Below are positions 1-64,000 of a stretch of DNA of 64,000 bases, piece after piece. This DNA comes from an uncultured Clostridia bacterium. Its GTDB lineage: Bacteria; Bacillota; Clostridia; Christensenellales; UBA1242. The translations under genes were made by a program, and so were the position numbers. Every line of letters begins with the position of its first letter. Position 1 is the stretch's first letter. The notes below the pieces were generated by a model. The model saw only the letters and a list, made by a program, of their open reading frames with translations, was not told the origin of the DNA and did no database searches. The stretch covers positions 96 to 64,095 of the forward strand of contig CALWOU010000003.1 of the NCBI GenBank assembly GCA_944383245.1, written 5' to 3'.

Positions 1-119
1 TTTATTCAAATATTAAAATAAACAAATTATTTTTCAATAAAATTAATAAAATTTCCTATAACCATTCATATGAGTGACTATGCAAATTTTGAAAAAGTGG
101 GTTATATTGACACAAACCT

Positions 120-1466
120 TCAACGGAATTCAAATATATCTCTATCTGGTGTATCTGCAACATATCTTGGTTTGCTGTATGGAGAGTTCCAATGCAATTT
201 CCATTTGGTATCTTCTTGATCTAAATCGTAATATTCGAAGAAATCACCCAAAAGGTTAGATGCAAGCTGTCTACACTCTTTACTAAAGCGTCGATGAAAC
301 AAGCCAGTATCGTCAGTTCCTGTCATTCTACGAAGAAAATGTATATAATTAAAATAAGCGAATAAAGTATCTATGGATTTATTTTTGTGATATGCTTTTT
401 CTTTATAAGTTGCTAGAACGTATTTAATTAGCGAGTCAGTTTCTTGATACATATAATCGCTGAGTTTATTTAATTTTTCATACTCACCTTTTAAATACAC
501 CAATCTTAATATTGCTCTTCGCAACACTTTACTTGAATCTTTAGCTGTTAAATATTTATCTTCTATTGGAATTCTATCCTTTAAATTAACATCAGTAGAT
601 ATATTATCAATATAGTGAGGGACCCGGTCATATTTATTATTAATGAGGTGAGGGATCCAGCCATATTTATTATTATAATCCCAACAGCGCGATTCAAATT
701 TGTTATTTAAAATATCATACAATTTAGTTATTAAATTATTATGCTCAACAATCTTTTTACGATCGTCCATATTTAATACGTCTTTTGCAATTTTTGATTC
801 CTTGCACAAAAAATGACATAAACGATCAATATATTCAGGTTTCATAAACGAAAATAATGAAGAATCTGATTCAATATTTTTTTTAAAACGAGGAATATCT
901 TCTTTTAAATATTCTATTTCAAACTGCACATCTTGATCAAATATTCTCATTTTATAAAATAGTTCATATAAAATCCTTAAATCACCTTCTATAACTCTTC
1001 CATCGCGCCAAAGTTCCTCATCGATGCCTTTGGTTATATTAGGTGTGGGTGCTAGATATTCTTTATTGTTTAGTATTTCTTCGAAACCCTCTTTTATATA
1101 ACCGTAATATGCGTCAAATTCTGATTTTGTATTCATAATGAATTTATCAACGTCTAAATATTGCTCATGTGTGCTATCATATGTCATCACAACATTCAAT
1201 CCATCTTTACGAATATCTAATTTGCTAATTTTATCTAAGGCAATTTTTATAATTTCACATAATTTTTGATATGCCTTAACGTCACCGTTAATTGCTTTTT
1301 CAATAATTTTTCTAAAATTTTCTTTTTCGCTATCATCCACGAATCTAGAAAATAAATACCATGCTTCATTTTTGCGCTCTGTTAATTCATCGTAATAATC
1401 TTCAATTATGGATTCTGTTGGCATAATGCCTTTACTTCTAATCTTTTCAAGTAATTTTAATCTCAT
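120..1466 (-). CDS. hypothetical protein (~448 aa), family not recognised
   Basis: Long intact ORF (track 120..1532). Start moved to ATG 1466, which has AAGGAGA 7 nt upstream on the minus strand. No diagnostic motif seen. Confidence 0.6.
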   Translation of the reverse strand: MRLKLLEKIRSKGIMPTESIIEDYYDELTERKNEAWYLFSRFVDDSEKENFRKIIEKAINGDVKAYQKLCEIIKIALDKISKLDIRKDGLNVVMTYDSTHEQYLDVDKFIMNTKSEFDAYYGYIKEGFEEILNNKEYLAPTPNITKGIDEELWRDGRVIEGDLRILYELFYKMRIFDQDVQFEIEYLKEDIPRFKKNIESDSSLFSFMKPEYIDRLCHFLCKESKIAKDVLNMDDRKKIVEHNNLITKLYDILNNKFESRCWDYNNKYGWIPHLINNKYDRVPHYIDNISTDVNLKDRIPIEDKYLTAKDSSKVLRRAILRLVYLKGEYEKLNKLSDYMYQETDSLIKYVLATYKEKAYHKNKSIDTLFAYFNYIHFLRRMTGTDDTGLFHRRFSKECRQLASNLLGDFFEYYDLDQEDTKWKLHWNSPYSKPRYVADTPDRDIFEFR

Positions 1467-1721
1467 TTTTTTCTCCTTGAGAAAATGATAACATAAAATT
1501 GCCTTATTGTCAACACTAAATATTTTTTCCATTTTCTCATTTGAGTATTTAACAAAAATTTTTTGAAATTTTAAATTTTTTCATATCTTCTCCAAAATGT
1601 TGCGTTGTAGTAATTGACACATCTTTATATTTTCAATTATATATTAGCGCAAATAAAAAAGCAATGTTTTTTGAAGTAACTCCTTCAGTGTTCACTTCAT
1701 TTTTTACATTGCTTTCACTGA

Positions 1722-2039
1722 TTAGCCCATGATAAGTGGAACAATTATTCCGGCAATAACAATTAGCAAACAAATTATATAAAGCACTTTCCAAACCATT
1801 TGTTTTGCCTTAACGTATCTCCAAGCCAAGATTGAAACAATGACAATCATAACAGCAGTTGCGATACCTTGCAAAATTCCAACGACACTTAGACTAACAC
1901 CACAAGCAGAAAGAATCAATGCAATTGCATACAAAATTGTTACTGCAACAATTGTCCAAAACGAGATTTTGTTCAAACCCCAAACACTGCGTTTAGAACT
2001 AGAACTTGATGACTTTGAGCTTTTAGAAGAATTTGCCAT
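1722..2039 (-). CDS. small integral membrane protein (Ser/Lys-rich N-terminus, 3 predicted TM helices)
   Basis: 105-aa ORF with AGGAGG RBS upstream. 'SSKSSKSSSSSSKRS' is followed by three hydrophobic stretches. Confidence 0.6.
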   Translation of the reverse strand: MANSSKSSKSSSSSSKRSVWGLNKISFWTIVAVTILYAIALILSACGVSLSVVGILQGIATAVMIVIVSILAWRYVKAKQMVWKVLYIICLLIVIAGIIVPLIMG

Positions 2040-2281
2040 ACCTACCTCCTATGTTATTATAATAAGAATTTAATAAAAATTTGTCAAATAAATTAATAAA
2101 ATTTATAAATTTTTATATTTATTTTGATTTTTTATCATAAATTATATCTAATAAGAAAGAATGCTCGATGCATTTATAATATTTTCCTCGTTTGGACTAG
2201 GCGTTTCGATAGCCTCTAAGCCTTAAATTTGTAATTTACAATCGTTAAATTAATAAATAGATTAAAAATTAAAATTATAAA

Positions 2282-5200
2282 TTATAACAATTCGCCCGTG
2301 TTGATTGAATAGATATAAGTGTTTTTAACGGGTAGATTGTATGCTTTTTCGACTGCCATTTTATAAAGTGACAATTGTTCGCTATATTTCTGTTTAAGTG
2401 TTTTGATTGGAAGGCGGGAAAATTTATAGTCCACAATATCGATTGAATTTTCATTGATGATAATTAAATCGACCACACCTTGAACAAGCACTTTGTCATT
2501 AATCTCGCTATCAACAATTAAAGAATATGGAACATACATCATAAACTCTGCTTCTTTTTTGATTTGTTTTGCAAATTTTGCTAACTTTGATAAATTTGCG
2601 TGCGCTAGTTCGATTTTTTTATAGTCTACATCATTAAAATCTGTGTTTTTAATATAAGCGCTAGTTAAATCTAACTTTTCTAGTGCCTCGTGATAATGAG
2701 TGCCAACAAGCGCTCTATCTTCGTTTTGATTATACTGCACGTCTTTTTTTAACCAAGTACGCGTAACAAATTTTTCCTCTTCACTCTTTTTCGAGTTTAT
2801 GCCTGTGACTGTGTTTTTAAGTGGAATATCTAAAATCTTGTTTGGATAAACAAAACCCTCATATTTACTTTCAATATATCTAACACTATCTTCCACATTA
2901 TTTATAGCGGTGATTTCTTCGTCGAATAAAGTAATTTCGCAGTTTTCAAAAACATTTTCGCCAATATGCAATCTATTTTCGTAGCAAGATAAAATCATAT
3001 TCACAAAATTCGTTTTATTTATCTCACCTTCTAGCATTTTATCTGAATATTTCCCGAAAATGAAAAGTTTATTTTTTGCGCGCGTCATAGCAACATATAA
3101 TAGACGCATTTCTTCTTTGTAACCTTTTTCTGAATTCAAAATTTTGATAGCAAACTTTGTTAGGCTATCCATTTTAGTTCGCTCTGCCACATTAAAATAA
3201 TCCACACCAAAACCAACGGACGAATTAAATACAATCTCATCTTTTTCGCCAAGATATGAAAACATTTTGCTAGAGTTGTATAATATTACAACAGGATACT
3301 CTAGCCCTTTGCTTTTATGAATCGTTTGAATGGTTACGCAATTTGGTTTATCAATGGTGGCAAAGTCGGCGCTTTTGTTAACATTGCTTTCAACAACCAA
3401 AATAAATTCGGCGAGGTTTAAACTATTTTCAATAGAAGTTAGTTGCATAACAAATTCATCAATAAGTTTTAATTCGCGCTCGCCATTTTTCTTTTGAAGG
3501 AAATAATATTTTAGTTTTTGTTCGTTTAAAATGTAATAGATTAGTTCACTATTAGAGAGTGTATACGAATTATTTTTTATATCGTTTAGTTTATTAAAAA
3601 ACTCAAAAATTTTTTCATTTTCACGAAATTTCACTAAATTTTCATAAAAATTCGTGTTTTTTTCGCGTATTTCAATAATTTCATCAATATTTATATTTGT
3701 AAGCGCTAAGATTGATGCGAGAAAATCCACATCGTCGCCAACATTGATAACGCATTTTAAAATTGATAAAATGAGCTTTATTCCCTCGCTAGATTCAACG
3801 TCTAATTTATTGTTTATGCCTACAGGAACAGTATTAGATTTTAACAATTCAATCAATTCTTGAGATGATTCATCTTTTTCTGAATGCGTTAAAATTGCTA
3901 TATCGCTATAATCCAATTTGCGTGTGATTTTTAGGTTTGCATCATAAAATTCAGTGCCAATCAATTCGGTTATTGTTTTTAAAGTGAGAAGCGCCTCGCT
4001 AGAAATTTTAACTGACTTTTTATTATCATTTTTAACGCTATATATTCCGCTTGCAATTTCAGTTTCTGCCTCGTCTTTAACAAGCATTATTTTAACTTTA
4101 TCATCTAAAATATCGTCACGTTTTGGGTCAATCATTGCATCGTGAAGGTAGTCAATGTCTGCAGTATCAACCGTCATTATTTTAGAAAAAATTTCGTTGA
4201 TGAATTTAAGTATTTTAGGATTCGACCTAAAATTTATATTCATATCAAACACACTATCATTTTTTAACTTTTTTAACGTGTTATATTTATCTAAAAACCA
4301 CTCAGGACTAGACCCTCTAAAACCATAAATTGACTGCTTAACATCGCCAACCATAAATAGTTTCGTGTTATCTCCAACAAGCCTTGACATCAACATATCT
4401 TGAAGCGGATTAACATCTTGATATTCATCAATGAAAATGTATTTATATTGCGAATGCAACTCGGCTAAAATGCGCGGGTTTTCTGTTAATTTCAACATTA
4501 ATCTATTAAGGTCGGAAAAATCTAGCAAATTATTTTTTTCTTTTAACTCGTTGTAATTTTGCATAAAATTTTTAAGTAATTCAATAAAAATCTTAAAATA
4601 TTTTAAAATTTGCGCATTTTTTTCATCAAAATGGTCGTCAATTTGATTTTCTTTTAATTTATTAATCAGTCCATAAAACTTTTTTATCTTTGAATTTAAC
4701 TCTTTTAGCCCCTCATTTTCTTTATATTCTTTCGTTGAAAAACTGATTTCATTTATAGATTGAAGAGTTCGTAAATTTGCTTTTAAAGTTAGTTTATTGC
4801 TAATATTATTTAAATTTTCCATAAAATTATTTAGTTTTTCTTTAATTTTACTATCAAAATTAGAAAAATTTTCAATAATTTCTTTTTTTATGCGATTTAT
4901 ATTTGAAACGATAAAGTCGTTTACTATTTTTTCACTTTTAATTGAGTCTACATATTCATTAAGCGAGTTAGATATAAATCCGTCCACGTCGTACAAATTT
5001 GAAACATTATAAAACGCTGTTAAGATTAGTTCTTCTAAGCGGTCAAAATTGCGCCTATTCCCGCCATATAAATCAAGCATAATGTTGACTTTTTCGCTAT
5101 CTTTACTAAGTTCGTCAATCGTTTTTTTCATTGCGCGAGTGATAAAATAATCTCGCGTGGCATCTGAGATAATTTCAATGTTTGGCGACAAATTTAATTC

Positions 5201-5548
5201 ATAAAAATACTTTCTAATTGTTTTTGAATTAAATCCATCGATAGTGTCAATTGAAGCAGTTTTTAACTCCTCCATCATATCTATTATTTGCTGACGCCTT
5301 TGTTCATCCTCAATATTGTTTAATTCATCTTTTAATCTTGCAATTAGGCGCGTTTTCATTTCATTGGATGCAAGGACTGTGAAAGTAACCACTAACAATT
5401 CGCTAACTTTCACTTCATTGGATAAAAGTAAATTTCCGATTTTTTCAATCATCACTGTAGTTTTTCCACTGCCAGCACCCGCGCTAACAAGTTGATTTAC
5501 AGAGTTTGAAAAAAGTATTTTTTCTTGAATTCCATCAAATTTTTTCAT
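2282..5548 (-). CDS. addA: ATP-dependent helicase/nuclease subunit A (AddA/RexA)
   Basis: UvrD-type Walker A 'AGAGSGKTTVM', 'FIDEYQDVNPLQ', C-terminal RecB-type nuclease 'VVDLIIINENSIDIVDYKF'. The start overlaps the addB stop by 4 nt. Confidence 0.93.
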   Translation of the reverse strand: MKKFDGIQEKILFSNSVNQLVSAGAGSGKTTVMIEKIGNLLLSNEVKVSELLVVTFTVLASNEMKTRLIARLKDELNNIEDEQRRQQIIDMMEELKTASIDTIDGFNSKTIRKYFYELNLSPNIEIISDATRDYFITRAMKKTIDELSKDSEKVNIMLDLYGGNRRNFDRLEELILTAFYNVSNLYDVDGFISNSLNEYVDSIKSEKIVNDFIVSNINRIKKEIIENFSNFDSKIKEKLNNFMENLNNISNKLTLKANLRTLQSINEISFSTKEYKENEGLKELNSKIKKFYGLINKLKENQIDDHFDEKNAQILKYFKIFIELLKNFMQNYNELKEKNNLLDFSDLNRLMLKLTENPRILAELHSQYKYIFIDEYQDVNPLQDMLMSRLVGDNTKLFMVGDVKQSIYGFRGSSPEWFLDKYNTLKKLKNDSVFDMNINFRSNPKILKFINEIFSKIMTVDTADIDYLHDAMIDPKRDDILDDKVKIMLVKDEAETEIASGIYSVKNDNKKSVKISSEALLTLKTITELIGTEFYDANLKITRKLDYSDIAILTHSEKDESSQELIELLKSNTVPVGINNKLDVESSEGIKLILSILKCVINVGDDVDFLASILALTNINIDEIIEIREKNTNFYENLVKFRENEKIFEFFNKLNDIKNNSYTLSNSELIYYILNEQKLKYYFLQKKNGERELKLIDEFVMQLTSIENSLNLAEFILVVESNVNKSADFATIDKPNCVTIQTIHKSKGLEYPVVILYNSSKMFSYLGEKDEIVFNSSVGFGVDYFNVAERTKMDSLTKFAIKILNSEKGYKEEMRLLYVAMTRAKNKLFIFGKYSDKMLEGEINKTNFVNMILSCYENRLHIGENVFENCEITLFDEEITAINNVEDSVRYIESKYEGFVYPNKILDIPLKNTVTGINSKKSEEEKFVTRTWLKKDVQYNQNEDRALVGTHYHEALEKLDLTSAYIKNTDFNDVDYKKIELAHANLSKLAKFAKQIKKEAEFMMYVPYSLIVDSEINDKVLVQGVVDLIIINENSIDIVDYKFSRLPIKTLKQKYSEQLSLYKMAVEKAYNLPVKNTYIYSINTGELL

Positions 5549-8500
5549 ACTTCCTCCTTAAAACTATCTAAATTTACTTTTTCCGCCACTCTACTTTCAA
5601 CACCTGAGCAAGAGCGCATACAAATATGCGAGTATGCACAATATTTGCAAGGATTAGAAATATCACTAGGAGATGGCGCTATGTAGCCTGACTTTATTTC
5701 ATCCACCGCTTGAATCGAAACATTTTTTGCATAATTTTTTAGCCTAGACATTTCGTCGAAACTTAGTTCTTTATACCCCGTTGTTTTGCTTGCAATTCCG
5801 TCTTTATTCATTCTGATATTTACAATGTCGCTTTTCATTCCTGCAACAAGACGTGTGTCCATAGACGAAACAATCTCGCTATCGTTAACAAAAAATCCTT
5901 TTAATGAATATGTGCTACTCTCGCGCGAATACGCATTATGAAGAGGAAGATAAAACTCGCCAACGACACTTTTTTTTGTGTGATTTTCCATAGCGAGCGC
6001 ATACAAAAACAACTGCAATTTGTTACCATAGAAAAGTTCTTTCAAACTTGCATCCGCTCTTCCAGATTTATAGTCGATTACGCGCAACTTATCTTTATAC
6101 TCATCCACCCTATCTATTTTTCCAATAATGTTGATATTGCTAAATTTTAGCGCGCTTTCGCCTTTAAATTCACACTCAAAATATTTAGGTGTGAAAAGTG
6201 AATTCTCGTCTATATAATTTAGTCCGTTTATAACTCGATAAGCCTCATCAATAAGCATTGTTAAAATTGGACTTTTCGCATTTAATTTTAACCTCTCATC
6301 TTTAGTGACAAAATTATAAACTTCATTAACCACAAACTGATAAATATCTCCAACTTGTTTTTTTAGTTTGTAATACTTAAAACAAATTTCGTGAAGTATA
6401 TTTCCAACGTCAAGTGATAAAATTTCGCTCTCTAGCCTTGGACGAATTTTTAAAATATTGTTTAAAAACGCACTGAACGGACACTTAAAATAACTTTCTA
6501 ATTGAGAGGCAGAAATTGTGGTCATATCATCAAAAATTTTCAAGTTTTTTTCATTAATTTTTGAAAAATCTTTATTTTTTATTAAATTTTCATTAAATTT
6601 TGTTAAATTTTGAAAATTTTTGTTATTTTTACTAAGTTCTCCAATCTCATCCCACTTGCTAAGTGCTATGTATTTTCCATACTCAAAATTAATTATTGGA
6701 GGAAGATTAAAAAGTTTATCATTATACTTTATAACTAACCTTGATTTAAGTTCAGCAATCAAATCGCTTTCACTTTTTGAATAGGTTATGGTTAACGTTT
6801 TATTAAAAAGTGTGACAGTATTATATAATCTCAATTTAGATAACCTATTAATATGTGCGATAGTCGGACTTAGTTTATTTGAAAAATTAAGTTCATTAAT
6901 CTCGTTATCTAAAATAATTCCACAATCTGTCTTGTACATTGGTGCGTGGTCGCTTGTGCAATTTACAATGTAAAAATTATCAAACTTTTCCATACAATCG
7001 TTAGCATCAACAATTTTAACAACATCCAGCCCGAGCGGAAGATTGCTAAATTTCAAACTTGGCGCAATGCTGGCAAAAATTTCAAAAACTTTTGTTATAT
7101 CAGCCGACGGATAAAATGCTAAAATGTCATCAAAAAGGTTATAAATTAATTCAACCGATTTTGTTATAGTTAAGCGCTTTTCAAGTGGCACGTTTTGAGA
7201 TTTTTCATTTAAAATTTCTTCAGCTCTATATTCAGAGCACGCATTTTTTAATTTTTCTATGATTTTTACAATATCCTCATTTTCATCTATTGTAAACGCG
7301 TCAAAAAATTTTGTAAGAATTTCTAAATCATTGCTTACGTCCTCTCCTATGTTTAATTTATTATCAATTTTTCCGCGATAATTTCTATTTATCAACCGCT
7401 CTATAATTATTCTTTTTTTCTCATTTTCCATTAAGCAAAACGGCGAATTTATAATGTCAATTATGCTAAAAAGTGGATGACCTTCAAGATTATATTTAAA
7501 CACAGAACACAAAAATTTATAAAATATGCTTTTATTTAGTGTTAAATCAGTGTCAATATAGCAATTTATTTCATATTTTGAAAAAATTTCTTTAATTTTT
7601 TTTATATGCGACTCCAAGTCAAACACAGCCACTCCAAAGTTAGAAAATCTATGCCCTGATAAAATTTTTTCTCTAATATCGCGCGCCACAAACTCAATTT
7701 CGCTATTAATGTGATTAGATGAAAACAATATAATCTCGTTTTTATCCACAACAAAAGTTTCTTTATTAAGACCAAATAGATTGCGTGTTAAAAAATCTTT
7801 TACGTCGTTATTTTCCGTCACAAAATCTTCAACTTTAAAACCTAATTCGTTTGTGTAGGCAACCTTTTTTAGCGAATAATAAACATCGTCTGAGTAAATA
7901 TTATTATTAGGATTATTAGAAAAATAATTTATAACACTCACTTCGCTTTCTTGTGCGAGTCGTTCAATAATTGTGTACTCAATAGCAGTGAAATCATCAA
8001 AGCCAACAAACAAAATTTTTGAGTTTTCCCTACCATTTGCCACACTAAAAGCGCTAAGCAAAAACATATCAGAAGAATCCAATAGTCCCGCCTTATTTTT
8101 TTCATATAGTTCGTAAATTTTTGCAAGGTCTAATATCTTATTTTGAAGTTGAATGTTTTTAGACTTAAACAATTTCATCTCTTCAAAATTAATTTTAGAA
8201 GCTTTAAGTTGCGTGATTGTTTTGAAAATTTCTTCTGCGTAACTAAACGAATACGCTCTACTCTTTAACACATTAAAATCTTGCAAATCTTCGTTTAAAA
8301 TTTTATGTATTAAAAGAACACTTCCCGTGCTGGTAATCATTTTTGATTTATCAACATCTAAATTTCGCTTTGCAAATCTATTCAACGTGGAAACGGAAAT
8401 GTTGAAACTGCTCTCAATATTTAATTTTTCAAACAAAAATTTTTCCATAAATAAACTTAGTTTATCTGGAACCACAATTTCGATTTTTTCTTCATTTGAC

Positions 8501-8565
8501 GCACAAAAATTTATTGCATATTCTAGTGCGTTAGATAGCGAACAAACGTTAATGAGTTTTATCAT
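5545..8565 (-). CDS. addB: ATP-dependent helicase/nuclease subunit B (AddB/RexB)
   Basis: 1006 aa immediately upstream of addA. C-terminal nuclease 'LRVIDYKSG' and Fe-S cysteines 'NPCKYCAYSHICM', typical of AddB. Confidence 0.9.
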   Translation of the reverse strand: MIKLINVCSLSNALEYAINFCASNEEKIEIVVPDKLSLFMEKFLFEKLNIESSFNISVSTLNRFAKRNLDVDKSKMITSTGSVLLIHKILNEDLQDFNVLKSRAYSFSYAEEIFKTITQLKASKINFEEMKLFKSKNIQLQNKILDLAKIYELYEKNKAGLLDSSDMFLLSAFSVANGRENSKILFVGFDDFTAIEYTIIERLAQESEVSVINYFSNNPNNNIYSDDVYYSLKKVAYTNELGFKVEDFVTENNDVKDFLTRNLFGLNKETFVVDKNEIILFSSNHINSEIEFVARDIREKILSGHRFSNFGVAVFDLESHIKKIKEIFSKYEINCYIDTDLTLNKSIFYKFLCSVFKYNLEGHPLFSIIDIINSPFCLMENEKKRIIIERLINRNYRGKIDNKLNIGEDVSNDLEILTKFFDAFTIDENEDIVKIIEKLKNACSEYRAEEILNEKSQNVPLEKRLTITKSVELIYNLFDDILAFYPSADITKVFEIFASIAPSLKFSNLPLGLDVVKIVDANDCMEKFDNFYIVNCTSDHAPMYKTDCGIILDNEINELNFSNKLSPTIAHINRLSKLRLYNTVTLFNKTLTITYSKSESDLIAELKSRLVIKYNDKLFNLPPIINFEYGKYIALSKWDEIGELSKNNKNFQNLTKFNENLIKNKDFSKINEKNLKIFDDMTTISASQLESYFKCPFSAFLNNILKIRPRLESEILSLDVGNILHEICFKYYKLKKQVGDIYQFVVNEVYNFVTKDERLKLNAKSPILTMLIDEAYRVINGLNYIDENSLFTPKYFECEFKGESALKFSNINIIGKIDRVDEYKDKLRVIDYKSGRADASLKELFYGNKLQLFLYALAMENHTKKSVVGEFYLPLHNAYSRESSTYSLKGFFVNDSEIVSSMDTRLVAGMKSDIVNIRMNKDGIASKTTGYKELSFDEMSRLKNYAKNVSIQAVDEIKSGYIAPSPSDISNPCKYCAYSHICMRSCSGVESRVAEKVNLDSFKEEV

Positions 8566-8840
8566 AATTTGATTGTATCACATTTTAGTATTTTTTGCAA
8601 TACAAAATTAATTTATATATAACTTAATTGTTAACTAATAAACGTTATTGAACTTAACCACCAAATTAAAAGAATTAGTTGTTTTAAAAAATTCCACAAA
8701 TAAATTGTTCGTCCGCTCATTACAATTTAAAAAAAACACAAAATGAATCTATTTTTAAACAAATTTGCTAATAAAATGTCAGTTTTAATTAAATTGAATA
8801 AAATTTTATAATTTGCGCAAGATAACAATGGAGGTGCTAA

Positions 8841-9005
8841 ATGGCTAATAGCAAACAATGGCGCCCTGGTGAAACCGTTCCAGAGTCTGCAACTTATGTT
8901 GCTTTTGACGCAAATGGAAAGAATGGTGGAAGTTTATACCTTGAAAAAGGCAAAAGATTCCCTGCCACTCAACACTCAGGAAGCTATTATAAATTAGGTG
9001 AATAG
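8841..9005 (+). CDS. YjzC-like small protein (54 aa)
   Basis: Below the ORF-track size cutoff. GGAGG RBS at 8830-8834. The translation 'MANSKQWRPGETVPESATYVAFDANGKNGGSLYLEKGKRFPATQHSGSYYKLGE' fits the YjzC pattern (RPGE.VP.S..Y ... KG..FP.T). A terminator follows. Confidence 0.7.
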   Translation: MANSKQWRPGETVPESATYVAFDANGKNGGSLYLEKGKRFPATQHSGSYYKLGE

Positions 9006-9030
9006 TATCCGATTGCCTTACGGCAAGAAA

Positions 9031-9061
9031 AAAACAGGTTATCAATTGAACCTGTTTTTTT
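9031..9061. terminator. bidirectional rho-independent terminator
   Basis: Stem 'aacaggtt'/'aacctgtt' flanked by an A-run and a T-run, between the convergent YjzC-like and peptidase genes. Confidence 0.75.
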
Positions 9062-10247
9062 ATGCGCGACCTTTTCTTAAGTTTTTAATTTTTCTTTCCC
9101 TTTCAACTTGCTCAGCTTGAATTTTTTTCTTTTCTTCCATATAGTATTTAGCGATTTCGTTAGGGTTCTCTTTATCTTTAAATCGTTTTTCGCACTCACG
9201 GTTTAAGTCAAGAAGTTTTTTCATTCCTGAAAGATAAATTTGCTTTTTAATAACATATTTTTTAATGCTATTCGGTGCTTTTCCGTCCTTCCAAAGAAGA
9301 GATAAGTATTCCTTTTTCTCATCGTCATTTGCTTGCGCTAAAACTTTATATTTTGTTTTGGTATCCATTGAATAGCCAACACCATATTTAACGCAAATTT
9401 CATCTGTTAGTTTTCGCTTTTCCTCAACAACATCCAACTCTAATTTTGCTTTTTGAATGTCTTTAATAAAGGATGAAACTAGTAAGAACGTGAAAATTGC
9501 AAAAGGAATAATTATTAAAAGGACTAATGGCACACTACCTGTTAATCCATTCAACACCACAGCAACACCGCGCGCGAATGCTGAATCGTCATAAACTCCA
9601 ACAACCATACTCTCATTAGTTTTCCAAATATCAGCACCAAGGTTAGAACTTCCCTTTGTTTCGAACCACCTCTCGCCGTTAGAATCTTCATAAATTCCAA
9701 CAATCTCGTGGAAAACAATCATACTTCCCGCATTTGCCGCCTCTTTGATTTCGTTAGATTGGAAACCAAAGAAATTGCCTATTGTTATGTGAGATCTTGT
9801 TTTAGTGTCCTCCAAATCAAGTTTGGTGGCATTTTCGCTATCAAATTCTGAGTAACTATCGCTATAAACATAAAACGCGATAATATCTCCCTCTCGCAAG
9901 GTGGAAGTGTCCACCGCTTTAACCACGGCATTATCTCCAACCTCAAAACCGCTTGCAACCATACTTCCGCTTGAAATTCGCATTAAACTAAATCCGGCAA
10001 AAGATGACGCTGTTCCATTAACTCTGCAAACAATTGAAGATAAGCAAAGCATAGAACTAATTGCAATAATACAAACAAAAACAATGTTGAGCATAATGGA
10101 AAAAACTTTTTTGTAGCCCGTTTTCTCTTTTAACAAATTTTCGTTTATTTTACGTTTTTTATTATATTTGTTATCAAGTTTATCGGCAACCTTTTTTATC
10201 GCGCGCTCAACACTATCATCATTGACAATAGTGATCTCTGCTTGCAT
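9060..10247 (-). CDS. S26-family signal peptidase I, SipW/ER-type, with C-terminal TM plus coiled-coil extension
   Basis: Catalytic-Ser box 'SSGSMVASGFEVGDNAVV', 'GDIIAFYVY', His box 'IVFHEIVGIY'. After the peptidase domain come a second TM and ~130 K/E-rich residues. Confidence 0.75.
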   Translation of the reverse strand: MQAEITIVNDDSVERAIKKVADKLDNKYNKKRKINENLLKEKTGYKKVFSIMLNIVFVCIIAISSMLCLSSIVCRVNGTASSFAGFSLMRISSGSMVASGFEVGDNAVVKAVDTSTLREGDIIAFYVYSDSYSEFDSENATKLDLEDTKTRSHITIGNFFGFQSNEIKEAANAGSMIVFHEIVGIYEDSNGERWFETKGSSNLGADIWKTNESMVVGVYDDSAFARGVAVVLNGLTGSVPLVLLIIIPFAIFTFLLVSSFIKDIQKAKLELDVVEEKRKLTDEICVKYGVGYSMDTKTKYKVLAQANDDEKKEYLSLLWKDGKAPNSIKKYVIKKQIYLSGMKKLLDLNRECEKRFKDKENPNEIAKYYMEEKKKIQAEQVERERKIKNLRKGRA

Positions 10248-10463
10248 ATTTACCTCTTATATAAGTTATATAAATCAAAACTATATTTCACTACCGCTTA
10301 AAATAAACTTAACATTATTTAAATATTAATAATCAATTTAAAGCGTAATATAAAACTTAATAGTTTGTTTTATCATTTTTAAGTTTCGTGAAAATAGTTT
10401 GTAACTTTAAAAATGGTGCTCTAGGATAGTCATCTCAATACCCTAGCGCACAATTATTTTTTA

Positions 10464-11108
10464 TTAAGCGCCCACTGCTGCGTCAACAGCGGTAAGAGTC
10501 CAAGTAACACCGCCACTAAGTGTTGCATTTTGATCTACATCTGCAACAGCGATGTTAACATAGATTACAAGCTCTTGACCAGGAGCAACTTCAACACCTT
10601 CTGTAATGTTCAAAGTTTCAACACCGCCATCAGCTAACTTATATTGATAAGTTACATTTAAATTATCTTTTACTAAACTAGCTTCTGCTCCGGTTACTTT
10701 AAATGTAACAGCAGGATCATTTCCTCCTAAACCATCATTGGTGTTTATTATAAAATATCTGAACAAAATACTTCGCTCTTGAGAAGTGAAAATTATATCA
10801 GACACTTGGTTGAATGAACTATTCGCTGAACCTGTTGCTTGGCTAGCAGTAAATGTAATTTTGTTTAGGCTATCACCTGTAGTTAAATCAGTATAACCTT
10901 CAGCTTCTTTTTCATCTGTAGTTAAACCACCCATTTTATAATCTCCGGTGATTGTAGCATCAACGTTGTATGCTATATAACTACCAGAGAAGTTACTTCC
11001 AACTTGAGCACGACCTGCTGCCCAAACTGCGACAATTGTTACAACTGCCACTAGTAGCACAACGCAAACTGCTGTGATAGAGATTGCTATCTTTTTTCTA
11101 GATGTCAT
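10464..11108 (-). CDS. secreted/anchored beta-rich protein, candidate SipW substrate (TasA/camelysin-like by context only)
   Basis: Start set to 'MTSRKK' (ATG 11108, AAAAGGAGA RBS). N-terminal 'KKIAISITAVCVVLLVAVVTIVAVWAAG' signal/anchor. Sits immediately upstream of the S26 peptidase on the same strand. Confidence 0.55.
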   Translation of the reverse strand: MTSRKKIAISITAVCVVLLVAVVTIVAVWAAGRAQVGSNFSGSYIAYNVDATITGDYKMGGLTTDEKEAEGYTDLTTGDSLNKITFTASQATGSANSSFNQVSDIIFTSQERSILFRYFIINTNDGLGGNDPAVTFKVTGAEASLVKDNLNVTYQYKLADGGVETLNITEGVEVAPGQELVIYVNIAVADVDQNATLSGGVTWTLTAVDAAVGA

Positions 11109-11428
11109 ATATCTTCTCCTTTTTTTTATTCTTGATCCCAAAGTTTGCGAGATGACAGCAAACTTCCCTACCCAACCAATGTTTTTAAAGAACATTAAAA
11201 CTTATTAATTTTTAATGAAACGACCTACTTTCAATTATCCTTTGCTAGGAATTTAAGAATTAGCCATTTCATATCATCAAATAATGTATACCTATAAATA
11301 GACATACTTATTTGATAATACCTACGATGATTATACCTAATTTAAAATTATTTTGCAAATATTTTTAAATAAAATGCAAAATTTTGTAAAATTTTTTTAT
11401 AAAGTGAATATTAAAAGCAAATTTGGTA

Positions 11429-11457
11429 TTGACAAATTTATGCTTTTAGACTAGAAT
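11429..11457 (+). promoter_or_regulatory. sigma-70-type promoter (TTGACA-17-TAGAAT)
   Basis: ttgaca 11429-11434, 17-nt spacer, tagaat 11452-11457. Confidence 0.5.
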
Positions 11458-11463
11458 TATGAT

Positions 11464-11523
11464 ATGTTAAGCATAATAGTTATTGGATACATTATTGGAT
11501 TAATCTTCTTTCCTAACAAATAG
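11464..11523 (+). CDS. possible leaderless 19-aa hydrophobic peptide MLSIIVIGYIIGLIFFPNK
   Basis: The ATG lies 7 nt after the -10 element, so no room for an SD. Single hydrophobic helix. Speculative. Confidence 0.2.
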   Translation: MLSIIVIGYIIGLIFFPNK

Positions 11524-11754
11524 GAATTGGTTTTTAAAAAAATACATTTGTTTTAAATTAAAAAAATAGTTGTTTTAAAAATATAACAAGCATTTTAGCG
11601 AATAGAGATTTTAACTCAAAAATAAACATTCTAAATCAATATAGTTATCATTGACAAATGTAGAATTACACCTTGTAAAATTCGATTTTAATAAAAAAGA
11701 GCGCAATTTATGTAACCTTATTAGGAAACTTTATTAGCACTCTTTTTTATTTTG

Positions 11755-12183
11755 TTAAATTTGATTTGTTTGTGTTTCTTGCAAAGCAAGTTGACGCAAT
11801 TTTTCGTTAATTTCAATGTTTAAAATTTTGTTGTAAATTTTTAACGAGTCGGCTGAAGCGGATTTTGATAATTTGAAAAACAAATTTCCGCACTTTCTTA
11901 AATTTTCCAAATTTTCAACTGTGTAAAACTCATCTGGAAGGTCGATAAAATAACCGTAATCTGAACAATTTGTGAAAGTTCCAGAACTGATTTCTTTTCT
12001 TGTAAATCTGATTTTTGAATATCTCATAGTGCTGTGACTAGGTCTAGCAGAAAGTTGCAAATGTCCTTTTGCAAAATCATTAAAGAAAGTGATGATTTGT
12101 TGTTTTTCTTCGTCTGTCATTTTATCTTTTACAACAGGTACTACAATGTTTTGTCTGCTTCTTTTAATTCTACGTTTTGCCAT
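11755..12183 (-). CDS. hypothetical protein (142 aa, basic N-terminus)
   Basis: Intact ORF with AGGAGG RBS. No family recognised. Confidence 0.6.
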   Translation of the reverse strand: MAKRRIKRSRQNIVVPVVKDKMTDEEKQQIITFFNDFAKGHLQLSARPSHSTMRYSKIRFTRKEISSGTFTNCSDYGYFIDLPDEFYTVENLENLRKCGNLFFKLSKSASADSLKIYNKILNIEINEKLRQLALQETQTNQI

Positions 12184-12404
12184 AAATCCTCCTAAACTTT
12201 AATTAATTTTAACTTGAAAATTCAATTTGTCAATAGAAAAATTAAAAAATTGTTTGAAAAATTAGTAAAAAACTTAAATTTTTAATAAATTTCATACATT
12301 TTTATAAAATTTTTACTATTTTTTTATTTTAACACATACGTTTTGATTACAATGTTTTTTACTAAGAAAATATTCAAATGTTTTAAGTTTAATAAATATT
12401 GGCA

Positions 12405-12752
12405 TTATTTTCTTGCCAACACGAGCGCAACTGCGTAATTTTTTGAGTGTGAGATTGAGATTTCAATTTGTTTCACACCACAAATTTTCATTATCTCTTT
12501 TAAATATTCATTTTCAACTAGATAAGGTTTTCCGCTCTTTTCGTGGTCAGTTTCAATTTTATTAAACACGATATCATTTTTATTTAGCGCTTTTACTAAG
12601 GCTTCACGCACGCAATAAAATCCACATAGGTGTTCGGGTGGATTTTTTCTTGATTTTGCATACTCAAGTTCTTTCAAACTCATTATTCGCAAAAATTCTT
12701 TATCACTCCAACTATTAAATCTATCTATCTCTTCAATGTCTATTCCTATCAT
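12405..12752 (-). CDS. acpS: holo-[acyl-carrier-protein] synthase
   Basis: 'MIGIDIEEIDRF', 'REALVKAL', 'ISISHSKNYAVA'; ~115 aa, typical AcpS. Confidence 0.88.
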   Translation of the reverse strand: MIGIDIEEIDRFNSWSDKEFLRIMSLKELEYAKSRKNPPEHLCGFYCVREALVKALNKNDIVFNKIETDHEKSGKPYLVENEYLKEIMKICGVKQIEISISHSKNYAVALVLARK

Positions 12753-12908
12753 AATTCTCCTTAATCCGTTAATAGATTTTGATTATATTTTTTTATAAAT
12801 AATGAAAAAATTTAAAAAATCACTATCTAACAAATTTAAATAATTAATATTGTTAAAAATTAAATAGGATTTTTAATTTTTTCATAAATTCTAAAAACAC
12901 TTTTAGTT

Positions 12909-13520
12909 TTAATCAAAATTTTCCTCATCAAAATTTAAAGTTTTTAAAACTGAATTTATGCTATCCCAACTATAACCTAAATATGTTAAGCGCCTTATGA
13001 GTTTTTCGCGCGTTTTTTGGTCCATTATCTTATTTTTTAAAAATTTTTTTGCGTTAGTTAGGCAACTATCTTCATCTTCCAAATCGTTCAGTTTATCGTC
13101 TATTAAATCTTTGCTTATGCCTGACATTATGAGTTTTTGCTTTAACTTATTTTTGCTAAAATTTGGATTGGATTTTATATAACTTTCCATATAGATTTTA
13201 TCATCAATCACACCATATTCTTTTAACTTTTCAATAACAGGCAAAATTGTTGCTTTTTTAAATTCCTTTTTATACAAATAATCGCGAATTTGCTTTTCAG
13301 TTTTTAGTTTGCTAGACGCATATTTCACTGCCACATTAAAAGCAATTTTTTCCATACTTTCTTTCACTGCTCTTTTAAATTTTTCATCATCAATTTCGCC
13401 ATTGACTAACGAATATTTAACAATGATTTCACTAAACAAATCATACTCGCCAATATCAGTGCTAGCAACAAAAACATTTGCATCTTTTTTGCTTTTTAAT
13501 TTCAAACTTAAAATTTTCAT
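12909..13520 (-). CDS. recX: RecX-like regulatory protein
   Basis: ~200 aa of helical repeats, 'EKQIRDYLYKKEF', 'LIRRLTYLGYSWDSI'. Start ambiguous (TTG 13559 vs ATG 13520). Confidence 0.6.
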   Translation of the reverse strand: MKILSLKLKSKKDANVFVASTDIGEYDLFSEIIVKYSLVNGEIDDEKFKRAVKESMEKIAFNVAVKYASSKLKTEKQIRDYLYKKEFKKATILPVIEKLKEYGVIDDKIYMESYIKSNPNFSKNKLKQKLIMSGISKDLIDDKLNDLEDEDSCLTNAKKFLKNKIMDQKTREKLIRRLTYLGYSWDSINSVLKTLNFDEENFD

Positions 13521-13903
13521 AATTAAATTATAGCAAAAAATTTTAGTTTTGTTAAACAAATTTAAACAACTAAAAAATTATAATAATTTTGAGAATTTGC
13601 AAAAAATTTTTTAAAAATTCAAAAATAACGTTATGTTTATTGAAAATTTAGCAAAAATTTGTCGATTTTAAATAAATTTTTTAATTTTTTTATGTAGTTT
13701 TAAATTTATTTTTATCTTTCTATTTAAATTTGTCATCTATGTAAATTTTTTTTAAAGTTTGATTTTTATTTCTATCATTGTTTATATATACAATTTTTGT
13801 ACGATAAAAAATGGTTTATTTTTATAAAAATATATCAATTTAATTTTAACTTTTTGTTTTTATGTGGTATAATAATTATATTAAATTAAAAGGGGAAATA
13901 TTT

Positions 13904-15166
13904 ATGAAAATTAAATCTATTGTGGCTTATGAAATTATTGATAGCAGAGGCAACCCAACCGTTGAATGTGAGGTTACATTGATTGATGGAACAACTGCGC
14001 GTGCGTGTGTTCCAAGTGGCGCATCAACAGGCGAACGTGAGGCGCTTGAGTTACGAGATGGTGGAACTAGATTTCACGGAAAAGGTGTAACTAAAGCGTG
14101 TGAAAATGTTAACAAAATTATTGCAAAAAAATTGGTTGGAATGGATGCTAGCAAGCAGTCTTTAATCGACCAAACTATGATTGACCTAGACGGCACTGAA
14201 TTTAAAACAAAATTAGGTGCAAATGCTATGTTATCAGTGAGCCTTGCTGTGGCACGTGCGAATGCGAAAAGTAAGAATAAAGAATTGTATCAAACTATAG
14301 GAAAAGGCACCACTCTTCCACTTCCTATGATGAACATTATAAATGGTGGTGCGCACGCAGATTCGAATGTGGATTTCCAAGAGTATATGATTGTTCCAAT
14401 TGGTGCAAAAACTTTTAAGCAAGCAATGCAGTTTGCAAGCGAAACTTTTATGGAATTGAAGAAAGTTTTAAAGCAAAAAGGTTATTCAACAGGAGTTGGC
14501 GACGAGGGCGGATTTGCACCTAACTTTAAAAATAACACCGAACCACTTGACGCAATAGTTTTAGCAATCACAAACGCAGGCTACATCCCAGGAAAAGACA
14601 TTGCAATTGCGCTAGATGTTGCTTCAAGCGAGTTTTATAACAAGGAAACAAAAAAGTACGAACTTATTAAAAGCAAAGGCGGAAGCCTAACATCAAATGA
14701 GATGATAAAATGGTATAGCAAACTAATTAAGGACTACCCTATCATTTCTATTGAGGACCCGCTTAGCGAAAACGATTGGAATGGCTGGATTAAAATAACT
14801 GAAAAACTAGGCAAAACTATTCAACTTGTTGGTGATGATGTGTTTGTTACTAATCCTAAAATATTCAAAGAGGGAATTGAAAAAGGAGTTGCAAACGCAA
14901 TTTTAATTAAACTCAATCAAATCGGAACACTCACTGAAACGTTAGATACCATTCGCCTTGCAAAAGAAAATGGCTATAATACAATCATTTCACATAGAAG
15001 TGGCGAAACTGAGGATACATTTATTGCCGACCTTTCGGTTGCTGTGGATGCTGGTCAAATAAAAACAGGTTCAATCTGCAGAACAGATAGAGTTTGCAAA
15101 TATAATCAACTAATACGCATAGAAAGAAAATTAAAGCAAAAAGCCAAATTTAACACAAAAATTTAA
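13904..15166 (+). CDS. eno: enolase
   Basis: '[13 protein letters not shown]', '[15 protein letters not shown]', 'GQIKTGS'. Start at ATG 13904 after GGGG RBS; the track ORF starts upstream. Confidence 0.97.
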
Positions 15167-15385
15167 AAAATTTCTTAAATTTTCATATTTTTAACATTGT
15201 TTTTGTAATTTTTTCATAAATTTTTGCAAATTTTTAATAATTTTTATAACTTTTTATATTTTTAATTCATAAATTGTTTTTTTGATGAAATAAGTTGAAA
15301 AACGTATTACACATTAATATTTTTGATAATTTGTTCATTTACAACAATAAATTTTAATTAGTTATTTTAAACGAAAAGGAATTTT

Positions 15386-16042
15386 ATGATAATTTCAATC
15401 GATGGACCCGCTGGGAGTGGAAAGTCTACTGTTGCATCAATACTCGCCAAAAAATTAGGATTTATTCATTTCAATTCGGGGTCGCTTTACCGCGCTATAA
15501 CCGCGTATTTAATCGCAAACAATGTTGACGTTAAAAATCTAAGCAACTCTTCTCTTCTAAAAGATTTAAAATTAGAAGTGAAGTTTTTGTTTGACGAGCA
15601 ACACGTTTTTGTAAATGATATTGACTACACAAACGATTTAAGAAACACCACCGTTTCAACGCTCACTCCTATTGTTAGCATTCAACCAAAAGTTAGGTCT
15701 ATTGCGGATAATGCTCAGCGAAAAATCGCAAAGACGAATAATTTAGTTATTGACGGGCGCGATATTGGTAGTTACGTTTTTCCAAATGCTGAAATAAAAT
15801 TTTATCTTGATTGCGATATAACAGAACGCGCAAGGCGAAGAAAAAAAGAATTGAAAAATGAAAGTTTAACCTTAAAAGAAATTGAAAAAATGTTGCTTGA
15901 GCGCGACACGTTTGATAAAAACAAAAAGATTGCCCCTCTAGTTATTCCAAATGGCGCTATTATAATTGACTCAACAAATTTAAATATTGACCAAGTTGTT
16001 AACAAAATGTTAAAACATATAAAAATTGAAAAAATTTCTTAA
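15386..16042 (+). CDS. cmk: cytidylate kinase
   Basis: 'IISIDGPAGSGKSTVA', 'VIDGRDIGSYVFP'; size 218 aa. Confidence 0.92.
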   Translation: MIISIDGPAGSGKSTVASILAKKLGFIHFNSGSLYRAITAYLIANNVDVKNLSNSSLLKDLKLEVKFLFDEQHVFVNDIDYTNDLRNTTVSTLTPIVSIQPKVRSIADNAQRKIAKTNNLVIDGRDIGSYVFPNAEIKFYLDCDITERARRRKKELKNESLTLKEIEKMLLERDTFDKNKKIAPLVIPNGAIIIDSTNLNIDQVVNKMLKHIKIEKIS

Positions 16043-16289
16043 AAACTTAAATTTTTTTAAATATTTTTAACACTTTTTAAATTTTTTTTCGTTTTAAATA
16101 AATTTTTTTAAAATTTTAAAAAATAGTTATAATACTTTTAGTTAAAAACATTATGAATTTTAATTAATAAAGAAATATCAATTTAAAATAAAATCATTTA
16201 TATGTTTAAAAAGGTTTGTTTAATCAAAGTAAAACAACCTATTTGGGTAACCAAATTTCTCTATTACAGATTTATTTTTAAATAAGGTA

Positions 16290-16318
16290 TTGACAACACA
16301 CCGTTTTCGTGTTACAAT
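16290..16318 (+). promoter_or_regulatory. consensus promoter (TTGACA-17-TACAAT) with no annotated gene
   Basis: ttgaca 16290-16295, tacaat 16313-16318. The spacer holds the inverted repeat 'aacac..gtgtt'. Confidence 0.5.
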
Positions 16319-16488
16319 CGCAAGACTGATAGAATTTTGCTGATTTTGAATTAATAGACTAAATAGTCAGTCGGATGAAAACTAATAAAAAATTAAAAAA
16401 ATTTATCATTTGTGCGGCTTTTATGGCATTTTTCGATAAATTTTGCGTGATTTTATAAGTTTTACATTAAAAATTTTAAAAATCAGTA

Positions 16489-16517
16489 TTGACAATCAGT
16501 CGAATCTATATTATAAT
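16489..16517 (+). promoter_or_regulatory. consensus promoter (TTGACA-17-TATAAT) for the 16551 gene
   Basis: ttgaca 16489-16494, tataat 16512-16517. GGAGG RBS before ATG 16551. Confidence 0.65.
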
Positions 16518-16550
16518 CTTTTTAGAAAAAAGATATTTGGAGGGGTCAAT

Positions 16551-18566
16551 ATGAGGACTAGCCTAATTACAACCGGCAACTTAATTGCTTTATATAATGG
16601 ATATTTGCGTAATGATACCGCAACAGATTTTTTAAACTATTTAGCGAGCAACAATTACTTGGTTGCTGTAAATGGCAACTCTTTACAATTTGAAAATGCT
16701 GAGTTTCCACCAGCAACAACTGACTTAAACTATCAAATTGATAATCCTACTCATAGAGAAAAATTAGGTGAATTATTTGATTTTATTGCCGAATATGATG
16801 AAAGTGTTCAAGATTTGATAGGCACAACAACAAAGGAAGAAGTGTTGCAAGACATTGAGGCTAACGCATTTGTAAATAGTTATAAACTTGACACTTACTA
16901 TCACGAAAAACTTTTTGAAAAGTATAAGCTTGGCGATAAAAATCCAAAACTAGATAAAATGAAGAGAAAAACCACTTGGGTTGCTAAAAAATTTGTTATT
17001 CCTACATTAATAACCGCAGCAATAACCACAGCAGTCGGCGCAACTATCGCTTTAATACCAGCCCTTGCAGGTACGTCAATATTTTGGTCAGGAAATGTTC
17101 TTGTTGGAATACGATCTCTTGGTCAATTAGGTCTATTGAGTGGATTAATTGGAACACCAACATTTATTTTAGGAAAAGATCTTATAAATTGGTTAGTTTA
17201 TAAAAGATATTCTAATGAAAACCAATTAGAAACTCTTAAAAAATCTGATGTTAAAAATGTTAATGATATTAATTCTTTAAATCTGGGTATTGTGAATTTA
17301 ATTAAAAACTTTAAAGAGGACCAAGAAATTATTGATGAATGCAGAAAATCAAAAAATCCATTCAAACGTTTAAATGGTTATATTCATAGAAAATGGAATA
17401 GAAATAAATTGCACTCCCTAACCGCTTTCACAAGAGATTTTTTAAAAGTTTACAACTCAACAGTTGATGCTAATGATAGAGCGAAATACGCTGCATACTT
17501 AGAATATATTGAAAATTTCTGCAATGAAGTTTACACTAAAGACGAACAACAAGCCCTAAGAAATAAGAAAAGAGGCAAAACTTCTAAGAGATTATATGCA
17601 GATATCTTTGTTAGAGAACTTATTCCTTATCTTGACAATGAAGATCAATCTCGTAGAAAATCTAAAGCAAAATCAATAAAACGTGCAGTGACAGCCCGCC
17701 GAGAACTAGCAAAAGCAACTCTTGGAGATGAAACTGCAAGACCTATTAAATTAATTGAAAAACAACCTTCTGGCAATGAACCAGTGCGTAGAAATCGCAC
17801 AGTTAATATACCATCAACTCCTACACCAAACCCAGATAGAAAACTATTACCATCCCGTGGTATTATATATCTTCCTGGTGAGATCGCAAAAGAGCCTACT
17901 TCTAAGAAAGTTAAAGACCCTACATCTGTTGAATACACAATGAGTGGAAATGGTTATGATATTGTTATGCAAGATACCCCAACTCAGCAACAATCAAATA
18001 ATTCAACTAAACAACCTGCAAAAACAACAACTCCAACTCAACCAAAAGTTAGCCCAACTCAACCGACAAACACTCAACCACCTGTTAAACCAACCAAACC
18101 TTTAATAAAAACCAAAGAAGAAGAGGTTAAATCGACAAAAACAATAGAATCAGATAAAAAAGTTTTGGAATTTTTAAGCGGTTATTATGATCCTCAAAAG
18201 GATAAGTTCAGAGACGACAAAGATATTAAAGACAATATGGAACTTTTTGACGAAACTATTAGCGAAATGACAAAAGGTGCTTTATCTCCAAAAGAAGTGG
18301 CAGATTTTAGAAAATCAATTAAAGATGCACAAGGAAAAACGGGTAAATTTGGAGAATCTCTCACTTGGCACACAGCAAAGGCTACTCGAACAAAATTAAA
18401 AAGAAAACAATATGAGTTACTTTATAAATTAAGTAAAATCGATGAAAAATTTGGAATTAGTGATGCTGATTATTATACAAATGAAATAACAAAATTAATT
18501 ACAGAAATTGAACAAGAAAAAGCATTAAGAGCACAAAAGACACAAAGCAAAACAAATAATATATAA
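16551..18566 (+). CDS. large hairpin-anchored membrane protein with K/E-rich and P/T/Q-rich regions
   Basis: Start at ATG 16551 (GGAGGGG RBS). Two adjacent G/A-rich TM helices ('IPTLITAAITTAVGATIALIPALAGTS...LGLLSGLIGTPTFILG'), then basic coiled region and 'PTQPKVSPTQPTNTQPPVKPTKP'. Confidence 0.7.
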   Translation: MRTSLITTGNLIALYNGYLRNDTATDFLNYLASNNYLVAVNGNSLQFENAEFPPATTDLNYQIDNPTHREKLGELFDFIAEYDESVQDLIGTTTKEEVLQDIEANAFVNSYKLDTYYHEKLFEKYKLGDKNPKLDKMKRKTTWVAKKFVIPTLITAAITTAVGATIALIPALAGTSIFWSGNVLVGIRSLGQLGLLSGLIGTPTFILGKDLINWLVYKRYSNENQLETLKKSDVKNVNDINSLNLGIVNLIKNFKEDQEIIDECRKSKNPFKRLNGYIHRKWNRNKLHSLTAFTRDFLKVYNSTVDANDRAKYAAYLEYIENFCNEVYTKDEQQALRNKKRGKTSKRLYADIFVRELIPYLDNEDQSRRKSKAKSIKRAVTARRELAKATLGDETARPIKLIEKQPSGNEPVRRNRTVNIPSTPTPNPDRKLLPSRGIIYLPGEIAKEPTSKKVKDPTSVEYTMSGNGYDIVMQDTPTQQQSNNSTKQPAKTTTPTQPKVSPTQPTNTQPPVKPTKPLIKTKEEEVKSTKTIESDKKVLEFLSGYYDPQKDKFRDDKDIKDNMELFDETISEMTKGALSPKEVADFRKSIKDAQGKTGKFGESLTWHTAKATRTKLKRKQYELLYKLSKIDEKFGISDADYYTNEITKLITEIEQEKALRAQKTQSKTNNI

Positions 18567-18594
18567 AAAATCGAGCGATATGCTCGATTTTTTT
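18565..18594. terminator. rho-independent terminator (bidirectional shape)
   Basis: 'aaaaaa tcgagc gatat gctcga ttttttt'. Confidence 0.8.
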
Positions 18595-18700
18595 GTGTTA
18601 TCAAATTGTTAAGAATAAAATTTATTAAAAACAAATATATGTTATTGATTTATTACATATTATTTCATTATTTAATTTTACTTTTAAATTAAATTGCTTT

Positions 18701-19240
18701 TTAGTAATTTTGGCAATCGATTTCGAAGTAACTTTGCGGATGAGAGCAAACAGGGCAAACTTTTGGAGCAGTTTTGCCAACGTGTTTGTGACCACAATTT
18801 CTGCACACCCAAACAACAGCCTCTTTCTTAACAAAGCATTTTTTCTTTGTTACGTTTTCTAAAAGAGCATTATATCTTGCCTCATGCTCTGCTTCGATTT
18901 TTGCAACACCTTCAAAAAGTTTTGCAATAGCTAAGAAACCTTCTTTTTTAGCAGTTTTTGCAAACTCTGCATACATATCTGTCCACTCATAGTTTTCTCC
19001 TGCTGCTGCGTCTTTTAAATTTGTGATAGTGTCTGGCACAGCGCCATCGTGCAAAAGTTTGAACCACATTTTAGCGTGCTCTTTTTCGTTGTTGGCAGTA
19101 AGTTCAAAAATGCTTGCGATTTGCTCGTAACCTTCCTTCTTTGCTTGGCTAGCATAGAAAGTATATTTATTTCTTGCTTGGCTTTCTCCTGCGAAAGCGG
19201 TCATCAAATTCTTCTCTGTTTGACTACCTTTTAATTGCAT
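18701..19240 (-). CDS. rbr: rubrerythrin
   Basis: Ferritin-like 'EKEHAKMW', 'AEHEARY' plus C-terminal rubredoxin-like 'CRNCGH...CPVCSHP'. Start at '[12 protein letters not shown]' after AGGAGG. Confidence 0.92.
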
Positions 19241-19401
19241 AATTTTTCCTCCTAAATGAATTTTAACAATACAATTATACATAAAACAAAATATAAAATC
19301 AATCGTTTTATTGTTGTCTATGTAAAAATTTTTTGTTTTTTTAATTTGAATTTATTATTTATTTTTATTCTCCGTTTTAGTTTTTCTTAATATTTGCTTT
19401 C

Positions 19402-19740
19402 TTGGACTACCTCTCCGTCAACTTCACTACGTTTCGTTGCCACCTCCCCAAACACCACCCCTCTGCGACTTTGTCTTACGGGGACCCCGTCGGGGAGGCA
19501 AGAATTAATATACTCTATCTATCTGCTATAAACCGAGTTGTTAGCAATCTTTATTGTGGACTTATACTTTGTCTGTAAACTTTGCTTATTTAGGATGCTA
19601 CACTTTGCTCACTAATTTTAAATATTCTAAATCATCCTTAATTCTTGGCTCCCCGATGGGGTTCCCCGTAAGACAAAGTCGCAACGGGGTGGTGCTTGGG
19701 GAGCTGGCAGTTCGTAGAACTGACTGAGAGGTAGTATCAG
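19402..19740. repeat. GC-rich ~105-nt imperfect inverted repeats flanking a 131-nt AT-rich core (MITE-like element or structured RNA)
   Basis: Left arm 19402-19507 ('...ccacctccccaaacaccacccctctgcgactttgtcttacggggaccccgtcggggaggcaagaatta'). It is the near reverse complement of right arm 19639-19740. Confidence 0.8.
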
Positions 19741-19896
19741 TAAAATACCTTATTCATTTATATGTTAATAGTCGTTAATACTCCTACTTTGACAGGTTCC
19801 TCGCAATGCATCATCGCAGTGAGGTGGTGCTTAAAAAGTTGTGTAACAGCAGAGCGACAGATATATTATTTAATATAAATTAGTTAAATAAGTCAA

Positions 19897-21192
19897 TTAA
19901 AATTTTCTATCTTTTTTCTTAATCATTCCTTTTTCTCTGCCGTTGTTTGACGGAGTGTAGTACACTCTATCTTTCAATTTATCTGGCAAATATTGTTGGC
20001 TAACGTAACCGCCATAATCGTGTGGATATTTATATTTAGGCGGATTTTTTATGTCGTAATGATAATTTTTAAGGTGTTCGGGAACGTTGTCATCTGGGTT
20101 AAATTCTGCGTCGGCGTGTGCTGAATCTAGTGCACGAACCACACTATTTGATTTTTCCGCCTCGCAAACGTAAATTATCGCGTGAGCAAGCGGAATTCTA
20201 CCTTCTGGAAGCCCTAAATTTTGCATAGCATTCATAGCAACCATAGCAAGAAGTGCGGCATTGCTATCTGCCATTCCTACATCTTCGCTCGCGTGCGCCA
20301 CTAGTCTACGGCAAATCAAAAGCGGGTCGCAACCTGCAGTTATCAACCTCTCAGACCAATAAAGCGCCGCGTCTGGATCCGATCCTCTAAGGCTTTTGCA
20401 AAACGCGCTTAGCATATCGTAATACAAATTTTCATCCACACTGATAATCGGGCGCTGAATGCACTGCTCCGCCACCGATTTGTCGATTACAATTCCGTAC
20501 TTACTAGGTTTGGTTGTGATAACAGCAAGTTCAAGCGCGTTATAGGCAGAGCGCAAATCTCCGTTTGAAAACATTGCAATATGATTGATTGCGTCCATAT
20601 CTATTTTAATTTTTAGTTTTCCAAACCCTCGCTCGCTATCTTTAACAGCCCTTATCAGCGCGTCTTTTATATCGTCCACGTTAAGATGACTAAACTTAAA
20701 AATTCTACACCTACTCACAATTGCGGGTGTCATACTAATGTGTGGATTTTCGGTTGTTGTGCCAATAAAAGTGATATATCCGCGCTCAACCGCCTCCAAC
20801 ACACTATCACTCTGCGCTTTGTTCCACCTATGACATTCGTCAAGTATTAAAATTGTGCTTTTGCCGGTTAATTCAAAGTGAGATTTTGCGTCGGTTATCA
20901 CTTTTTTTGCGTCAGCCACCCCGCTCGACACCGCATTCAATTTAACAAACTTTAATCCTAAACTATCGGCTATAATGTAGGCAAGTGTGGTTTTCCCAAC
21001 CCCAGGTGGACCATAAAAAATGCAACTACCAAGCCTATTCACACTTAGCGCGCGCCTAATTAAACTATTTTTGCCAACAATATCAGTTTGACCAATAAAT
21101 TCGTCTAAACTTCTCGCTCTCATACGTTCAGCAAGTGGCACCGAACTATTCAAAACACTTTCTTCAATTTCTCCATTATTTTCTTTTTTCAT
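19897..21192 (-). CDS. rarA: replication-associated recombination protein A (AAA+ RarA/MgsA)
   Basis: 'FYGPPGVGKTTLA', 'ILILDECHRWNKAQ', 'FIGTTTENP', and the C-terminal MgsA region 'LRGSDPDAALYW'. Confidence 0.93.
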   Translation of the reverse strand: MKKENNGEIEESVLNSSVPLAERMRARSLDEFIGQTDIVGKNSLIRRALSVNRLGSCIFYGPPGVGKTTLAYIIADSLGLKFVKLNAVSSGVADAKKVITDAKSHFELTGKSTILILDECHRWNKAQSDSVLEAVERGYITFIGTTTENPHISMTPAIVSRCRIFKFSHLNVDDIKDALIRAVKDSERGFGKLKIKIDMDAINHIAMFSNGDLRSAYNALELAVITTKPSKYGIVIDKSVAEQCIQRPIISVDENLYYDMLSAFCKSLRGSDPDAALYWSERLITAGCDPLLICRRLVAHASEDVGMADSNAALLAMVAMNAMQNLGLPEGRIPLAHAIIYVCEAEKSNSVVRALDSAHADAEFNPDDNVPEHLKNYHYDIKNPPKYKYPHDYGGYVSQQYLPDKLKDRVYYTPSNNGREKGMIKKKDRKF

Positions 21193-21283
21193 ACGTTTAT
21201 TATATCAAACTAATAAAAACTTTTCAATCTTTTTAAAATAATTATTGTTTTATTTAAATTTTCATAGATAATATTATAAAATT

Positions 21284-21856
21284 TTATTTCACGTGGATGA
21301 CTTTCTTTTGTCCGTTTAAAATGTAGGTTAAGGTGTAGGACAAATTGTAGTTATTTTTTGTTAGTTTTATGTGGTCGTTATTTAGGTCGATTTTTAAAAT
21401 TTCACGCATTATTTTTAAATATCTTTTTAGTTTAGTGCAGTTGTTAAAGTCAAAAATATTATTTAATATGTCTAAAATGGCAGTTTGTTTTAAAGTGGTT
21501 AAATCAAAGTTATCACTTGTTATGCGCACGCAAAAATATTTATAAAATTTTTTGCAATTCATAATTATTTTTACCTCACCAAGTGCATTAAAATATAGAT
21601 AATCACGGCGGACAAACAATTTATCCACATTTTTTATTACCACTGTTCTATCGTTTTTCTTTAAATAAACATTTTTGTCAATAACAAGGATTTTTGCGCC
21701 ATAAATTTTTATTCTATGACGTTTATTAGACGAAAAAACAACACCATATTTGTTAACCACCGCATTTTCTATGGTCTTATATCTAATATTTTTAAACTTT
21801 AAAACAATTAAAAACGCAAAAAATGTTAAAAAGTAAGCAAAAAAGATGATAATCAC
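21284..21856 (-). CDS. hypothetical membrane-anchored protein (190 aa)
   Basis: N-terminal hydrophobic helix 'IIIFFAYFLTFFAFLIVL'. GTG start as in the track. No family recognised. Confidence 0.5.
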   Translation of the reverse strand: MIIIFFAYFLTFFAFLIVLKFKNIRYKTIENAVVNKYGVVFSSNKRHRIKIYGAKILVIDKNVYLKKNDRTVVIKNVDKLFVRRDYLYFNALGEVKIIMNCKKFYKYFCVRITSDNFDLTTLKQTAILDILNNIFDFNNCTKLKRYLKIMREILKIDLNNDHIKLTKNNYNLSYTLTYILNGQKKVIHVK

Positions 21857-22023
21857 GTTTAAATTTTACCCTATTAGATAAAAATAAGACATACCAAAAA
21901 AAATTTTACTTTTATAAAATTTTCTATTACTAAAAACTAAAAGCATAAATTAAAATTGATATTAATATTTTTAGTTTTATATTGTCGCTTTTAAACAAAT
22001 TTTATAGATAGTAGAAAATACGT

Positions 22024-23102
<1,079 letters not shown>

Positions 23103-23316
23103 GTTAATTAATATGAAAATTTAACTCACTTATTTTAGATTGCTTTTAACAACAATTTTAGCATTTTATTAAAAAATATTAAAAACTAAAAATTTAATAA
23201 AATAATAGCAAAAATATTTATCAAGATAAAATTTTAATAAATTTGTGAAAAAATCACTAAAAAACTTTAATTTTTAACAAAAAATGTAAAATTTTTGACA
23301 TTTTTTAAAAAAAGTA

Positions 23317-23345
23317 TTGACAATGTAAAATTTTATTGCTACAAT
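23317..23345 (+). promoter_or_regulatory. consensus promoter (TTGACA-17-TACAAT) for leader peptide and ABC exporter
   Basis: ttgaca 23317-23322, tacaat 23340-23345. Confidence 0.6.
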
Positions 23346-23403
23346 TTTTTCGTCGAACGAGTTGTTTTAAACAAAAAAATTTTATAAAAGGAGAATTATT
23401 CAA

Positions 23404-23469
23404 ATGGTTAAAGAAACAATTATTAGACAACTTAATATGAAATTTAGCCATACGAATGGTTCTATTTAA
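23404..23469 (+). CDS. 21-aa leader peptide MVKETIIRQLNMKFSHTNGSI
   Basis: AAAGGAGA RBS 23387-23394, then ATG 23404. The ORF ends 70 nt before the ABC gene, and its 3' end takes part in alternative pairings (see findings). Confidence 0.45.
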   Translation: MVKETIIRQLNMKFSHTNGSI

Positions 23470-23497
23470 TTTTTTATATATTTAATTTTTAAATAAA

Positions 23498-23536
23498 CCT
23501 TCGTATGCAAAAAAAAATTATTACGGAGGTTTTTTT
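23498..23536 (+). promoter_or_regulatory. attenuator hairpin sequestering the ABC-gene RBS, followed by a T7 run
   Basis: 'ccttcgta' 23498-23505 pairs with 'tacggagg' 23522-23529 (which contains the GGAGG RBS). ttttttt 23530-23536 follows, then ATG 23539. Confidence 0.45.
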
Positions 23537-23538
23537 AT

Positions 23539-25365
23539 ATGAAAAATAAAAAGGAAAAAGTGAAAAATATTTCACTTTCAACCTACTTTGCCAAATATAA
23601 ATTTGGAATAATTTCGTATATTTTAGTCTACTTAATTGCGGGCGCTGGCACAGTTATGCAAACAATACTTTTTGCGAGTGCTATTGAAAACATTACTCTA
23701 TCTTTTTATAAAGAGGCAATGATTATATTAGGAATTATTGCAGGAATTATTCTAATAAAAAGAATTTGTTGGTATTTATCAGGATTAATTTATCAAAAGT
23801 ACGCCAGCAAAATTATGGCAGATTTAAATTTAGATTTAGCAAAGCAGGCATTTAAATTGAATTCTAAAACGTATAGTGATCACGAAACGGGAAAATTTGT
23901 TCAGCGAATTATCAACGATCCAGAAAAAGTTGTTCAAAATTTAGCTGATTTGGTTGATATTGTAACCGATATTATAACTTCACTCGTTATGACCATTTAT
24001 ATTGCAACACTAAACATATTTATTGGCATTGCTATACTAATAATAGTTGGTTTGTGCATATTATTAGAAAGATTTAGGCGCACTAGAAATCAAAAAAATT
24101 TATTTTATATGCGAAGAAAGAACGACAAAATTCATTCGCTAACCACCGAGATTGTTAGAAGCGAAAAAGATATAAAATCTTTAGGTCTTGAAGATAAACT
24201 TAGTGAAATTTCAAAGCAGTATTATGATGAATATCAAAAGGCATCTTACAACTATGAAGTTAAAGATCTGACTATGTGGAACCTTAGAAATATCATTGTT
24301 GAAATTTTCGGAGTGTTACTTTTAATTCTTGGAGTTTATTTAATTGATATTTCTATTCTAACACTTGCATCGTTTATGATAATTTATTCTAACAACAATA
24401 ACCTTTCATCATTTGTTTGGTGTTTTGGAAAAATTATGGACATCTTTTTACAAGTTAAGACTGCTTCTGTTAGAATGTTCACTCTATTTGATAATGAAGA
24501 ATATGTTTGTGAAAGATTTGGAAACACTCATCTTGATAACATTAAAGGTAAAATTGAATTTAAAAAAGTGTCCTATTCATTTATTGAATACGAGCAAACT
24601 GACGACGATAAGCCACTTAGTAGAAAAGAATTGAAAAAACTAAAAAATAAAAAACGCAAAATTGAAAGTGTTAATAAAATTTTTGATAAACTGTCATTTA
24701 AAATTCAACCAAACACAACTGTTGCGTTTGTTGGAAAATCAGGTTCTGGAAAGTCCACAATTTTAAATTTAATGTCTAAAATGTATGAAGTTGATAGTGG
24801 CGAGGTTTTAATTGACGGAGTGAATATCAACGATTTAGATAAAGAAACTTTAAGAAGTTCAATATCTTTAGTTAATCAATTCCCATACATATTTGATATG
24901 ACGATAAAAGAAAATCTTCTTCTTGCTAAAAAAGATGCAACTGATGAAGAAATAAATAAAGCGATTGAGCAAGCATCTTTAAAAGAATTTATTTCAAGTC
25001 TAAAAAAAGGTGTGGACACAAAAGTTGGTGAAAGTGGAATTAAACTTTCAGGCGGTCAAAAGCAAAGGTTGGCAATTGCCCGAGCATTGCTAAGAAACTC
25101 TCCTATCATCATATTTGATGAAAGCACAAGTTCGCTAGATAATTTTGCGCAAGAAGATATTAAAAAGTCGATTGATAATTTAAAAGGAAAGAGCACAATT
25201 GTAATTGTTGCTCACAGGCTTTCAACAATCAAAAACGTTGATAAAATTTTCTTTTTAAATAGTGGAAAAATTGTGGATACAGGCACATTTGATGAACTAT
25301 TCAAAAACAATCCAAAATTCAAAAAAATGTTCTACGCTGAAAATTTAAACGATGAATTAAATTAA
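23539..25365 (+). CDS. ABC exporter, fused TMD-NBD (ABCB/MsbA-like half transporter)
   Basis: Six N-terminal TM helices, Walker A 'GKSGSGKST', signature 'LSGGQKQRLAIARAL', Walker B 'IIIFDESTSSLD'. Confidence 0.92.
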   Translation: MKNKKEKVKNISLSTYFAKYKFGIISYILVYLIAGAGTVMQTILFASAIENITLSFYKEAMIILGIIAGIILIKRICWYLSGLIYQKYASKIMADLNLDLAKQAFKLNSKTYSDHETGKFVQRIINDPEKVVQNLADLVDIVTDIITSLVMTIYIATLNIFIGIAILIIVGLCILLERFRRTRNQKNLFYMRRKNDKIHSLTTEIVRSEKDIKSLGLEDKLSEISKQYYDEYQKASYNYEVKDLTMWNLRNIIVEIFGVLLLILGVYLIDISILTLASFMIIYSNNNNLSSFVWCFGKIMDIFLQVKTASVRMFTLFDNEEYVCERFGNTHLDNIKGKIEFKKVSYSFIEYEQTDDDKPLSRKELKKLKNKKRKIESVNKIFDKLSFKIQPNTTVAFVGKSGSGKSTILNLMSKMYEVDSGEVLIDGVNINDLDKETLRSSISLVNQFPYIFDMTIKENLLLAKKDATDEEINKAIEQASLKEFISSLKKGVDTKVGESGIKLSGGQKQRLAIARALLRNSPIIIFDESTSSLDNFAQEDIKKSIDNLKGKSTIVIVAHRLSTIKNVDKIFFLNSGKIVDTGTFDELFKNNPKFKKMFYAENLNDELN

Positions 25366-25450
25366 AACAACGAAATATGATTTAATTTAATTTTACAAAT
25401 TGTTAATTTTAACCTAGTGTTCACCAATACGAAAAAAAAATGTTTCAATT

Positions 25451-25503
25451 AAAAAACGCACTAACTTTTTAAACACAATGTTTATAAAATAGTGCGTTTT
25501 TTT
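25451..25503. terminator. bidirectional terminator
   Basis: 'acgcacta'...'tagtgcgt' stem with flanking A and T runs, between convergent genes. Confidence 0.65.
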
Positions 25504-25508
25504 ATTTG

Positions 25509-26063
25509 TTAAATTATAACACCTGAAGTTATAGCTGTTGTTGTTGAATCAATTAATGAAATTAAATAAATTGATTCAATTATTGTGAAACACAAACCTA
25601 TTAGAAAGAAAGCAAGCACAATAATACTTAACACCAATCCTGCAATGTGGAAACCTTTATTTTTATATTTACCTGATTTAAATTTAGAAAAGCTAATGCA
25701 ACTAAAAATCAAACCTAACACACCTAGTATGAGAGTGAAAAAGCTGTAAGTATTCATAAAAAATGCAACAATACCTAAAACCATACTAGCGATGCCATAA
25801 CCGCAATTAGTTTTCTTAATTTCGCTTTTTTCTAAAGTGTTAGTTTTCTCATGTGTTTCAGTTGCAACGTTTGAAGTGCTTGCTTCTGTTTCTAGATTTT
25901 TGTTATCAACGTTTTCGCTAGCATTATTTTCAACATTTTCATCTGAAATATTGTCTGCTTTTGCAACCGCATTATGGATTAAACTATTTTCTACTCTTGC
26001 ACCACAATTTGAGCAAAATTTTTGACCATCTACTATTTCTGCACCACAATTTTTACAATTCAT
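25509..26063 (-). CDS. zinc-ribbon domain membrane protein
   Basis: 'MNCKNCGAEIVDGQKFCSNCGARV', an acidic linker, then 3-4 TM helices. Confidence 0.7.
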   Translation of the reverse strand: MNCKNCGAEIVDGQKFCSNCGARVENSLIHNAVAKADNISDENVENNASENVDNKNLETEASTSNVATETHEKTNTLEKSEIKKTNCGYGIASMVLGIVAFFMNTYSFFTLILGVLGLIFSCISFSKFKSGKYKNKGFHIAGLVLSIIVLAFFLIGLCFTIIESIYLISLIDSTTTAITSGVII

Positions 26064-26720
26064 ATATACCTTCCCACCTTACTATATAGATATTAACATA
26101 AAAAAAATATTAATGTCAATATTTGTTGAAATTTTAATTTAAAAATTAACGATTTTGAAAAACCGCGTAAGAGCCACTTCATTTTTTCTTATTTAATTCT
26201 TTTTTAGATTTCTGTAAACTCGTGCAAATAATAAAGTTTATTTTGTACATATTTACATATTTTTGTATTAAAGGCTAACATTTTCGACAAATTTATTACA
26301 AAACTTGACTTAAATTTTTATTATTGATAGCATTTTAATACAAAACATTTTTCATTCAGGGGAATTATGAAAAAGGAAAAAATTAATGTTGGTCGAACTA
26401 TAAATGATAATTCAGCCTTTATTCTTACATCGAATTTTTGCAAAGCGAAGGATATTATTTTCGTAAAAAATATAATTATTCAAAATTCAATTTTACGATT
26501 TGTTTAGTTACATTTTCTTTATCTATAATCTTAACATTTATTGATTTAGATTTGTTTTGTATTTTTTAATATTAACAACACTATATTTAATCTTTAATAC
26601 CTTTTCGCTTGTGCTAATCTTTAAGCAATTTTCATCAATTAACTTAAAAAACTATGAAGAAATTGCAAAAAACAAACTAAACAATTTAAAATAACAATTT
26701 TTTTAAAAAAACTATAAGCA

Positions 26721-27254
26721 TTAAACAAACTTATAGTTTTTTAATAATCCCTCGTATATAATGTGTTTATTATTTAATCTCAAAAAGTCAATCGGCTTAA
26801 TTATTTGTGGTAATGAATTTGAGTTTTCTATATCAAAGTAGGCAAGGCAGGCGCGCACAAATTGTGAACAATAATATCTATGTTTTGGCTCAAAATTTTT
26901 CTTAAAGCAAGCGCAAAACACTCCTAAATAATTATAATGAAATTTAACTTTGTTTTTATGTACGTATTCAATGAAATATTTAATGCTATTATACTGCTCA
27001 ATACTAACTTTTAATTCAATAACTAAAGCTTTGGTTTTGTAAAAACGTTTGAATGTGCCCGTATTTTTCCCTTCTTGCACAAATCCGCCAACAAAAGGGT
27101 TGTATGGATTAAGTCTACCAAATGAATACATAACTTCAAGGTCGGGCGAAAGAGCGATTGACGCGTGATTGTATCTTGCGCGTGTGAAAAACTTTAATGC
27201 TCTTGAAAACATTGTGCCCGTTTGACTTAAAACAATATAAATGCTTTTTTCCAT
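26721..27254 (-). CDS. permuted papain-like (NlpC/P60 superfamily, YiiX/YaeF-like) hydrolase, tentative
   Basis: His precedes Cys: 'RYNHASIAL' ... 'YYCSQFVRA'. Size 177 aa. Assigned from memory of the family pattern. Confidence 0.45.
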   Translation of the reverse strand: MEKSIYIVLSQTGTMFSRALKFFTRARYNHASIALSPDLEVMYSFGRLNPYNPFVGGFVQEGKNTGTFKRFYKTKALVIELKVSIEQYNSIKYFIEYVHKNKVKFHYNYLGVFCACFKKNFEPKHRYYCSQFVRACLAYFDIENSNSLPQIIKPIDFLRLNNKHIIYEGLLKNYKFV

Positions 27255-27424
27255 TTTATTAACCCTATCATAAATAAATTTGATTTAGGAGTAAACTAAA
27301 GCCTATTTTATCAAATCAAGTTAAAATCGATTGTTGATCAATAATGTAAATTTTAATTTTCTTATAATTAGATTATATCAAAATTTTAAAGAAATTTCAA
27401 TTATTTATACTATGTTATTTTCAA

Positions 27425-28999
27425 TTACGAGAAATTATGCCCTACACCTGTTATGCGAATCATTTCATCATAACTATCAAATATGAACAATTTGTAATCA
27501 TCATTATTATCCGCTAAATAAGTTTCATCTGTGAAGAAATCTGCTAAAGCATAACTCTCATATTCGCCAGTTGTAAACAATATAAACACCTTTCCTTCAG
27601 GTTTTCTTTCAATCAAGCTTTTTTGTTGAAGCCAATAATAACCTGTATCAATATTGGTATCATCTGCCGAATAAGAAATATGTCTAACTTTTACTTTACC
27701 ATTAGACAGTTCAGTTAAAACATTGCCATTCCAGAAAGTTGTATAACCCTCATAACATTCATTATCAATAAGTTGTTCTACCACTTGCCTATGTGCATAT
27801 GTATTATCTATGTTCCATAGAGTTGAATAGTTTATTGCACTTAACGTTACACTAGTTAAACTAATCGCACATAAAGAACTAACAACAATACTTTTTTTTA
27901 CACCATTTTTTATAAGATTTTTAAATACTGCTGTTATTACAAATAACGTGAAAATACTTGTTGGAACTAAATATGCAGTCATAAAAGTCATATTTGTGAA
28001 TGTGTAAATTCCAATATAAATACATATTGATGTTAACAAATAGATAGATACACTCTTTTCAGCTAAACTTAAATTAGATGATTTTTTAAATGCAAACACA
28101 AACAACGCGATTAACAGTACTATCAAAAGAATCTCTAGGTAAATATTATATTCGCTAATTAGTCCTAATACATAAAATAAACCATAAAGCGCATTTCTTA
28201 AGCCGTTTATATTGAATATGGTCATTAAATTGTCCATATAACCATAATTTGAAAATCCAAATGATTCAGATAAGTAGAAATGATTAATCAGCACCCCAAT
28301 GCAACCTATAGCACAAACAAAAATCATAAAAATAAAGAATTTTTTACACGTATTAAAGCTTTTGCTTTTTAAATTTAGCAAGAATACAACAAAACTAGTT
28401 ATGCCAATAGGTGCAAAAATATTAATTAAGTTTCTTATACCACACAAACCCGCGATTAATGATAATATTAATGCAAGCACTATAAATACACCTTGCTTTT
28501 TCTTATTTTCGCTTTTTATAGAAATAAATGACAAAGCTAGAATATTTAATGTTAGAATCACATTTGATGTGTAATACAATGCGTAAATTATATATTCATA
28601 ATATTTAGTTGACAATGGTAAAATTAAAAAAGATGCGATTATTGGAAAATACTTATGTTGATTAATTGAATACATAAAGAAAAACACACTTGCTAAAAAA
28701 ATACCAACAACAATAACAATTGTAATCACTCTTATTATGTGCCAATTAGAAGTTAAATAAAAAAGTGGAGATGCAATTAATTGCATATAAAAAAGTCTGA
28801 TTTCTGTTGAGTAATACCAATCGTGATTTAAAAGTTGACCTGAATTTGCAACAATTTCTGCTAATATCATTTCGCTTGAAATGTCTGAATTTAATAAATA
28901 ATCTATTCGTTGATTTATAAAACAAATAAAAGTTATAAACAAACAAGCAAAAATTGTATAACTTATACCATAATAAATTTTCATTTTCTTACTATTCAT
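27425..28999 (-). CDS. polytopic membrane protein (GT-C/ArnT-like glycosyltransferase possible)
   Basis: 524 aa with more than 10 hydrophobic helices followed by a ~130-aa soluble C-terminal domain. No specific motif. Confidence 0.4.
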   Translation of the reverse strand: MNSKKMKIYYGISYTIFACLFITFICFINQRIDYLLNSDISSEMILAEIVANSGQLLNHDWYYSTEIRLFYMQLIASPLFYLTSNWHIIRVITIVIVVGIFLASVFFFMYSINQHKYFPIIASFLILPLSTKYYEYIIYALYYTSNVILTLNILALSFISIKSENKKKQGVFIVLALILSLIAGLCGIRNLINIFAPIGITSFVVFLLNLKSKSFNTCKKFFIFMIFVCAIGCIGVLINHFYLSESFGFSNYGYMDNLMTIFNINGLRNALYGLFYVLGLISEYNIYLEILLIVLLIALFVFAFKKSSNLSLAEKSVSIYLLTSICIYIGIYTFTNMTFMTAYLVPTSIFTLFVITAVFKNLIKNGVKKSIVVSSLCAISLTSVTLSAINYSTLWNIDNTYAHRQVVEQLIDNECYEGYTTFWNGNVLTELSNGKVKVRHISYSADDTNIDTGYYWLQQKSLIERKPEGKVFILFTTGEYESYALADFFTDETYLADNNDDYKLFIFDSYDEMIRITGVGHNFS

Positions 29000-29017
29000 A
29001 CATATCCTCTTTTGAAT

Positions 29018-29320
29018 TTATTTATATTGAAATTTTTTTAAATCAACAACATTGTTTTTAACTTCAATACCCTCTTGCATCAAAAACTTTTTTTGCCCTA
29101 CAATTCCGCCAAAAGCATAGTTTTTTGACAACCCACCTTTTGCGTTTACCACTTTATAACACGGATAATTTTTCACATCATTATTTTTATGCAAAACATT
29201 TCCAACCACGCGCGCCAAATTTTTATTGCCTAAAAACTCTCCAATTTGAGAGTAAGTTACAACCTTACCCTTTGGAATAGTTTTCAAATATTCATAAACT
29301 TTATCTTTAATGTTTTCCAT
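29018..29320 (-). CDS. MGMT-family (methylated-DNA-protein-cysteine methyltransferase DNA-binding domain) protein
   Basis: 'IPKGKVVTYSQIGEFLG', 'ARVVGNVL', 'YPCYKVVNAKGGLS' (PCHR-like box with Cys retained). 100 aa, so the C-terminal domain only. Confidence 0.75.
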   Translation of the reverse strand: MENIKDKVYEYLKTIPKGKVVTYSQIGEFLGNKNLARVVGNVLHKNNDVKNYPCYKVVNAKGGLSKNYAFGGIVGQKKFLMQEGIEVKNNVVDLKKFQYK

Positions 29321-29390
29321 ACTTATTAAATAAACTTTTTTAAAAATCTAAAAATTTTTGCTTTTTTAACGAATATTTATAGATTTTTCA

Positions 29391-30062
29391 CTATTTTTTC
29401 TCATTATTTGAATTTTTTTTAATTTTTCCCTTGTACTTAGTTGTGTACCCTTGATTTTCCTCCGGACGAAGTGCATTTGGAAAATTCATATCTGTTTTAA
29501 TGTCGTTTACAATTTTTTGAAGTTCATTAGTTATGAAATATGGATTTGTTATATCGTGTAATACTGTTGCTTCAGTTTTACTCTTTATATAAATATCTCC
29601 AACTTTTAAAGCTCTATCAATCAAACCAACGCGCAGATTGACAGTTTGAATATCTATATAATAAACATTTTTAATGTCAATTAAAATACCCGTTCGAATT
29701 ATAATTCTTTTATTAGTGAATGCGTATTCTATGTTTTTATACTGCGCCCACGCGGTTATCACATTGCTTAGCCAAATCCAGACGGGCAGTAAATGAATTA
29801 GGAAGAAAACAATGATAAAAACAATTAGGAAAGTTGGCATTTGTGAAGTCGAACCTGATCTGAACAGCATAAAAATAAATCCGCCGTCAAAAAGCGCCCA
29901 TATTATCACAATAGGTAGCATTGTTAAAATTTTTGACCAAATAAACGCAGACTTTTTAGGCTTTCCGCGCCATAAAATTTCTTCATCTGCTTCAATTAAA
30001 TCTTCAATTTTGTTTGACGACATTCCGTCATCTTTAAAATACTTCTCATTATATTTTCCCAT
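29391..30062 (-). CDS. membrane bPH (YdbS/YdbT-like, DUF304) domain protein
   Basis: 'EEILWRGKP', a two-TM hairpin, 'YAFTNKRIIIRTG', 'GDIYI'. Confidence 0.6.
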   Translation of the reverse strand: MGKYNEKYFKDDGMSSNKIEDLIEADEEILWRGKPKKSAFIWSKILTMLPIVIIWALFDGGFIFMLFRSGSTSQMPTFLIVFIIVFFLIHLLPVWIWLSNVITAWAQYKNIEYAFTNKRIIIRTGILIDIKNVYYIDIQTVNLRVGLIDRALKVGDIYIKSKTEATVLHDITNPYFITNELQKIVNDIKTDMNFPNALRPEENQGYTTKYKGKIKKNSNNEKK

Positions 30063-30184
30063 ATCAACCTTAAGATTATTATATTATAAATATTGTTTTA
30101 AAGCAAACATTTTGCCTGTTATATTTTAAAATATAAATGTCAATAAGCAAACGCACAACATAAAGTGAAACTATAGGAGTTTTT

Positions 30185-31123
30185 ATGTATAATTACATTG
30201 ATAAACAATTTTTACAATTAATTGACGATATAAAATCAAAAAATAAAATGCAGATTTATAGTCATATGCTAGAAAAATTTAAGTCTGTTCCAATTCTTAC
30301 GCAAGTTTCAATACAACTATTTTTAAATAAATTCAACTATTGGGGAAAAATTGAAATAGAAAATTCAAATTATGAAATGATTGAAAACAAAGCAGAAATT
30401 TTTGCTAAAAGAATTGATGAGTATGTTGAACTTTATAACAACCTCTCCGATTACAAATCTAAATACATACTTTTTTCAATTTTGAATAATTTTTATAATT
30501 TTGATTTTACTAACTTAAAAAATTGTATGGAACACATTTTCAAACACTATTTTGACTTAGACCTCATAGATACAAACGAAAATGAAGTTTTTGTTGACGT
30601 TGGCGCTTTCACAGGCGATAGCACTATCGATTTTATTTCAAGTTTTGGCGAAAATTCATATAAAAAAATTCTTTGCTATGAAATTTGCAAAGAAAATATC
30701 GAAAAAATGCAAAAAAATCTAAAAAATTATAAAAATATTTACATTTTTGAAAAAGCCGTCACCAATTTTAATGGCACAACTCATTTTGATAAAAGTTTAG
30801 ACCTTTCCACAAACTCAACACAGGAAAACGGCGAACTTAGTGTTGACGCAGTTAAACTTGACGACGATATAACCGAAAAAATAACAATGGTTAAAATGGA
30901 TATTGAAGGTGGCGAGATGAACGCGCTAATTGGAATGAAAAACCACATTAATAACGACACTCCAACACTTCTAATCTCAGTATATCACAACAACACCGAC
31001 CTATTAGACATTCCAAAATACATTTCAACCATAAACAAAAATTACAACTACCACCTTCGCTACTACGGCGGACCATACTACGCCACAGAAATCGTCCTAA
31101 TCGCCCTAGCAAAACATCAATAA
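30185..31123 (+). CDS. FkbM-family methyltransferase
   Basis: 'VFVDVGAFTGDSTIDF', 'NGTTHF', 'MVKMDIEGGEMNAL'. Confidence 0.8.
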   Translation: MYNYIDKQFLQLIDDIKSKNKMQIYSHMLEKFKSVPILTQVSIQLFLNKFNYWGKIEIENSNYEMIENKAEIFAKRIDEYVELYNNLSDYKSKYILFSILNNFYNFDFTNLKNCMEHIFKHYFDLDLIDTNENEVFVDVGAFTGDSTIDFISSFGENSYKKILCYEICKENIEKMQKNLKNYKNIYIFEKAVTNFNGTTHFDKSLDLSTNSTQENGELSVDAVKLDDDITEKITMVKMDIEGGEMNALIGMKNHINNDTPTLLISVYHNNTDLLDIPKYISTINKNYNYHLRYYGGPYYATEIVLIALAKHQ

Positions 31124-31363
31124 CAATAAATTTATTAAAAATAATCCGTATGATTTTCCGCCACCAAAATTCCCGTGATCCAAAATTCACCGCTAATAAC
31201 TTTACCTTTTGCCAGCATTTTAGAATCAATCAACTTTGGGTCAACCAATAATTTAATCATAAGTCCTAAGCTCGTTACATCTATTTCATAAAAATTTATT
31301 TGTTATAGGATTTTTTGAAAGTGTATAATCTTGAATAATTCCGCTAACAAATCCTTTTGCTCT

Positions 31364-31517
31364 TATTTTTAACGCAATCTTCAAAGTATCTCAAAATATC
31401 TGGAAACAAGATATAAAGTCCAACACTTTCATCTTCCGCATATCCATCAAAACTATCTTTGACATATTCTTGAATATCTGGAATATTTTGAGTGAAAAAC
31501 TCCACAATTTCATTTTC
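31364..31517 (-). pseudogene. 5'-truncated duplicate of the N-terminal part of gene 32221..32925
   Basis: ~150 nt about 90% identical by eye to 32742-32895. Encodes 'ENEIVEFFTQNIPDIQEYVKDSFDGYAEDESVGLYILFPDILRYFEDCVKNK..', starts directly after the stop of 31518..31772, and degenerates downstream. Confidence 0.8.
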
Positions 31518-31772
31518 CTATTCCCTTTTTTCAGAAATATTTAAAGTTAACTTATAATCACTGCACTCATTCAAAACTTGTTCCCAATTTTCAGCAAAAT
31601 TATCATAAAGTGTGCTTGTTTGTGGATTTTGTAAGAAAATTAAATAATAATCCGCTTTCTCGGCACCTGACAACTTTTTATCATTCACATTATATTTTTC
31701 AATCCATAAAAGCCAATCTTTGTATTCGCCTTCTTCAATTTTATATTTCTTGTTTACTTGCAAGTTTTCCAT
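31518..31772 (-). CDS. small cytoplasmic protein (84 aa), immunity-protein-like by context
   Basis: Intact ORF. Conserved junction 'TAAAAGGAGTTTGTATGGAAAA' upstream. Confidence 0.6.
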   Translation of the reverse strand: MENLQVNKKYKIEEGEYKDWLLWIEKYNVNDKKLSGAEKADYYLIFLQNPQTSTLYDNFAENWEQVLNECSDYKLTLNISEKRE

Positions 31773-31783
31773 ACAAACTCCTT

Positions 31784-32209
31784 TTATTCTTCGTATTCGC
31801 TTGGATTTTCTTTTAAATAGTTATACAAATTTACTAATATTTGCTTAGTTCCAATAAAGCTAAATGACAATTGATAGGTATCATCTATTGTGTTGCCTAT
31901 ATTACCACTAACTCTAACCGTATCTTTTTTACAATCAAAAACAATCGAACTGTCAGTGTTTTTAATTTCATCAATAACTTCAAAATGTCCTTCAAAATTA
32001 TTTTCAATAATATTTTTCAATTTTGCTTTTAATTCTTCATCATCAAACGAGAACCCATCTTCCGCTTGGTAGTTTAGTTTTAAATTTCCTTCCCAAGAAT
32101 TTGTTTGTGCTTTTATACCTATAATCAAGTGGTAGATATAAGAAATATCGCCCTTGACCTGCTTCACATACATGGTTTGGTAGTCATCCTGCCAAATAAT
32201 CTTTTCCAT
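31784..32209 (-). CDS. small cytoplasmic protein (141 aa), immunity-protein-like by context
   Basis: Intact ORF. The same 22-nt junction as the 31772 start. Confidence 0.6.
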   Translation of the reverse strand: MEKIIWQDDYQTMYVKQVKGDISYIYHLIIGIKAQTNSWEGNLKLNYQAEDGFSFDDEELKAKLKNIIENNFEGHFEVIDEIKNTDSSIVFDCKKDTVRVSGNIGNTIDDTYQLSFSFIGTKQILVNLYNYLKENPSEYEE

Positions 32210-32220
32210 ACAAACTCCTT

Positions 32221-32925
32221 TTAGTTAAAAATTTTATCTGAAGCATTTTGCAATAAATGCATTAACAAAGTGTCTTTATAAAGCAAGTGAATTTCGTTAT
32301 TGTTCACAAGTTTACCTAGATAACAATAACCATTTTCTTGCGTGATATAGAAAACTTTGTCTGTTAAAGAAACAAAATCAACTATATCTTTGCTTGAAAC
32401 AACTCTTTTTGTTTCAGTATCTAAAATTTTGTAGTTGTTTTTATTATCATTTTCCACTTTTAAATTTTTGACATGCCCTTTCAACAAAAATTTTAAATAG
32501 TCAATTAAAGTTTGGTGTTCGGCGGTCTTGTGTTTTTGATATTCACTTGCAAGTTTTTCGCTAAAAAGTGGCAAAACAAAATCTATCTCTTCTTTATTTA
32601 ATCCATCCACACAATCTTCAAAGAAAGCAACGCCAATAAAGTTGTCTATTGTTTCTTTGGTCAGTTTGTGATAACTCTCGCCAAACTTATCGCGGAACTC
32701 TTCCAAAATTTTAATAAACTTATTTAATTTCCCTTTGTTCCTATTTTTAACGCAATATTCAAAGTATCTCAAAATATCTGGGAATAAGATATAAAGTCCA
32801 ACACTTTCAGCTTCCAAATATCCATCAAAACTATCTTTGACATATTCTTGAACATCTGGAATATTTTGAGTAAAAAACTCAACAATCTCGTTTTCAAGTT
32901 GTCTTTTATCTTTTTCGTTTTTCAT
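32221..32925 (-). CDS. hypothetical cytoplasmic protein (234 aa); parent of the truncated duplicate
   Basis: Intact ORF. Junction 'TAAAAGGAGTTAGTATGAAAAA'. Confidence 0.6.
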   Translation of the reverse strand: MKNEKDKRQLENEIVEFFTQNIPDVQEYVKDSFDGYLEAESVGLYILFPDILRYFEYCVKNRNKGKLNKFIKILEEFRDKFGESYHKLTKETIDNFIGVAFFEDCVDGLNKEEIDFVLPLFSEKLASEYQKHKTAEHQTLIDYLKFLLKGHVKNLKVENDNKNNYKILDTETKRVVSSKDIVDFVSLTDKVFYITQENGYCYLGKLVNNNEIHLLYKDTLLMHLLQNASDKIFN

Positions 32926-32936
32926 ACTAACTCCTT

Positions 32937-33443
32937 TTAAATATTTCTTACCACCGCGAACAGCACTAAAAAGATTAGTATGGCGGATAGGATTTCTCTA
33001 AACTTGTTGTAGGCTAGTTGCTTTTTGGTCAGTTTTTTGTCTTTATAATAGGTCAGCGATAACTGCGTGAATGTGAAGTATAGGCAAGCGCCGAGAATTG
33101 CAAGCGCGGTTATCATGCCAAATAAGATTGCGTTTTTGATAAAGAATAAACAAATTGCGCAAACTACCGCTATTCCAAGTCCGCCAAGTGCGATATATTG
33201 GTTGATTTTGGAGTTTTTAAGTTCCAAATCTTCCTTAATCTTTATATCTTCTTCGCTGATAAGTTCATCGATTGTTGTGTTAAACATTTCTGCAAGTAGT
33301 TTCAAACTTTCAATGCTTGGATAACCGTTGTCGGTCTCCCACTTAGAAACAGCAGTGCGTGTGACAAAAATCTTCTCCGCCAAATCATCTTGCGTGAAAT
33401 TATTAGAATTTCTTAATTGCTTTAGTTTTTCTGAAAATTTCAT
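32937..33443 (-). CDS. XRE-family HTH transcriptional regulator with C-terminal TM helices
   Basis: 'LKQLRNSNNFTQDDLAEKIFVTRTAVSKWETDNGYPSIESLKLLAEMFNTTIDELI', then 3 hydrophobic helices. Confidence 0.9.
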   Translation of the reverse strand: MKFSEKLKQLRNSNNFTQDDLAEKIFVTRTAVSKWETDNGYPSIESLKLLAEMFNTTIDELISEEDIKIKEDLELKNSKINQYIALGGLGIAVVCAICLFFIKNAILFGMITALAILGACLYFTFTQLSLTYYKDKKLTKKQLAYNKFREILSAILIFLVLFAVVRNI

Positions 33444-33444
33444 A

Positions 33445-33810
33445 TTATAAACCTAATTGCGCTAAAATCTTTTTAATAGCATCTTTGCCTTGAGTTACAG
33501 TGTATTTATATTGCTTTCCACTTTTAGTGTTTATTATAAGTTTTGCATCAAACAATCCGCCAGATAATTTTGCGCTTTCAATTTTTTCTCTATTGATAAC
33601 AACACCCTCTTTGTATTTAATCTCTTTGCTTGAAAACGGAATTATAACAATTTGATTTCCGCGTTTAGAGATAACGTGCATAGAAGCAACTGCAGACCCA
33701 ATCGCACCAAATAGTTGACCTCTTGAAGTTTGCCCCCAAGCCACAAGCCCATCATCTGCTAAATTTTTAGAAACTAATTCATTTGTTAAAGATTTTAAAT
33801 TGTAACCCAT
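33445..33810 (-). CDS. small soluble protein (121 aa), possibly PH-like
   Basis: Intact ORF abutting the XRE gene (1-nt gap). Fold guess only. Confidence 0.5.
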   Translation of the reverse strand: MGYNLKSLTNELVSKNLADDGLVAWGQTSRGQLFGAIGSAVASMHVISKRGNQIVIIPFSSKEIKYKEGVVINREKIESAKLSGGLFDAKLIINTKSGKQYKYTVTQGKDAIKKILAQLGL

Positions 33811-33857
33811 ACTCTTCTCCTTTTAATAACTACATAATATCATAAAACAACAAATTT

Positions 33858-33913
33858 GTCACGACACTTGCAGTCACTAACCTGTTTTTGGACTCTAATA
33901 TTATTAGAATTGG
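33858..33913 (-). promoter_or_regulatory. promoter/operator module, copy 1
   Basis: 56 nt ~87% identical to 34891-34946. Holds the palindrome TCTAAT-ATT-ATTAGA and, on the minus strand, GTGACA-17-TATTAT. Confidence 0.55.
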
Positions 33914-34005
33914 TTTTTTTGTGTATTTTTTAGACTGATTTTTTATAATTTGATTTAAAAAAATAATTCAAACAGGATTTTAACTATTTAATAATTTTAG
34001 ATGTT

Positions 34006-34845
34006 CTAAATATTTTTAATTAGATTTTGTAATTCACTTAGTTTTGATATAAACTTGCTTGCATTACTATTCTCTTCGCTAAAACGAGCCCATTTTTCTT
34101 TTTCTCGTTCCATATCGACACATAATTCCCTTGCAATTTGTTCGGGCGAACCTAGGAGTAAATATTCGTGATTTTCCACTATATACCAACTTGATAATCC
34201 ACTATTTTCAACATTATGCTCTAAAATTTGTGAATAAAAATATATCTTTTTATTCTCGATTTTTAAGCCGTTTATCGTTAAAAAGTCGTGTCCTGGTTCA
34301 CTTTCAATTTCAAAGTTATATTTGCCATTTTTATTTTTAAAATAACTTATAAAAAAGTCTAAAATTCCAATATGGTTATTCACACCCCAATTTTCGTAAC
34401 TAAGGCTAGCAAAATCCTTTTCTCCTGATTGATGTTTTAATTTAAAAACACTTGATTCATCATATTGATTGAAAAGCGTGTAAGAATTTCTGCCTATCAA
34501 GTTATATCTCAAAAGCAACTTATTTTTCAGTGTCACCATATCTTCTAAAATATATTTGGCTTCAATTCTACCATTTGAAATTGCTCTGTAATTATAGTTC
34601 ATTTTATTATTATTGAAATAATATGTATAAAAACCATTTTGTTCTTCACATATTTTTAATTCAAAATTATAACCTTTGAACATAGTATTATTAATGTTAG
34701 TTTCATTTAAACTTGACAGCCAATCAATAAAATCTTTAGCACAACAACTATAATCTTGATTTAGATAACTCCATACAAAAATGGTGCTTTCTTTTCTATC
34801 TTTCTCTATAGTTTTTATTTTAAAAATTAATGTTTGAAAATCCAT
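34006..34845 (-). CDS. hypothetical protein (279 aa)
   Basis: Intact ORF with RBS. No family recognised. Confidence 0.6.
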   Translation of the reverse strand: MDFQTLIFKIKTIEKDRKESTIFVWSYLNQDYSCCAKDFIDWLSSLNETNINNTMFKGYNFELKICEEQNGFYTYYFNNNKMNYNYRAISNGRIEAKYILEDMVTLKNKLLLRYNLIGRNSYTLFNQYDESSVFKLKHQSGEKDFASLSYENWGVNNHIGILDFFISYFKNKNGKYNFEIESEPGHDFLTINGLKIENKKIYFYSQILEHNVENSGLSSWYIVENHEYLLLGSPEQIARELCVDMEREKEKWARFSEENSNASKFISKLSELQNLIKNI

Positions 34846-34890
34846 ATTTTACTCCTATAACAATCATATTATACAGCATATTCCATAAAA

Positions 34891-34946
34891 GTCACGACAC
34901 TTATACTCACTAACCCGTTTTTAAACTCTAATATTATTAGAATTGA
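34891..34946 (-). promoter_or_regulatory. promoter/operator module, copy 2
   Basis: Same palindrome TCTAAT-ATT-ATTAGA. GTGACT-16-TATAAT on the minus strand, ~45 nt before ATG 34845. Confidence 0.55.
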
Positions 34947-35008
34947 TATTCATATATATATTTTTGGACTAATTTTAATTTTTAATTTAATTGTTAAAAA
35001 TTAGAAAA

Positions 35009-35731
35009 TTAATTTTGGAAGTTTGAAACTTTGCCGTCTTTGATTGTGTACATTTCGCCAAAGAAAGAGACATTTTTATTATTATCTATTAAAATGTACG
35101 AGCCGTTTGGAATGCCTAAAAATTCTTTTTTATGTGAGGCTGGGAAAATATAGTCATTAACAACATCAACTTCTTCGCATTCGATTTGATAAGTGTTTGT
35201 TTCTCCGTCAAAATGTGGAATAATGATTTTGTCATAGAAACCTAAACCTTTTACCCATCTTCGCTCTTTAATATCTGCATTTTCTTCTGGAAAATTATAA
35301 ATAGTTTTGCATAAGTTCATAGTTCCTGCCGACATACCAATAACAATTCCGTTAAAATGCTTTAAAATTTTCTTCAACCTAATGCTTCTAAAAAACTTAT
35401 TTTGGCAAAGAATTTTTCCACCAGATAAAATAACAATATTTGCTCCAAGTATTATATTTTTTGCATCCTTTTTATTCCTTGCGTCAAGCAAGATCTTTTC
35501 ATTAAAATTAAGATTAGACAAACTAAAACTATCCATCATATTTTTAATTCTTTCTTCATTTTCCAAAATATTATTAGGGTCATTTGCCACATAAACAATT
35601 CTATTTGTACCACTTAGATATTTTTTAATATTGTCCAACACGCCGTTTACATTTTCTATCGGAATAGTTGTTTTGTTTCCGTTTTCATCCATTACGCGTG
35701 TATTTAACCTACTAGTTAAAAATAATATCAT
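35009..35731 (-). CDS. peptidase S51 (dipeptidase E-like / class I amidotransferase-like) family protein
   Basis: 'IVIGMSAGTMN' nucleophile elbow, 'IIPHFDG'; 240 aa. Confidence 0.55.
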   Translation of the reverse strand: MILFLTSRLNTRVMDENGNKTTIPIENVNGVLDNIKKYLSGTNRIVYVANDPNNILENEERIKNMMDSFSLSNLNFNEKILLDARNKKDAKNIILGANIVILSGGKILCQNKFFRSIRLKKILKHFNGIVIGMSAGTMNLCKTIYNFPEENADIKERRWVKGLGFYDKIIIPHFDGETNTYQIECEEVDVVNDYIFPASHKKEFLGIPNGSYILIDNNKNVSFFGEMYTIKDGKVSNFQN

Positions 35732-35756
35732 AACTCACTCCTACTAAATTATATCA

Positions 35757-35796
35757 TAAAAAAATAGGATTTGCATTTAAAAATCCTATATTTTTT
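35757..35796. terminator. bidirectional terminator closing the 42496-35914 operon
   Basis: 'ataggattt'...'aaatcctat' stem with an A-run and a T6 run. Confidence 0.7.
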
Positions 35797-35913
35797 AAAA
35801 TTTATTGATAAAATGTAGATTGTTGAAACAAAAAACTAATATTGATTTGCGAAACATAAAACACTTAATTTCCATAAAATTGTTTCTTATTTACTCTTTA
35901 ATTTGTAACTTTT

Positions 35914-36390
35914 TTATTTTTCATATAATTTTAAAAGACGTTTAATAATTGCAATCTTTTCGTCGGTTGCATTTGATTTTTTTATGATGTATGCGCTCGT
36001 TGCGTTTATGTATATGAAAATGTAATCTTTAACTTCTTTAACCTTATAAATATCTTTGTAATACACTTTTTGCGTTCCAAAAATTTTGCCGTTTTTTACA
36101 CAAGTTACATTCAAAGAGTCCTCATTGAAATTATACTCATTTGTAATCTTACTTTCAGTCATATTTTTAATGTTTTTATTTATCATAATTAAGTAGACAA
36201 GCCCCAAAGCAAACGGAATACTGAAAAGCAACAATAAATCTAGATAAGTATTTTCAAAAAATGCGTACAAAACAATGAAAGTTAAAAGCCCCACACTTCC
36301 AACCACAATTGAGGCAATGCAAAAAATAATCACATTTTTAGATAGCGCTTTTTGCGCGGTTTTATCGATTTCAGTTTTTACGTTTACCAT
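35914..36390 (-). CDS. YcxB-like two-TM protein
   Basis: Two N-terminal TM helices, then a beta-rich tail 'YKDIYKVKEVKDYIFIYINATSAYIIKK'. Confidence 0.5.
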   Translation of the reverse strand: MVNVKTEIDKTAQKALSKNVIIFCIASIVVGSVGLLTFIVLYAFFENTYLDLLLLFSIPFALGLVYLIMINKNIKNMTESKITNEYNFNEDSLNVTCVKNGKIFGTQKVYYKDIYKVKEVKDYIFIYINATSAYIIKKSNATDEKIAIIKRLLKLYEK

Positions 36391-36436
36391 ATTCCCTTCT
36401 TCTATACAACTTTAAATTAACTAATTAGTATATATT

Positions 36437-36949
36437 TTACTTTGACGCGCTAAACAAATTTTTTAAAAGTGTAATCACATTTTTTTGACCTAATTGATTA
36501 TAGCAAACTGCCAAATACGGGCGACCATATATTGATGTTTTTTGCCTGTTGTAAATACCAAAATTTTTAGCGCTATCGGTTGCTCTTGTTCGCTCACTTC
36601 CATTTACCATAACTTTTGTTAGCATTTCTTTTTCAATTAGTGCGTTTGTTATCATTGAAAATTTTGGTTTTTTCAATTCAGGATAAGTTTTTGAAATTTT
36701 ATCAATTATACCTGTTAAAGACATTTCGTTTTCATACTCAAACTTTTCCAAGATATCATCAGGGCAAAAAAACTCATCTTTTTTCTCTTTTAAATTCTTC
36801 GGTTGATTTTGAAGATAATCGCAAACATTGTATAATGTTCTAACAACATTAATGTCGTTTAAAACACTATCATCTTCGCACTTCTCGCCAGTGAAATAAT
36901 TAACTCCGTTTGCAAGTGCTTTTAACACTTCAATTTCTTTTTCTAACAT
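36437..36949 (-). CDS. hypothetical protein (170 aa)
   Basis: Intact ORF in the operon. No family recognised. Confidence 0.55.
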   Translation of the reverse strand: MLEKEIEVLKALANGVNYFTGEKCEDDSVLNDINVVRTLYNVCDYLQNQPKNLKEKKDEFFCPDDILEKFEYENEMSLTGIIDKISKTYPELKKPKFSMITNALIEKEMLTKVMVNGSERTRATDSAKNFGIYNRQKTSIYGRPYLAVCYNQLGQKNVITLLKNLFSASK

Positions 36950-36965
36950 TTCATCCTCATTTTAG

Positions 36966-37334
36966 TTACATCATTCTAATTATTACATACAACAAAACAT
37001 CCAAACTTGTAACAACAATCGACAAAATCATACACACAAGTTTTGCCACTTTCGATTTTTCAGCCTTTTTATACGCTAAAACATTCAAAATAATCGCAAC
37101 AATTCCGAAAAATAGCGACGGAATAAAAAAGTACGCAAACACTAAAATAAAACCAAGCGCCGAACCCAATTCTTCACCCTCAGTTGCTGTGAAAAATGAA
37201 ATTGTGTAATAAGAAAATATGCAGGTTGTTATAATCGCCAAAACTAAAAACACGCATCCAATTATAAATAAAACTTTGCTAGTTTTATCTCCCTTTTTTT
37301 CGTTTACAACTTGCTCTTCAACCACCTCAGTCAT
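36966..37334 (-). CDS. small 4-TM membrane protein (122 aa)
   Basis: Acidic N-terminus followed by four hydrophobic helices. Confidence 0.6.
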   Translation of the reverse strand: MTEVVEEQVVNEKKGDKTSKVLFIIGCVFLVLAIITTCIFSYYTISFFTATEGEELGSALGFILVFAYFFIPSLFFGIVAIILNVLAYKKAEKSKVAKLVCMILSIVVTSLDVLLYVIIRMM

Positions 37335-37348
37335 ACTTTCCTCACCTT

Positions 37349-37657
37349 TTAATTTTCCATATAGTTTACTATTTTATTTTTCTTTTTAGCATACTCAATC
37401 TCAGACCTTGTGCTTTCTCCAATATATCCACCTTTATTGATTACATAAATCTCATCAGACATATCTATTTTTCTTTTATAAATATCGTCTAATAATTTTT
37501 TAGTTTCCTTAGTTAACACTTCGCCCTCATCTAAATCAAAAAAACTTAAAGATAGCACAATGTTCCCTTCAAGACTAAGCCTTTTTTGCACTTTTATAAA
37601 ATCATCTTTAAATCTTGCACTTCCTCACAAAGTGATAACTTTATATTTCTCCACCAT
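37349..37657 (-). pseudogene. nucleoside 2-deoxyribosyltransferase-like small protein interrupted by in-frame TGA
   Basis: The minus strand reads 'MVEKYKVITL*GSARFKDDFIKVQKRLSLEGNIV...IYVINKGGYIGESTRSEIEYAKKKNKIV'. The TGA (plus-strand 37625-37627) sits where I recall the family having the Cys of a 'CGSxRF' motif. Confidence 0.65.
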
Positions 37658-37697
37658 AATTTTATTATACCAAATAAAAATCATAAAATCAAACTAA

Positions 37698-39545
37698 TCA
37701 AATAGTAAAATCAAAATCTTCATCTACAAATTCTTCACCCATTATTTTTTTCAAATCTTTTTTATTAATATTAATAACTTTGCCACAGCAAGGATGAAAA
37801 TTTCTGTTAGCATAAACAAGCCAAATAACATTCACATTTTTAAGGTCTTTTTTCGGCATAATTTCTGGAATGCCGTCAGTGAAGATTATTTTATTAACTT
37901 CTCGTTTTTTTGAAAACGCTCTAACCGCAACGTCCATATTAGTGCCAAGGCCTAGCCAACCTATTATTATATTATTAATGTCTTTTTCATTTTTAATTTC
38001 TTGAAACTCTGTTGTTGCATAATCCGCAAAAAATCCGACTTTTAGTTTTGAAGCTTTTAGAATTGTTTTTAGTTGTCTTAAAAAAGAGATAACCATTGCA
38101 TCAGACACTGAACCTGAAACATCTATCATAACTTCGGTTTCCGCCTCATCTTCCTCGTCTAAATCTTCTAATCTATAAGCATAGTTATTTTCTGCAATAG
38201 ATCTACGTTGCGACCATATAGTTTCAGTTTTTTCAACTTCACGCCTAAGCAACGCCTTCCAATCAAGAACGGACTTTGCTTTTCCAACATCTCCAAACTC
38301 AGTGTTTCTATCGCTACATTTTTTCAACATTTGCTCAAACAAACTTTGCATATTAGATTTTGCCCGCGTTTGCCTCTCTCTTCGGTTTTCTTGAAATTCG
38401 GCTTTTTCGTCTATCTTTGATTCATAAAACTCTGGAATTTGTTCATTTGAATCTGATTGTTTATTATTTGAACGTTCATTTTGACTTTTTTGAGTTTGCT
38501 GATTAGATTTTTGGTTATTGGCATCATTTTGTTCTTTATATTCTTCATAGGCTTTTTCCCAAAGACTGTGGTCATCAGCAAATTCTTCATTATTACCATG
38601 TTGGTTGCCTTGATAACTTTGACTTTCGCTTGACTTACTTCGCCCACTCTCTTCACTTTGACCTATTTGGTTAGAATTATTGCTTTGACTCTCGCTAGAT
38701 TGACTTGTATTTCCTTGGCCGTCTCCGTTATGACCTTTCCAATAATTTCCAACACTTTCTTTATCGTCATTTTTCTCATTTTGTTGTGACTGATTGGCAT
38801 TTTGCCCGTTTGATTGACTATTTTGTTGCCCGTTTTGCTTTTCCTGGTCTTGCCCGTTTTGCCCTTCATTAGTTTGATTTTCTTTGTTCTGTCCGTTTTG
38901 ACTATCATTGGTTTGCTCATTTTGGTTATTTTTGTTTTGACTGTTATTGGTTTGCTTTTCTTGATCTTGTCCGTTTTGCCCTTCATTAGATTGCTTATTT
39001 TGTTTATCTTGGTTTTGACCATTTTGCTCATTTTCGCTTTGGCTGTTTTCTTGGTCTTGACTTTGGTTATTTTGTCCGCCACCAGTTTGTTCATTTTCAG
39101 ACTTTTGCTGTTCGCGTTCTTGTTTTTCTTTTAAAAGTTTGTCATAGAATTCTTCCGCACTATAGTTTAGTGCTTCTGGCATATTAACATAGCCTTCCTT
39201 TATTTTAAAACCGTCTTGCTCTAAATTTGCATTAATTATGGCATCGGTTGCGATATTCCAAAGGTTAGGGTCGCGCATTTGACCGTCTTTAGTGGTTAAT
39301 CTATACATATGTTCAAATTTTACGTGCATAAGTTCGTGGGCAATAATAAAGAGTTTATCATCATCACTTAAACTTGCAAGGAAATCTGGGTCAAAATAAA
39401 TATTATTTCCGTCGGTTGCCGCTGTGTGATACCTTAAATCTGTTTTATATTCTAAATTTGCACTAGCGATTTGAGAAGCAAAACGTGGATATCTTGCTAT
39501 CATCAATTTTTTAACATCTTGCAAAAGTTTTTTATCATATTCCAT
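37698..39545 (-). CDS. zincin-like metallopeptidase + Q/N-rich disordered insert + VWA domain protein (DUF2201-like architecture)
   Basis: 'LFIIAHELMHVKFEH' (HExxH), ~250 aa of Q/N/S/E low complexity, C-terminal MIDAS 'VMIDVSGSVS'. Confidence 0.8.
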   Translation of the reverse strand: MEYDKKLLQDVKKLMIARYPRFASQIASANLEYKTDLRYHTAATDGNNIYFDPDFLASLSDDDKLFIIAHELMHVKFEHMYRLTTKDGQMRDPNLWNIATDAIINANLEQDGFKIKEGYVNMPEALNYSAEEFYDKLLKEKQEREQQKSENEQTGGGQNNQSQDQENSQSENEQNGQNQDKQNKQSNEGQNGQDQEKQTNNSQNKNNQNEQTNDSQNGQNKENQTNEGQNGQDQEKQNGQQNSQSNGQNANQSQQNEKNDDKESVGNYWKGHNGDGQGNTSQSSESQSNNSNQIGQSEESGRSKSSESQSYQGNQHGNNEEFADDHSLWEKAYEEYKEQNDANNQKSNQQTQKSQNERSNNKQSDSNEQIPEFYESKIDEKAEFQENRRERQTRAKSNMQSLFEQMLKKCSDRNTEFGDVGKAKSVLDWKALLRREVEKTETIWSQRRSIAENNYAYRLEDLDEEDEAETEVMIDVSGSVSDAMVISFLRQLKTILKASKLKVGFFADYATTEFQEIKNEKDINNIIIGWLGLGTNMDVAVRAFSKKREVNKIIFTDGIPEIMPKKDLKNVNVIWLVYANRNFHPCCGKVININKKDLKKIMGEEFVDEDFDFTI

Positions 39546-39612
39546 AATAAACTCCTTTTTAATTTAGTTTCATCTTGCGATGTAAGAAAATAGTGTAATA
39601 AAACAAACTTTA

Positions 39613-39996
39613 TTAAAAGGCAACAACTGCAAAATGATATAATTCTTTAGACACTTTCTTTAAGCCATTTCTATTTTCTACCGTGAAAACAATAACGCAA
39701 TTATCTGGAAGAAAATATCTGTTTAGTTCTCTATCTTTAACAAGCCCGTTATATCTATTTTGTTGGTCGATTGATATTTCATCAATTCCCTTAATAACAA
39801 GATAACATATTTCACTATTTTTACTTTTTTCATCAATTATATCTGCAAAAGGCGGTCTAGAGTGTGCAAAAAGAAATTTATCACTAACATTTGCTTTTAT
39901 TGCAACACCTGGATATAACTTTCTAATATCTTTATTTTCAATAATTGCACAAGTTGCATTTGAATTTCTTTGCAAATCAATTAATTCTTTAATCAT
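39613..39996 (-). CDS. Walker-A-less AAA+-like fragment protein (127 aa)
   Basis: 'CYLVIKGIDEISIDQQNRYNGLVKDRELNRYFLPDNCVIVFTVEN' resembles the Walker B-to-sensor-1 segment of AAA_5 ATPases. Overlaps the upstream gene by 8 nt. Confidence 0.5.
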   Translation of the reverse strand: MIKELIDLQRNSNATCAIIENKDIRKLYPGVAIKANVSDKFLFAHSRPPFADIIDEKSKNSEICYLVIKGIDEISIDQQNRYNGLVKDRELNRYFLPDNCVIVFTVENRNGLKKVSKELYHFAVVAF

Positions 39997-42496
39997 TTGT
40001 TAAACCACCATCTTCATCAATTTTAATTGCTGAGATTTCTTTTAATTCTGAAATTTTTTCCATACGTTTTTCATCATTGCCTGCCCAATAAATATCGTAA
40101 ACTGCCAAATATTCCGGACTGCAATATCGCTTAATAAATTCTCTGCAAGCGCCAACCTGTTCATTAGAGGCATCTAAAAGCCCTGCCATAGTTGCAAATT
40201 TTTCGTTAATATCTCGCGGAAGTTCAACTTGAGAATACCTTTGCTCAACAACTTCTTCAACTGTGATTGTTGGATGATTATAATAATCAAAAAATTCTTC
40301 TGCCCATTCATCTCTAAGTTTAGAATTAAGCGAAACTTTTAATAATTTTTCAACGTCTTTTCCTACAAATTTGCCATTTTTTAAATCTTCTTCAAAAGCA
40401 TAAAGAGTGTTAGATATTGAAGACCAACCACGAGGGTCGTTTGTTCTTCCACGGCAACCATTTTGGTCGAGATTATCTTCGCCGACTTCTGGTTCTTCAT
40501 AGAAATATCCCATACGTTCTATTTTCTCGCTATGCCTATTCTCTTGATATTTCGAGAAAATATAACCAATAACTGATGGATGCAGTTTTTCAGGAATTGC
40601 ATACTCATAAATCCATTCGCCAACCTTTGGTTGCATATCTAAAATATGGTCAAATCTCTTTTCAAGAGGTTCTGCTAAATCTTCGGCAACTTGAGAATAC
40701 TTCTTTTGGTTTCCTGTTGCAACCACAACTGTGTTTGCAGGAAGTTTTAAACCCTTTCCTGTTTCAACAAGTTTGTTAAGAACAAGAGTGTAGACGAGTG
40801 ATTGAACAGCAGGTTTAACGTTTAAAAGTTCATCAAGCATAATAACGACTTTATTATCCGCTGTTTTAGACCTTTCATAGATTGTATCTGCCAAATCATA
40901 AAGATTTTGAACATTTTCCTGTATAAGTTTTTTCTCTTCGTCTGTAGCGCAAGATAAAAATGCTTGTTTTGCAAAATCTGGCGGAATTGCTTGACCTGTT
41001 TGCAGATTCATAGACCCAACAACCTTTTCAGGGAACATATTGTTTGTAAGTTTTATATAAATCAAATCTGGATATAACTTTTTAATTCTTTCCGTTTTAC
41101 CAATTCCAGAAGGACCACGAAGCAAAACAGATTGCCCAGCATCAATCCAACTTTTAATCATTTCAGTGTCCGTCATTCTTCTTCGTTCTCTAGCAGGTGT
41201 TTGGTCTGGATTCAATTTTTCAAGCCTTGTTCTGCGAACTAGTGATTCTTTTCTAGGTTCTGGCTTTGGCTTTTCTTGACTTACCGCTTTAGGTTCTTTT
41301 CGTTCCTCTTTAGGCTTTTCTACCTCAACTTTAGGCTCTTCTTTAACATCCTTTAATTTTTCCTCTGCTTTCTGCTCTTCTTGAGTTTCAACTTTAGATT
41401 CTTGTTTATTTTCTTCTGAAACGCTATTTGTGTGAGTAAAAGAGATTCCAAATGCTTCTTGCAAAAAACCTTTACCTTTAAAATTGAAATTCGTCCATCC
41501 TTTATATGCCTTATTTCCGTTTCCGTTATCTATTTCTTCATATATATCGTAACCATTGAAATATGCTCTTATAAGGCTATTTTGCCACATTTCAAGCCTT
41601 CTTATTTCATTAAGACTAAGGAAGTCTATTGTAGGAGCAAAAGGAATTCCTGATAAAAGTGCATCTTCTGATGTTACGAACATAGTTTTAGCAGTTCCAT
41701 TTCCATTTGGATTGAGCTCTTTTGGAAGGTCATCCCAATTTCTTATCTGCCATTTTATTGGTTGAACCTTTGTCCATATAGGAGTTCCGGTTTTTGGAGC
41801 TTTCGTTTTGTCTTTGTATTGAGGTTTATTGCCATATCTTGTTGAAATAACTCTGACATACTTTTTCCCATTATATTCAAATTCTTGGTTTTGCTGAAAA
41901 CTGCCATCCTTTTTTAGATATCCTGTGTAGGTTTTACCTGTTGGAGTTAACTTGTTATCTTTAAAAAGTTGCTCAAGTATTTTGCTTTCTTTTGCTTTAT
42001 CTTGTGGATATGAGCCAAACTCAATTGTGTAATACTGAACGCGTCCATCCTTATCCTTAACAGGTTCAATTTTAAAATTGCGTGAATTACTTCTTGCCGA
42101 TATTACAGATTCTATATTTAGATGCATCGCTGGATTTAACCCATAGCAACAGGTATCATGACGCACACCAAAATACCTATCAAGACTACCTGTGTCTGCC
42201 ACAACACAAATACCACCATTATATGCACCTGTGCGTAAATCATAGCTTACTGCTCTTCTATTTTTAAATCCTGCAAGTCCTTCCAATATCGAATCGACAT
42301 TCGCACCATTCATAACAGCATAATCTGATGGATATAAATATCTCCACTCCCACCCAAATGCCCGATCCGGATACATATCAGAATATGCTGGTAAAAATAC
42401 ATAATCTTGGGTATTAAAAGTAGGATTACCTGATTCACCATTTGTGTCTGTGTTGTCAAGACTGGTTCTAACAATAAAATCTTTTAAATCTGCCAT
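39989..42496 (-). CDS. AAA+ (MoxR/AAA_5-like) ATPase fused to a large N-terminal non-ATPase region
   Basis: Start at 'MADLKDF' (ATG 42496, AAGGAAG RBS). Walker A 'LLRGPSGIGKTERI', Walker B 'VVIMLDELLNV', 'VVVATGNQ', 'EPLEKRFDHI'. N-terminal ~350 aa then a K/E/P-rich linker. Confidence 0.8.
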   Translation of the reverse strand: MADLKDFIVRTSLDNTDTNGESGNPTFNTQDYVFLPAYSDMYPDRAFGWEWRYLYPSDYAVMNGANVDSILEGLAGFKNRRAVSYDLRTGAYNGGICVVADTGSLDRYFGVRHDTCCYGLNPAMHLNIESVISARSNSRNFKIEPVKDKDGRVQYYTIEFGSYPQDKAKESKILEQLFKDNKLTPTGKTYTGYLKKDGSFQQNQEFEYNGKKYVRVISTRYGNKPQYKDKTKAPKTGTPIWTKVQPIKWQIRNWDDLPKELNPNGNGTAKTMFVTSEDALLSGIPFAPTIDFLSLNEIRRLEMWQNSLIRAYFNGYDIYEEIDNGNGNKAYKGWTNFNFKGKGFLQEAFGISFTHTNSVSEENKQESKVETQEEQKAEEKLKDVKEEPKVEVEKPKEERKEPKAVSQEKPKPEPRKESLVRRTRLEKLNPDQTPARERRRMTDTEMIKSWIDAGQSVLLRGPSGIGKTERIKKLYPDLIYIKLTNNMFPEKVVGSMNLQTGQAIPPDFAKQAFLSCATDEEKKLIQENVQNLYDLADTIYERSKTADNKVVIMLDELLNVKPAVQSLVYTLVLNKLVETGKGLKLPANTVVVATGNQKKYSQVAEDLAEPLEKRFDHILDMQPKVGEWIYEYAIPEKLHPSVIGYIFSKYQENRHSEKIERMGYFYEEPEVGEDNLDQNGCRGRTNDPRGWSSISNTLYAFEEDLKNGKFVGKDVEKLLKVSLNSKLRDEWAEEFFDYYNHPTITVEEVVEQRYSQVELPRDINEKFATMAGLLDASNEQVGACREFIKRYCSPEYLAVYDIYWAGNDEKRMEKISELKEISAIKIDEDGGLTND

Positions 42497-42754
42497 ATTT
42501 AATCTTCCTTTATATGTACATAATAACACGGTTTTAGCAAAATTGCAATACCCATTTTTAATAAAACTTAATAATATATATAATATCTACACAAATAAAC
42601 ATATCTCAATCACAAATATAGTTTGCAAAGCATTAATAAAATTAAAAAGAAAAATATGTGATAATGAAGTGAGCCCCTATGAGGTTTACTTCAATAAGTG
42701 AATTCAATCTCTGCAAAAGTCATAATAAATTCATTTTTTGTGTAAAATTCGAGC

Positions 42755-42790
42755 ATTTTTGCAAAAAGTGGTTCCACTTTTTGCAAAAAT
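42755..42790. repeat. perfect 36-nt palindrome (17-bp arms, 2-nt centre)
   Basis: 'atttttgcaaaaagtgg tt ccactttttgcaaaaat'. Confidence 0.9.
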
Positions 42791-43020
42791 CATTGACTTT
42801 CTGCTTTTTTTAAAAATTTTGGTTTAGATATTATGTTAATTAAAAAAATGTTAAATTGAAAAACTAGTTTAACTAGTTTAAGATGTTGATATTAAGATAT
42901 AATGTAAAAATTAAAAGTAAATTTAAATTTTGTGCCTAATTTGTGCCTAAAAAAATTAGAAACACAATATATAGCGCATTGTAAATGAAAAATACCACCA
43001 TATTTGGTGGCATTTTTGTT

Positions 43021-43108
43021 TGGCGCAGAGAGAGGGATTTGAACCCCCGGATGCTTTCACATCGGCAGTTTTCAAGACTGCTGTATTCGACCACTCTACC
43101 ATCTCTGC
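43021..43108 (-). tRNA. tRNA-Ser (anticodon UGA), CCA encoded
   Basis: The minus strand reads 'gcagagatggtagagtggtcgaatacagcagtcttgaaaactgc cgatgtgaaagcatc cgggggttcaaatccctctctctgcgcca'. 7-bp acceptor stem, anticodon loop 'cuUGAaa', long variable arm, T-loop 'gttcaaatc'. Confidence 0.9.
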
Positions 43109-43598
43109 ATAATCGATTTTTTTATTGTGGAAATTAGTTGGCTGTGCTAGTTAAATGCGATACATTTTTTTATTAAAACATAATTAAATTATTTGTGTGA
43201 CTTATGCAATAAATTATGAGTTTAGGTCTAACTACATTTTATTGTTATAATCTCACAAAATTTGTTTACAAACTAAATTATATTTAATTAATTATGTAAA
43301 AACATAACTAACGCATTGTTATGTTAACATAAAATTTTTGTTTTGGCAAGTATTTTATGTAAAATTATTGTTATTTTTTTGTTTTTTATTAAGTTTTGTT
43401 AAAAATTTAGTGAAATTTATTTAAAATATTTGAAACTTTTATTTAATGCATTAAAATTATGAAAAATTTATATATGCGTTAAAAATGTGAAAAATTTGAT
43501 ATAGCACGATAAAAATTTAATGTTTAAATTAAAAAATATGTGAAATTTTATTATCAAATACATTTTACAAGTTTATTTAAATATAGTATAATAATATT

Positions 43599-44102
43599 AT
43601 GAAGAAAATTAATAGTGAAGTTAGAAAATCTTTGATAATCAGTTTGGTTATATCTATTTTATTCGTGGTTGGCATTCCAATGATTCCTATTTTCGCGGGC
43701 AAAAATTGGGTGCTTATGGCAATTGGAATTGTGTTTGTTGTGGTTGGATTTTATGGTATGCCACTTTTGTGGATATCTTATGCTAATAAAAAGCGCACAA
43801 GGCGAGTAATTCAAGCGGTGGAAGAAGAAAATTTATACTCAAATCAAGATATTGCAATGCAACTTCAAATGAAAGAAAAAGAAGTATACTCTGAAATCAC
43901 AAAAGCAATCAACAAAGGTTATTTAAAAGGTTATCTATATAACGGTAAAGAACTCACAATTAACAACGCTAAAAAGCAAACAAAGGAAGAAAAATTGACC
44001 ATTAAAAAGTGCAACAACTGCGGTGGAAAACTCGAAAAAACAGATTCTGGCTACCACTGCCCTTACTGTGATATGAATTTCACAAAAGACGAAATCGCCT
44101 AA
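43599..44102 (+). CDS. two-TM protein with C-terminal zinc ribbon
   Basis: Two TM helices, then 'CNNCGGKLEKTDSGYHCPYCD'. Confidence 0.6.
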   Translation: MKKINSEVRKSLIISLVISILFVVGIPMIPIFAGKNWVLMAIGIVFVVVGFYGMPLLWISYANKKRTRRVIQAVEEENLYSNQDIAMQLQMKEKEVYSEITKAINKGYLKGYLYNGKELTINNAKKQTKEEKLTIKKCNNCGGKLEKTDSGYHCPYCDMNFTKDEIA

Positions 44103-44347
44103 CATCAACACTTATATACTTAAATATACATACTTTCATAAATGTATATTAACCTATTATTTATTGATTGGTATAATTTTAAATTTAAATTGTGCAATAT
44201 AAAAAATTATTTATAATAAATTAAGTAAAATTTAATAAATTTATGTTTGTTGTTTGACTTTTTTTTACAAATTAACTAGACTAAAAGTAATATAGCCTAG
44301 TTTTTTTACTTTTTGTGTTTTATTTAGGTGAAATCGAAGGAGGAAAA

Positions 44348-46399
44348 ATGAACAAAATTTACGAACCACTTTTTACACCTTGGAAGATTAAAAATGTGGA
44401 AATCAAGAATAGGATAGTTTTGTGTCCTATGGGTGGAACGAGCATTTTCGGTTGGATGGAGCCACATCACTTTGATAAAGACGCGGCAGATTTCTTTATG
44501 GATTTAGCGCGCCACGATGTTGGTCTTGTCATCCCTGGTATTGCCCCACTAAGAAATATGATTGGCAACGGTTGGTTGTATAAGGCAAAAGGCGCATTTA
44601 AAAAACTCAAAGCATATATGGAAGAATTCCACAAAACTGGCGCAAAAATGTTTATTCAATTGACTGCTGGATTTGGTAGGTCATTTACTATTCCTGATTC
44701 AATGAAAGGAATTGCTAAAAATAAATTTATGCGCGGGCTTATTAAACCTATTATTGATATTGATAGGCTCACCGCATCACCTAGCGAGTTACCTTCTCGT
44801 TGGCTTGACGGTTACACAACGCGCGAAATCACAGTGAAAGAAATTCAAAAGATTGTTGAGGCTTTTGCTCGCACTGCAAAAATGTGCAAAGATGCGGGTG
44901 TGGACGGAGTTGAAGTTCACGCAGTTCATGAAGGTTATCTTCTCGACCAATTCACAACTGAATACACCAATCAACGTCTAGACGAATATGGTGGAAATTT
45001 TGAAAATCGTTTCCGTTTTGCCACCGACGTGGTTAAAGCAATCAAAAAAGAATGCGGGGAGGACTACCCTGTTAGCCTTAGATATTCAGTTACAAGTAAA
45101 ACTAAAAACTTCCAAGAAGGCGCTGTTCCTGGCGAAGAATTTAAAGAAATCGGACGAACTATGGAAGAAAGCGAGCGCGCTGCAAAGTATTTGCAAGACG
45201 CAGGTTATGATATGTTAAATGCAGACAATGGCACATATGACGCGTGGTATTGGGCTCATCCACCAGAGTATATGCCACTAAATTGCAATTTATCTGATGT
45301 TGAACATATTAAAAAGTTTGTTGATATTCCTGTTGTATGCGCAGGAAGAATGACTCCTGAAGTTGCCTCAAAATCTATTAAAGCGGGCAAAATTGACGGA
45401 ATGGGTGTGGCGCGTCAATTCTTAACTGACAGCCATTGGGTTACAAAACTTAAAGAAGATAGAATTGAAGATATTATGCCTTGTATTTGTTGCCACAATG
45501 CCTGCTTTCCTATGGCGCACTATAAAGGTGTTGCGTGCGACGTGCCTATGGCGGACTCAATTCATATGTCGCGCTGTGCACTTAATCCTCAAACTATGGA
45601 CGGCGGAAAGCACGACTTAAAACCTGCTAAAAAACCTAAACACATTGCTATTATCGGCGGCGGTATTGGTGGTATGGAAGTGGCGCGCGTTGCCACTATG
45701 CGTGGTCACACTGCCACAATCTACGAAAAAACTGATAAACTTGGCGGAGTGTTTATTCCTGCGGCTGCTCCAAGTTTCAAAGAAAAAGACAAAATGTTAT
45801 TAAAATGGTATTCTCGCCAAATGGAAAAACTAGGTATTGAAATTAAATACAACACTGAAATTAAAGATTTATCTCAAATTGAGGCAGACGAAATTGTTAT
45901 TGCAACAGGTTCGGTTAAGAGAAATTTAAATGTTTCGGGTGCTGAACGCGCAATTGACGCAATTGATTATCTTAACGGAAAAGAAGTTGGAGATAGTGTT
46001 GTGGTTATTGGTGGCGGACTAACTGGTTGTGAAATTGCGTACGATTTAATTTTAAAAGGGAAAAATCCTATCATTGTTGAGGCTAAAAACGATTTAATGG
46101 CAGTTCAAGGTTTGTGCCTTGCAAACTCTTCTTACTTGCGTGATTATTTCAAGTATAAAAAGACACCTGTATATTTAGAGAGTTCGGTTGAAAGCATTGA
46201 AAAATCAAGTATTACAATTAAGTTAAAAGACGGAGAAACTAAAAAAGTTAAAGCAGATGATGTTATTCTTGCAATTGGATACAACCCTAACCCACTTGCC
46301 AAAGAAAGCAAACATGTTCACATTGTTGGCGACGCACTAAAAGTTGGAAACCTTCGCACTGTTATTTGGCGCGCGTGGGACGTTGCTGAAAAATTGTAA
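44348..46399 (+). CDS. NADH:flavin oxidoreductase of the 2,4-dienoyl-CoA reductase/enoate reductase family (OYE TIM barrel + Fe-S + FAD/NAD Rossmann)
   Basis: Start at 'MNKIYEPLF' after GGAGG. 'VEVHAVHEGYLLDQF', 'CICCHNAC', 'IAIIGGGIGGME', 'VVVIGGGLTGCE'. Confidence 0.85.
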   Translation: MNKIYEPLFTPWKIKNVEIKNRIVLCPMGGTSIFGWMEPHHFDKDAADFFMDLARHDVGLVIPGIAPLRNMIGNGWLYKAKGAFKKLKAYMEEFHKTGAKMFIQLTAGFGRSFTIPDSMKGIAKNKFMRGLIKPIIDIDRLTASPSELPSRWLDGYTTREITVKEIQKIVEAFARTAKMCKDAGVDGVEVHAVHEGYLLDQFTTEYTNQRLDEYGGNFENRFRFATDVVKAIKKECGEDYPVSLRYSVTSKTKNFQEGAVPGEEFKEIGRTMEESERAAKYLQDAGYDMLNADNGTYDAWYWAHPPEYMPLNCNLSDVEHIKKFVDIPVVCAGRMTPEVASKSIKAGKIDGMGVARQFLTDSHWVTKLKEDRIEDIMPCICCHNACFPMAHYKGVACDVPMADSIHMSRCALNPQTMDGGKHDLKPAKKPKHIAIIGGGIGGMEVARVATMRGHTATIYEKTDKLGGVFIPAAAPSFKEKDKMLLKWYSRQMEKLGIEIKYNTEIKDLSQIEADEIVIATGSVKRNLNVSGAERAIDAIDYLNGKEVGDSVVVIGGGLTGCEIAYDLILKGKNPIIVEAKNDLMAVQGLCLANSSYLRDYFKYKKTPVYLESSVESIEKSSITIKLKDGETKKVKADDVILAIGYNPNPLAKESKHVHIVGDALKVGNLRTVIWRAWDVAEKL

Positions 46400-46575
46400 T
46401 GTTTTGTAGTTTAATAAATTTTAATTTTAATTTTTAGTTATGTAAAAATAATTATAACTTCTTACCTCATTAAAATTGCTTGTAACTTTATAAATAAAGA
46501 AATTTAAAAATTTTGAAAATTTTTTAAAAGTGTGAGTTGTGTAATTATAAAATATAAAATCATAATTAAATAATC

Positions 46576-46607
46576 AAAACCACTAAACTAAAATTTGGTG
46601 GTTTTTT
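46576..46607 (+). terminator. rho-independent terminator
   Basis: 'aaaaccac'...'gtggtttt' followed by a T-run. Confidence 0.6.
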
Positions 46608-46608
46608 A

Positions 46609-46648
46609 TGTTTTAGTATTGACAAATTGCTATTTTATGATACAATTT
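46609..46648 (+). promoter_or_regulatory. 40-nt promoter module, copy 1 (TTGACA-16-TGaTACAAT)
   Basis: 'tgttttagtattgacaaattgctattttatgatacaattt', identical to 47237-47276. Confidence 0.7.
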
Positions 46649-46663
46649 TGATAGGAGTAAATT

Positions 46664-47146
46664 ATGTCTATAAAAACACCTAATAATTTAAATACCTCTT
46701 TGTTTAAATATTTCCGTCAAAATAGCCACATTAGAAAACCTCAAGCAATCTATTTTAATAATAATTTTATCTATACAACTGACCCAAAACTTTTTAACTA
46801 TCTCTATGAAGTAGGTGCAAAGTACCCTTATGATGACAATATAAGAAAATTTTCTGATTGCACTTTGTTTTTAAAATATAGATTAAGCCCTCAAACTGAA
46901 AATGAATTTTACACTGCTTGCACGTTAATTTCAGGCGATGATCCAAATAAATTAACATTTCTTCTTAATCATATCTTAATAGAATATGTAGAAAACAACA
47001 GAGATGATTGCTTAAACCTAGAAATTATACTAAAAATTCCACGCAAAGTTAGATTAAATAAAACACTATCTAGCAAAGATGAAATTTTAAATATATGTGA
47101 TGACATTAAAAATTCGTTATTAACGTCTAATGAAGTGAATTTATAA
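46664..47146 (+). CDS. hypothetical protein (160 aa), paralog A
   Basis: Intact ORF with AGGAG RBS. Weak collinear similarity to the 47304 gene. Confidence 0.6.
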   Translation: MSIKTPNNLNTSLFKYFRQNSHIRKPQAIYFNNNFIYTTDPKLFNYLYEVGAKYPYDDNIRKFSDCTLFLKYRLSPQTENEFYTACTLISGDDPNKLTFLLNHILIEYVENNRDDCLNLEIILKIPRKVRLNKTLSSKDEILNICDDIKNSLLTSNEVNL

Positions 47147-47152
47147 CAAATA

Positions 47153-47187
47153 AACACTAAATTATAAAAAATTTAGTGTTTTTTTAT
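47153..47187 (+). terminator. rho-independent terminator
   Basis: 'aacactaaatt'...'aatttagtgtt' followed by a T7 run. Confidence 0.8.
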
Positions 47188-47236
47188 TTAATTGTTACGT
47201 AAATTTAAGAAAATTATCAAAAAAAGATAAAGTTTT

Positions 47237-47276
47237 TGTTTTAGTATTGACAAATTGCTATTTTATGATACAATTT
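47237..47276 (+). promoter_or_regulatory. 40-nt promoter module, copy 2
   Basis: Perfect copy of 46609-46648. Confidence 0.7.
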
Positions 47277-47303
47277 GTAGAAATGATTTATGAAGGAGAA
47301 AAA

Positions 47304-47783
47304 ATGGCTAAAAGTTTAATTTTAAAAGTTTATAACAAATTTTGCAAGGAAGATCGCAAAAAAAATCCTGTTGCAATATCTAATAAAAGTTCGGTTGTGT
47401 ACACAAATGATGACGCATTATATAGAGATTTATTTATGAGAGATTATAGATATACGGAATTTCCAATCAAAAAAGAAAGTCGCAAATTTAGCGCTGTAAT
47501 AAAATATTTTGTTCCATCCATTGAAAACGATTACTATAAAATGAAAAGAACTATGATTTTTACTGATGATAATTTTGTTTTATTGAATATGTTGTATGAA
47601 ATTATCAATAACTCAATTTCTTTAAAGGACGAATATTATTCTGATGTTCAATTAGATTTATTCGGTGGCGAAAATTCAAGGCTATCAACCACGGTTAAAA
47701 CTAAAGAAGATCTAAAAATTTTAAAGCAAGCAGTTAAACATACATTAATGTTAGATTCTAGTTCTAAATTTGTTAAACAATAA
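47304..47783 (+). CDS. hypothetical protein (159 aa), paralog B
   Basis: Start at 'MAKSLILK' after GAAGGAGA. Confidence 0.6.
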   Translation: MAKSLILKVYNKFCKEDRKKNPVAISNKSSVVYTNDDALYRDLFMRDYRYTEFPIKKESRKFSAVIKYFVPSIENDYYKMKRTMIFTDDNFVLLNMLYEIINNSISLKDEYYSDVQLDLFGGENSRLSTTVKTKEDLKILKQAVKHTLMLDSSSKFVKQ

Positions 47784-47852
47784 TGTTTAATAAGTTTATT
47801 AAAATATTTAACAGAAGATAAAATAGATATTTGCATTTTCAAAAGGAGAAAT

Positions 47853-48215
47853 ATGGACAAGAGAGCCTGTACATTCACAATCGCAGAATTAGTTGCTAGT
47901 TATATGATAAACAACAACACGCAAACTGTGACAATTAATCAATTAAAAAATTATTTCATTGTTTTAAAGAGTATGTGCGACAAAAATAAAAATGTAGTAT
48001 TAAACATTAATTTTAGTAATAAATTTTTAAATAATTTTAAAGATTATTATAGCGATTTATTTGATGTTAGCCCTGAGGTTATTAACCTCAAATCTGGTGT
48101 AAGTTTAGATGATTTGAGGACGAACATATTAGCATATATAACTCATTATCAATTAGTTTTATTATTGGATACATTACCTAAAAACAATTCAATTAATGAA
48201 ATTAAAACAATTTAA
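47853..48215 (+). CDS. hypothetical protein (120 aa)
   Basis: AAGGAGA RBS. Probably co-transcribed with paralog B. Confidence 0.55.
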   Translation: MDKRACTFTIAELVASYMINNNTQTVTINQLKNYFIVLKSMCDKNKNVVLNINFSNKFLNNFKDYYSDLFDVSPEVINLKSGVSLDDLRTNILAYITHYQLVLLLDTLPKNNSINEIKTI

Positions 48216-48274
48216 ATGTGGCTGTATAAACCTTTAAATCACTTTAAAATTTTTAGTTTTAAAAAAATAAAACA

Positions 48275-48322
48275 AGGCAATTGAAGTTACAAAATTTTGT
48301 TACCTCAAACTGCCTTTTTTTT
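48275..48322. terminator. bidirectional terminator
   Basis: An imperfect long hairpin 'aggcaattgaagttac...gttacctcaaactgcct' with flanking A and T runs. Confidence 0.6.
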
Positions 48323-48325
48323 GAA

Positions 48326-50734
48326 TTAAATTACAATATTGAAAATTCTATTTGGAATGTAGATAATTTTTTTAATTTCGCCTGTTATATAGTCTTTAAC
48401 CTCATCCGTTGCAAGGCGCTTAATTTCATCCTCACTAAGTGTTTTGCTAACTATAATTTTTCCGCGCAACTTCCCGTTCACTTGAATTGGAATTTCTATT
48501 TTGTCTGTTACAAGTTTACTTTCATCATAATTTGGCCAACTTTCGTATGCAATTGTTTTATTATGCCCTAAATCTTGCCATAATTCTTCGGTTATAAACG
48601 GACAAACAGGATTTAACAACTTTAAAAATCCTTCTGCGTATTCGCGTGGGAATGTTTCTTCTTTAACTAGGTTGTTTATAAAAATCATCATTTGAGAAAT
48701 AGCCGTGTTAAAGTTCAAACTCTCAAAATCTTCGGTCACTTTTTTTACTGTGTAATTATAAACATAATCTAAATTTTTATTTTCGCCGTCGATAATTTTC
48801 TTTTCTTTATAGCACCTAAACACACGGTCTAAAAATTTTCTAGCACCATTCACACCATTATCATCCCAAGGTTTACTATCTTGAAGTGGACCCATAAACA
48901 TTTCATATAAACGCAAAGTATCTGCACCTAGTTTTTCTTTAACTTGGTTTGGGTCAACCACAAATTTAGGATAGCGCTTGCCCATTTTTATTCCGTTTGC
49001 ACCCAAAATCATACCTTGATGCACTAACTTCTTAAACGGTTCACTAACCGGGCACAAGCCTTTGTCAAACAAATAGTTTGTCCACATCCTTGAATATAGT
49101 AAATGCCCAACTGCGTGCTCTGGTCCACCTAAATACAAATCAACCGGAAGCCAATGTTTCATTAACTCGTAATCTGCGAATTCTTTGTCATTATGCGGGT
49201 CAACATAACGCAAGAAATACCAACTAGACCCTGCGCTTCCCGGCATTGTGTTTGTTTCGCGAGTGTAATGTTTGCCGTCTTTAATAACATTAACCCACTC
49301 AGTTGCTTTTATGAGTGGCGAAGAGCCATCTTTTGCAGGTTTATAATCTTTAACATATGGAAGAACAAGTGGCAATTCGTTATCATCAAGAGCTACCACC
49401 TCGCCGTTATCTCCGTGCAAAATAGGAATAGGTTCGCCCCAATATCTTTGACGCGCAAACACCCAATCACGCAAGTGATAATTTACAGTTCTCTTTGCTT
49501 TGCCCATTCTTTCAAGTTTGTTTGTGATTGCCTCTTTTGCTTGTTCGACCGTTAGCCCTGTGAATTCTTCGCTGTTTATCAACTTGCAACCTTTTCCTAG
49601 ATAATCTTGCTTTTCGAATGCGTGCTTTGATGTGTCTGCCCCGTCTATCACTTGAATCATAGGAATATTGTGAACAATTGCGTACTCGTAGTCGCGTTGG
49701 TCGTGGCTTGGAACTGCCATAACTGCACCTGTTCCATAACTTGCGAGCACAAAATCCCCGATGAAAATTGGCACAACTTTTCCGTTTGCTGGATTGATTG
49801 CCATAACACCTTTTAGTTGAACACCTGTTTTACCTTTATTTAAATCGGTTCGCTCTTTATCTGTTAGTTTTGCCGTTTCTTTTCTATACTTATCAACCTC
49901 ATCCCAATTTGTGATGCGTGGCTTTAATTCGTCCACAAGTTTACTATCTGGCGCCATAACCATAAAGGTTATACCATATATCGTTTCAATACAGGTTGTG
50001 AAAATAGAAAATTTTCCACCGCCAACAATATCTAATTCAACTTCCACTCCGGTTGACTTTCCTATCCAATTTCGTTGCATTGCTTTTGTGGATTCTGGCC
50101 AATCAATTTTATCCAAACCAGCAAGCAATTTTTCGGCATATTTTGGAGTGTCAATAGCCCATTGCTTCATATACTTTTTAACAACAGGGAAACCTCCGCG
50201 CTCGCTTTTTCCGTCTATAACCTCATCGTTTGCAAGCACGCATCCAAGACCTTCACACCAATTCACTTGAATTTCTTTTTCTTTAGCAATACCATCTAGA
50301 TATAATTGCTTGAATATCCATTGCGTCCATTTATAATAACTTGGGTCGCTTGTTGAAATAGTTTTATCCCAATCGTAAGAAAAGCCCATATTTTTTAGTT
50401 GATTAACAAAATACTCAATATTTTTCTCTGTAAACACGTTTGGATGATTGCCTGTGTCTATCGCGTACTGCTCGGCAGAAAGACCAAACGAGTCAAATCC
50501 CATTGGGTGCAAAACATTATACCCTTGCATCCTTTTCATACGCGCAACAATATCGCTTGCAGTGTAACCTTCTGTGTGACCAACGTGAAGCCCCGCGCCA
50601 GACGGATAAGGAAACATATCTAAAACATAATATTTTGGACGCGAAAAATCTCTTAAATCAGTTGAAAATGTTTTATTCTCCAACCAATACTTTTTCCATT
50701 TTGCTTCAATTTCTCTGTGGTTATATTCGTTCAT
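48326..50734 (-). CDS. leuS: leucine--tRNA ligase
   Basis: 'PYPSGAGLHVGHTEGY' (HIGH), 'GIKMGKRYPKF' (KMSKS variant); 802 aa. Confidence 0.97.
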   Translation of the reverse strand: MNEYNHREIEAKWKKYWLENKTFSTDLRDFSRPKYYVLDMFPYPSGAGLHVGHTEGYTASDIVARMKRMQGYNVLHPMGFDSFGLSAEQYAIDTGNHPNVFTEKNIEYFVNQLKNMGFSYDWDKTISTSDPSYYKWTQWIFKQLYLDGIAKEKEIQVNWCEGLGCVLANDEVIDGKSERGGFPVVKKYMKQWAIDTPKYAEKLLAGLDKIDWPESTKAMQRNWIGKSTGVEVELDIVGGGKFSIFTTCIETIYGITFMVMAPDSKLVDELKPRITNWDEVDKYRKETAKLTDKERTDLNKGKTGVQLKGVMAINPANGKVVPIFIGDFVLASYGTGAVMAVPSHDQRDYEYAIVHNIPMIQVIDGADTSKHAFEKQDYLGKGCKLINSEEFTGLTVEQAKEAITNKLERMGKAKRTVNYHLRDWVFARQRYWGEPIPILHGDNGEVVALDDNELPLVLPYVKDYKPAKDGSSPLIKATEWVNVIKDGKHYTRETNTMPGSAGSSWYFLRYVDPHNDKEFADYELMKHWLPVDLYLGGPEHAVGHLLYSRMWTNYLFDKGLCPVSEPFKKLVHQGMILGANGIKMGKRYPKFVVDPNQVKEKLGADTLRLYEMFMGPLQDSKPWDDNGVNGARKFLDRVFRCYKEKKIIDGENKNLDYVYNYTVKKVTEDFESLNFNTAISQMMIFINNLVKEETFPREYAEGFLKLLNPVCPFITEELWQDLGHNKTIAYESWPNYDESKLVTDKIEIPIQVNGKLRGKIIVSKTLSEDEIKRLATDEVKDYITGEIKKIIYIPNRIFNIVI

Positions 50735-50863
50735 ATTTTCTCCTTATAGACTTAAATTTTATAAAAAAATTAATTTTATCTTAAAATTTTAAATTTTTTT
50801 AACATTTTTTTCAATTTTTTGCGCAATTTCTTATAATTTTTAATTTTTTTTATAATTTTTATT

Positions 50864-50886
50864 AAAAATGACAGTGTGAACTGTCA
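50864..50886 (-). terminator. rho-independent terminator after 51095 gene
   Basis: Minus strand 'tgacagt tcac actgtca ttttt'. Confidence 0.7.
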
Positions 50887-51094
50887 AATTCCTATATTTA
50901 TTTTTATGCGTAAGTTGCAGTTCAAATCTATGATAGTATTATATCATAAAATTTAAATATTGTAAAGAAAAAATATGTAAAATTATATAACGCGTTATTG
51001 AGAAATATGCATAAAATTATTCATTAGTAAAATTTAGATTTTTTATCTATTTGGTTTAAATTTATAAATTAAATCGTTTTAAAATTTGTAGTTT

Positions 51095-51733
51095 TCATTT
51101 TGTTAAAATACTTAAATGTTTCACTTCGCGAACTAATTCATTCCACCAAAAAACAACTTCTTTTCTATATCGTTTTTTTAGTTTTTCAATCATTTTATTT
51201 TCTTTTTCGGTCAGATTTTCAATTTTATTTGAAAGTATTCTCTCAACTGAATTTTGCACCACAGGTTTTAAATGTTTTAAAAAAGTTGAATCCGCTTCTA
51301 AAATTGGTTTTAAATATTTTATATCAACATACTTAATGTATCGCGGGTCACAAATAACTAACTCTAAAATTTCATCCGCAGTTTTTGGAAATCTCATCAA
51401 CATTGGCAATAGTGTTGAATAATCATCATCTAGCACTATATTTTTGCTTTGTCCGTCAAAGCCAAAAATTGCAATGCTATCGTAAAATCCTTTGTTGTGC
51501 TTTCCAACAAAAAATTTACCTTTTAATGGATAGGTTAAAATTTTACCCTTTCTATTTTTTATTAGCGTTACACACCCGTTTTCAACATCCACATACTCAC
51601 ATTTTAAATAACTATCTCCATACAATTTGTCAACATAATGCATTTCACTTCCTAAGTTTGTCAACCCTTCGTCTTTTACAGATTTTATCAAATCACTAAT
51701 AGGTTTATTTAAACAAAAATAATCAATATACAT
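51095..51733 (-). CDS. hypothetical protein (212 aa)
   Basis: Intact ORF with AGGAGAG RBS. No family recognised. Confidence 0.6.
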   Translation of the reverse strand: MYIDYFCLNKPISDLIKSVKDEGLTNLGSEMHYVDKLYGDSYLKCEYVDVENGCVTLIKNRKGKILTYPLKGKFFVGKHNKGFYDSIAIFGFDGQSKNIVLDDDYSTLLPMLMRFPKTADEILELVICDPRYIKYVDIKYLKPILEADSTFLKHLKPVVQNSVERILSNKIENLTEKENKMIEKLKKRYRKEVVFWWNELVREVKHLSILTK

Positions 51734-51982
51734 AACTCTCCTTTTAAAGTAAAATTATATATGTTGATTATAAAAAATATATTCATAAAAAATATTTTAC
51801 AATTTACATATTAAAAATAAACTTTTATAAAAACTAAAAAATTTTTTGTTTTTTAACGATTTTTTGTAATTTTTATAAAATTTCTTTTTGTTTTTACAAT
51901 TTTTTTTTAAAAAATGCGCATATTTACATATGCACATATAAAATTTTTTATTTAATTAATTAGCAATTTTGACCACCTTTCC

Positions 51983-52095
51983 AAACTTTGTTTTGCGGAA
52001 ACCCTTTTGAAACAAACGCTCCTTTAAGTTTCTATTGTTAAAGTAGTTTTATTGTTATATTTACTTTATCTTGGTACAAAACTATTGCAGGGAGC
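51983..52095. repeat. 113-nt direct repeat, distal copy
   Basis: ~95% identical to 52175-52287 (about 6 mismatches by eye). Holds a pseudo-copy of the last 9 codons of the DUF1540-like gene. Confidence 0.85.
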
Positions 52096-52174
52096 CTCGT
52101 CAGATATTGCACTCTTACTCGTTTCCATTTTTAATGGAAACTTCGCTTTTGTTTATATCTTCCTCTTTCCCACA

Positions 52175-52287
52175 AAACTTTGTTTTCTGGGAACCCTTTT
52201 GAAACAAACGCTCCTTTAAGTTTCTATTGTTAAAATAGTTTTATTGTTATATTTACTTTATCTGGGTACAAAACTATTGCAAGGAGC
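52175..52287. repeat. 113-nt direct repeat, proximal copy (overlaps gene 3' end)
   Basis: See 51983-52095. Period 192 nt. Confidence 0.85.
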
Positions 52288-52572
52288 GTTTGTTTGTTCA
52301 CTGCCAACGAAAATTCCATTTGAAAAACATTCGTTATTTTTATTAAAAATGCAGTTCTCACTATCGCACATAATATTCATATTTTTGCAATGATGATAAG
52401 GTGCGACATCCGGTTCGTGCGAAAACATATCACGTGAAACATCTTCAACAAGTTTATTATCATCAATATGCAAATCTTTGCAATCCGCCTTTTCATTTAC
52501 TTGCAAATTCTTTCTACTGCATTTTGCCTTATCATTATAAATGCAACTATATTTTCTGCAAACTACATCCAT
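52258..52572 (-). CDS. Cys-rich DUF1540-like protein (104 aa)
   Basis: Start at 'MDVVCRKYSCIYN' (GAGGTAG RBS). Two repeats of C..(x)C.YN....C..(x)...V pattern: 'CRKYSCIYNDKAKCSRKNLQV', 'CDSENCIFNKNNECFSNGIFV'. Confidence 0.65.
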   Translation of the reverse strand: MDVVCRKYSCIYNDKAKCSRKNLQVNEKADCKDLHIDDNKLVEDVSRDMFSHEPDVAPYHHCKNMNIMCDSENCIFNKNNECFSNGIFVGSEQTNAPCNSFVPR

Positions 52573-52861
52573 ATTTTCTACCTCTATAATATTTTTAACA
52601 ACTAATAAAAAGTTATTCAAAAGAGAAAGAATTGATTTAAGATTGCGTGTAAAAAATAAAAAATTTATAAAAATATATAAAAATTTCATTAAAATTTAAT
52701 AAAAACACGTTATTTTCTTAATTTTTTTAAAATTTTTTTTGATTTTTTATTTTAATTTTTGTTTTTTACTTAATAGATTATTTGTATTTACATTTTTTAC
52801 TATTTCTTTTTTTCATTTAAATAAAAAAATTATTAAAACAAAATTTGTGTTTTGCTATAAT

Positions 52862-52890
52862 TTGACAATATATAATTTTTGTGTTATAAT
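52862..52890 (+). promoter_or_regulatory. consensus promoter (TTGACA-17-TATAAT) for rplI
   Basis: ttgaca 52862-52867, tataat 52885-52890. Confidence 0.65.
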
Positions 52891-52905
52891 AATTATGGAG
52901 AGAGT

Positions 52906-53349
52906 ATGAAAGTTATATTAAAAAAAGATTTAAAAGGCAAAGGAAAGGCGGGCGATATAATTGACGTCAATCCAAATTATGCAAACAATGTTTTAGTAAA
53001 GCAAGGTATTGCGATTGTTGCAAATGCAAGCACTTTAAACGACCACAAAGGAAAGCAAGAAGCAAAAGTTTTTCATCACGGAGAAATGGTTAAAGAATAT
53101 CTTAGTTTAGCGGATAAAATTAAAAATAAAGTGTACAATTTCACATTAAATGTTGGCGCAAACGGAAAGGCTTTTGGCTCAATCACTAAGCAAGAAATTT
53201 TAAATACGCTAAGCCAGGACGGAATTAAAATTGAAAAAAATCAAATAAAAGATTTTCCATCAATTAAAGGTGTTGGGCAATATAAGATAACACTTCAATT
53301 AATAAAAGAAGTTAGTGTTGACATTATTGCAAATGTAAACATTAAATAA
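52906..53349 (+). CDS. rplI: 50S ribosomal protein L9
   Basis: 'MKVILKKDLKGKGKAGDIIDV..GYANN.L'-type N-terminus; 147 aa. Confidence 0.92.
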   Translation: MKVILKKDLKGKGKAGDIIDVNPNYANNVLVKQGIAIVANASTLNDHKGKQEAKVFHHGEMVKEYLSLADKIKNKVYNFTLNVGANGKAFGSITKQEILNTLSQDGIKIEKNQIKDFPSIKGVGQYKITLQLIKEVSVDIIANVNIK

Positions 53350-53415
53350 TTAAATTTTAAAATCCATTAGAATAAAAAATCATTAAAAAATTAAAATTTT
53401 TATAAATTTTAAAGA

Positions 53416-53463
53416 AAAAAATCACACATTTTAGTTAATTTTCATAAATGTGTGATTTTTTTT
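53416..53463. terminator. bidirectional terminator
   Basis: 'atcacacatt'...'aatgtgtgat' with A7 and T8 runs. Confidence 0.8.
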
Positions 53464-53546
53464 AATATATATTTTATTAAATAAATTAAAGTTTTTATTT
53501 TTTATTAATTTTAATTTATTTAACTTACAATTTTTTTGTTTGCTTT

Positions 53547-54911
53547 TTAATATGCTACTTTTTTAATAATATAGTCAACCAATTCGTTTATGGTTAGTCG
53601 GATTTGTTCCATTGTGTCGCGGTCACGAATTGTTACAGTGTTATCGTTTAAAGTGTCAAAATCAATGGTTACACACATTGGTGTTCCTATTTCATCTTGA
53701 CGGCGATATCTTTTTCCAATTGAACCTGCCTCGTCGTAACTCACCATAAAATAATTAGATAAAATTTTATAAACTTCGCGCGCTTTATCGCTTAGATTTT
53801 TTTGAAGTGGCAAAACTGCGACTTTATATGGTGCAATGCTTGGGTGGAAGTGCATAACAACACGTGTTTCGCCATCACTTAATTTTTCTTCATCATATGC
53901 TTCGCATAAAACTGCAAGTGTTAATCTATCCGCACCGATTGAATATTCAACAACGTTTGGAATATATTTTTCGTTTGTGTATGGGTCAAGGTATAACATA
54001 GATTTTCCGCTAAACTCTTGGTGACGCGATAAATCCCAATCTCCTCTATGATGAATTCCGTTTAATTCTTCCCAACCAATTGGATAAAGATATTGAATGT
54101 CGCAAGCAGCTTTTGCGTAATGCGCCAATTTATCGTGGTCGTGGAAACGCAAATGTTCAGGATTGAAGCCAAGAGACAATAAGAAATCGTATGCCTTTTG
54201 CTTAAATTCGTTGTAATACTTCATACTTTCATCGGCACGGCAAAACCATTGATGTTCCATTTGCTCAAACTCGATTGTGCGGAAAGTAAAGTTTCCAGGG
54301 GTTACTTCGTTACGAAATGCTTTACCAATTTGTGCAATTCCAAACGGCACTTTCGCGCGCATACTTCTTTGAACATTTAAGAAATTTACAAACTCACCTT
54401 GCGCTGTTTCTGGGCGAAGATAAATTAGATTTTGACCTTCATCTGTTACTCCGCGCGAGGTTGAAAACATAAGGTTAAAATTTCGAATAGGTGTCCAATC
54501 GCATTTTCCACATTTTGGGCAACACACGTGGTGCTCTTTAATGTAGGCTTCCATTTGTTCGTTTGTCATAGTGTCTGGGTTAACACTGCCCTTTGAATCT
54601 GCCTCAATTAGATTGTCCGCTCTATGCCTTGTTTTACAACTTTTGCAATCCATTTTAGGGTCGGAAAAACTTGCAGTGTGACCGCTTGCATCCCACACTT
54701 TGCTATTCATAAAAATGTCTGCATCAATACCAAAAGAATTTTCACTTTTTTGTACAAACGTTTTCCACCAAGCGCGTTTAATATTGTTTTTCAATTCAAC
54801 CCCAACCGGGCCATAATCCCAAGTGTTTGCAAGTCCGTCGTAAATATCACTACCCGGAAAAATAATTCCTCTACTTTTACACAAATTTACTATTTTATCA
54901 AAATTTCCCAT
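53547..54911 (-). CDS. glyQS: glycine--tRNA ligase (dimeric alpha2 type)
   Basis: Start at 'MGNFDKIVNLCKSRGIIFPGSDIYDG'. Motif 2 'GKAFRNEVTPGNFTFRTIEFEQME'. Confidence 0.96.
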   Translation of the reverse strand: MGNFDKIVNLCKSRGIIFPGSDIYDGLANTWDYGPVGVELKNNIKRAWWKTFVQKSENSFGIDADIFMNSKVWDASGHTASFSDPKMDCKSCKTRHRADNLIEADSKGSVNPDTMTNEQMEAYIKEHHVCCPKCGKCDWTPIRNFNLMFSTSRGVTDEGQNLIYLRPETAQGEFVNFLNVQRSMRAKVPFGIAQIGKAFRNEVTPGNFTFRTIEFEQMEHQWFCRADESMKYYNEFKQKAYDFLLSLGFNPEHLRFHDHDKLAHYAKAACDIQYLYPIGWEELNGIHHRGDWDLSRHQEFSGKSMLYLDPYTNEKYIPNVVEYSIGADRLTLAVLCEAYDEEKLSDGETRVVMHFHPSIAPYKVAVLPLQKNLSDKAREVYKILSNYFMVSYDEAGSIGKRYRRQDEIGTPMCVTIDFDTLNDNTVTIRDRDTMEQIRLTINELVDYIIKKVAY

Positions 54912-55037
54912 AATCTCTCCTTTTATGTTTATATGCACATTTATTCATTTATTAAATTTTTCTAATTATTTTAATCATTTTAACAATTTTTTGTTTTTAA
55001 TTTTTTTTAATTTTGCGGTTTTTTCTTTTACTAAAAC

Positions 55038-55345
55038 AAAAAACCGCCACCATATGCCAAATAATGTAACACTCAAGTTAAATACAAAAATATTACATTA
55101 CAATTTAATAGTTTCATTTACTAAACACTTAAACAAAACTAATTAAATTTTTAGCATAGGGACGGCTTTTTACCGCGGTTCCACCCTATTTGGCAAACTC
55201 AATAATTTTTAACTAATTAAATTTATACAATAAGTTGATTAATTTTAAATTTAAATTGTAATAAATTATTTTTTGCCCACTTAATTTCTTTTATCGCAAA
55301 GAGAAACGGATATCTTTTCAATATCTCCAAGCAAATCGCCACTTT
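55038..55345 (-). promoter_or_regulatory. T-box leader (glycine) upstream of glyQS
   Basis: The minus strand has the T-box sequence 'AAAUAGGGUGGAACCGCGGUAAAAAGCCGUCCCUAU' (55154-55191). The bulge UGGA matches the UCCA 3' end of tRNA-Gly. The candidate terminator 3' strand is 'GGCAUAUGGUGGCGGUUUUUU' (55038-55058). Confidence 0.75.
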
Positions 55346-55355
55346 GCTTATTGGA

Positions 55356-58300
55356 TTATAAACTATGTGAGTTTACATTTAATTTTTCATAAATTTCTTT
55401 ATATAGATTTCTTGCAGCGTCCACCTTTTCCCCAGCCAACATTGACATTTTTTTAGGGCTTCGTAATTTCTTTTCTGCATTAGTTATCAGGCGAACTTTA
55501 TCTAGAACAATCGCTCTTTCATTTTCTGTTATTTCTTCATTCTTTTCTAGTTTGGATTTAATTTGCACTAAGAATTTAAAATAATCTTCCAAGGTCATTC
55601 TCGGAATAGGGTTAGATGACAGATCTCTAGTTCTGCTTCTGCTTCTTTTTGCTCTCTTAGAATGCTCTACATTAGGTTGTCGTGTATTGTGCGTTTCATC
55701 ACCACTAGGTCCTGTTGGAGTTGGATTTGCTTCGTCGTTATATTTAGAAACAATCGGTTTAGACACATATTCAACACCTTTTGAGTGATTTTTAAGTTTT
55801 TTCCTTAAAGAAATTGCCACTTGATCAAGTTCATTTGCCCTTTCAGTTCTTTTTTCTTTATCAAGAGCTTTCTTTTCTTCTTTAGATAATTTAATAGGGC
55901 TAAATTCAACCCCGTCGTTATATTCAAAACTATCTAACGCTCTAATTTCATCGGCAGTTAAATTTTCAGTTTTACCAAACATCTTAGCAAGCACAAGCCC
56001 GCGCATACGTTCAGCCTTAGCCTCTAATTGGTCTAACGATTTATCTTTTTCTGTGATTTGACCTTGGGAAGAGTAACTTGTTAATTTGCCTTCGTATTCT
56101 GCCTTTAAATTATCTAATTCAAGTTTTAGGGTTGGGTCACGTTTAACTGCTTTTTCAAGTTTGGTTATTTTCTTTTTAAGCCCGGTCATCATCTCGCGAT
56201 ATTCACTCATAAGAGGAGCATTGCCCTCGTTTACTTCTGCAACACCATTCACAACTTTAAATTCTGAATAGTATTTTGACCTATGCATAGATAACATTGT
56301 TTCATTTATCTGGTCGTACGCATACAAGAATTTTCTCTCCAACTCTGCCTTCTGTTGTTCTTTCTCTTGAGGAGATAGTTTTGCGTTTTTATCTATATTT
56401 GCAGTGTCCTCTTTAATTTTATCATACAATTGTTGAAGTTCTTTTTCAACTTGCTTTGTTCTTTCTTTTCTGTTAACTTCTGTTTTATCTTTGTATTTAT
56501 ATTGCCTATGATTATGGTTATACGCTCTAATTCCATTCACAATAGGAATACCTATTGCCGAACCGACTGCTGCACCCGCCAAAGCGATTGCCACTGCTGG
56601 CACTGCCACTAACACAAGTATACCTGCAAGAGACGTTCCAGCGCCTGCAAACCTTGCCATCCACTCGCCCCAAACTTTAAAGCCTTCTTTGTTTGCTTTC
56701 TTTAAATCGAAATGCGGACCACCGATAAGTTCATCTTTTCTAGCATCGTATTTTAAAGGGTTCATTTTCAAGAAATTGTAGTTATCTTTTTGGTTTGCAT
56801 AGTCTGTTTCGTATCTATAATCCACATCAAGATATCTTTGTTGACCCTCTGCAAGTTTAACAAGTTCGCCTCTATCATCCACAACATATTCAAGAGCATA
56901 TTCGCCATTTTTATATGCTTCTATCACTCTTTTTTGTTGCTCTAAAATTTGTTCATCGGTTGCAATTTTTTCACTACTGTTTGGCTTTTTAATAACCAAA
57001 CAATCGTGCGCATAATCGCCAGGTTTATTAGTAGTTTGAATAATATCACACTCTTTTAGCGCTTTTGCTGACCTTTTTAATTTGTGCGCGTTTGATAAGT
57101 GAATTTTCACACCTGCGACCATTCTTTCTGGGCTTTTATCAAATATATCTTTACCAACAATCATTCCTTGTTGTTTGCCAGATGAATCAGTGTAGGTTAC
57201 ATAATACGCGTCAAAATTATTGTCGTTTGTATAGTCATACGCAATTGGTCTAACCACCGATTTTTCGTTTATAAATCTACCGTCTGCCAATTTTAAAACA
57301 GCATTATCTGCTAATACATCATCTTTTGAATAACTTGCTATGCGTTGCTTTCTCACTGAATAAGTGAAACTTGCTTGCTCGAAAGTTAGAGGTTCGGTTT
57401 CAATATATTTATCATCTTGTTTGATTAACAATCTTTGACCAACTAATTGATTAATAAATTCTTTATATTCACTATCTGTTGAAGAAATATATTTAAGAGG
57501 TTTGTCAGCACCACCGCTAGCATTCATAGTGAACAAACTATCAATGCTTACCATAACAGGCACAGATTGACCTTTTATAGTAAGTTGAAGATATTCGCCA
57601 GAACCATTAGTTTTAATATTAAAATTTCTAACCTCAAGGCGCACAGCACCATCAATTTTTCTAAAAATCTGCTCAGAATAGGCGCCGTCTATTGATTCGG
57701 TGTGCATTTTAGGTTGCCCGTTCGTTTCTTTTACAACATTGCCGTCTTTATCAAATTCATACGTTTCGCGCGTTAAAGTTGCTAGGTCAATCCTCTCTTG
57801 TGCTACCGCTTTTTTAAATGTGAATGTTGAACCTACGTAAATATTGCTTACTCGCTTTCCTTTAGACGTAAATAGGTTTTTATTTTCAAAATCGCTCACA
57901 TTTTTTCCAACAAGCGATACAAATGCACCATTTTCATAATATCCAATTTGAGATAAGCCTAAGAAACAATAATTGCTTTCGTTATCAAGTTTAACGTAGG
58001 CATATTGACCTCTTGCCGATTTAAAAGAATCTTGCTTAATGACCGGATTCACGCGCTTTAATCCGTCAAAAATATCATCGCCAGTGGCTGTAACATATGT
58101 TGATTCATATTGCGTTGGAATGGTTAGTTTTCTTGTTACAAGCCTTGCTCCGCCAGACTCAACATTACCTATTCTTGGCACATCAAAACTTTGACCATTA
58201 ACCCTATATTTAACATTGCCAACCAAAACGCCAGCATTCAAATTGCGAATAAAATCTGAATATGAAGTGATTTTTCGATAATCTCTTGTGGTTGATGTTA

Positions 58301-58463
58301 GATTACTGCCCGAAACAACTAAAATTTCTAGGTCGGAAAGCCTAACAGGGGTAGTAACTTCTTGCCCGCCCTGATTACGCTTAAATTCAACATAAATGTC
58401 ATCTAAACTTAGTCCTGAACCTCTGGAATATGCAACATATTCATCTGTTTCAATAACTGCCAT
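55356..58463 (-). CDS. giant hairpin-anchored membrane protein (1035 aa) with coiled-coil C-terminal half
   Basis: No signal peptide, ~590-aa N-terminal region, G/A-rich TM hairpin 'FAGAGTSLAGILVLVAVPAVAIALAGAAVGSAIGIPIV', then a K/E-rich coiled coil and a basic 'KRAKRSRSRTR' stretch. Confidence 0.75.
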   Translation of the reverse strand: MAVIETDEYVAYSRGSGLSLDDIYVEFKRNQGGQEVTTPVRLSDLEILVVSGSNLTSTTRDYRKITSYSDFIRNLNAGVLVGNVKYRVNGQSFDVPRIGNVESGGARLVTRKLTIPTQYESTYVTATGDDIFDGLKRVNPVIKQDSFKSARGQYAYVKLDNESNYCFLGLSQIGYYENGAFVSLVGKNVSDFENKNLFTSKGKRVSNIYVGSTFTFKKAVAQERIDLATLTRETYEFDKDGNVVKETNGQPKMHTESIDGAYSEQIFRKIDGAVRLEVRNFNIKTNGSGEYLQLTIKGQSVPVMVSIDSLFTMNASGGADKPLKYISSTDSEYKEFINQLVGQRLLIKQDDKYIETEPLTFEQASFTYSVRKQRIASYSKDDVLADNAVLKLADGRFINEKSVVRPIAYDYTNDNNFDAYYVTYTDSSGKQQGMIVGKDIFDKSPERMVAGVKIHLSNAHKLKRSAKALKECDIIQTTNKPGDYAHDCLVIKKPNSSEKIATDEQILEQQKRVIEAYKNGEYALEYVVDDRGELVKLAEGQQRYLDVDYRYETDYANQKDNYNFLKMNPLKYDARKDELIGGPHFDLKKANKEGFKVWGEWMARFAGAGTSLAGILVLVAVPAVAIALAGAAVGSAIGIPIVNGIRAYNHNHRQYKYKDKTEVNRKERTKQVEKELQQLYDKIKEDTANIDKNAKLSPQEKEQQKAELERKFLYAYDQINETMLSMHRSKYYSEFKVVNGVAEVNEGNAPLMSEYREMMTGLKKKITKLEKAVKRDPTLKLELDNLKAEYEGKLTSYSSQGQITEKDKSLDQLEAKAERMRGLVLAKMFGKTENLTADEIRALDSFEYNDGVEFSPIKLSKEEKKALDKEKRTERANELDQVAISLRKKLKNHSKGVEYVSKPIVSKYNDEANPTPTGPSGDETHNTRQPNVEHSKRAKRSRSRTRDLSSNPIPRMTLEDYFKFLVQIKSKLEKNEEITENERAIVLDKVRLITNAEKKLRSPKKMSMLAGEKVDAARNLYKEIYEKLNVNSHSL

Positions 58464-58681
58464 TTCTACCTCTTAATGAGATTATATCACAAACAAAAAC
58501 AAAAATCAATATTTCTAACCCAAATATTTCATTTCTCCCACCTAAATTAATATTACTTTTTTTACATTTTGTTCCTAAATTTTGCCTAAAAAATAAAAAC
58601 ACAATGCGTGGCGCTTTTATGTGCGGAGCAACAGGGATGTAAATCAATACAAATAATAATTGTAAGATAAATAATTTTTCT

Positions 58682-59155
58682 TTATTGCTTATTTACACAT
58701 ACTTTGTTTACAGAATTTAATATAAGTATTGCCTTGGTTTGTATATATGAAATATATTCATTCATATAATTCCAGTCAGGTTCACCATTAACTGTAGATG
58801 GCAATTTTATTGTTTCCTCAGTTATTGAAGACGAAGATAACTGATTATTATAAGAATATTTTGTAAATTTATTCCTTATAATCGACGAAATAAATAGACC
58901 AGAATTTAAATTTAGGTTTTTATTATACAAGAGTATAATTGCAGAACCTGCACCGCCTCTTCCTAAAAAATCTTTGTCTTGATAAAAAGAAGATGCATCA
59001 ATAGGGCTCACAGTAATACAGTTACCTTTATCTAGAGTCTCATTATTTTTAGGTTTGCAAAATTTAATTATTCCGTTATTGTAATTTCCGGAGGCTATAA
59101 ATGGGACATTTCCATCTTCATAGTCTGATACACTTCGTGCAATTGGTCTTTTCAC
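58682..59155 (-). CDS. hsdS: specificity (HsdS/BcgIB-like) subunit, C-terminal half (TRD2), out of frame with the upstream half
   Basis: This frame stays open upstream to the poly-G tract ('GGGHRFEINQWKEFKIKELFEVKRP...'). It ends with the conserved 'NGEPDWNYMNEYI' repeat. Confidence 0.75.
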   Translation of the reverse strand: MKRPIARSVSDYEDGNVPFIASGNYNNGIIKFCKPKNNETLDKGNCITVSPIDASSFYQDKDFLGRGGAGSAIILLYNKNLNLNSGLFISSIIRNKFTKYSYNNQLSSSSITEETIKLPSTVNGEPDWNYMNEYISYIQTKAILILNSVNKVCVNKQ

Positions 59156-59193
59156 TTCAAATAATTCTTTAATTTTAAATTCTTTCCATTGAT

Positions 59194-59748
59194 TTATTTC
59201 AAATCTATGCCCCCCCCCAGCAAAATTTGGATTAAGCTCGACAATTTTTCTTGTGATAGTTTTTCTATATGCTTCATATAAGATTCCATATAATTCCAGT
59301 CAGGTTCACCATTTTTATCAATTGGTAACCTGATTTTATGATAAATTAAAGCTTTAGAAGAACACATATTGTTAAACTGATATTTTTGAGATGTTGTTTT
59401 TTCAATAATTGAGCACATAAACTTACCTATATTTTCAGTCATTTTAATTTTTTCTTTTGGAATCAATATATTAACTCTACCATGCCCAACAGCATAAAAT
59501 TGAGTATTTTGATAGAAAGCTTTACCAAACATATCTACTGTTATTGAGTTTGAAGGAAATAATTCACTTTGATTCGTTTCGCTAATATATTTACATATTC
59601 CATTATTAGTCATCCCAGATGAAACAAGCGGGATATTGCCTTCATTGCTTATTTTTGCTTGTATATCCCCTTTCGCCAATTCAATATTAAATAAATCACC
59701 AACTTTGAATTCTCCCCAATTCGAAATATCTATCTTATTCATTTGCAT
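59194..59748 (-). CDS. hsdS: specificity (HsdS/BcgIB-like) subunit, N-terminal half (TRD1 + central conserved repeat)
   Basis: 'WGEFKVGDLFNI', 'NGEPDWNYMESYMKHIEKL'. The start overlaps the methylase stop. It terminates 5 codons after the G9 tract. Confidence 0.8.
   Translation of the reverse strand: MQMNKIDISNWGEFKVGDLFNIELAKGDIQAKISNEGNIPLVSSGMTNNGICKYISETNQSELFPSNSITVDMFGKAFYQNTQFYAVGHGRVNILIPKEKIKMTENIGKFMCSIIEKTTSQKYQFNNMCSSKALIYHKIRLPIDKNGEPDWNYMESYMKHIEKLSQEKLSSLIQILLGGGIDLK
59210..59218 (-). repeat. homopolymeric G9 (C9 on plus strand) tract at the junction of the two S halves
   Basis: Read directly: 'tatgc ccccccccag'. G10 would fuse the two frames. Confidence 0.95.
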
Positions 59749-61522
59749 CTTTCTCCCTTATTTCTATAGAGTCACTATACAATATTTTCTTTAAAAGTTG
59801 ATTGCCAAATTCTTTAACATCAATTCCTTTCTTAAACATTTCATAATCCATCATTGTTTTTATAAAATCTTCTTCATATATTTCAAAATGTTTTTCAGGC
59901 ATTTGATATGATAGATGTTCTTTCGAATTCACAATTTGGATAAATTCTTGCACATCTTTTGCTTCTTCACATATAGGATTTTCTATAATTTTAATCCATT
60001 TATCTTCTATTGCTTGCCATCTACCCTTAATGTCTTGTCTGCCTTGATTTTTAACGGTTTCCAGACCATCATCTTCAATATAGCAAGCAAATATTTCTTT
60101 ATCATTATGTGGAACCCCTGCTTCAAAAACAAATATGCTTGTAGTTACACCCACACCAAAGAAAAGATTCTCTGGTAATTTTATAATCTTTTTTAATGTG
60201 TGCTTTTTCAATAATTTATTGCCATACTTTTTATCGGTGAAATCTTTTTCTAATTTTTTATCAGGCAAAATAAAAGCACAGGCAGTATGCTCTGGAACAT
60301 TATCTAAAACATTTTGAACGATTGTCATACAACCGTATTTTCTTTCATAAGGCGGATTCATTAAAACTTTTGTTATATTTTTACTCTTAATCCAATTACA
60401 AGCTTCTTGACTTCTTGCATCTAATTGCTCTAAATTTGTTTTTCCGTCTTTATGTATAAGCATATTAGCACAGGCTAGTGCAAATATCTCTCTATCAAAT
60501 TCTATACCAAATAATTGAGATTCACGAATTTGTTGAGATTTTTTTGTTTTTAAACCTCCAGCTTCTTTCATCATATTACACATTGCTTTTACTAAAAATG
60601 CACCAGAACCACAAGTTGCATCCAACACTTTATCATTTTGGTTAATGTTAATTAATCGATACATAAATGAAGTAATGTGGTCAGGCGTAAAAATTTGTCC
60701 AGCTTCTGATTTGCCTTTGTAACGATTAAATTCGTTAAAGAAAATACCCATGACATCTTCGCCATTCCAATAGTCTGAATTTGTGCATTCTGATATTTCT
60801 GAAACCCATTCAATAAAATTGTTTATTGCTTCTTGGTTCGCACTATTATTCATTTTAATTTCTGCATATACTTCAACTAATAAATCAAGTTTGAGATTTT
60901 GCTTTTTACTCTCTTCTAAAGATTTATTTAATGTGCTTAAAATAGAATTCTTCATTGTCGCAAAATTCATATTTTTGACAAGTAATGCATCGTATCTTTT
61001 AGCAACCAAAGCACAAGCAGTAAATATCATTCTGTGATATAGATTTTTAATACCAAAATCAATGTGCAGGCAATCATTGATTTTTTTTGTTAAACTATAA
61101 ATATGTTGTTTATCAATGGTGTTATGTGCAAATAAATCTAAATAATAATGTTTATCTTGTAATTCATTAGAAAGACCAGACATCTCTACATTGTCTTTGA
61201 AAATTCTAATATCGCTACCATTGTACAAAATACCAATCACATGCGAATATTTAGTTAAAACAATTTTACAATTTTTAATAAGTTCATCTGCCCATTTTTG
61301 CAGATAAATATCTTCATATTCTGATTTTGTTTCCAAAATAATTGCGGGCAATGTTTTGTTGTCTGGTAAATACCAACCATCAGGTTTATTGTTGTTCCCC
61401 CTAAAGCCTAATTGATTAAACGTTGTAATTTGTCCAGTGCCTTGTTTTATACCATCTTCTTTTTTATCAAAATTTAAAATAAATTTTGCATTATCACGAA
61501 TTTCATCTTCAGTTCTTTTCAT
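59735..61522 (-). CDS. N6-adenine DNA methyltransferase subunit with N-terminal PD-(D/E)xK-like region (type IIB BcgIA-like or type I HsdM)
   Basis: Motif I 'VLDATCGSGAFL', motif IV 'VLMNPPYERKY'. The N-terminus has 'KPDGWYLP...PAIILETKSE'. 595 aa. Confidence 0.85.
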   Translation of the reverse strand: MKRTEDEIRDNAKFILNFDKKEDGIKQGTGQITTFNQLGFRGNNNKPDGWYLPDNKTLPAIILETKSEYEDIYLQKWADELIKNCKIVLTKYSHVIGILYNGSDIRIFKDNVEMSGLSNELQDKHYYLDLFAHNTIDKQHIYSLTKKINDCLHIDFGIKNLYHRMIFTACALVAKRYDALLVKNMNFATMKNSILSTLNKSLEESKKQNLKLDLLVEVYAEIKMNNSANQEAINNFIEWVSEISECTNSDYWNGEDVMGIFFNEFNRYKGKSEAGQIFTPDHITSFMYRLININQNDKVLDATCGSGAFLVKAMCNMMKEAGGLKTKKSQQIRESQLFGIEFDREIFALACANMLIHKDGKTNLEQLDARSQEACNWIKSKNITKVLMNPPYERKYGCMTIVQNVLDNVPEHTACAFILPDKKLEKDFTDKKYGNKLLKKHTLKKIIKLPENLFFGVGVTTSIFVFEAGVPHNDKEIFACYIEDDGLETVKNQGRQDIKGRWQAIEDKWIKIIENPICEEAKDVQEFIQIVNSKEHLSYQMPEKHFEIYEEDFIKTMMDYEMFKKGIDVKEFGNQLLKKILYSDSIEIREKDANE

Positions 61523-61525
61523 TCT

Positions 61526-61744
61526 TTAATTTTCTCCTTTAATTACGGTTATTTGTTTACCATTTTTTAATTTTAGTACTATATTTTTGGTTCCTGTTAG
61601 TTCAACCTCATCATTTTCAATATACAAGACTAGACTATCTCCATTTTCAACATGCAATAGTTTTCTTATTGTTTTAGGCACGGTTATTTAGCCTTTTGGA
61701 AAAAGAATTACTTTTTTAATTTTTTTCCATTTTCTACACTCCAT
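61526..61744 (-). pseudogene. AbrB/SpoVT-type small DNA-binding protein with in-frame TAA
   Basis: The minus strand reads 'MECRKWKKIKKVILFPKG*ITVPKTIRKLLHVENGDSLVLYIENDEVELTGTK...'. TAA at plus-strand 61688-61690. The ORF ends 3 nt before the methylase ATG. Confidence 0.65.
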
Positions 61745-61885
61745 TTTCTTTACTTTCTTTACTTTTTAAGTCTATCAGAAAAAAACTTAAAAATCAAATG
61801 TTCAAATAATTTTTTTAATTTTGCACCAAGATCTATCAAACGATCTCACTTCATTCCTCCTATAGACATATAAATTTATAAATAA

Positions 61886-62395
61886 ATGCATAATTCAGAA
61901 TTTATGATAGTTGCAATGTACCAAGGGTTGAGACGTGGTGAAGTGTTAGGCTTAACTATTGACAATATAGACTTTGTTAACAATACCATAACTATAAACA
62001 AAGCATATAATCAACAAAACAAATTTGACACTACAAAAAATAAACAATCAAATAGAACTATACCATTATTTGAAGAAACTAAAACAATTTTGCTAAAATA
62101 CAAAAATCAAAAAGAACGCATATTTAACTTAACAAATAAACAAGTTGAGTTGATTTTAAAAGAGATTAGGAAACAAAGCAAAATAGAAAATTTAAAATTA
62201 AAAGATATGCGTAGCACATTTATTACAAGATGCAAAGAATTAAATATTCCAACACACGTAATACAAAGTTGGGTCGGACATACAATAGGAAGCAATGTAA
62301 CAAATATTGTATATACAAAACATAATAACGATATAGATAACAAATTTATTGATATAATAAACAAATCAAAATTATACACAAATTATACACAATAA
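61886..62395 (+). pseudogene. tyrosine recombinase/integrase, N-terminally truncated (catalytic domain only)
   Basis: 'GLRRGEVLGL', 'LKDMRSTFITR', 'SWVGHTIGSNVTNIVYTKH' (R..H-x-x-R..H..Y pattern). No core-binding domain or RBS. Confidence 0.7.
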
Positions 62396-62655
62396 AAAAA
62401 ATGACCTAACAAAATAAACTATATATAGTTGTTAAGTCGTTTAAAAACCACAATATGCTGTGGTGTTTGGCGGGAAGACCGTTATCCAATCCTAACCCCC
62501 AAATCTACATTGGTGCTAGGTGGATTAGGATTGTTTTTAAAATTTAAAAGGGCACTATATTGTATAAATTTTAGAAATGTGTTATAATGCAAGTGTTAGT
62601 TATTATCTATGGAATAATTAACTCCCCCCAAAAAAATATTTTTGGAGGTGTTAAC

Positions 62656-63339
62656 ATGTTTGAATTTGTTAGCAAGAAAGAAGTATCTTTAGCGAGGAAT
62701 GAAATTGAACCAATAATACATAAAGTTCAAAATTATTTAAGAAAAAATAATATTATGACTTTTCAGTATTATCTTGTTGGGAGTGCTAGTAATCGTAGAC
62801 ACCTTGTTACCAGAATTGTTGGTGGTAATCAAGGATTTGATATGGATTATAATATAATAATCAAATCAATAAATAAAGCATACGATGATGCAGAAAAAAC
62901 AAAACATATCATAATGGAAACCTTTAATAAGTTTCTTCTTAAAGGTTTTAAAAATTGTGAAGATTCTTCATCTGTATTTACAATTAAAAAAATAGATAAA
63001 CAAAACAGTAAAATAATTTATAGTTTTGATTTTGCGATTGTAAATTATTATAATGAAGATATTCAGAATCCTGACTTTGATTATGATGACCCAGAAGATG
63101 AATATGAAACAATTGAAAGGCAAGAATATATTTATTTTGACAAACAAAATAATAAATATTTTTGGAAACTACGTCCTATTGCTTTTGACGACCATAGATA
63201 TAAAGAGCAATATGTGAAAGAAGAAGGGTTGTGGAACGAGTTAAGATATTTATATCTTAACCAAAAAAACAACCAACAAACAAAAAAGTCAAGAATCATA
63301 TATTATGAAACTTTAAATCAATTATTCCAAAAATACTAA
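62656..63339 (+). CDS. Pol-beta superfamily nucleotidyltransferase (SMODS/CD-NTase-like minimal enzyme, tentative)
   Basis: Start at 'MFEFVSKKE' after GGAGG. 'YYLVGSASNRRHLVTRIVGGNQGFDMDYNIII' (GS ... DxD) and a third acidic residue in 'YSFDFAIV'. Confidence 0.6.
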   Translation: MFEFVSKKEVSLARNEIEPIIHKVQNYLRKNNIMTFQYYLVGSASNRRHLVTRIVGGNQGFDMDYNIIIKSINKAYDDAEKTKHIIMETFNKFLLKGFKNCEDSSSVFTIKKIDKQNSKIIYSFDFAIVNYYNEDIQNPDFDYDDPEDEYETIERQEYIYFDKQNNKYFWKLRPIAFDDHRYKEQYVKEEGLWNELRYLYLNQKNNQQTKKSRIIYYETLNQLFQKY

Positions 63340-63347
63340 AGATACAT

Positions 63348-63379
63348 AAAAAAGAGAGGATTCTTTCCTCTCTTTTTTT
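63348..63379. terminator. bidirectional terminator
   Basis: 'agagagga ttctt tcctctct' with flanking A and T runs. Confidence 0.8.
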
Positions 63380-63408
63380 CTAAAAATGTGTTTAATGTTG
63401 ATTTTAAT

Positions 63409-64000
63409 TTAAGATTTTGAAATAGTGAATATTTTGCTATATAAATCAATTAATACTTCAGTAGAAAAGTCAATTATTGGTTCAAACATAAATGAATTAA
63501 TATGAATGTTTTCGCTAGTTAGTAAAAGTATTTTATTAAATAAGGCAACATTGTCTTTATTGTCGTGAAAATTATTTTTATATAATTCTACCAGTTTCCC
63601 AGTTTGGTTTTTATTTGGAATTGATTTTAATAAGTCATCTCCATTTTCAAGGTTTTTAACTTCTTTGATAATAAAATCTTCCATAAGCAATCTCTGTGCC
63701 ATTGACAATATTATTTTATCGTCCAAGTCAACATTGTCATTATTTCCACTTTTTACTATACTAGAAGCTGTAGATATAATAATATCTTTAACTTTTTCAG
63801 TTTCTTTATCTTTTGCAAAATCAAAAGACTCATTTGTTAAAACCTCATTATATATTGTTTGTAAATCCAGTAATGTTAAAGTCTCAGTATCTTCTTTTAT
63901 ATGTAGTAAAGATGTCAATCTAATGTAGCTTTCATCACTTTCATCTTTAGTATATTCAATTAAATTTCTAATAAATGGAATAGCTGTAATTATATCTTTA
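63409..64000 (-). CDS. C-terminal part of a larger protein running off the window edge
   Basis: The reading frame stays open upstream of the track's TTG start to position 64000 ('KDIITAIPFIRNLIEYTKDESDESYIRLTSLL...'). Family not recognised. Confidence 0.6.
   Translation of the reverse strand, partial: KDIITAIPFIRNLIEYTKDESDESYIRLTSLLHIKEDTETLTLLDLQTIYNEVLTNESFDFAKDKETEKVKDIIISTASSIVKSGNNDNVDLDDKIILSMAQRLLMEDFIIKEVKNLENGDDLLKSIPNKNQTGKLVELYKNNFHDNKDNVALFNKILLLTSENIHINSFMFEPIIDFSTEVLIDLYSKIFTISKS

Follow-up and report, generated by a model that had tools for sequence, protein, structure and literature searches.

A conserved gene trio for a lectin-headed AAA+ ATPase, a small AAA+-like protein and a zincin-VWA protein in uncultured gut Bacillota, with a putative role in ligand-sensing conflict

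A conserved trio within a collinear gene block

The window, a 64,000-nt stretch of a contig from an uncultured Clostridia bacterium, carries three adjacent genes encoding an AAA+ ATPase with a lectin-like N-terminal domain (P1), a small AAA+-like protein (P2), and a zincin-VWA protein (P3). Judged from sequence comparison, these genes form a so far undescribed trio and are the only conserved unit of the seven-gene block in which they lie. The trio putatively functions as a cytoplasmic ligand-sensing AAA+/metallopeptidase conflict module, a reading that the evidence favors slightly. Its architecture is best read as a new variant among the predicted DGR-linked MoxR-vWA systems and as a relative, encoded in a cellular genome, of the gp24/gp25 pair of phage N4.

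The initial annotation had described seven collinear minus-strand ORFs, and all of them were present, with the reported inter-ORF gaps of -8, 67, 40, 14, 16, and 46 nt; the domain calls made across the seven ORFs were likewise real. P1 (39989-42496) was preceded by AGGAAG, a ribosome-binding-site-like sequence ahead of its ATG at 42496, and by a promoter-like site on the minus strand at 42520-42548 (TTGCAA-17-TATTAT with TG; consensus match only). The proposed terminator at 35757-35796, consisting of an A-run, a 9-bp hairpin, and a U-run, proved genuine as an intrinsic-terminator-like element (dG -11.9 kcal/mol, z = -3.6; none of 200 shuffles equally stable) and closes the collinear block. A tRNA-Ser(UGA) gene was located at 43021-43108 on the minus strand.

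Of 75 loci in uncultured gut Bacillota, about 60 had the gene order P1-P2-P3, which answered the question of whether the triad co-occurs in other genomes. All genes flanking the trio differed between species, and conservation of this order in about 60 independent loci is far beyond chance. A distant trio combined a P1 of 28% identity with a P2-like protein and DUF2201. Thus, the AAA+/VWA-zincin operon that had been proposed holds for a real and recurrent core with a small AAA-like partner, but genes 4-7 are not in the module.

Domain structure of the three proteins

P1 (835 aa, minus strand, from an ATG start shared by its homologues) comprises a lectin-like N-domain, a second beta-rich domain, a disordered linker, an AAA+ domain of the MoxR/N4-gp24-like type, and a helical C-domain. 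More than 700 homologues were found, and the N-terminal 350 aa gave a confident AF2 model (pLDDT about 90). The DUF6273/C-type-lectin-like domain (aa 1-135; 42092-42496) was assigned by homology only. The N-domain of the window's own P1 matched no Pfam family and fell below the DUF6273 model; PF19789 (DUF6273) was carried by its 60-70%-identical homologues and matched by 12 of 15 aligned homologous P1 N-domains (best E 2.5e-11), so that the resemblance to DUF6273 noted in the initial annotation was right. The segment aa 86-126 (42119-42241; …YDLRT…GLNPAMHLN) aligned with the DGR variable regions of L001/L002-type loci and is their counterpart in the window. The second beta-rich domain (aa 140-350; 41447-42079; pLDDT about 90) had no Pfam family and was conserved even in the distant trio; aa 158-251 aligned with a P1-like protein of locus L088. 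The following linker (aa 352-426; 41219-41443) was E/K/P-rich in composition with pLDDT below 50, and was length-polymorphic between strains, with a 16-aa indel between same-species alleles.

The AAA+ core of P1 (aa 445-620; 40637-41164) matched Pfam AAA_5/AAA, with AAA_5 at aa 457-615 scoring 24.9 bits against a cut-off of 22, which bore out the earlier outline of about 350 N-terminal residues, a K/E/P-rich linker, and an AAA_5 ATPase. Walker A (GPSGIGKT), Walker B (DE), sensor-1 (ATGN), and R614 were invariant across 85 P1 homologues. P1 also matched phrog_1297 (E 8e-31), and its best structural matches in BFVD were phage 'Gp24-like'/AAA proteins (E 6e-9 to 4e-8). No hydrophobic segment and no signal-like N-terminus was found in P1, P2, or P3, and all three are predicted to be cytoplasmic.

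The 127-aa ORF of P2 (39613-39996, minus strand) starts 8 nt before the end of P1, and P2 is probably translationally coupled to P1. A family was not found by sequence. Its AF2 model had a pLDDT of 94.5, and the best PDB matches by Foldseek were all AAA+ alpha/beta cores, with weak E-values of about 2e-3; in hhalign, the P2 profile aligned to the Walker-B-to-sensor-1 segment of P1 (E 8e-4). These matches agree with the earlier description of P2 as a Walker-A-less AAA fragment, and P2 is probably a catalytically dead AAA+-like subunit, the fold being assigned on weak Foldseek E-values. At 50% identity, the P2 family formed no more than 185 clusters among 1.84 billion representatives, and P2 sat between P1 and P3 in 61 loci.

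P3 (37698-39545, minus strand; 615 aa) matched DUF2201_N at 106 bits and the DUF2201 VWA domain at 33.7 bits in Pfam, as well as phrog_1314 (E 2e-48); its phage relatives are of the N4 gp25 type. The N-terminus resembled the MJ1213 metallopeptidase chains 4qhf/4qhi (E 3e-3). In the zinc-binding/catalytic motif HELMH (aa 70-74; 39324-39338), H70, E71, and H74 of HExxH were conserved in 97-98% of 62 homologues, and in the MIDAS motif DVSGS (aa 475-479; 38109-38123), D475, S477, and S479 of DxSxS were conserved in all 62. Between them lies a low-complexity linker rich in Q/N/E/S by composition (aa 136-400; 38346-39140), which contains 39-nt tandem repeats (TRF array 38834-39049). The HELMH motif, Q/N-rich insert, and VWA MIDAS noted earlier were therefore all confirmed. 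The length of P3 differed among strains (602, 615, or 626 aa).

Diversification of P1 by DGRs in related loci

DUF6273 is a C-lectin-fold DGR target domain (PMC10743442, PMC11792537); this, and the DGRs aimed at P1 in relatives, had been overlooked in the initial annotation. Among 50 related loci with at least 3 kb of upstream sequence, 23 carried an RT directly upstream of P1, and most RT-bearing loci also had a bAvd-like gene and a template repeat (TR). Pairs of TR and variable region (VR) were identified in 24 loci, and 80-100% of their mismatches fell on TR adenines. The VR was located in or beside the N-terminal region of a P1 gene, at P1 aa about 76-112 in the L001/L002-type loci, for which placement was checked in detail. 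In four loci (L002, L012, L013, and L026) the TRs were identical and the flanks 99-100% identical, and the VRs of the latter three were 81-87% identical to that of L002, with the differences at template-adenine positions in the inspected alignment. Since TRs are the same, flanks are the same or nearly so, and VRs differ, the DGR is active in these loci. The VR of L013 contained a frameshift. Further, tandem P1 paralogues (two to three per locus) mostly shared ATPase halves of 92-99% identity and N-domains of 67-82% identity, except for two loci with near-identical copies.

In the window, no RT, TR, or TR/VR pair was detected. The window's species had two fixed N-domain alleles on otherwise near-identical operons: P1 aa 51-125 of the window and of the other allele differed by 25 non-synonymous and 7 synonymous changes, and P2 and most of P3 were 98-100% identical at the DNA level. 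In the AAA+ half of P1, almost all changes between these alleles were synonymous, with the exception of aa 526-550 (5 non-synonymous changes).

Distribution and genomic context

In L002 and L006, the DGR and the trio lay in an element ending with MobL, HTH_17, an integrase, and tRNA-Lys, and in most loci no mobility genes adjoined the trio. The distribution was patchy, with presence/absence at a conserved site; in a related genome lacking the trio, leuS was followed directly by a P6 homologue. The trio was found near leuS in three divergent genomes, which hints that it has long been vertically resident in some lineages.

The 127 sampled flanking genes were mostly housekeeping, transport, or regulatory genes. 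Specific defence-model matches among them were sporadic (AbiQ, SoFic, and PDC-S01), so the proposed check for nearby defence genes gave no clear defence-island signal. PADLOC matched no system beyond generic AAA. The trio was also compared with housekeeping activase families of the CbbQ/NorQ-NorD type, and no match above noise was found among the NCBIfam models CbbQ, NorQ, RavA, and GvpN (GvpN E 0.087). In addition, no relative was found in IMG/VR viral contigs, and no conserved client gene adjoined the trio in the compared loci.

Comparison with known systems

Kaur, Burroughs, Iyer & Aravind (2020; PMC7159879) predicted DGR-associated MoxR-vWA ternary conflict systems of the VMAP/iSTAND type, which Doré et al. 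(2024; PMC10907252) later re-examined. Like the trio, these systems pair a MoxR-type AAA+ ATPase with a vWA protein and add a third component. They also share peptidase effectors and a domain of C-type-lectin fold that an adjacent DGR hypermutates, and they have been proposed to be cytoplasmic 'antigen sensors'. In contrast, the vWA protein of the trio has an N-terminal zincin, called rare in that survey, and the probably dead AAA+-like P2 (127 aa) takes the position of the VMAP or iSTAND protein as third component. The hosts also differ, being small-genome uncultured gut Bacillota for the trio and multicellular cyanobacteria, actinobacteria, and Chromatiales for the ternary systems, and the window's copy lacks a DGR.

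A phage pair of MoxR ATPase and metallopeptidase-vWA protein has been noted, with a proposed role in virion assembly (PMC7824862). This pair (N4 gp24/gp25; group 2.2 jumbo phages; PHROGs 1297 and 1314) belongs to HMM families common to the trio, with the ATPase and zincin-VWA genes adjacent and in the same order and a structurally similar ATPase. However, the phage ATPases are about 350-420 aa long without the lectin/beta N-terminal half of P1, the aligned parts share only about 23-36% identity, and the pair has no DGR link. N4 has no P2 equivalent, since no gene lies between gp24 and gp25.

The DUF6273 DGR targets of phages (tentaclins and Mtd-like receptor-binding proteins; PMC10743442, PMC11792537) share the domain family, and their VR occupies the C-terminal end of DUF6273; DGR-less target-gene copies occur in some phages as in the window. 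These targets are extracellular receptor-binding proteins of the virion with fused Ig-like domains, whereas in P1 the domain forms the head of a cytoplasmic AAA+ ATPase encoded in a cellular operon. The CLec-AAA ATPase DGR targets of CPR bacteria (Paul et al., 2017, as summarized in PMC10907252) also fuse a DGR-diversified lectin domain to an AAA-type ATPase; according to that summary, their variable CLec region is C-terminal to the ATPase, and their RT clade and host lineage differ from those of the trio, with no vWA-zincin or P2 partner reported there. Housekeeping MoxR-VWA activases (CbbQ/CbbO, NorQ/NorD, RavA/ViaA, and GvpN) share the AAA_5-type ATPase and the MIDAS-containing VWA protein, but the trio differs in its peptidase-bearing VWA partner, the lack of a conserved client operon, and its patchy distribution. 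The earlier statement that the locus maps onto no characterised system thus stands insofar as none matches; that it cannot be mapped at all was too strong, because the DGR link ties the trio to the predicted MoxR-vWA conflict systems and to the phage MoxR and metallopeptidase-vWA pair.

Proposed function

Genes 1-3 would encode a self-contained cytoplasmic three-protein machine. P1 is predicted to be an active MoxR/N4-gp24-like AAA+ ATPase, each protomer bearing a lectin-like ligand-binding head on a flexible linker and a second beta domain; P2 would most likely serve as an adaptor or regulator of the P1 ring, and P3 joins an intact zincin metallopeptidase to a VWA/MIDAS domain. VWA/MIDAS domains are the usual docking partners of MoxR-type ATPases. 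The lectin head may recognise one specific macromolecule, with a protein or glycan of an invader (phage or mobile element) as the most plausible ligand. The P1 ATPase, docked to P3 via VWA, would then remodel the complex using ATP, and the peptidase would either become active or receive the bound ligand as its substrate. Proteolysis would be the output, directed at an invader component or, as in abortive infection, at host targets.

In many relatives, an adjacent DGR keeps rewriting the putative ligand-binding loop of the lectin head, which would make the receptor programmable. Since a DGR hypermutates the sensor domain in related gut bacteria, we infer a sensor-protease that is programmable and probably serves in conflict with invaders; a precedent is the prediction that MoxR-vWA conflict systems contain lectin sensors diversified by DGRs (PMC7159879, PMC10907252). 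The window's copy, with no DGR and two fixed receptor alleles in the species, may act as a 'germline-encoded' version. Several observations count against the conflict reading: the window's copy has neither RT nor TR and an N-domain below the DUF6273 model, no PADLOC system was matched, most flanking genes have housekeeping, transport, or regulatory functions, leuS is close to the trio in three divergent genomes, and for gp24/gp25, which belong to the core genes of phage N4-type relatives, the proposed role is that of assembly chaperones, not defence.

Alternative readings and genes 4-7

The phage relationship could also mean that the trio is a chaperone/maturation machine, which assembles or proteolytically matures a cellular or element-encoded complex and whose lectin head only selects the client; such a role has been suggested for MoxR-vWA pairs at large as well as for the phage pair. 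The membership of P1 and P3 in the phage-pair HMM families, the 'Gp24-like' structural matches, the core status and proposed virion-assembly role of the phage pair, and the often housekeeping flanks are consistent with this reading. We nevertheless consider it rather unlikely, as a fixed client needs no DGR hypermutation of the head, no head-only differences between tandem paralogues, and no allelic dimorphism; the patchy presence/absence at a conserved site, the lack of an adjoining client gene, and the lack of relatives in IMG/VR viral contigs argue against it as well. Alternatively, the trio may serve the mobile element or DGR that carries it (entry exclusion, addiction, or element-protein processing) and be a stranded remnant without current function in the window. 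The MobL/integrase element at tRNA-Lys, the loss of the DGR in the window, and gene decay both nearby (gene 4) and in relatives (the L013 frameshift) point this way, but the three ORFs are intact with catalytic motifs kept, ATPase changes across strains are mostly synonymous, and most loci have no adjoining mobility genes, which renders this distinctly unlikely. It is slightly less probable still that the lectin-ATPase senses endogenous or dietary/host-derived ligands (e.g., glycans) and regulates physiology instead of conflict: a C-type-lectin-like head, gut-commensal hosts, and the lack of defence-island enrichment would suit such a role, but the proteins are cytoplasmic without an export signal, and arms-race receptors typically show DGR-driven hypervariation and arrays of paralogues.

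The initial annotation had regarded all seven genes as a single system, with P6 and the membrane proteins P5 and P7 as working partners of the AAA+/VWA core. The collinear ORFs with short gaps, the single clear terminator-like hairpin after gene 7, and the retention of the arrangement in four same-species contigs (L080, L081, L083, and L084) fit such a system; it is nevertheless very improbable, being largely refuted by comparative context. Outside the window's own species, genes 4-7 (35914-37657, minus strand) accompanied the trio in none of the roughly 70 other loci, and P6 homologues in other genomes stood alone directly after leuS with no trio. Moreover, gene 4 is preceded by a good promoter-like site of the extended -10 type (TTGATT-17-TGgTATAAT; 37692-37664). 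On these grounds, the supposed membrane partners, and genes 4-7 as a whole, are unrelated chromosomal neighbours of the trio. Gene 4 (37349-37657) had a sub-threshold DUF4406-like match (E 0.005) and, as annotated earlier, is a pseudogene with an in-frame TGA at codon 11. This TGT to TGA change was present in the window and L083, with the gene intact in three same-species contigs, and it left the rest of the arrangement in this strain unchanged. P5 (36966-37334) is a multi-TM protein with 3-4 hydrophobic segments, P6 (36437-36949; 170 aa) has no assigned family, and P7 (35914-36390) matched YcxB in Pfam at 32.5 bits, in accordance with its earlier description as YcxB-like.

Organization of the gene block and its conserved core

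All seven minus-strand ORFs described in the initial annotation were present exactly as given there. The first three encode P1, an ATPase with a putative N-terminal sensor domain (39989-42496, 835 aa), P2, an AAA+-like protein (39613-39996, 127 aa) whose first 8 nt coincide with the end of P1, and P3, a zincin-VWA protein (37698-39545, 615 aa). They are followed by gene 4 (37349-37657), P5 (36966-37334), P6 (36437-36949), and P7 (35914-36390). The terminator previously placed after the last gene was confirmed as a hairpin at 35757-35796, consisting of an A-run, a 9-bp stem, and a U-run (dG -11.9 kcal/mol, z = -3.6), which was equalled by 0 of 200 shuffled sequences. Upstream, a gene for tRNA-Ser(UGA) (43021-43108) was located approximately 520 nt from P1.

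More than 700 homologues of P1 were found in gut metagenomes. ORFs were clustered over a set of 75 loci from species-representative genomes, all of which were MAGs of uncultured gut Clostridia, Bacilli or 'Tenericutes'. Only six families were recurrent: P1 (76 loci, a count that includes loci gathered before the 75-locus set), a reverse transcriptase (RT; 29 loci), a 157-aa protein (24 loci), an accessory bAvd-like protein (23 loci), and the two partners of P1. The triad thus recurs in other genomes, a point left for checking in the initial annotation, with P3 in 65 loci and P2 in 61. The gene order across loci was [Avd-TR-RT]-P1-[157 aa]-P2-[further P1 copies]-P3, where TR is a template repeat, and all remaining flanking genes in this clustering were singletons or nearly so. 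One subfamily has the conserved gene, coding for about 157 aa, positioned between P1 and P2 (10111-10584 in L035, and 23 other loci). Its product matched no Pfam family, and a paralogous relationship with P2 was ruled out, as the two were unrelated by hhalign.

Genes 4 to 7 were found beside the trio only in the species of the window (L080, L081, L083, and L084), in which the DNA was 98-100% identical over most of the operon. Homologues of P6 elsewhere (53-56% identity) were solitary; in L091, leuS was directly followed by a P6 homologue and then by sodC and addBA. The approximately 11 kb between leuS (48326-50734) and P6 in the window hold tRNA-Ser, the trio, and genes 4 and 5, which places the trio in a variable segment between conserved neighbours. 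Gene 4, a DUF4406-like gene with a score under the cut-off, is preceded by a promoter-like site of a good extended -10 type and is, as first reported, killed by an in-frame TGA at codon 11 (37626-37628). This codon was changed from TGT to TGA in the window and in L083, and the gene was intact in L080, L081, and L084. An alternative genetic code was ruled out, since all other ORFs are uninterrupted under table 11 and this codon is TGT in same-species contigs.

From the locus clustering, the solitary P6 homologues, the promoter-like site, and the knockout of gene 4, we conclude that the block consists of a three-gene module and four bystanders. The seven-gene system proposed initially therefore held with respect to the collinearity of all seven ORFs in the window, but the conserved unit is P1-P2-P3 only, genes 4 to 7 being confined to their own species. 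The proposed membrane partners, P5 (3-4 hydrophobic segments) and P7, were likewise bystanders, absent from the side of the trio outside this species. The assignment of P7 as YcxB-like was correct (PF14317, 32.5 bits against a cut-off of 23.3), and P6 had no match in Pfam, NCBIfam, or PADLOC.

Domain composition of the three conserved proteins

P1 residues 457-615 matched AAA_5 and AAA just over the Pfam cut-offs (PF07728, 24.9 bits against 22). The Walker A motif (GPSGIGKT), the DE of Walker B, the ATGN of sensor 1, and R614 were invariant in 85 homologues. With a profile match above the cut-off, these motifs, and an adjoining VWA/MIDAS gene in the same operon, P1 has the characters of a MoxR-like/AAA_5 ATPase. 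A known housekeeping activase family, which would have told against the initial proposal, was not found for P1: no NCBIfam activase model and no NCBIfam/TIGR equivalog for named MoxR activases (CbbQ/NorQ/GvpN/RavA) was matched, the best being GvpN (TIGR02640, E 0.087, 12 bits against a cut-off of 267). P1 also matched the phage ATPase family phrog_1297 (E 8e-31), and the best BFVD matches of its model were phage 'Gp24-like' AAA proteins.

In the AF2 model of P1, the N-terminal 350 aa were confidently predicted (pLDDT ~90) and the C-domain was helical. The linker between them (aa 352-426) was E/K/P-rich and disordered, as judged from the model and the composition, and carried a 16-aa indel between strains. 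DUF6273 (PF19789) is annotated on most P1 homologues. This profile was matched by 12 of 15 aligned homologues (best E 2.5e-11; L002, 40.9 bits against 23.5); the N-domain of the window gave no match at E <= 0.01, and it aligned with homologous N-domains that do match. Its membership of DUF6273 is accordingly predicted by homology only. When PDB and BFVD were searched by Foldseek with the model of full-length P1, all matches were to AAA+ proteins and a lectin fold was not recovered for this N-domain; PDB sequence searches with P1 and with an N-domain profile gave no match. DUF6273 has been described as a C-type-lectin-fold domain bearing the variable region of the targets of diversity-generating retroelements (DGRs) (PMC10743442, PMC11792537, bioRxiv 2024.10.15.618418). 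P1 looks like a functional AAA+ ATPase that carries an evolvable and probably exposed head of predicted lectin type. A 'P1' of 1,714 aa in L016 and L017 was a product of crude ORF calling, for which a Pfam scan was uninformative.

P3 matched DUF2201_N with 106.2 bits (cut-off 23.2) and the DUF2201 VWA domain with 33.7 bits (cut-off 26.4), and phrog_1314 with an E-value of 2e-48. Both domains, the HExxH motif (97-98% conserved), and the MIDAS motif DxSxS (100% conserved) were present, as in DUF2201 metallopeptidase-VWA proteins (COG3864-type; N4 gp25-like), and P3 weakly resembled the chains 4qhf/4qhi of the metallopeptidase MJ1213. P3 combines an intact zincin with a MIDAS-bearing VWA domain, to which it is tethered. 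The stretch coding for the Q/N-rich linker of 265 aa includes 39-nt tandem repeats (38834-39049), and the length of P3 is strain-dependent within the species (602, 615 or 626 aa).

P2 belonged to no sequence family in Pfam, NCBIfam, or PADLOC. Its AF2 model (pLDDT 94.5) resembled only AAA+ alpha/beta cores, namely those of the clamp loader, sigma-54 activators, and NorQ, and these Foldseek matches were weak (TMq 0.5-0.6, probability ~1, but E ~2e-3). The P2 profile was aligned by hhalign with the Walker-B-to-sensor-1 segment of P1 (E 8e-4). A Walker A motif (GxxGxGK[ST]) was not found in the P2 alignment, so P2 would at best be an inactive AAA+ member; it would form a dead AAA+-like third subunit whose translation is probably coupled to that of the ATPase. 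Among 1.84 billion representatives, this small family accounts for 185 clusters (50% identity). No hydrophobic segments were found in P1, P2, or P3, which places all three in the cytoplasm.

Diversity-generating retroelements in related loci

The initial annotation missed the link of P1 to DGRs. P1 of L001 and of L002 is immediately preceded by genes for a bAvd-like protein and an RVT_1 reverse transcriptase, and a 108-nt repeat connected the Avd-RT spacer with P1 codons ~76-112. Mismatches between the template repeat and the variable region (VR) fell at template adenines in 14 of 14 cases in L002 and 19 of 19 in L001. A systematic scan yielded 26 TR/VR pairs, spread over 24 loci, in which 80-100% of the mismatches fell on adenines. 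Sequence of 3 kb or more upstream of P1 was available for 50 loci, of which 23 had the RT.

Four independent assemblies (L002, L012, L013, and L026) had identical TRs and flanks of 99-100% identity, and the VRs of the latter three were only 81-87% identical to that of L002, differing at TR-adenine positions by inspection of the alignment. This combination is direct evidence that mutagenic retrohoming is still under way. In L013, a 1-nt deletion inside the VR (8219-8326) apparently splits the P1 homologue into ORFs of 118 and 634 aa, as read from the alignment; a product of retrohoming seems to have broken its own target.

Two or three P1 genes were present in tandem in L035, L037, L042, L044, L050, L051, and L054. 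The ATPase halves of these copies were 92-99% identical and the N-domains 67-82% identical; most loci with tandem P1 genes showed this pattern, and two had near-identical copies. A single TR matched two VRs in L035, L037, L038, and L042.

Two P1 alleles in the species of the window

The 64-kb window contained no RT (tblastn with the L002 RT gave only a 21-aa chance match, E 0.49) and no TR/VR pair or remnants thereof. The nine P1 proteins of this species formed two N-domain haplotypes, which differed over aa 44-340. Between aa 51 and 125, 25 differences were non-synonymous and 7 synonymous. In the AAA+ half of the two alleles compared, differences were almost only synonymous, aa 526-550 being the one exception. 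In DNA sequence, P2 and the greater part of P3 were 98-100% identical between same-species alleles. Variation inside each haplotype was minimal, so that nothing points to a DGR being currently active in this species. Action of a DGR in trans is disfavoured by the two stable haplotypes among nine proteins, in place of sample-specific VRs. Moreover, the differences spanned the whole N-domain, synonymous sites included. Allelic recombination is thus more likely than continued retrohoming, and the pattern agrees with a balanced or recombining polymorphism of a putative receptor.

Distribution and neighbourhood of the trio

In L002, the DGR and trio were directly followed, at 16029-19468, by genes for a MobL relaxase, an HTH_17 protein, and a tyrosine integrase and by tRNA-Lys(CTT). 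The same series of MobL, HTH_17, tyrosine integrase, and tRNA-Lys was found at ~12.9-16.4 kb in L006, again directly downstream of the DGR and trio, and in both loci the system looks like cargo of an integrative mobilisable element. In the other loci, the trio was flanked by ordinary chromosomal genes. The proximity to defence genes raised initially was not borne out as a clear defence-island signal among 127 immediate neighbours, which belonged mainly to housekeeping, transport, and regulatory families; specific defence-model matches were only sporadic (AbiQ, SoFic, PDC-S01), and the others were mostly generic. A scan of IMG/VR found no relatives.

A distant trio was detected in L088 (4167-8150), comprising a P1-like protein of 614 aa (28% identity), a P2-like protein of 132 aa, and a DUF2201 protein of 582 aa, located between acyltransferase/AMP-ligase genes and two radical-SAM genes. 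The P1-like ATPase has a second beta domain in common with P1, and the P2-like member (E 4e-8) lies between the ATPase and the DUF2201 protein. No RT was seen at this locus. It follows from the distant trio that the three-gene architecture predates the DGR link.

Comparison with known systems and proposed function

No system in PADLOC-DB v2 matched the block. The only match was of P1 aa 550-620 to DolB, in a generic AAA segment (E 7e-6), and P2 to P7 gave none. DGR-linked MoxR-vWA conflict systems have been predicted (PMC7159879, PMC10907252), and the trio appears to work like these DGR-associated ternary systems but differs in the components that define them. In the VMAP/iSTAND ternary systems (Kaur et al. 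2020), the third component is VMAP or iSTAND, whereas that of the trio is a 127-aa AAA+-like protein of no Pfam family. In those systems, the vWA protein carries a fused effector or FGS domain; in the trio, the predicted lectin domain is on the N-terminus of the ATPase and the vWA protein bears a zincin. Further, the MoxR-vWA ternary systems were described in multicellular lineages, and the trio extends such systems to reduced-genome, unicellular gut commensals. A literature search of incomplete coverage found no published description of this architecture. Our verdict is that the trio is a variant of the predicted DGR-linked MoxR-vWA type, and that the family is represented in the window by a dimorphic member lacking a DGR, with four of the seven genes there being bystanders.

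Drawing on the analogy of MoxR-VWA pairs and of the DGR-linked MoxR-vWA systems that have been predicted, we think it somewhat more probable than not that the trio is a sensor-protease conflict module. The P1 head would bind an invader-derived ligand, and the ATPase ring would dock to P3 via the VWA domain, modulated by P2. Ligand binding would then lead to ATP-dependent activation of the peptidase, or the ligand would be fed to it, with proteolysis as the output. Its chief competitor is a machine for chaperoning or maturation, the role proposed for a phage MoxR/peptidase-vWA pair (PMC7824862). The N4 pair gp24/gp25, which has families in common with P1 and P3 and to which the trio adds the sensor half and P2, consists of core phage genes (PMC4193335), consistent with such a role; a machine of this kind, however, leaves the hypermutated, duplicated, and polymorphic client-binding head unexplained. 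The family also sets the core ATPase/vWA-peptidase pair of N4-like and jumbo phages, so far unexplained, in a cellular context.

A more specific and considerably more doubtful version is that the trio acts inside the cell as a programmable immune receptor of the protease type, in which the specificities of a lectin head on an AAA+ motor are renewed by a DGR and the motor hands a recognised invader protein to, or unleashes, a dedicated zincin. If true, an antibody-like recognition arm would be directly coupled to an ATP-driven proteolytic effector in gut Bacillota, and the DGR-less copies, including that of the window, would represent 'germline' alleles that are fixed and persist as a polymorphism. 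It is widely suspected that cellular proteins diversified by DGRs serve as antigen sensors; to our knowledge, an output has been demonstrated for none of them. Here, a hypervariable lectin domain and an apparently active AAA+ motor are predicted in one polypeptide with only two partners, one of which is an intact metallopeptidase. The compactness of the system, three genes or five with the DGR, makes the role of cellular DGR targets testable by reconstitution.

Other sequence features of the window

Between tRNA-Ser and the P1 promoter region, a perfect palindrome with a 16-bp stem was found at 42755-42790 (ATTTTTGCAAAAAGTGG/CCACTTTTTGCAAAAAT; dG -18.9 kcal/mol, z -4.6), inside a 90-nt block that was 99% identical across same-species contigs; it could be a tRNA terminator or an operator. 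An intergenic 113-nt direct repeat upstream of leuS (51983-52095 and 52175-52287) had two copies of 95% identity, 192 nt apart. In addition, about 4.5 kb of additional genes at 31784-34845 (279, 121, HTH_19 168, 234, 141, and 84 aa), flanked by a Peptidase_S51 gene (35009-35731) and a Methyltransf_21 gene, were missing from the same-species contigs L080 and L081. This segment looks like a strain-specific insertion. Repeats of 89 nt (33858-33946 and 34891-34979) and 181 nt (31352-31532 and 32730-32910) were located in or around it.

Follow-up and report, generated by a model that had tools for sequence, protein, structure and literature searches.

The window analysed in the current study is a 64-kb stretch (30% GC) of the genome of an uncultured Clostridia bacterium. 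It carries, on its minus strand, a 595-aa gene (RM) followed by a specificity gene (S) that is divided into two open halves, S1 and S2, at a run of nine G residues (Table 1). The host genome is small (1.17 Mb) and is represented by a 43-contig draft assembly; the existing annotation of RM is only 'N-6 DNA methylase'. The RM family is very large: over 5,000 close relatives occur in gut Firmicutes, Bacteroidota, spirochaetes and others. Among the related loci, which are labelled L003, L005 and so on, the RM-S pair is kept across many different genomic contexts.

Table 1. Features of the RM-S locus, with positions given in the window.
Feature	Position	Strand	Remarks
AbrB/SpoVT-like putative controller, pseudogene	61526..61744	-	in-frame TAA (61688-61690) in place of the Gln of KGQITVPK
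RM gene, 595 aa	59735..61522	-	ORF; predicted nuclease, helical connector, gamma-class N6-adenine methyltransferase, C-terminal region
Predicted nuclease domain, residues 1-120	61163..61522	-	alpha-beta-beta-beta-alpha-beta fold
Candidate catalytic residues	D48 61379-61381; E64 61331-61333; K66 61325-61327	-	conservation
Methyltransferase motifs	60347..60622	-	motif I DATCGSGAF from 60622 downwards (residues 301-309); motif IV NPPY 60347-60358 (residues 389-392)
S1 (TRD1 and complete central helix CR1)	59194..59742	-	Methylase_S 1.8e-17; ends ...LIQILLGGGIDLK, then stop
G9 tract (C9 on the plus strand)	59210..59218	-	CR1/TRD2 junction; one added G joins S1 and S2
S2 (TRD2 and CR2)	58682..59209	-	Methylase_S 1.6e-07; open frame without a convincing start of its own
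27-nt direct repeat, copy 1	59287..59313	-	NGEPDWNYM; TRD1/CR1 boundary
27-nt direct repeat, copy 2	58763..58789	-	NGEPDWNYM; TRD2/CR2 boundary

The open frame of RM and its codon coordinates agree with the first-pass annotation, which had described a methylase carrying the motifs DATCGSGAF and NPPY. Motif I precedes NPPY, the order of the gamma class, and G305, N389, P390 and P391 are invariant in an alignment of 32 homologues. RM matches N6_Mtase of Pfam (1.7e-27), its best PADLOC match is REase_MTase_IIG (1.3e-40), and the methyltransferase part also matches HsdM and the RM protein of BsaXI. The AF2 model of RM (pLDDT 85.8) was aligned by Foldseek over its full length with BsaXI RM, BpuSI and DrdV. 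Values of dN/dS for RM range from 0.03 to 0.10, the latter being that of the window compared with L003.

For residues 1-250 of RM, searches of Pfam, NCBIfam and (with the single sequence) the PDB returned nothing, and a nuclease was revealed only by profiles, a fold model and relatives. The N-terminal motif is P47-D48...E64-T-K66, and D48, E64 and K66 are almost invariant in the 32 homologues, the identity of which falls as low as 27%. A profile search with the N-terminus matched NucS (E 0.0045) with the D...ExK residues aligned, and Pfam HSDR_N_2 was matched in 7 of 31 relatives, at best with 4.4e-10. Approximately the first 120 residues were modelled by AF2 with a pLDDT of 93.6 and the topology listed in Table 1, and almost all Foldseek matches to this model are PD-(D/E)xK nucleases (Cas4, DrdV, BpuSI, RecU, Hjc), at weak E-values of 0.02-0.3. 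The dN/dS of this domain (0.04-0.07) is as low as that of the methyltransferase domain. Coverage by the PADLOC IIG models and by the profile match to BsaXI RM is confined to the methyltransferase region, and the likeness of the nuclease to BsaXI RM and BcgI A is at the level of fold only. Taken together, alignments and models support the view that the N-terminus of RM is a PD-(D/E)xK nuclease domain, beyond HsdM_N helices alone, as had been proposed from the motif. An ordinary HsdM_N N-terminus does not fit, as the AF2 models place an extra alpha/beta domain before the helical region.

S1 begins before RM ends, the two genes sharing 8 nt (ATGAATAA). The RM/S junction, AAGGGAGAAAGATGCAAATGAATAA, contains AGGGAG, a Shine-Dalgarno sequence for S, and the heptamer G_GGA_AAG, a -1 frameshift signal, is absent from it. 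From the first ATG, S1 would span 59194-59748; the second ATG, at 59742, gives a product of 182 aa and is the likelier true start, as L003 has ATA at the position of the first. S2 remains intact and near-identical in L003, and over the 1029 nt of the two halves there is no second lesion, with a dN/dS of 0.24. Separate translation of S2, followed by reassembly with S1, was considered and judged unlikely: its first start codon is a GTG, at 59155, no Shine-Dalgarno sequence lies upstream of this codon, and the product would lack roughly the first 18 residues of TRD2.

The G9 tract is the sole G/C run of at least 7 in the window, and one of only four such runs in the 1.17-Mb genome, for which about 0.12 runs of at least 9 are expected. 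With nine G residues the frame stops after LLGGGIDLK, with ten it continues into a two-TRD protein of 355 aa, and with eight or eleven there is no fusion, which confirms the earlier statement that S is split exactly at this tract and that a tenth G would fuse both target-recognition domains (TRDs). The fused S had no match among PDB sequences. Owing to a G-to-T change, the run in the window is shorter, reading T+G9 where L003, L004 and L132 have G10.

No hsdR adjoins the RM-S locus, as had been noted, and the genome-wide search found a single hsdR (C4:7036-10209), which lies inside its own complete hsdR-hsdM-hsdS Type I operon. With this HsdR as a single query, and so with limited sensitivity, tblastn over about 120 related loci gave no match, and paralogues of the methylase or of S were not found elsewhere in the genome. 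Neither of two attributes of a classical Type I system, a cognate HsdR with a helicase motor and a purely helical HsdM N-terminus, is present at the RM-S locus. PADLOC assigns RM and S to Type IIG/II models and not to Type I, the fused 355-aa S scoring 9.3e-31 with Specificity_II compared with 1.6e-5 with Specificity_I. A separate two-TRD HsdS-like subunit is provided by the +1 G fusion, the gene as encoded here being split.

The poly-G tract in this S family changes length. In each of three pairs of metagenome assemblies (L005/L012, L024/L027 and L041/L044), the two sequences match exactly over 3.3-3.6 kb save for one gap, which falls at the tract (G9 vs G8, G7 and G8, respectively). Homologous S tracts in relatives range from G7 to G10; at junctions of the form AGAAACGC the counts were ten of G9 and one each of G8 and G10. 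Of 32 loci with a tract, about 14 have a split S, compared with 4 among the 69 two-TRD loci that lack one (Fisher p = 2e-5, computed on an earlier count of 12/27, before the census was extended). The first-pass annotation had called the tract a case of slipped-strand phase variation, and the length polymorphism between otherwise identical assemblies of relatives bears this out for the family. It does not extend to the window junction, which is found in the same split frame in 4 of 4 assemblies (the window, L003, L004 and L132), so that switching of the window allele itself is unseen. In L136, which has the same species context and an RM 99% identical, S runs in one frame through the junction to the end of the contig. 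The linker after the tract is 9 nt at the window-type junction and 14 nt at the intact junction of L005 and L136, and the difference in frame between them is therefore not pure tract slippage.

What the alternative product might be is suggested by 16 loci that carry only a half-size S gene (169-195 aa) with the same end point as S1. Since S1 stops exactly where these natural one-domain genes stop, the tract probably switches between a two-TRD and a one-TRD specificity, rather than plainly ON and OFF. The first-pass annotation had already suggested that the single-TRD form might act as a homodimer, and this is backed by the shared end point of the half-size genes and by the experiment on HpyUM032XIII (see below).

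The two copies of the 27-nt direct repeat are exact, and lie where they had been reported; the longest repeat across 300 shuffles was 15 nt. The repeat is no feature of the family, as it is confined to the window allele (18 nt are repeated in L005, and it is absent elsewhere). Deletion or duplication of TRDs through the repeat had been envisaged; a role as a designed device for this was rejected on account of the allele specificity. The evidence shows exchange instead: in L133, TRD1 has been exchanged between alleles, and the block of repeat copy 1 forms the left boundary of the swap.

In relatives, RM-S is each time directly preceded by a small gene for a DNA-binding protein (XRE HTH_26 or AbrB), and intact copies of this gene are found there. 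The window counterpart, for which a controller role is putative, is interrupted by an in-frame TAA, so that an intact upstream controller gene, as in a C-protein-regulated operon, is not found in the window. The gene is intact in L005 (67-71 aa), carries an independent 1-nt deletion in L003, L132 and L136, and has weak matches to MazE_antitoxin/AbrB. A truncated integrase adjoins the locus. A promoter and terminator scan returned 21 sites compared with 24 expected, and is uninformative in this AT-rich DNA; there were no tRNA or Rfam matches between 50 and 64 kb.

RM and S are likely to form a self-contained restriction-modification system of two genes, of the BcgI/BsaXI type (known as Type IIB, or in REBASE terms as Type IIG), with a poly-G specificity switch. 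The BcgI-like layout proposed earlier, of a nuclease-methylase subunit plus an HsdS-like subunit, is upheld by the nuclease fold, the PADLOC IIG/II models and the lack of a cognate HsdR. By homology, the RM chain would combine a PD-(D/E)xK nuclease with an N6-adenine methyltransferase, and the HsdS-like S protein would recognise the sequence, the enzyme having, by analogy, the stoichiometry (RM)2S. In a bipartite site, each half would be methylated at one adenine, and unmodified DNA would be cut near the site, presumably on both sides. Tract length would select the S product, a two-TRD S directing the enzyme to an asymmetric bipartite target and the alternative, S1 (TRD1 and CR1), dimerising to recognise a symmetric one. 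Relatives display this change of tract length, and the window population may switch likewise; the window genome itself is in the one-TRD frame, and one further G would bring the two-TRD protein back.

Several alternatives have to be weighed against this reading. The locus could be a decaying remnant, with S frameshifted, the controller dead, the tract a relic and the whole silent and on its way to loss. All four genomes with the window junction being split in the same frame, as well as the 9-nt linker in place of the 14 nt of intact L005 and L136, which speaks against pure slippage, would agree with decay, as would the AbrB-like gene, broken by a nonsense codon in the window and by a separate lesion, a 1-nt deletion, in L003, L132 and L136, and the adjoining truncated integrase. 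RM, however, is intact, and strong purifying selection on it is evident even when the window is compared with L003 (dN/dS 0.10), the halves of S have remained open without a second lesion (dN/dS 0.24), S1 is built like the functional half-S proteins found in nature, and L136, from the same species, retains an intact two-TRD S as far as its contig extends. Decay is, on balance, unlikely. Less probable again is a miscalled homopolymer, the tract of the true genome being in frame and its S gene intact: lengths of G runs of 9-10 can be misjudged in short-read assemblies, and the window comes from a 43-contig draft, but three assemblies made independently from other samples (L003, L004 and L132) have the same total junction length, with G instead of T, and other alleles are consistently assembled at G9. 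Such an error is very hard to credit here.

A further possibility is that the locus encodes a solitary methyltransferase with its S subunit, in which the PD-ExK domain does not cut and the tract switches genome-wide methylation (a phasevarion) and not restriction. Phase-variable regulatory methyltransferases are well known, the strong sequence matches are confined to the methyltransferase part, and a live nuclease switched on over an unmodified genome would be hazardous. This is nonetheless improbable, though less so than a miscall: the D-ExK triad is near-invariant, and purifying selection on the nuclease domain equals that on the methyltransferase domain; controller-like genes such as those upstream typically accompany toxic nucleases, and the best-fitting PADLOC models are IIG and Specificity_II. 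The roles in restriction and in methylation switching are, besides, compatible with each other.

If RM is a nuclease-methylase fusion with a switchable S, the annotation of a widespread defence system would be corrected, heterogeneity of methylomes between strains would be predicted in metagenomes, and the natural one-TRD and two-TRD variants of S would be a pool from which Type IIB specificities could be engineered. The tract sits at one and the same place ('..L-G-G-G') in Clostridia and Bacteroidales alleles, and runs of G7-G10 mark this CR1/TRD2 position in Clostridia, Bacteroides salyersiae, Muribaculaceae, Paludibacteraceae and Faecalimonas. A bolder proposal, to be held only tentatively and with more doubt than belief, is that the poly-G junction is a portable, selected switch module which moves with the RM-S cassette by cross-phylum horizontal transfer in gut communities, the one-TRD state and the loss of the controller in the window species being a favoured mode and not decay. 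Were this so, populations of gut commensals would switch the specificity of restriction and methylation as a matter of routine, and the effects on the flow of phages and plasmids would be measurable.

The window system shares its architecture with BcgI and BsaXI: a single chain joins an N-terminal PD...ExK nuclease (here predicted) to a gamma N6A methyltransferase, an HsdS-like subunit of some 340-360 aa accompanies it, and there is no translocase. Its spacing of D48-x15-E64-x-K66 resembles the D90...E105-x-K107 of BsaXI, while its nuclease domain has no detectable sequence similarity to either enzyme. At 595 aa, RM is smaller than that of BsaXI (916 aa) and is without the knob or paddle elaborations; BcgI A has 637 aa. 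No phase variation is known for BcgI or BsaXI. Their subunit compositions are A2B for BcgI and (RM)2S for BsaXI, the latter represented by PDB 8w0p (PMC3592470, PMC11997821). NgoAV, a Type I system of Neisseria gonorrhoeae, is described in one account as having a poly-G in hsdS that truncates S to a one-TRD form, the specificity of which is altered and symmetric (PMC4450513). In NgoAV the HsdR motor is separate, whereas in the window the predicted nuclease is fused to the methyltransferase.

A BcgI-like S switched by poly-G is an already published design and not a new one, its demonstration in H. pylori dating from 2014-2015. In the BcgI-like Type IIB systems Hpy99XXII (JHP1364/JHP1365) and HP1471/HP1472 of H. 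pylori, S has a phase-variable poly-G (13 vs 14 G), and the corrected system methylates TCAN6TRG (Krebes et al. 2014; PMC3936762). They resemble the window system in being BcgI-like with a poly-G in S. Another parallel, in layout and tract, is HpyUM032XIII of Helicobacter pylori UM032, in which a BcgI-like RM fusion is accompanied by a separate S; a poly-G between the TRDs divides this S into S1 and S2, and a one-base change fuses them. There, S1 with RM is active on a palindromic site (CYAN7TRG), the fused S directs the enzyme to an asymmetric one (CYAN7TTC), and S2 alone is inactive (Lee et al. 2015; PMC4450513). The HpyUM032XIII tract is G12, compared with G9 in the window, its host is a gastric proteobacterium and not a small-genome, Clostridia-like gut bacterium, and its activity was established by experiment, while the window system is known from sequence.

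The first-pass annotation had described a specificity gene split at a run of nine guanines and restorable by one more, and this was recovered. With 9 G, the reading frame of S (the HsdS-like specificity gene, halves S1 and S2) stops at ...LLGGGIDLK; with 10 G, S becomes one 355-aa protein with two target-recognition domains (TRDs), close to the approximately 350 aa proposed. Tracts of 8 or 11 G give no S1-S2 fusion. The second ATG (nt 59742) is the likely start of S1, because the first ATG reads ATA in a related locus from another assembly (L003); from there S1 overlaps the stop of RM, the nuclease-methyltransferase gene, as ATGAATAA, with a Shine-Dalgarno sequence AGGGAG. The G9 run is the sole G/C homopolymer of at least 7 in the window (30% G+C), and the 1.17-Mb genome holds only four G/C runs of at least 7, each exactly 9, against 0.12 runs of at least 9 expected under an iid model. 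The other three (C1:41866, C8:9232 and C16:6130, i.e. L127-L129) are intergenic, each adjoining TATACT, and lie upstream of genes for TrpRS, a 635-aa protein of no stated function, and LepA; one sits inside the spacer of TTGACA-N17-TATACT. The string G8TATACT was not found in 20 relatives, 12 same-genus species among them.

Features of the RM-S locus and its surroundings in the window
Feature	Position	Strand	Remarks
RM	59735-61522	minus	ORF, 595 aa
N6_Mtase (Pfam)	RM residues 260-402
Methyltransferase motif I	RM residues 301-309		DATCGSGAF
Methyltransferase motif IV	RM residues 389-392		NPPY
S1	59748 or 59742 down to 59194	minus	Pfam Methylase_S
S2	open frame down to 58682	minus	Pfam Methylase_S
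G9 run	59210-59218	minus	C9 on plus strand; separates S1 from S2
AbrB/SpoVT-like gene	61526-61744		pseudogene, abutting RM start
Integrase remnant	61886-62395	plus	169 aa
250-aa protein	62587-63339		no family match
PDC-S46-like ORF	63409-63999	minus	continues beyond window end

The methylase has the length and both motifs originally reported, and the N-terminal PD-(D/E)xK nuclease proposed for it is upheld by residue conservation, a profile match, the modelled fold and domain matches among relatives. Single-sequence searches with RM matched the HsdM-like methyltransferase core only, and a whole-library phmmer search returned 3,159 relatives. Across 32 aligned full-length members, with identities down to 27%, D48, E64 and K66 are nearly invariant in a PD...ExK arrangement, and the NPP of NPPY never varies. 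A profile built on residues 1-140 matches the PD-(D/E)xK nuclease NucS/EndoMS (2vld_A, E 0.0045), the D...ExK of RM falling on the NucS catalytic motif. AlphaFold2 models the N-terminal domain at pLDDT 93.6, in the order alpha(5-16), beta(25-29), beta(49-53), beta(60-65), alpha(75-89), beta(95-100) and more strands, where D48 begins strand 2 and E64/K66 close strand 3; the domain as modelled is a restriction-endonuclease fold. On its own, the domain gives weak Foldseek E-values (0.02-0.3), but nearly all top matches are PD-(D/E)xK nucleases, i.e. Cas4 SSO0001, the nuclease domains of DrdV and BpuSI, RecU, Hjc, VRR-NUC and EcoR124I HsdR. Of 31 family members, 7 have an N-terminal domain that matches Pfam HSDR_N_2 (best 4.4e-10), and other N-termini match HSDR_N, YhcG PDDEXK, the FokI cleavage domain, NERD or Cas4. 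The nuclease domain has a dN/dS of 0.04-0.07, and the methyltransferase domain is equally low. The full-length model aligns with the BsaXI RM chain (8w0p_A, Foldseek E 4.6e-13) over about 610 columns, as it does with the BpuSI and DrdV chains. The best PADLOC models are REase_MTase_IIG for RM (1.3e-40) and 'Type II specificity subunit' for the fused S (9.3e-31, vs 1.6e-5 for Type I S).

As stated earlier, no hsdR is adjacent to RM-S; a TIGR00348 search of the whole genome found one hsdR (C4:7036-10209), which heads its own hsdM and hsdS. This Type I operon (L023, C4:2589-10209) is complete (hsdR 1057 aa, hsdM 539 aa, hsdS 481 aa) and is followed by IrrE/Peptidase_M78 and HNH endonuclease genes. 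No paralogues of the window's M or S were found in the genome, and a single tblastn query detected no HsdR similar to the genome's own in about 120 related RM-S loci. The pair turns up in numerous unrelated surroundings, both in metagenomes and among 80 GTDB species representatives, its hosts including Clostridia, Bacteroides salyersiae DSM 18765, Prevotella, Treponema, Actinobacillus and Mycoplasma-like bacteria. Near RM lies the catalytic domain alone of a tyrosine recombinase (Phage_integrase, 3e-13), also present in L003, L132 and L136 (162 aa), which was probably left by the element that brought the cassette. The last ORF in the window resembles the C-terminal portion of PDC-S46, a candidate defence protein in PADLOC (E 7.8e-59); the region that it forms with RM-S, the remnant integrase and the 250-aa protein looks like a small defence island.

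Several S alleles carry a poly-G tract at the same position, between the helical conserved region CR1 and TRD2; tract lengths in assemblies are consensus calls. At the junction 'G(n)AGAAACGC', S is split with G8 (L012) and with G10 (L133), and with G9 it is complete (354-360 aa) in L005-L011, L130 and L131, and in frame to the contig end in L136. The P0022 protein group has four intact G9 genes and one split G7; the P0011 group has four with G9 (two complete and intact, two in frame to contig ends) and one split G8. The proposed slippage-type length change is borne out by three pairs of loci (L005/L012, L024/L027, L041/L044) that are 100% identical over 3.3-3.6 kb save one gap at the tract. 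Among GTDB representatives, G7-G10 tracts are also found in Bacteroidales and other genomes, mostly with S split (L084, L085, L095, L112, L118; intact in L086 and L098). Locus L085 belongs to a cultured type strain, B. salyersiae DSM 18765 (NZ_KB905467.1; RM 70% identical), has S split at a G9 tract into 175 + 154 aa, and would be convenient for switch tests. In the classified census plus later loci, S is split in about 14 of 32 cases with a tract; of those without one, 4 are split, 65 are full-length and 16 have a half-size S only. Fisher p is 2e-5 for the earlier raw counts (12/27) and 1e-4 with one genome per species (taking 45 full-length tract-less genes among species representatives); the loci are not fully independent. 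In the P0026 and P0024 groups (89-90% RM identity, 20 loci) there is no tract and every S is intact, at 364 aa.

The switch is better described as one between full-length and half-size S than simply as ON versus OFF. S1 retains TRD1 and the entire central helix. Sixteen homologous systems have a 169-195-aa S gene alone, without a tract, and these natural half-S proteins end level with S1 in alignment (...SSLTALRSALR vs ...SSLIQILLGGGIDLK). Many more distant relatives are single chains of ~770 aa (many of 750-830) with a single C-terminal TRD; in P0121-P0130 and L061, an RM of ~590 aa is followed by a single TRD ending PDW.YM..YIK, i.e. RM fused to half-S. Given these half-S genes and RM-TRD fusions, one-TRD modules are a normal state of the RM family. 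Several alleles have TAA or TAG immediately after the tract, so that one frame stops cleanly after the glycines.

The window shares its context (integrase fragment, 1035/1042-aa protein, GlyRS) and the junction 'G(n)CATAGATTT' with L003, L004 and L132. All four are split, and they agree in total length at this junction (window T+G9; L003, L004 and L132 G10). No further lesions were found in the 1029 nt of S, which differs from L003 at 12 sites (dN/dS 0.24; 0.10 for RM). Locus L136 matches the window in context, and its RM is 99% identical, but its junction is of the L005 type with G9, and S runs in one frame across that junction to the contig end, a few codons before the expected stop. Since L136 reads through while window-type loci are split, the species is polymorphic for both S states; besides the tract, the two junction types differ in the linker (9 vs 14 nt). 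Relatives also carry a small DNA-binding gene (XRE HTH_26 or AbrB/SpoVT-like) directly upstream of RM, a slot that would be the controller position in systems with a toxic nuclease. The AbrB-like gene is intact in L005-type loci (67-71 aa), but in the window TAA (nt 61688-61690) replaces the Gln of KGQITVPK, and a 1-nt deletion arose independently in L003, L132 and L136. Such loss fits local decay of the locus, and it also fits a regulator that is dispensable.

The two copies of the 27-nt direct repeat in S match perfectly, each encoding NGEPDWNYM where a TRD meets a CR, and 300 shuffles produced no repeat longer than 15 nt. It is specific to the window allele, being 18 nt in L005 and nothing above chance in other alleles. 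The TRD deletion or duplication suggested for it was not observed; exchange at this block was seen instead. In L133, TRD1 is different while CR1, tract and TRD2 are as in L005, L136 and the window, and the changeover from that TRD1 falls at the conserved NGEPDWNYM block around the repeat (AAAAATGGTGAACCTGACTGGAATTATATGGAATC...). The block does mark an exchange boundary, and the pattern indicates that TRDs are swapped modularly between alleles. Exchange boundaries of this kind are general in HsdS genes.

BcgI is an A2B complex in which the A subunit has both catalytic centres, with Glu53 in its PD...EXK motif, and the B subunit is HsdS-like (PMC3592470). BsaXI has the composition (RM)2S and carries its PD-(D/E)xK domain at the N-terminus (catalytic E73, D90, E105, K107; PMC11997821). 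The analysis of RM-S is of value for correcting how a gut family that is very widespread has been annotated, and for showing that the tract-bearing cassette has spread across phyla. In Helicobacter pylori, the BcgI-like systems HP1471/72 and JHP1364/65 have poly-G in their S genes (13 vs 14 G), and Hpy99XXII methylates TCAN6TRG (PMC3936762). In HpyUM032XIII, S1 and S2 are parted by a G12 tract; RM with S1 methylates the palindrome CYAN7TRG, with S1 and S2 fused at G11 the site becomes CYAN7TTC, and S2 alone is inactive (PMC4450513). This is precisely the behaviour proposed by the first-pass annotation for the window locus. The observation is confirmed and its reading as a BcgI-like poly-G switch is supported, by population-level and computational evidence only. 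The locus is of the same kind as the H. pylori systems, in which a poly-G-switched BcgI-like S is already published; what is new here is the host group.
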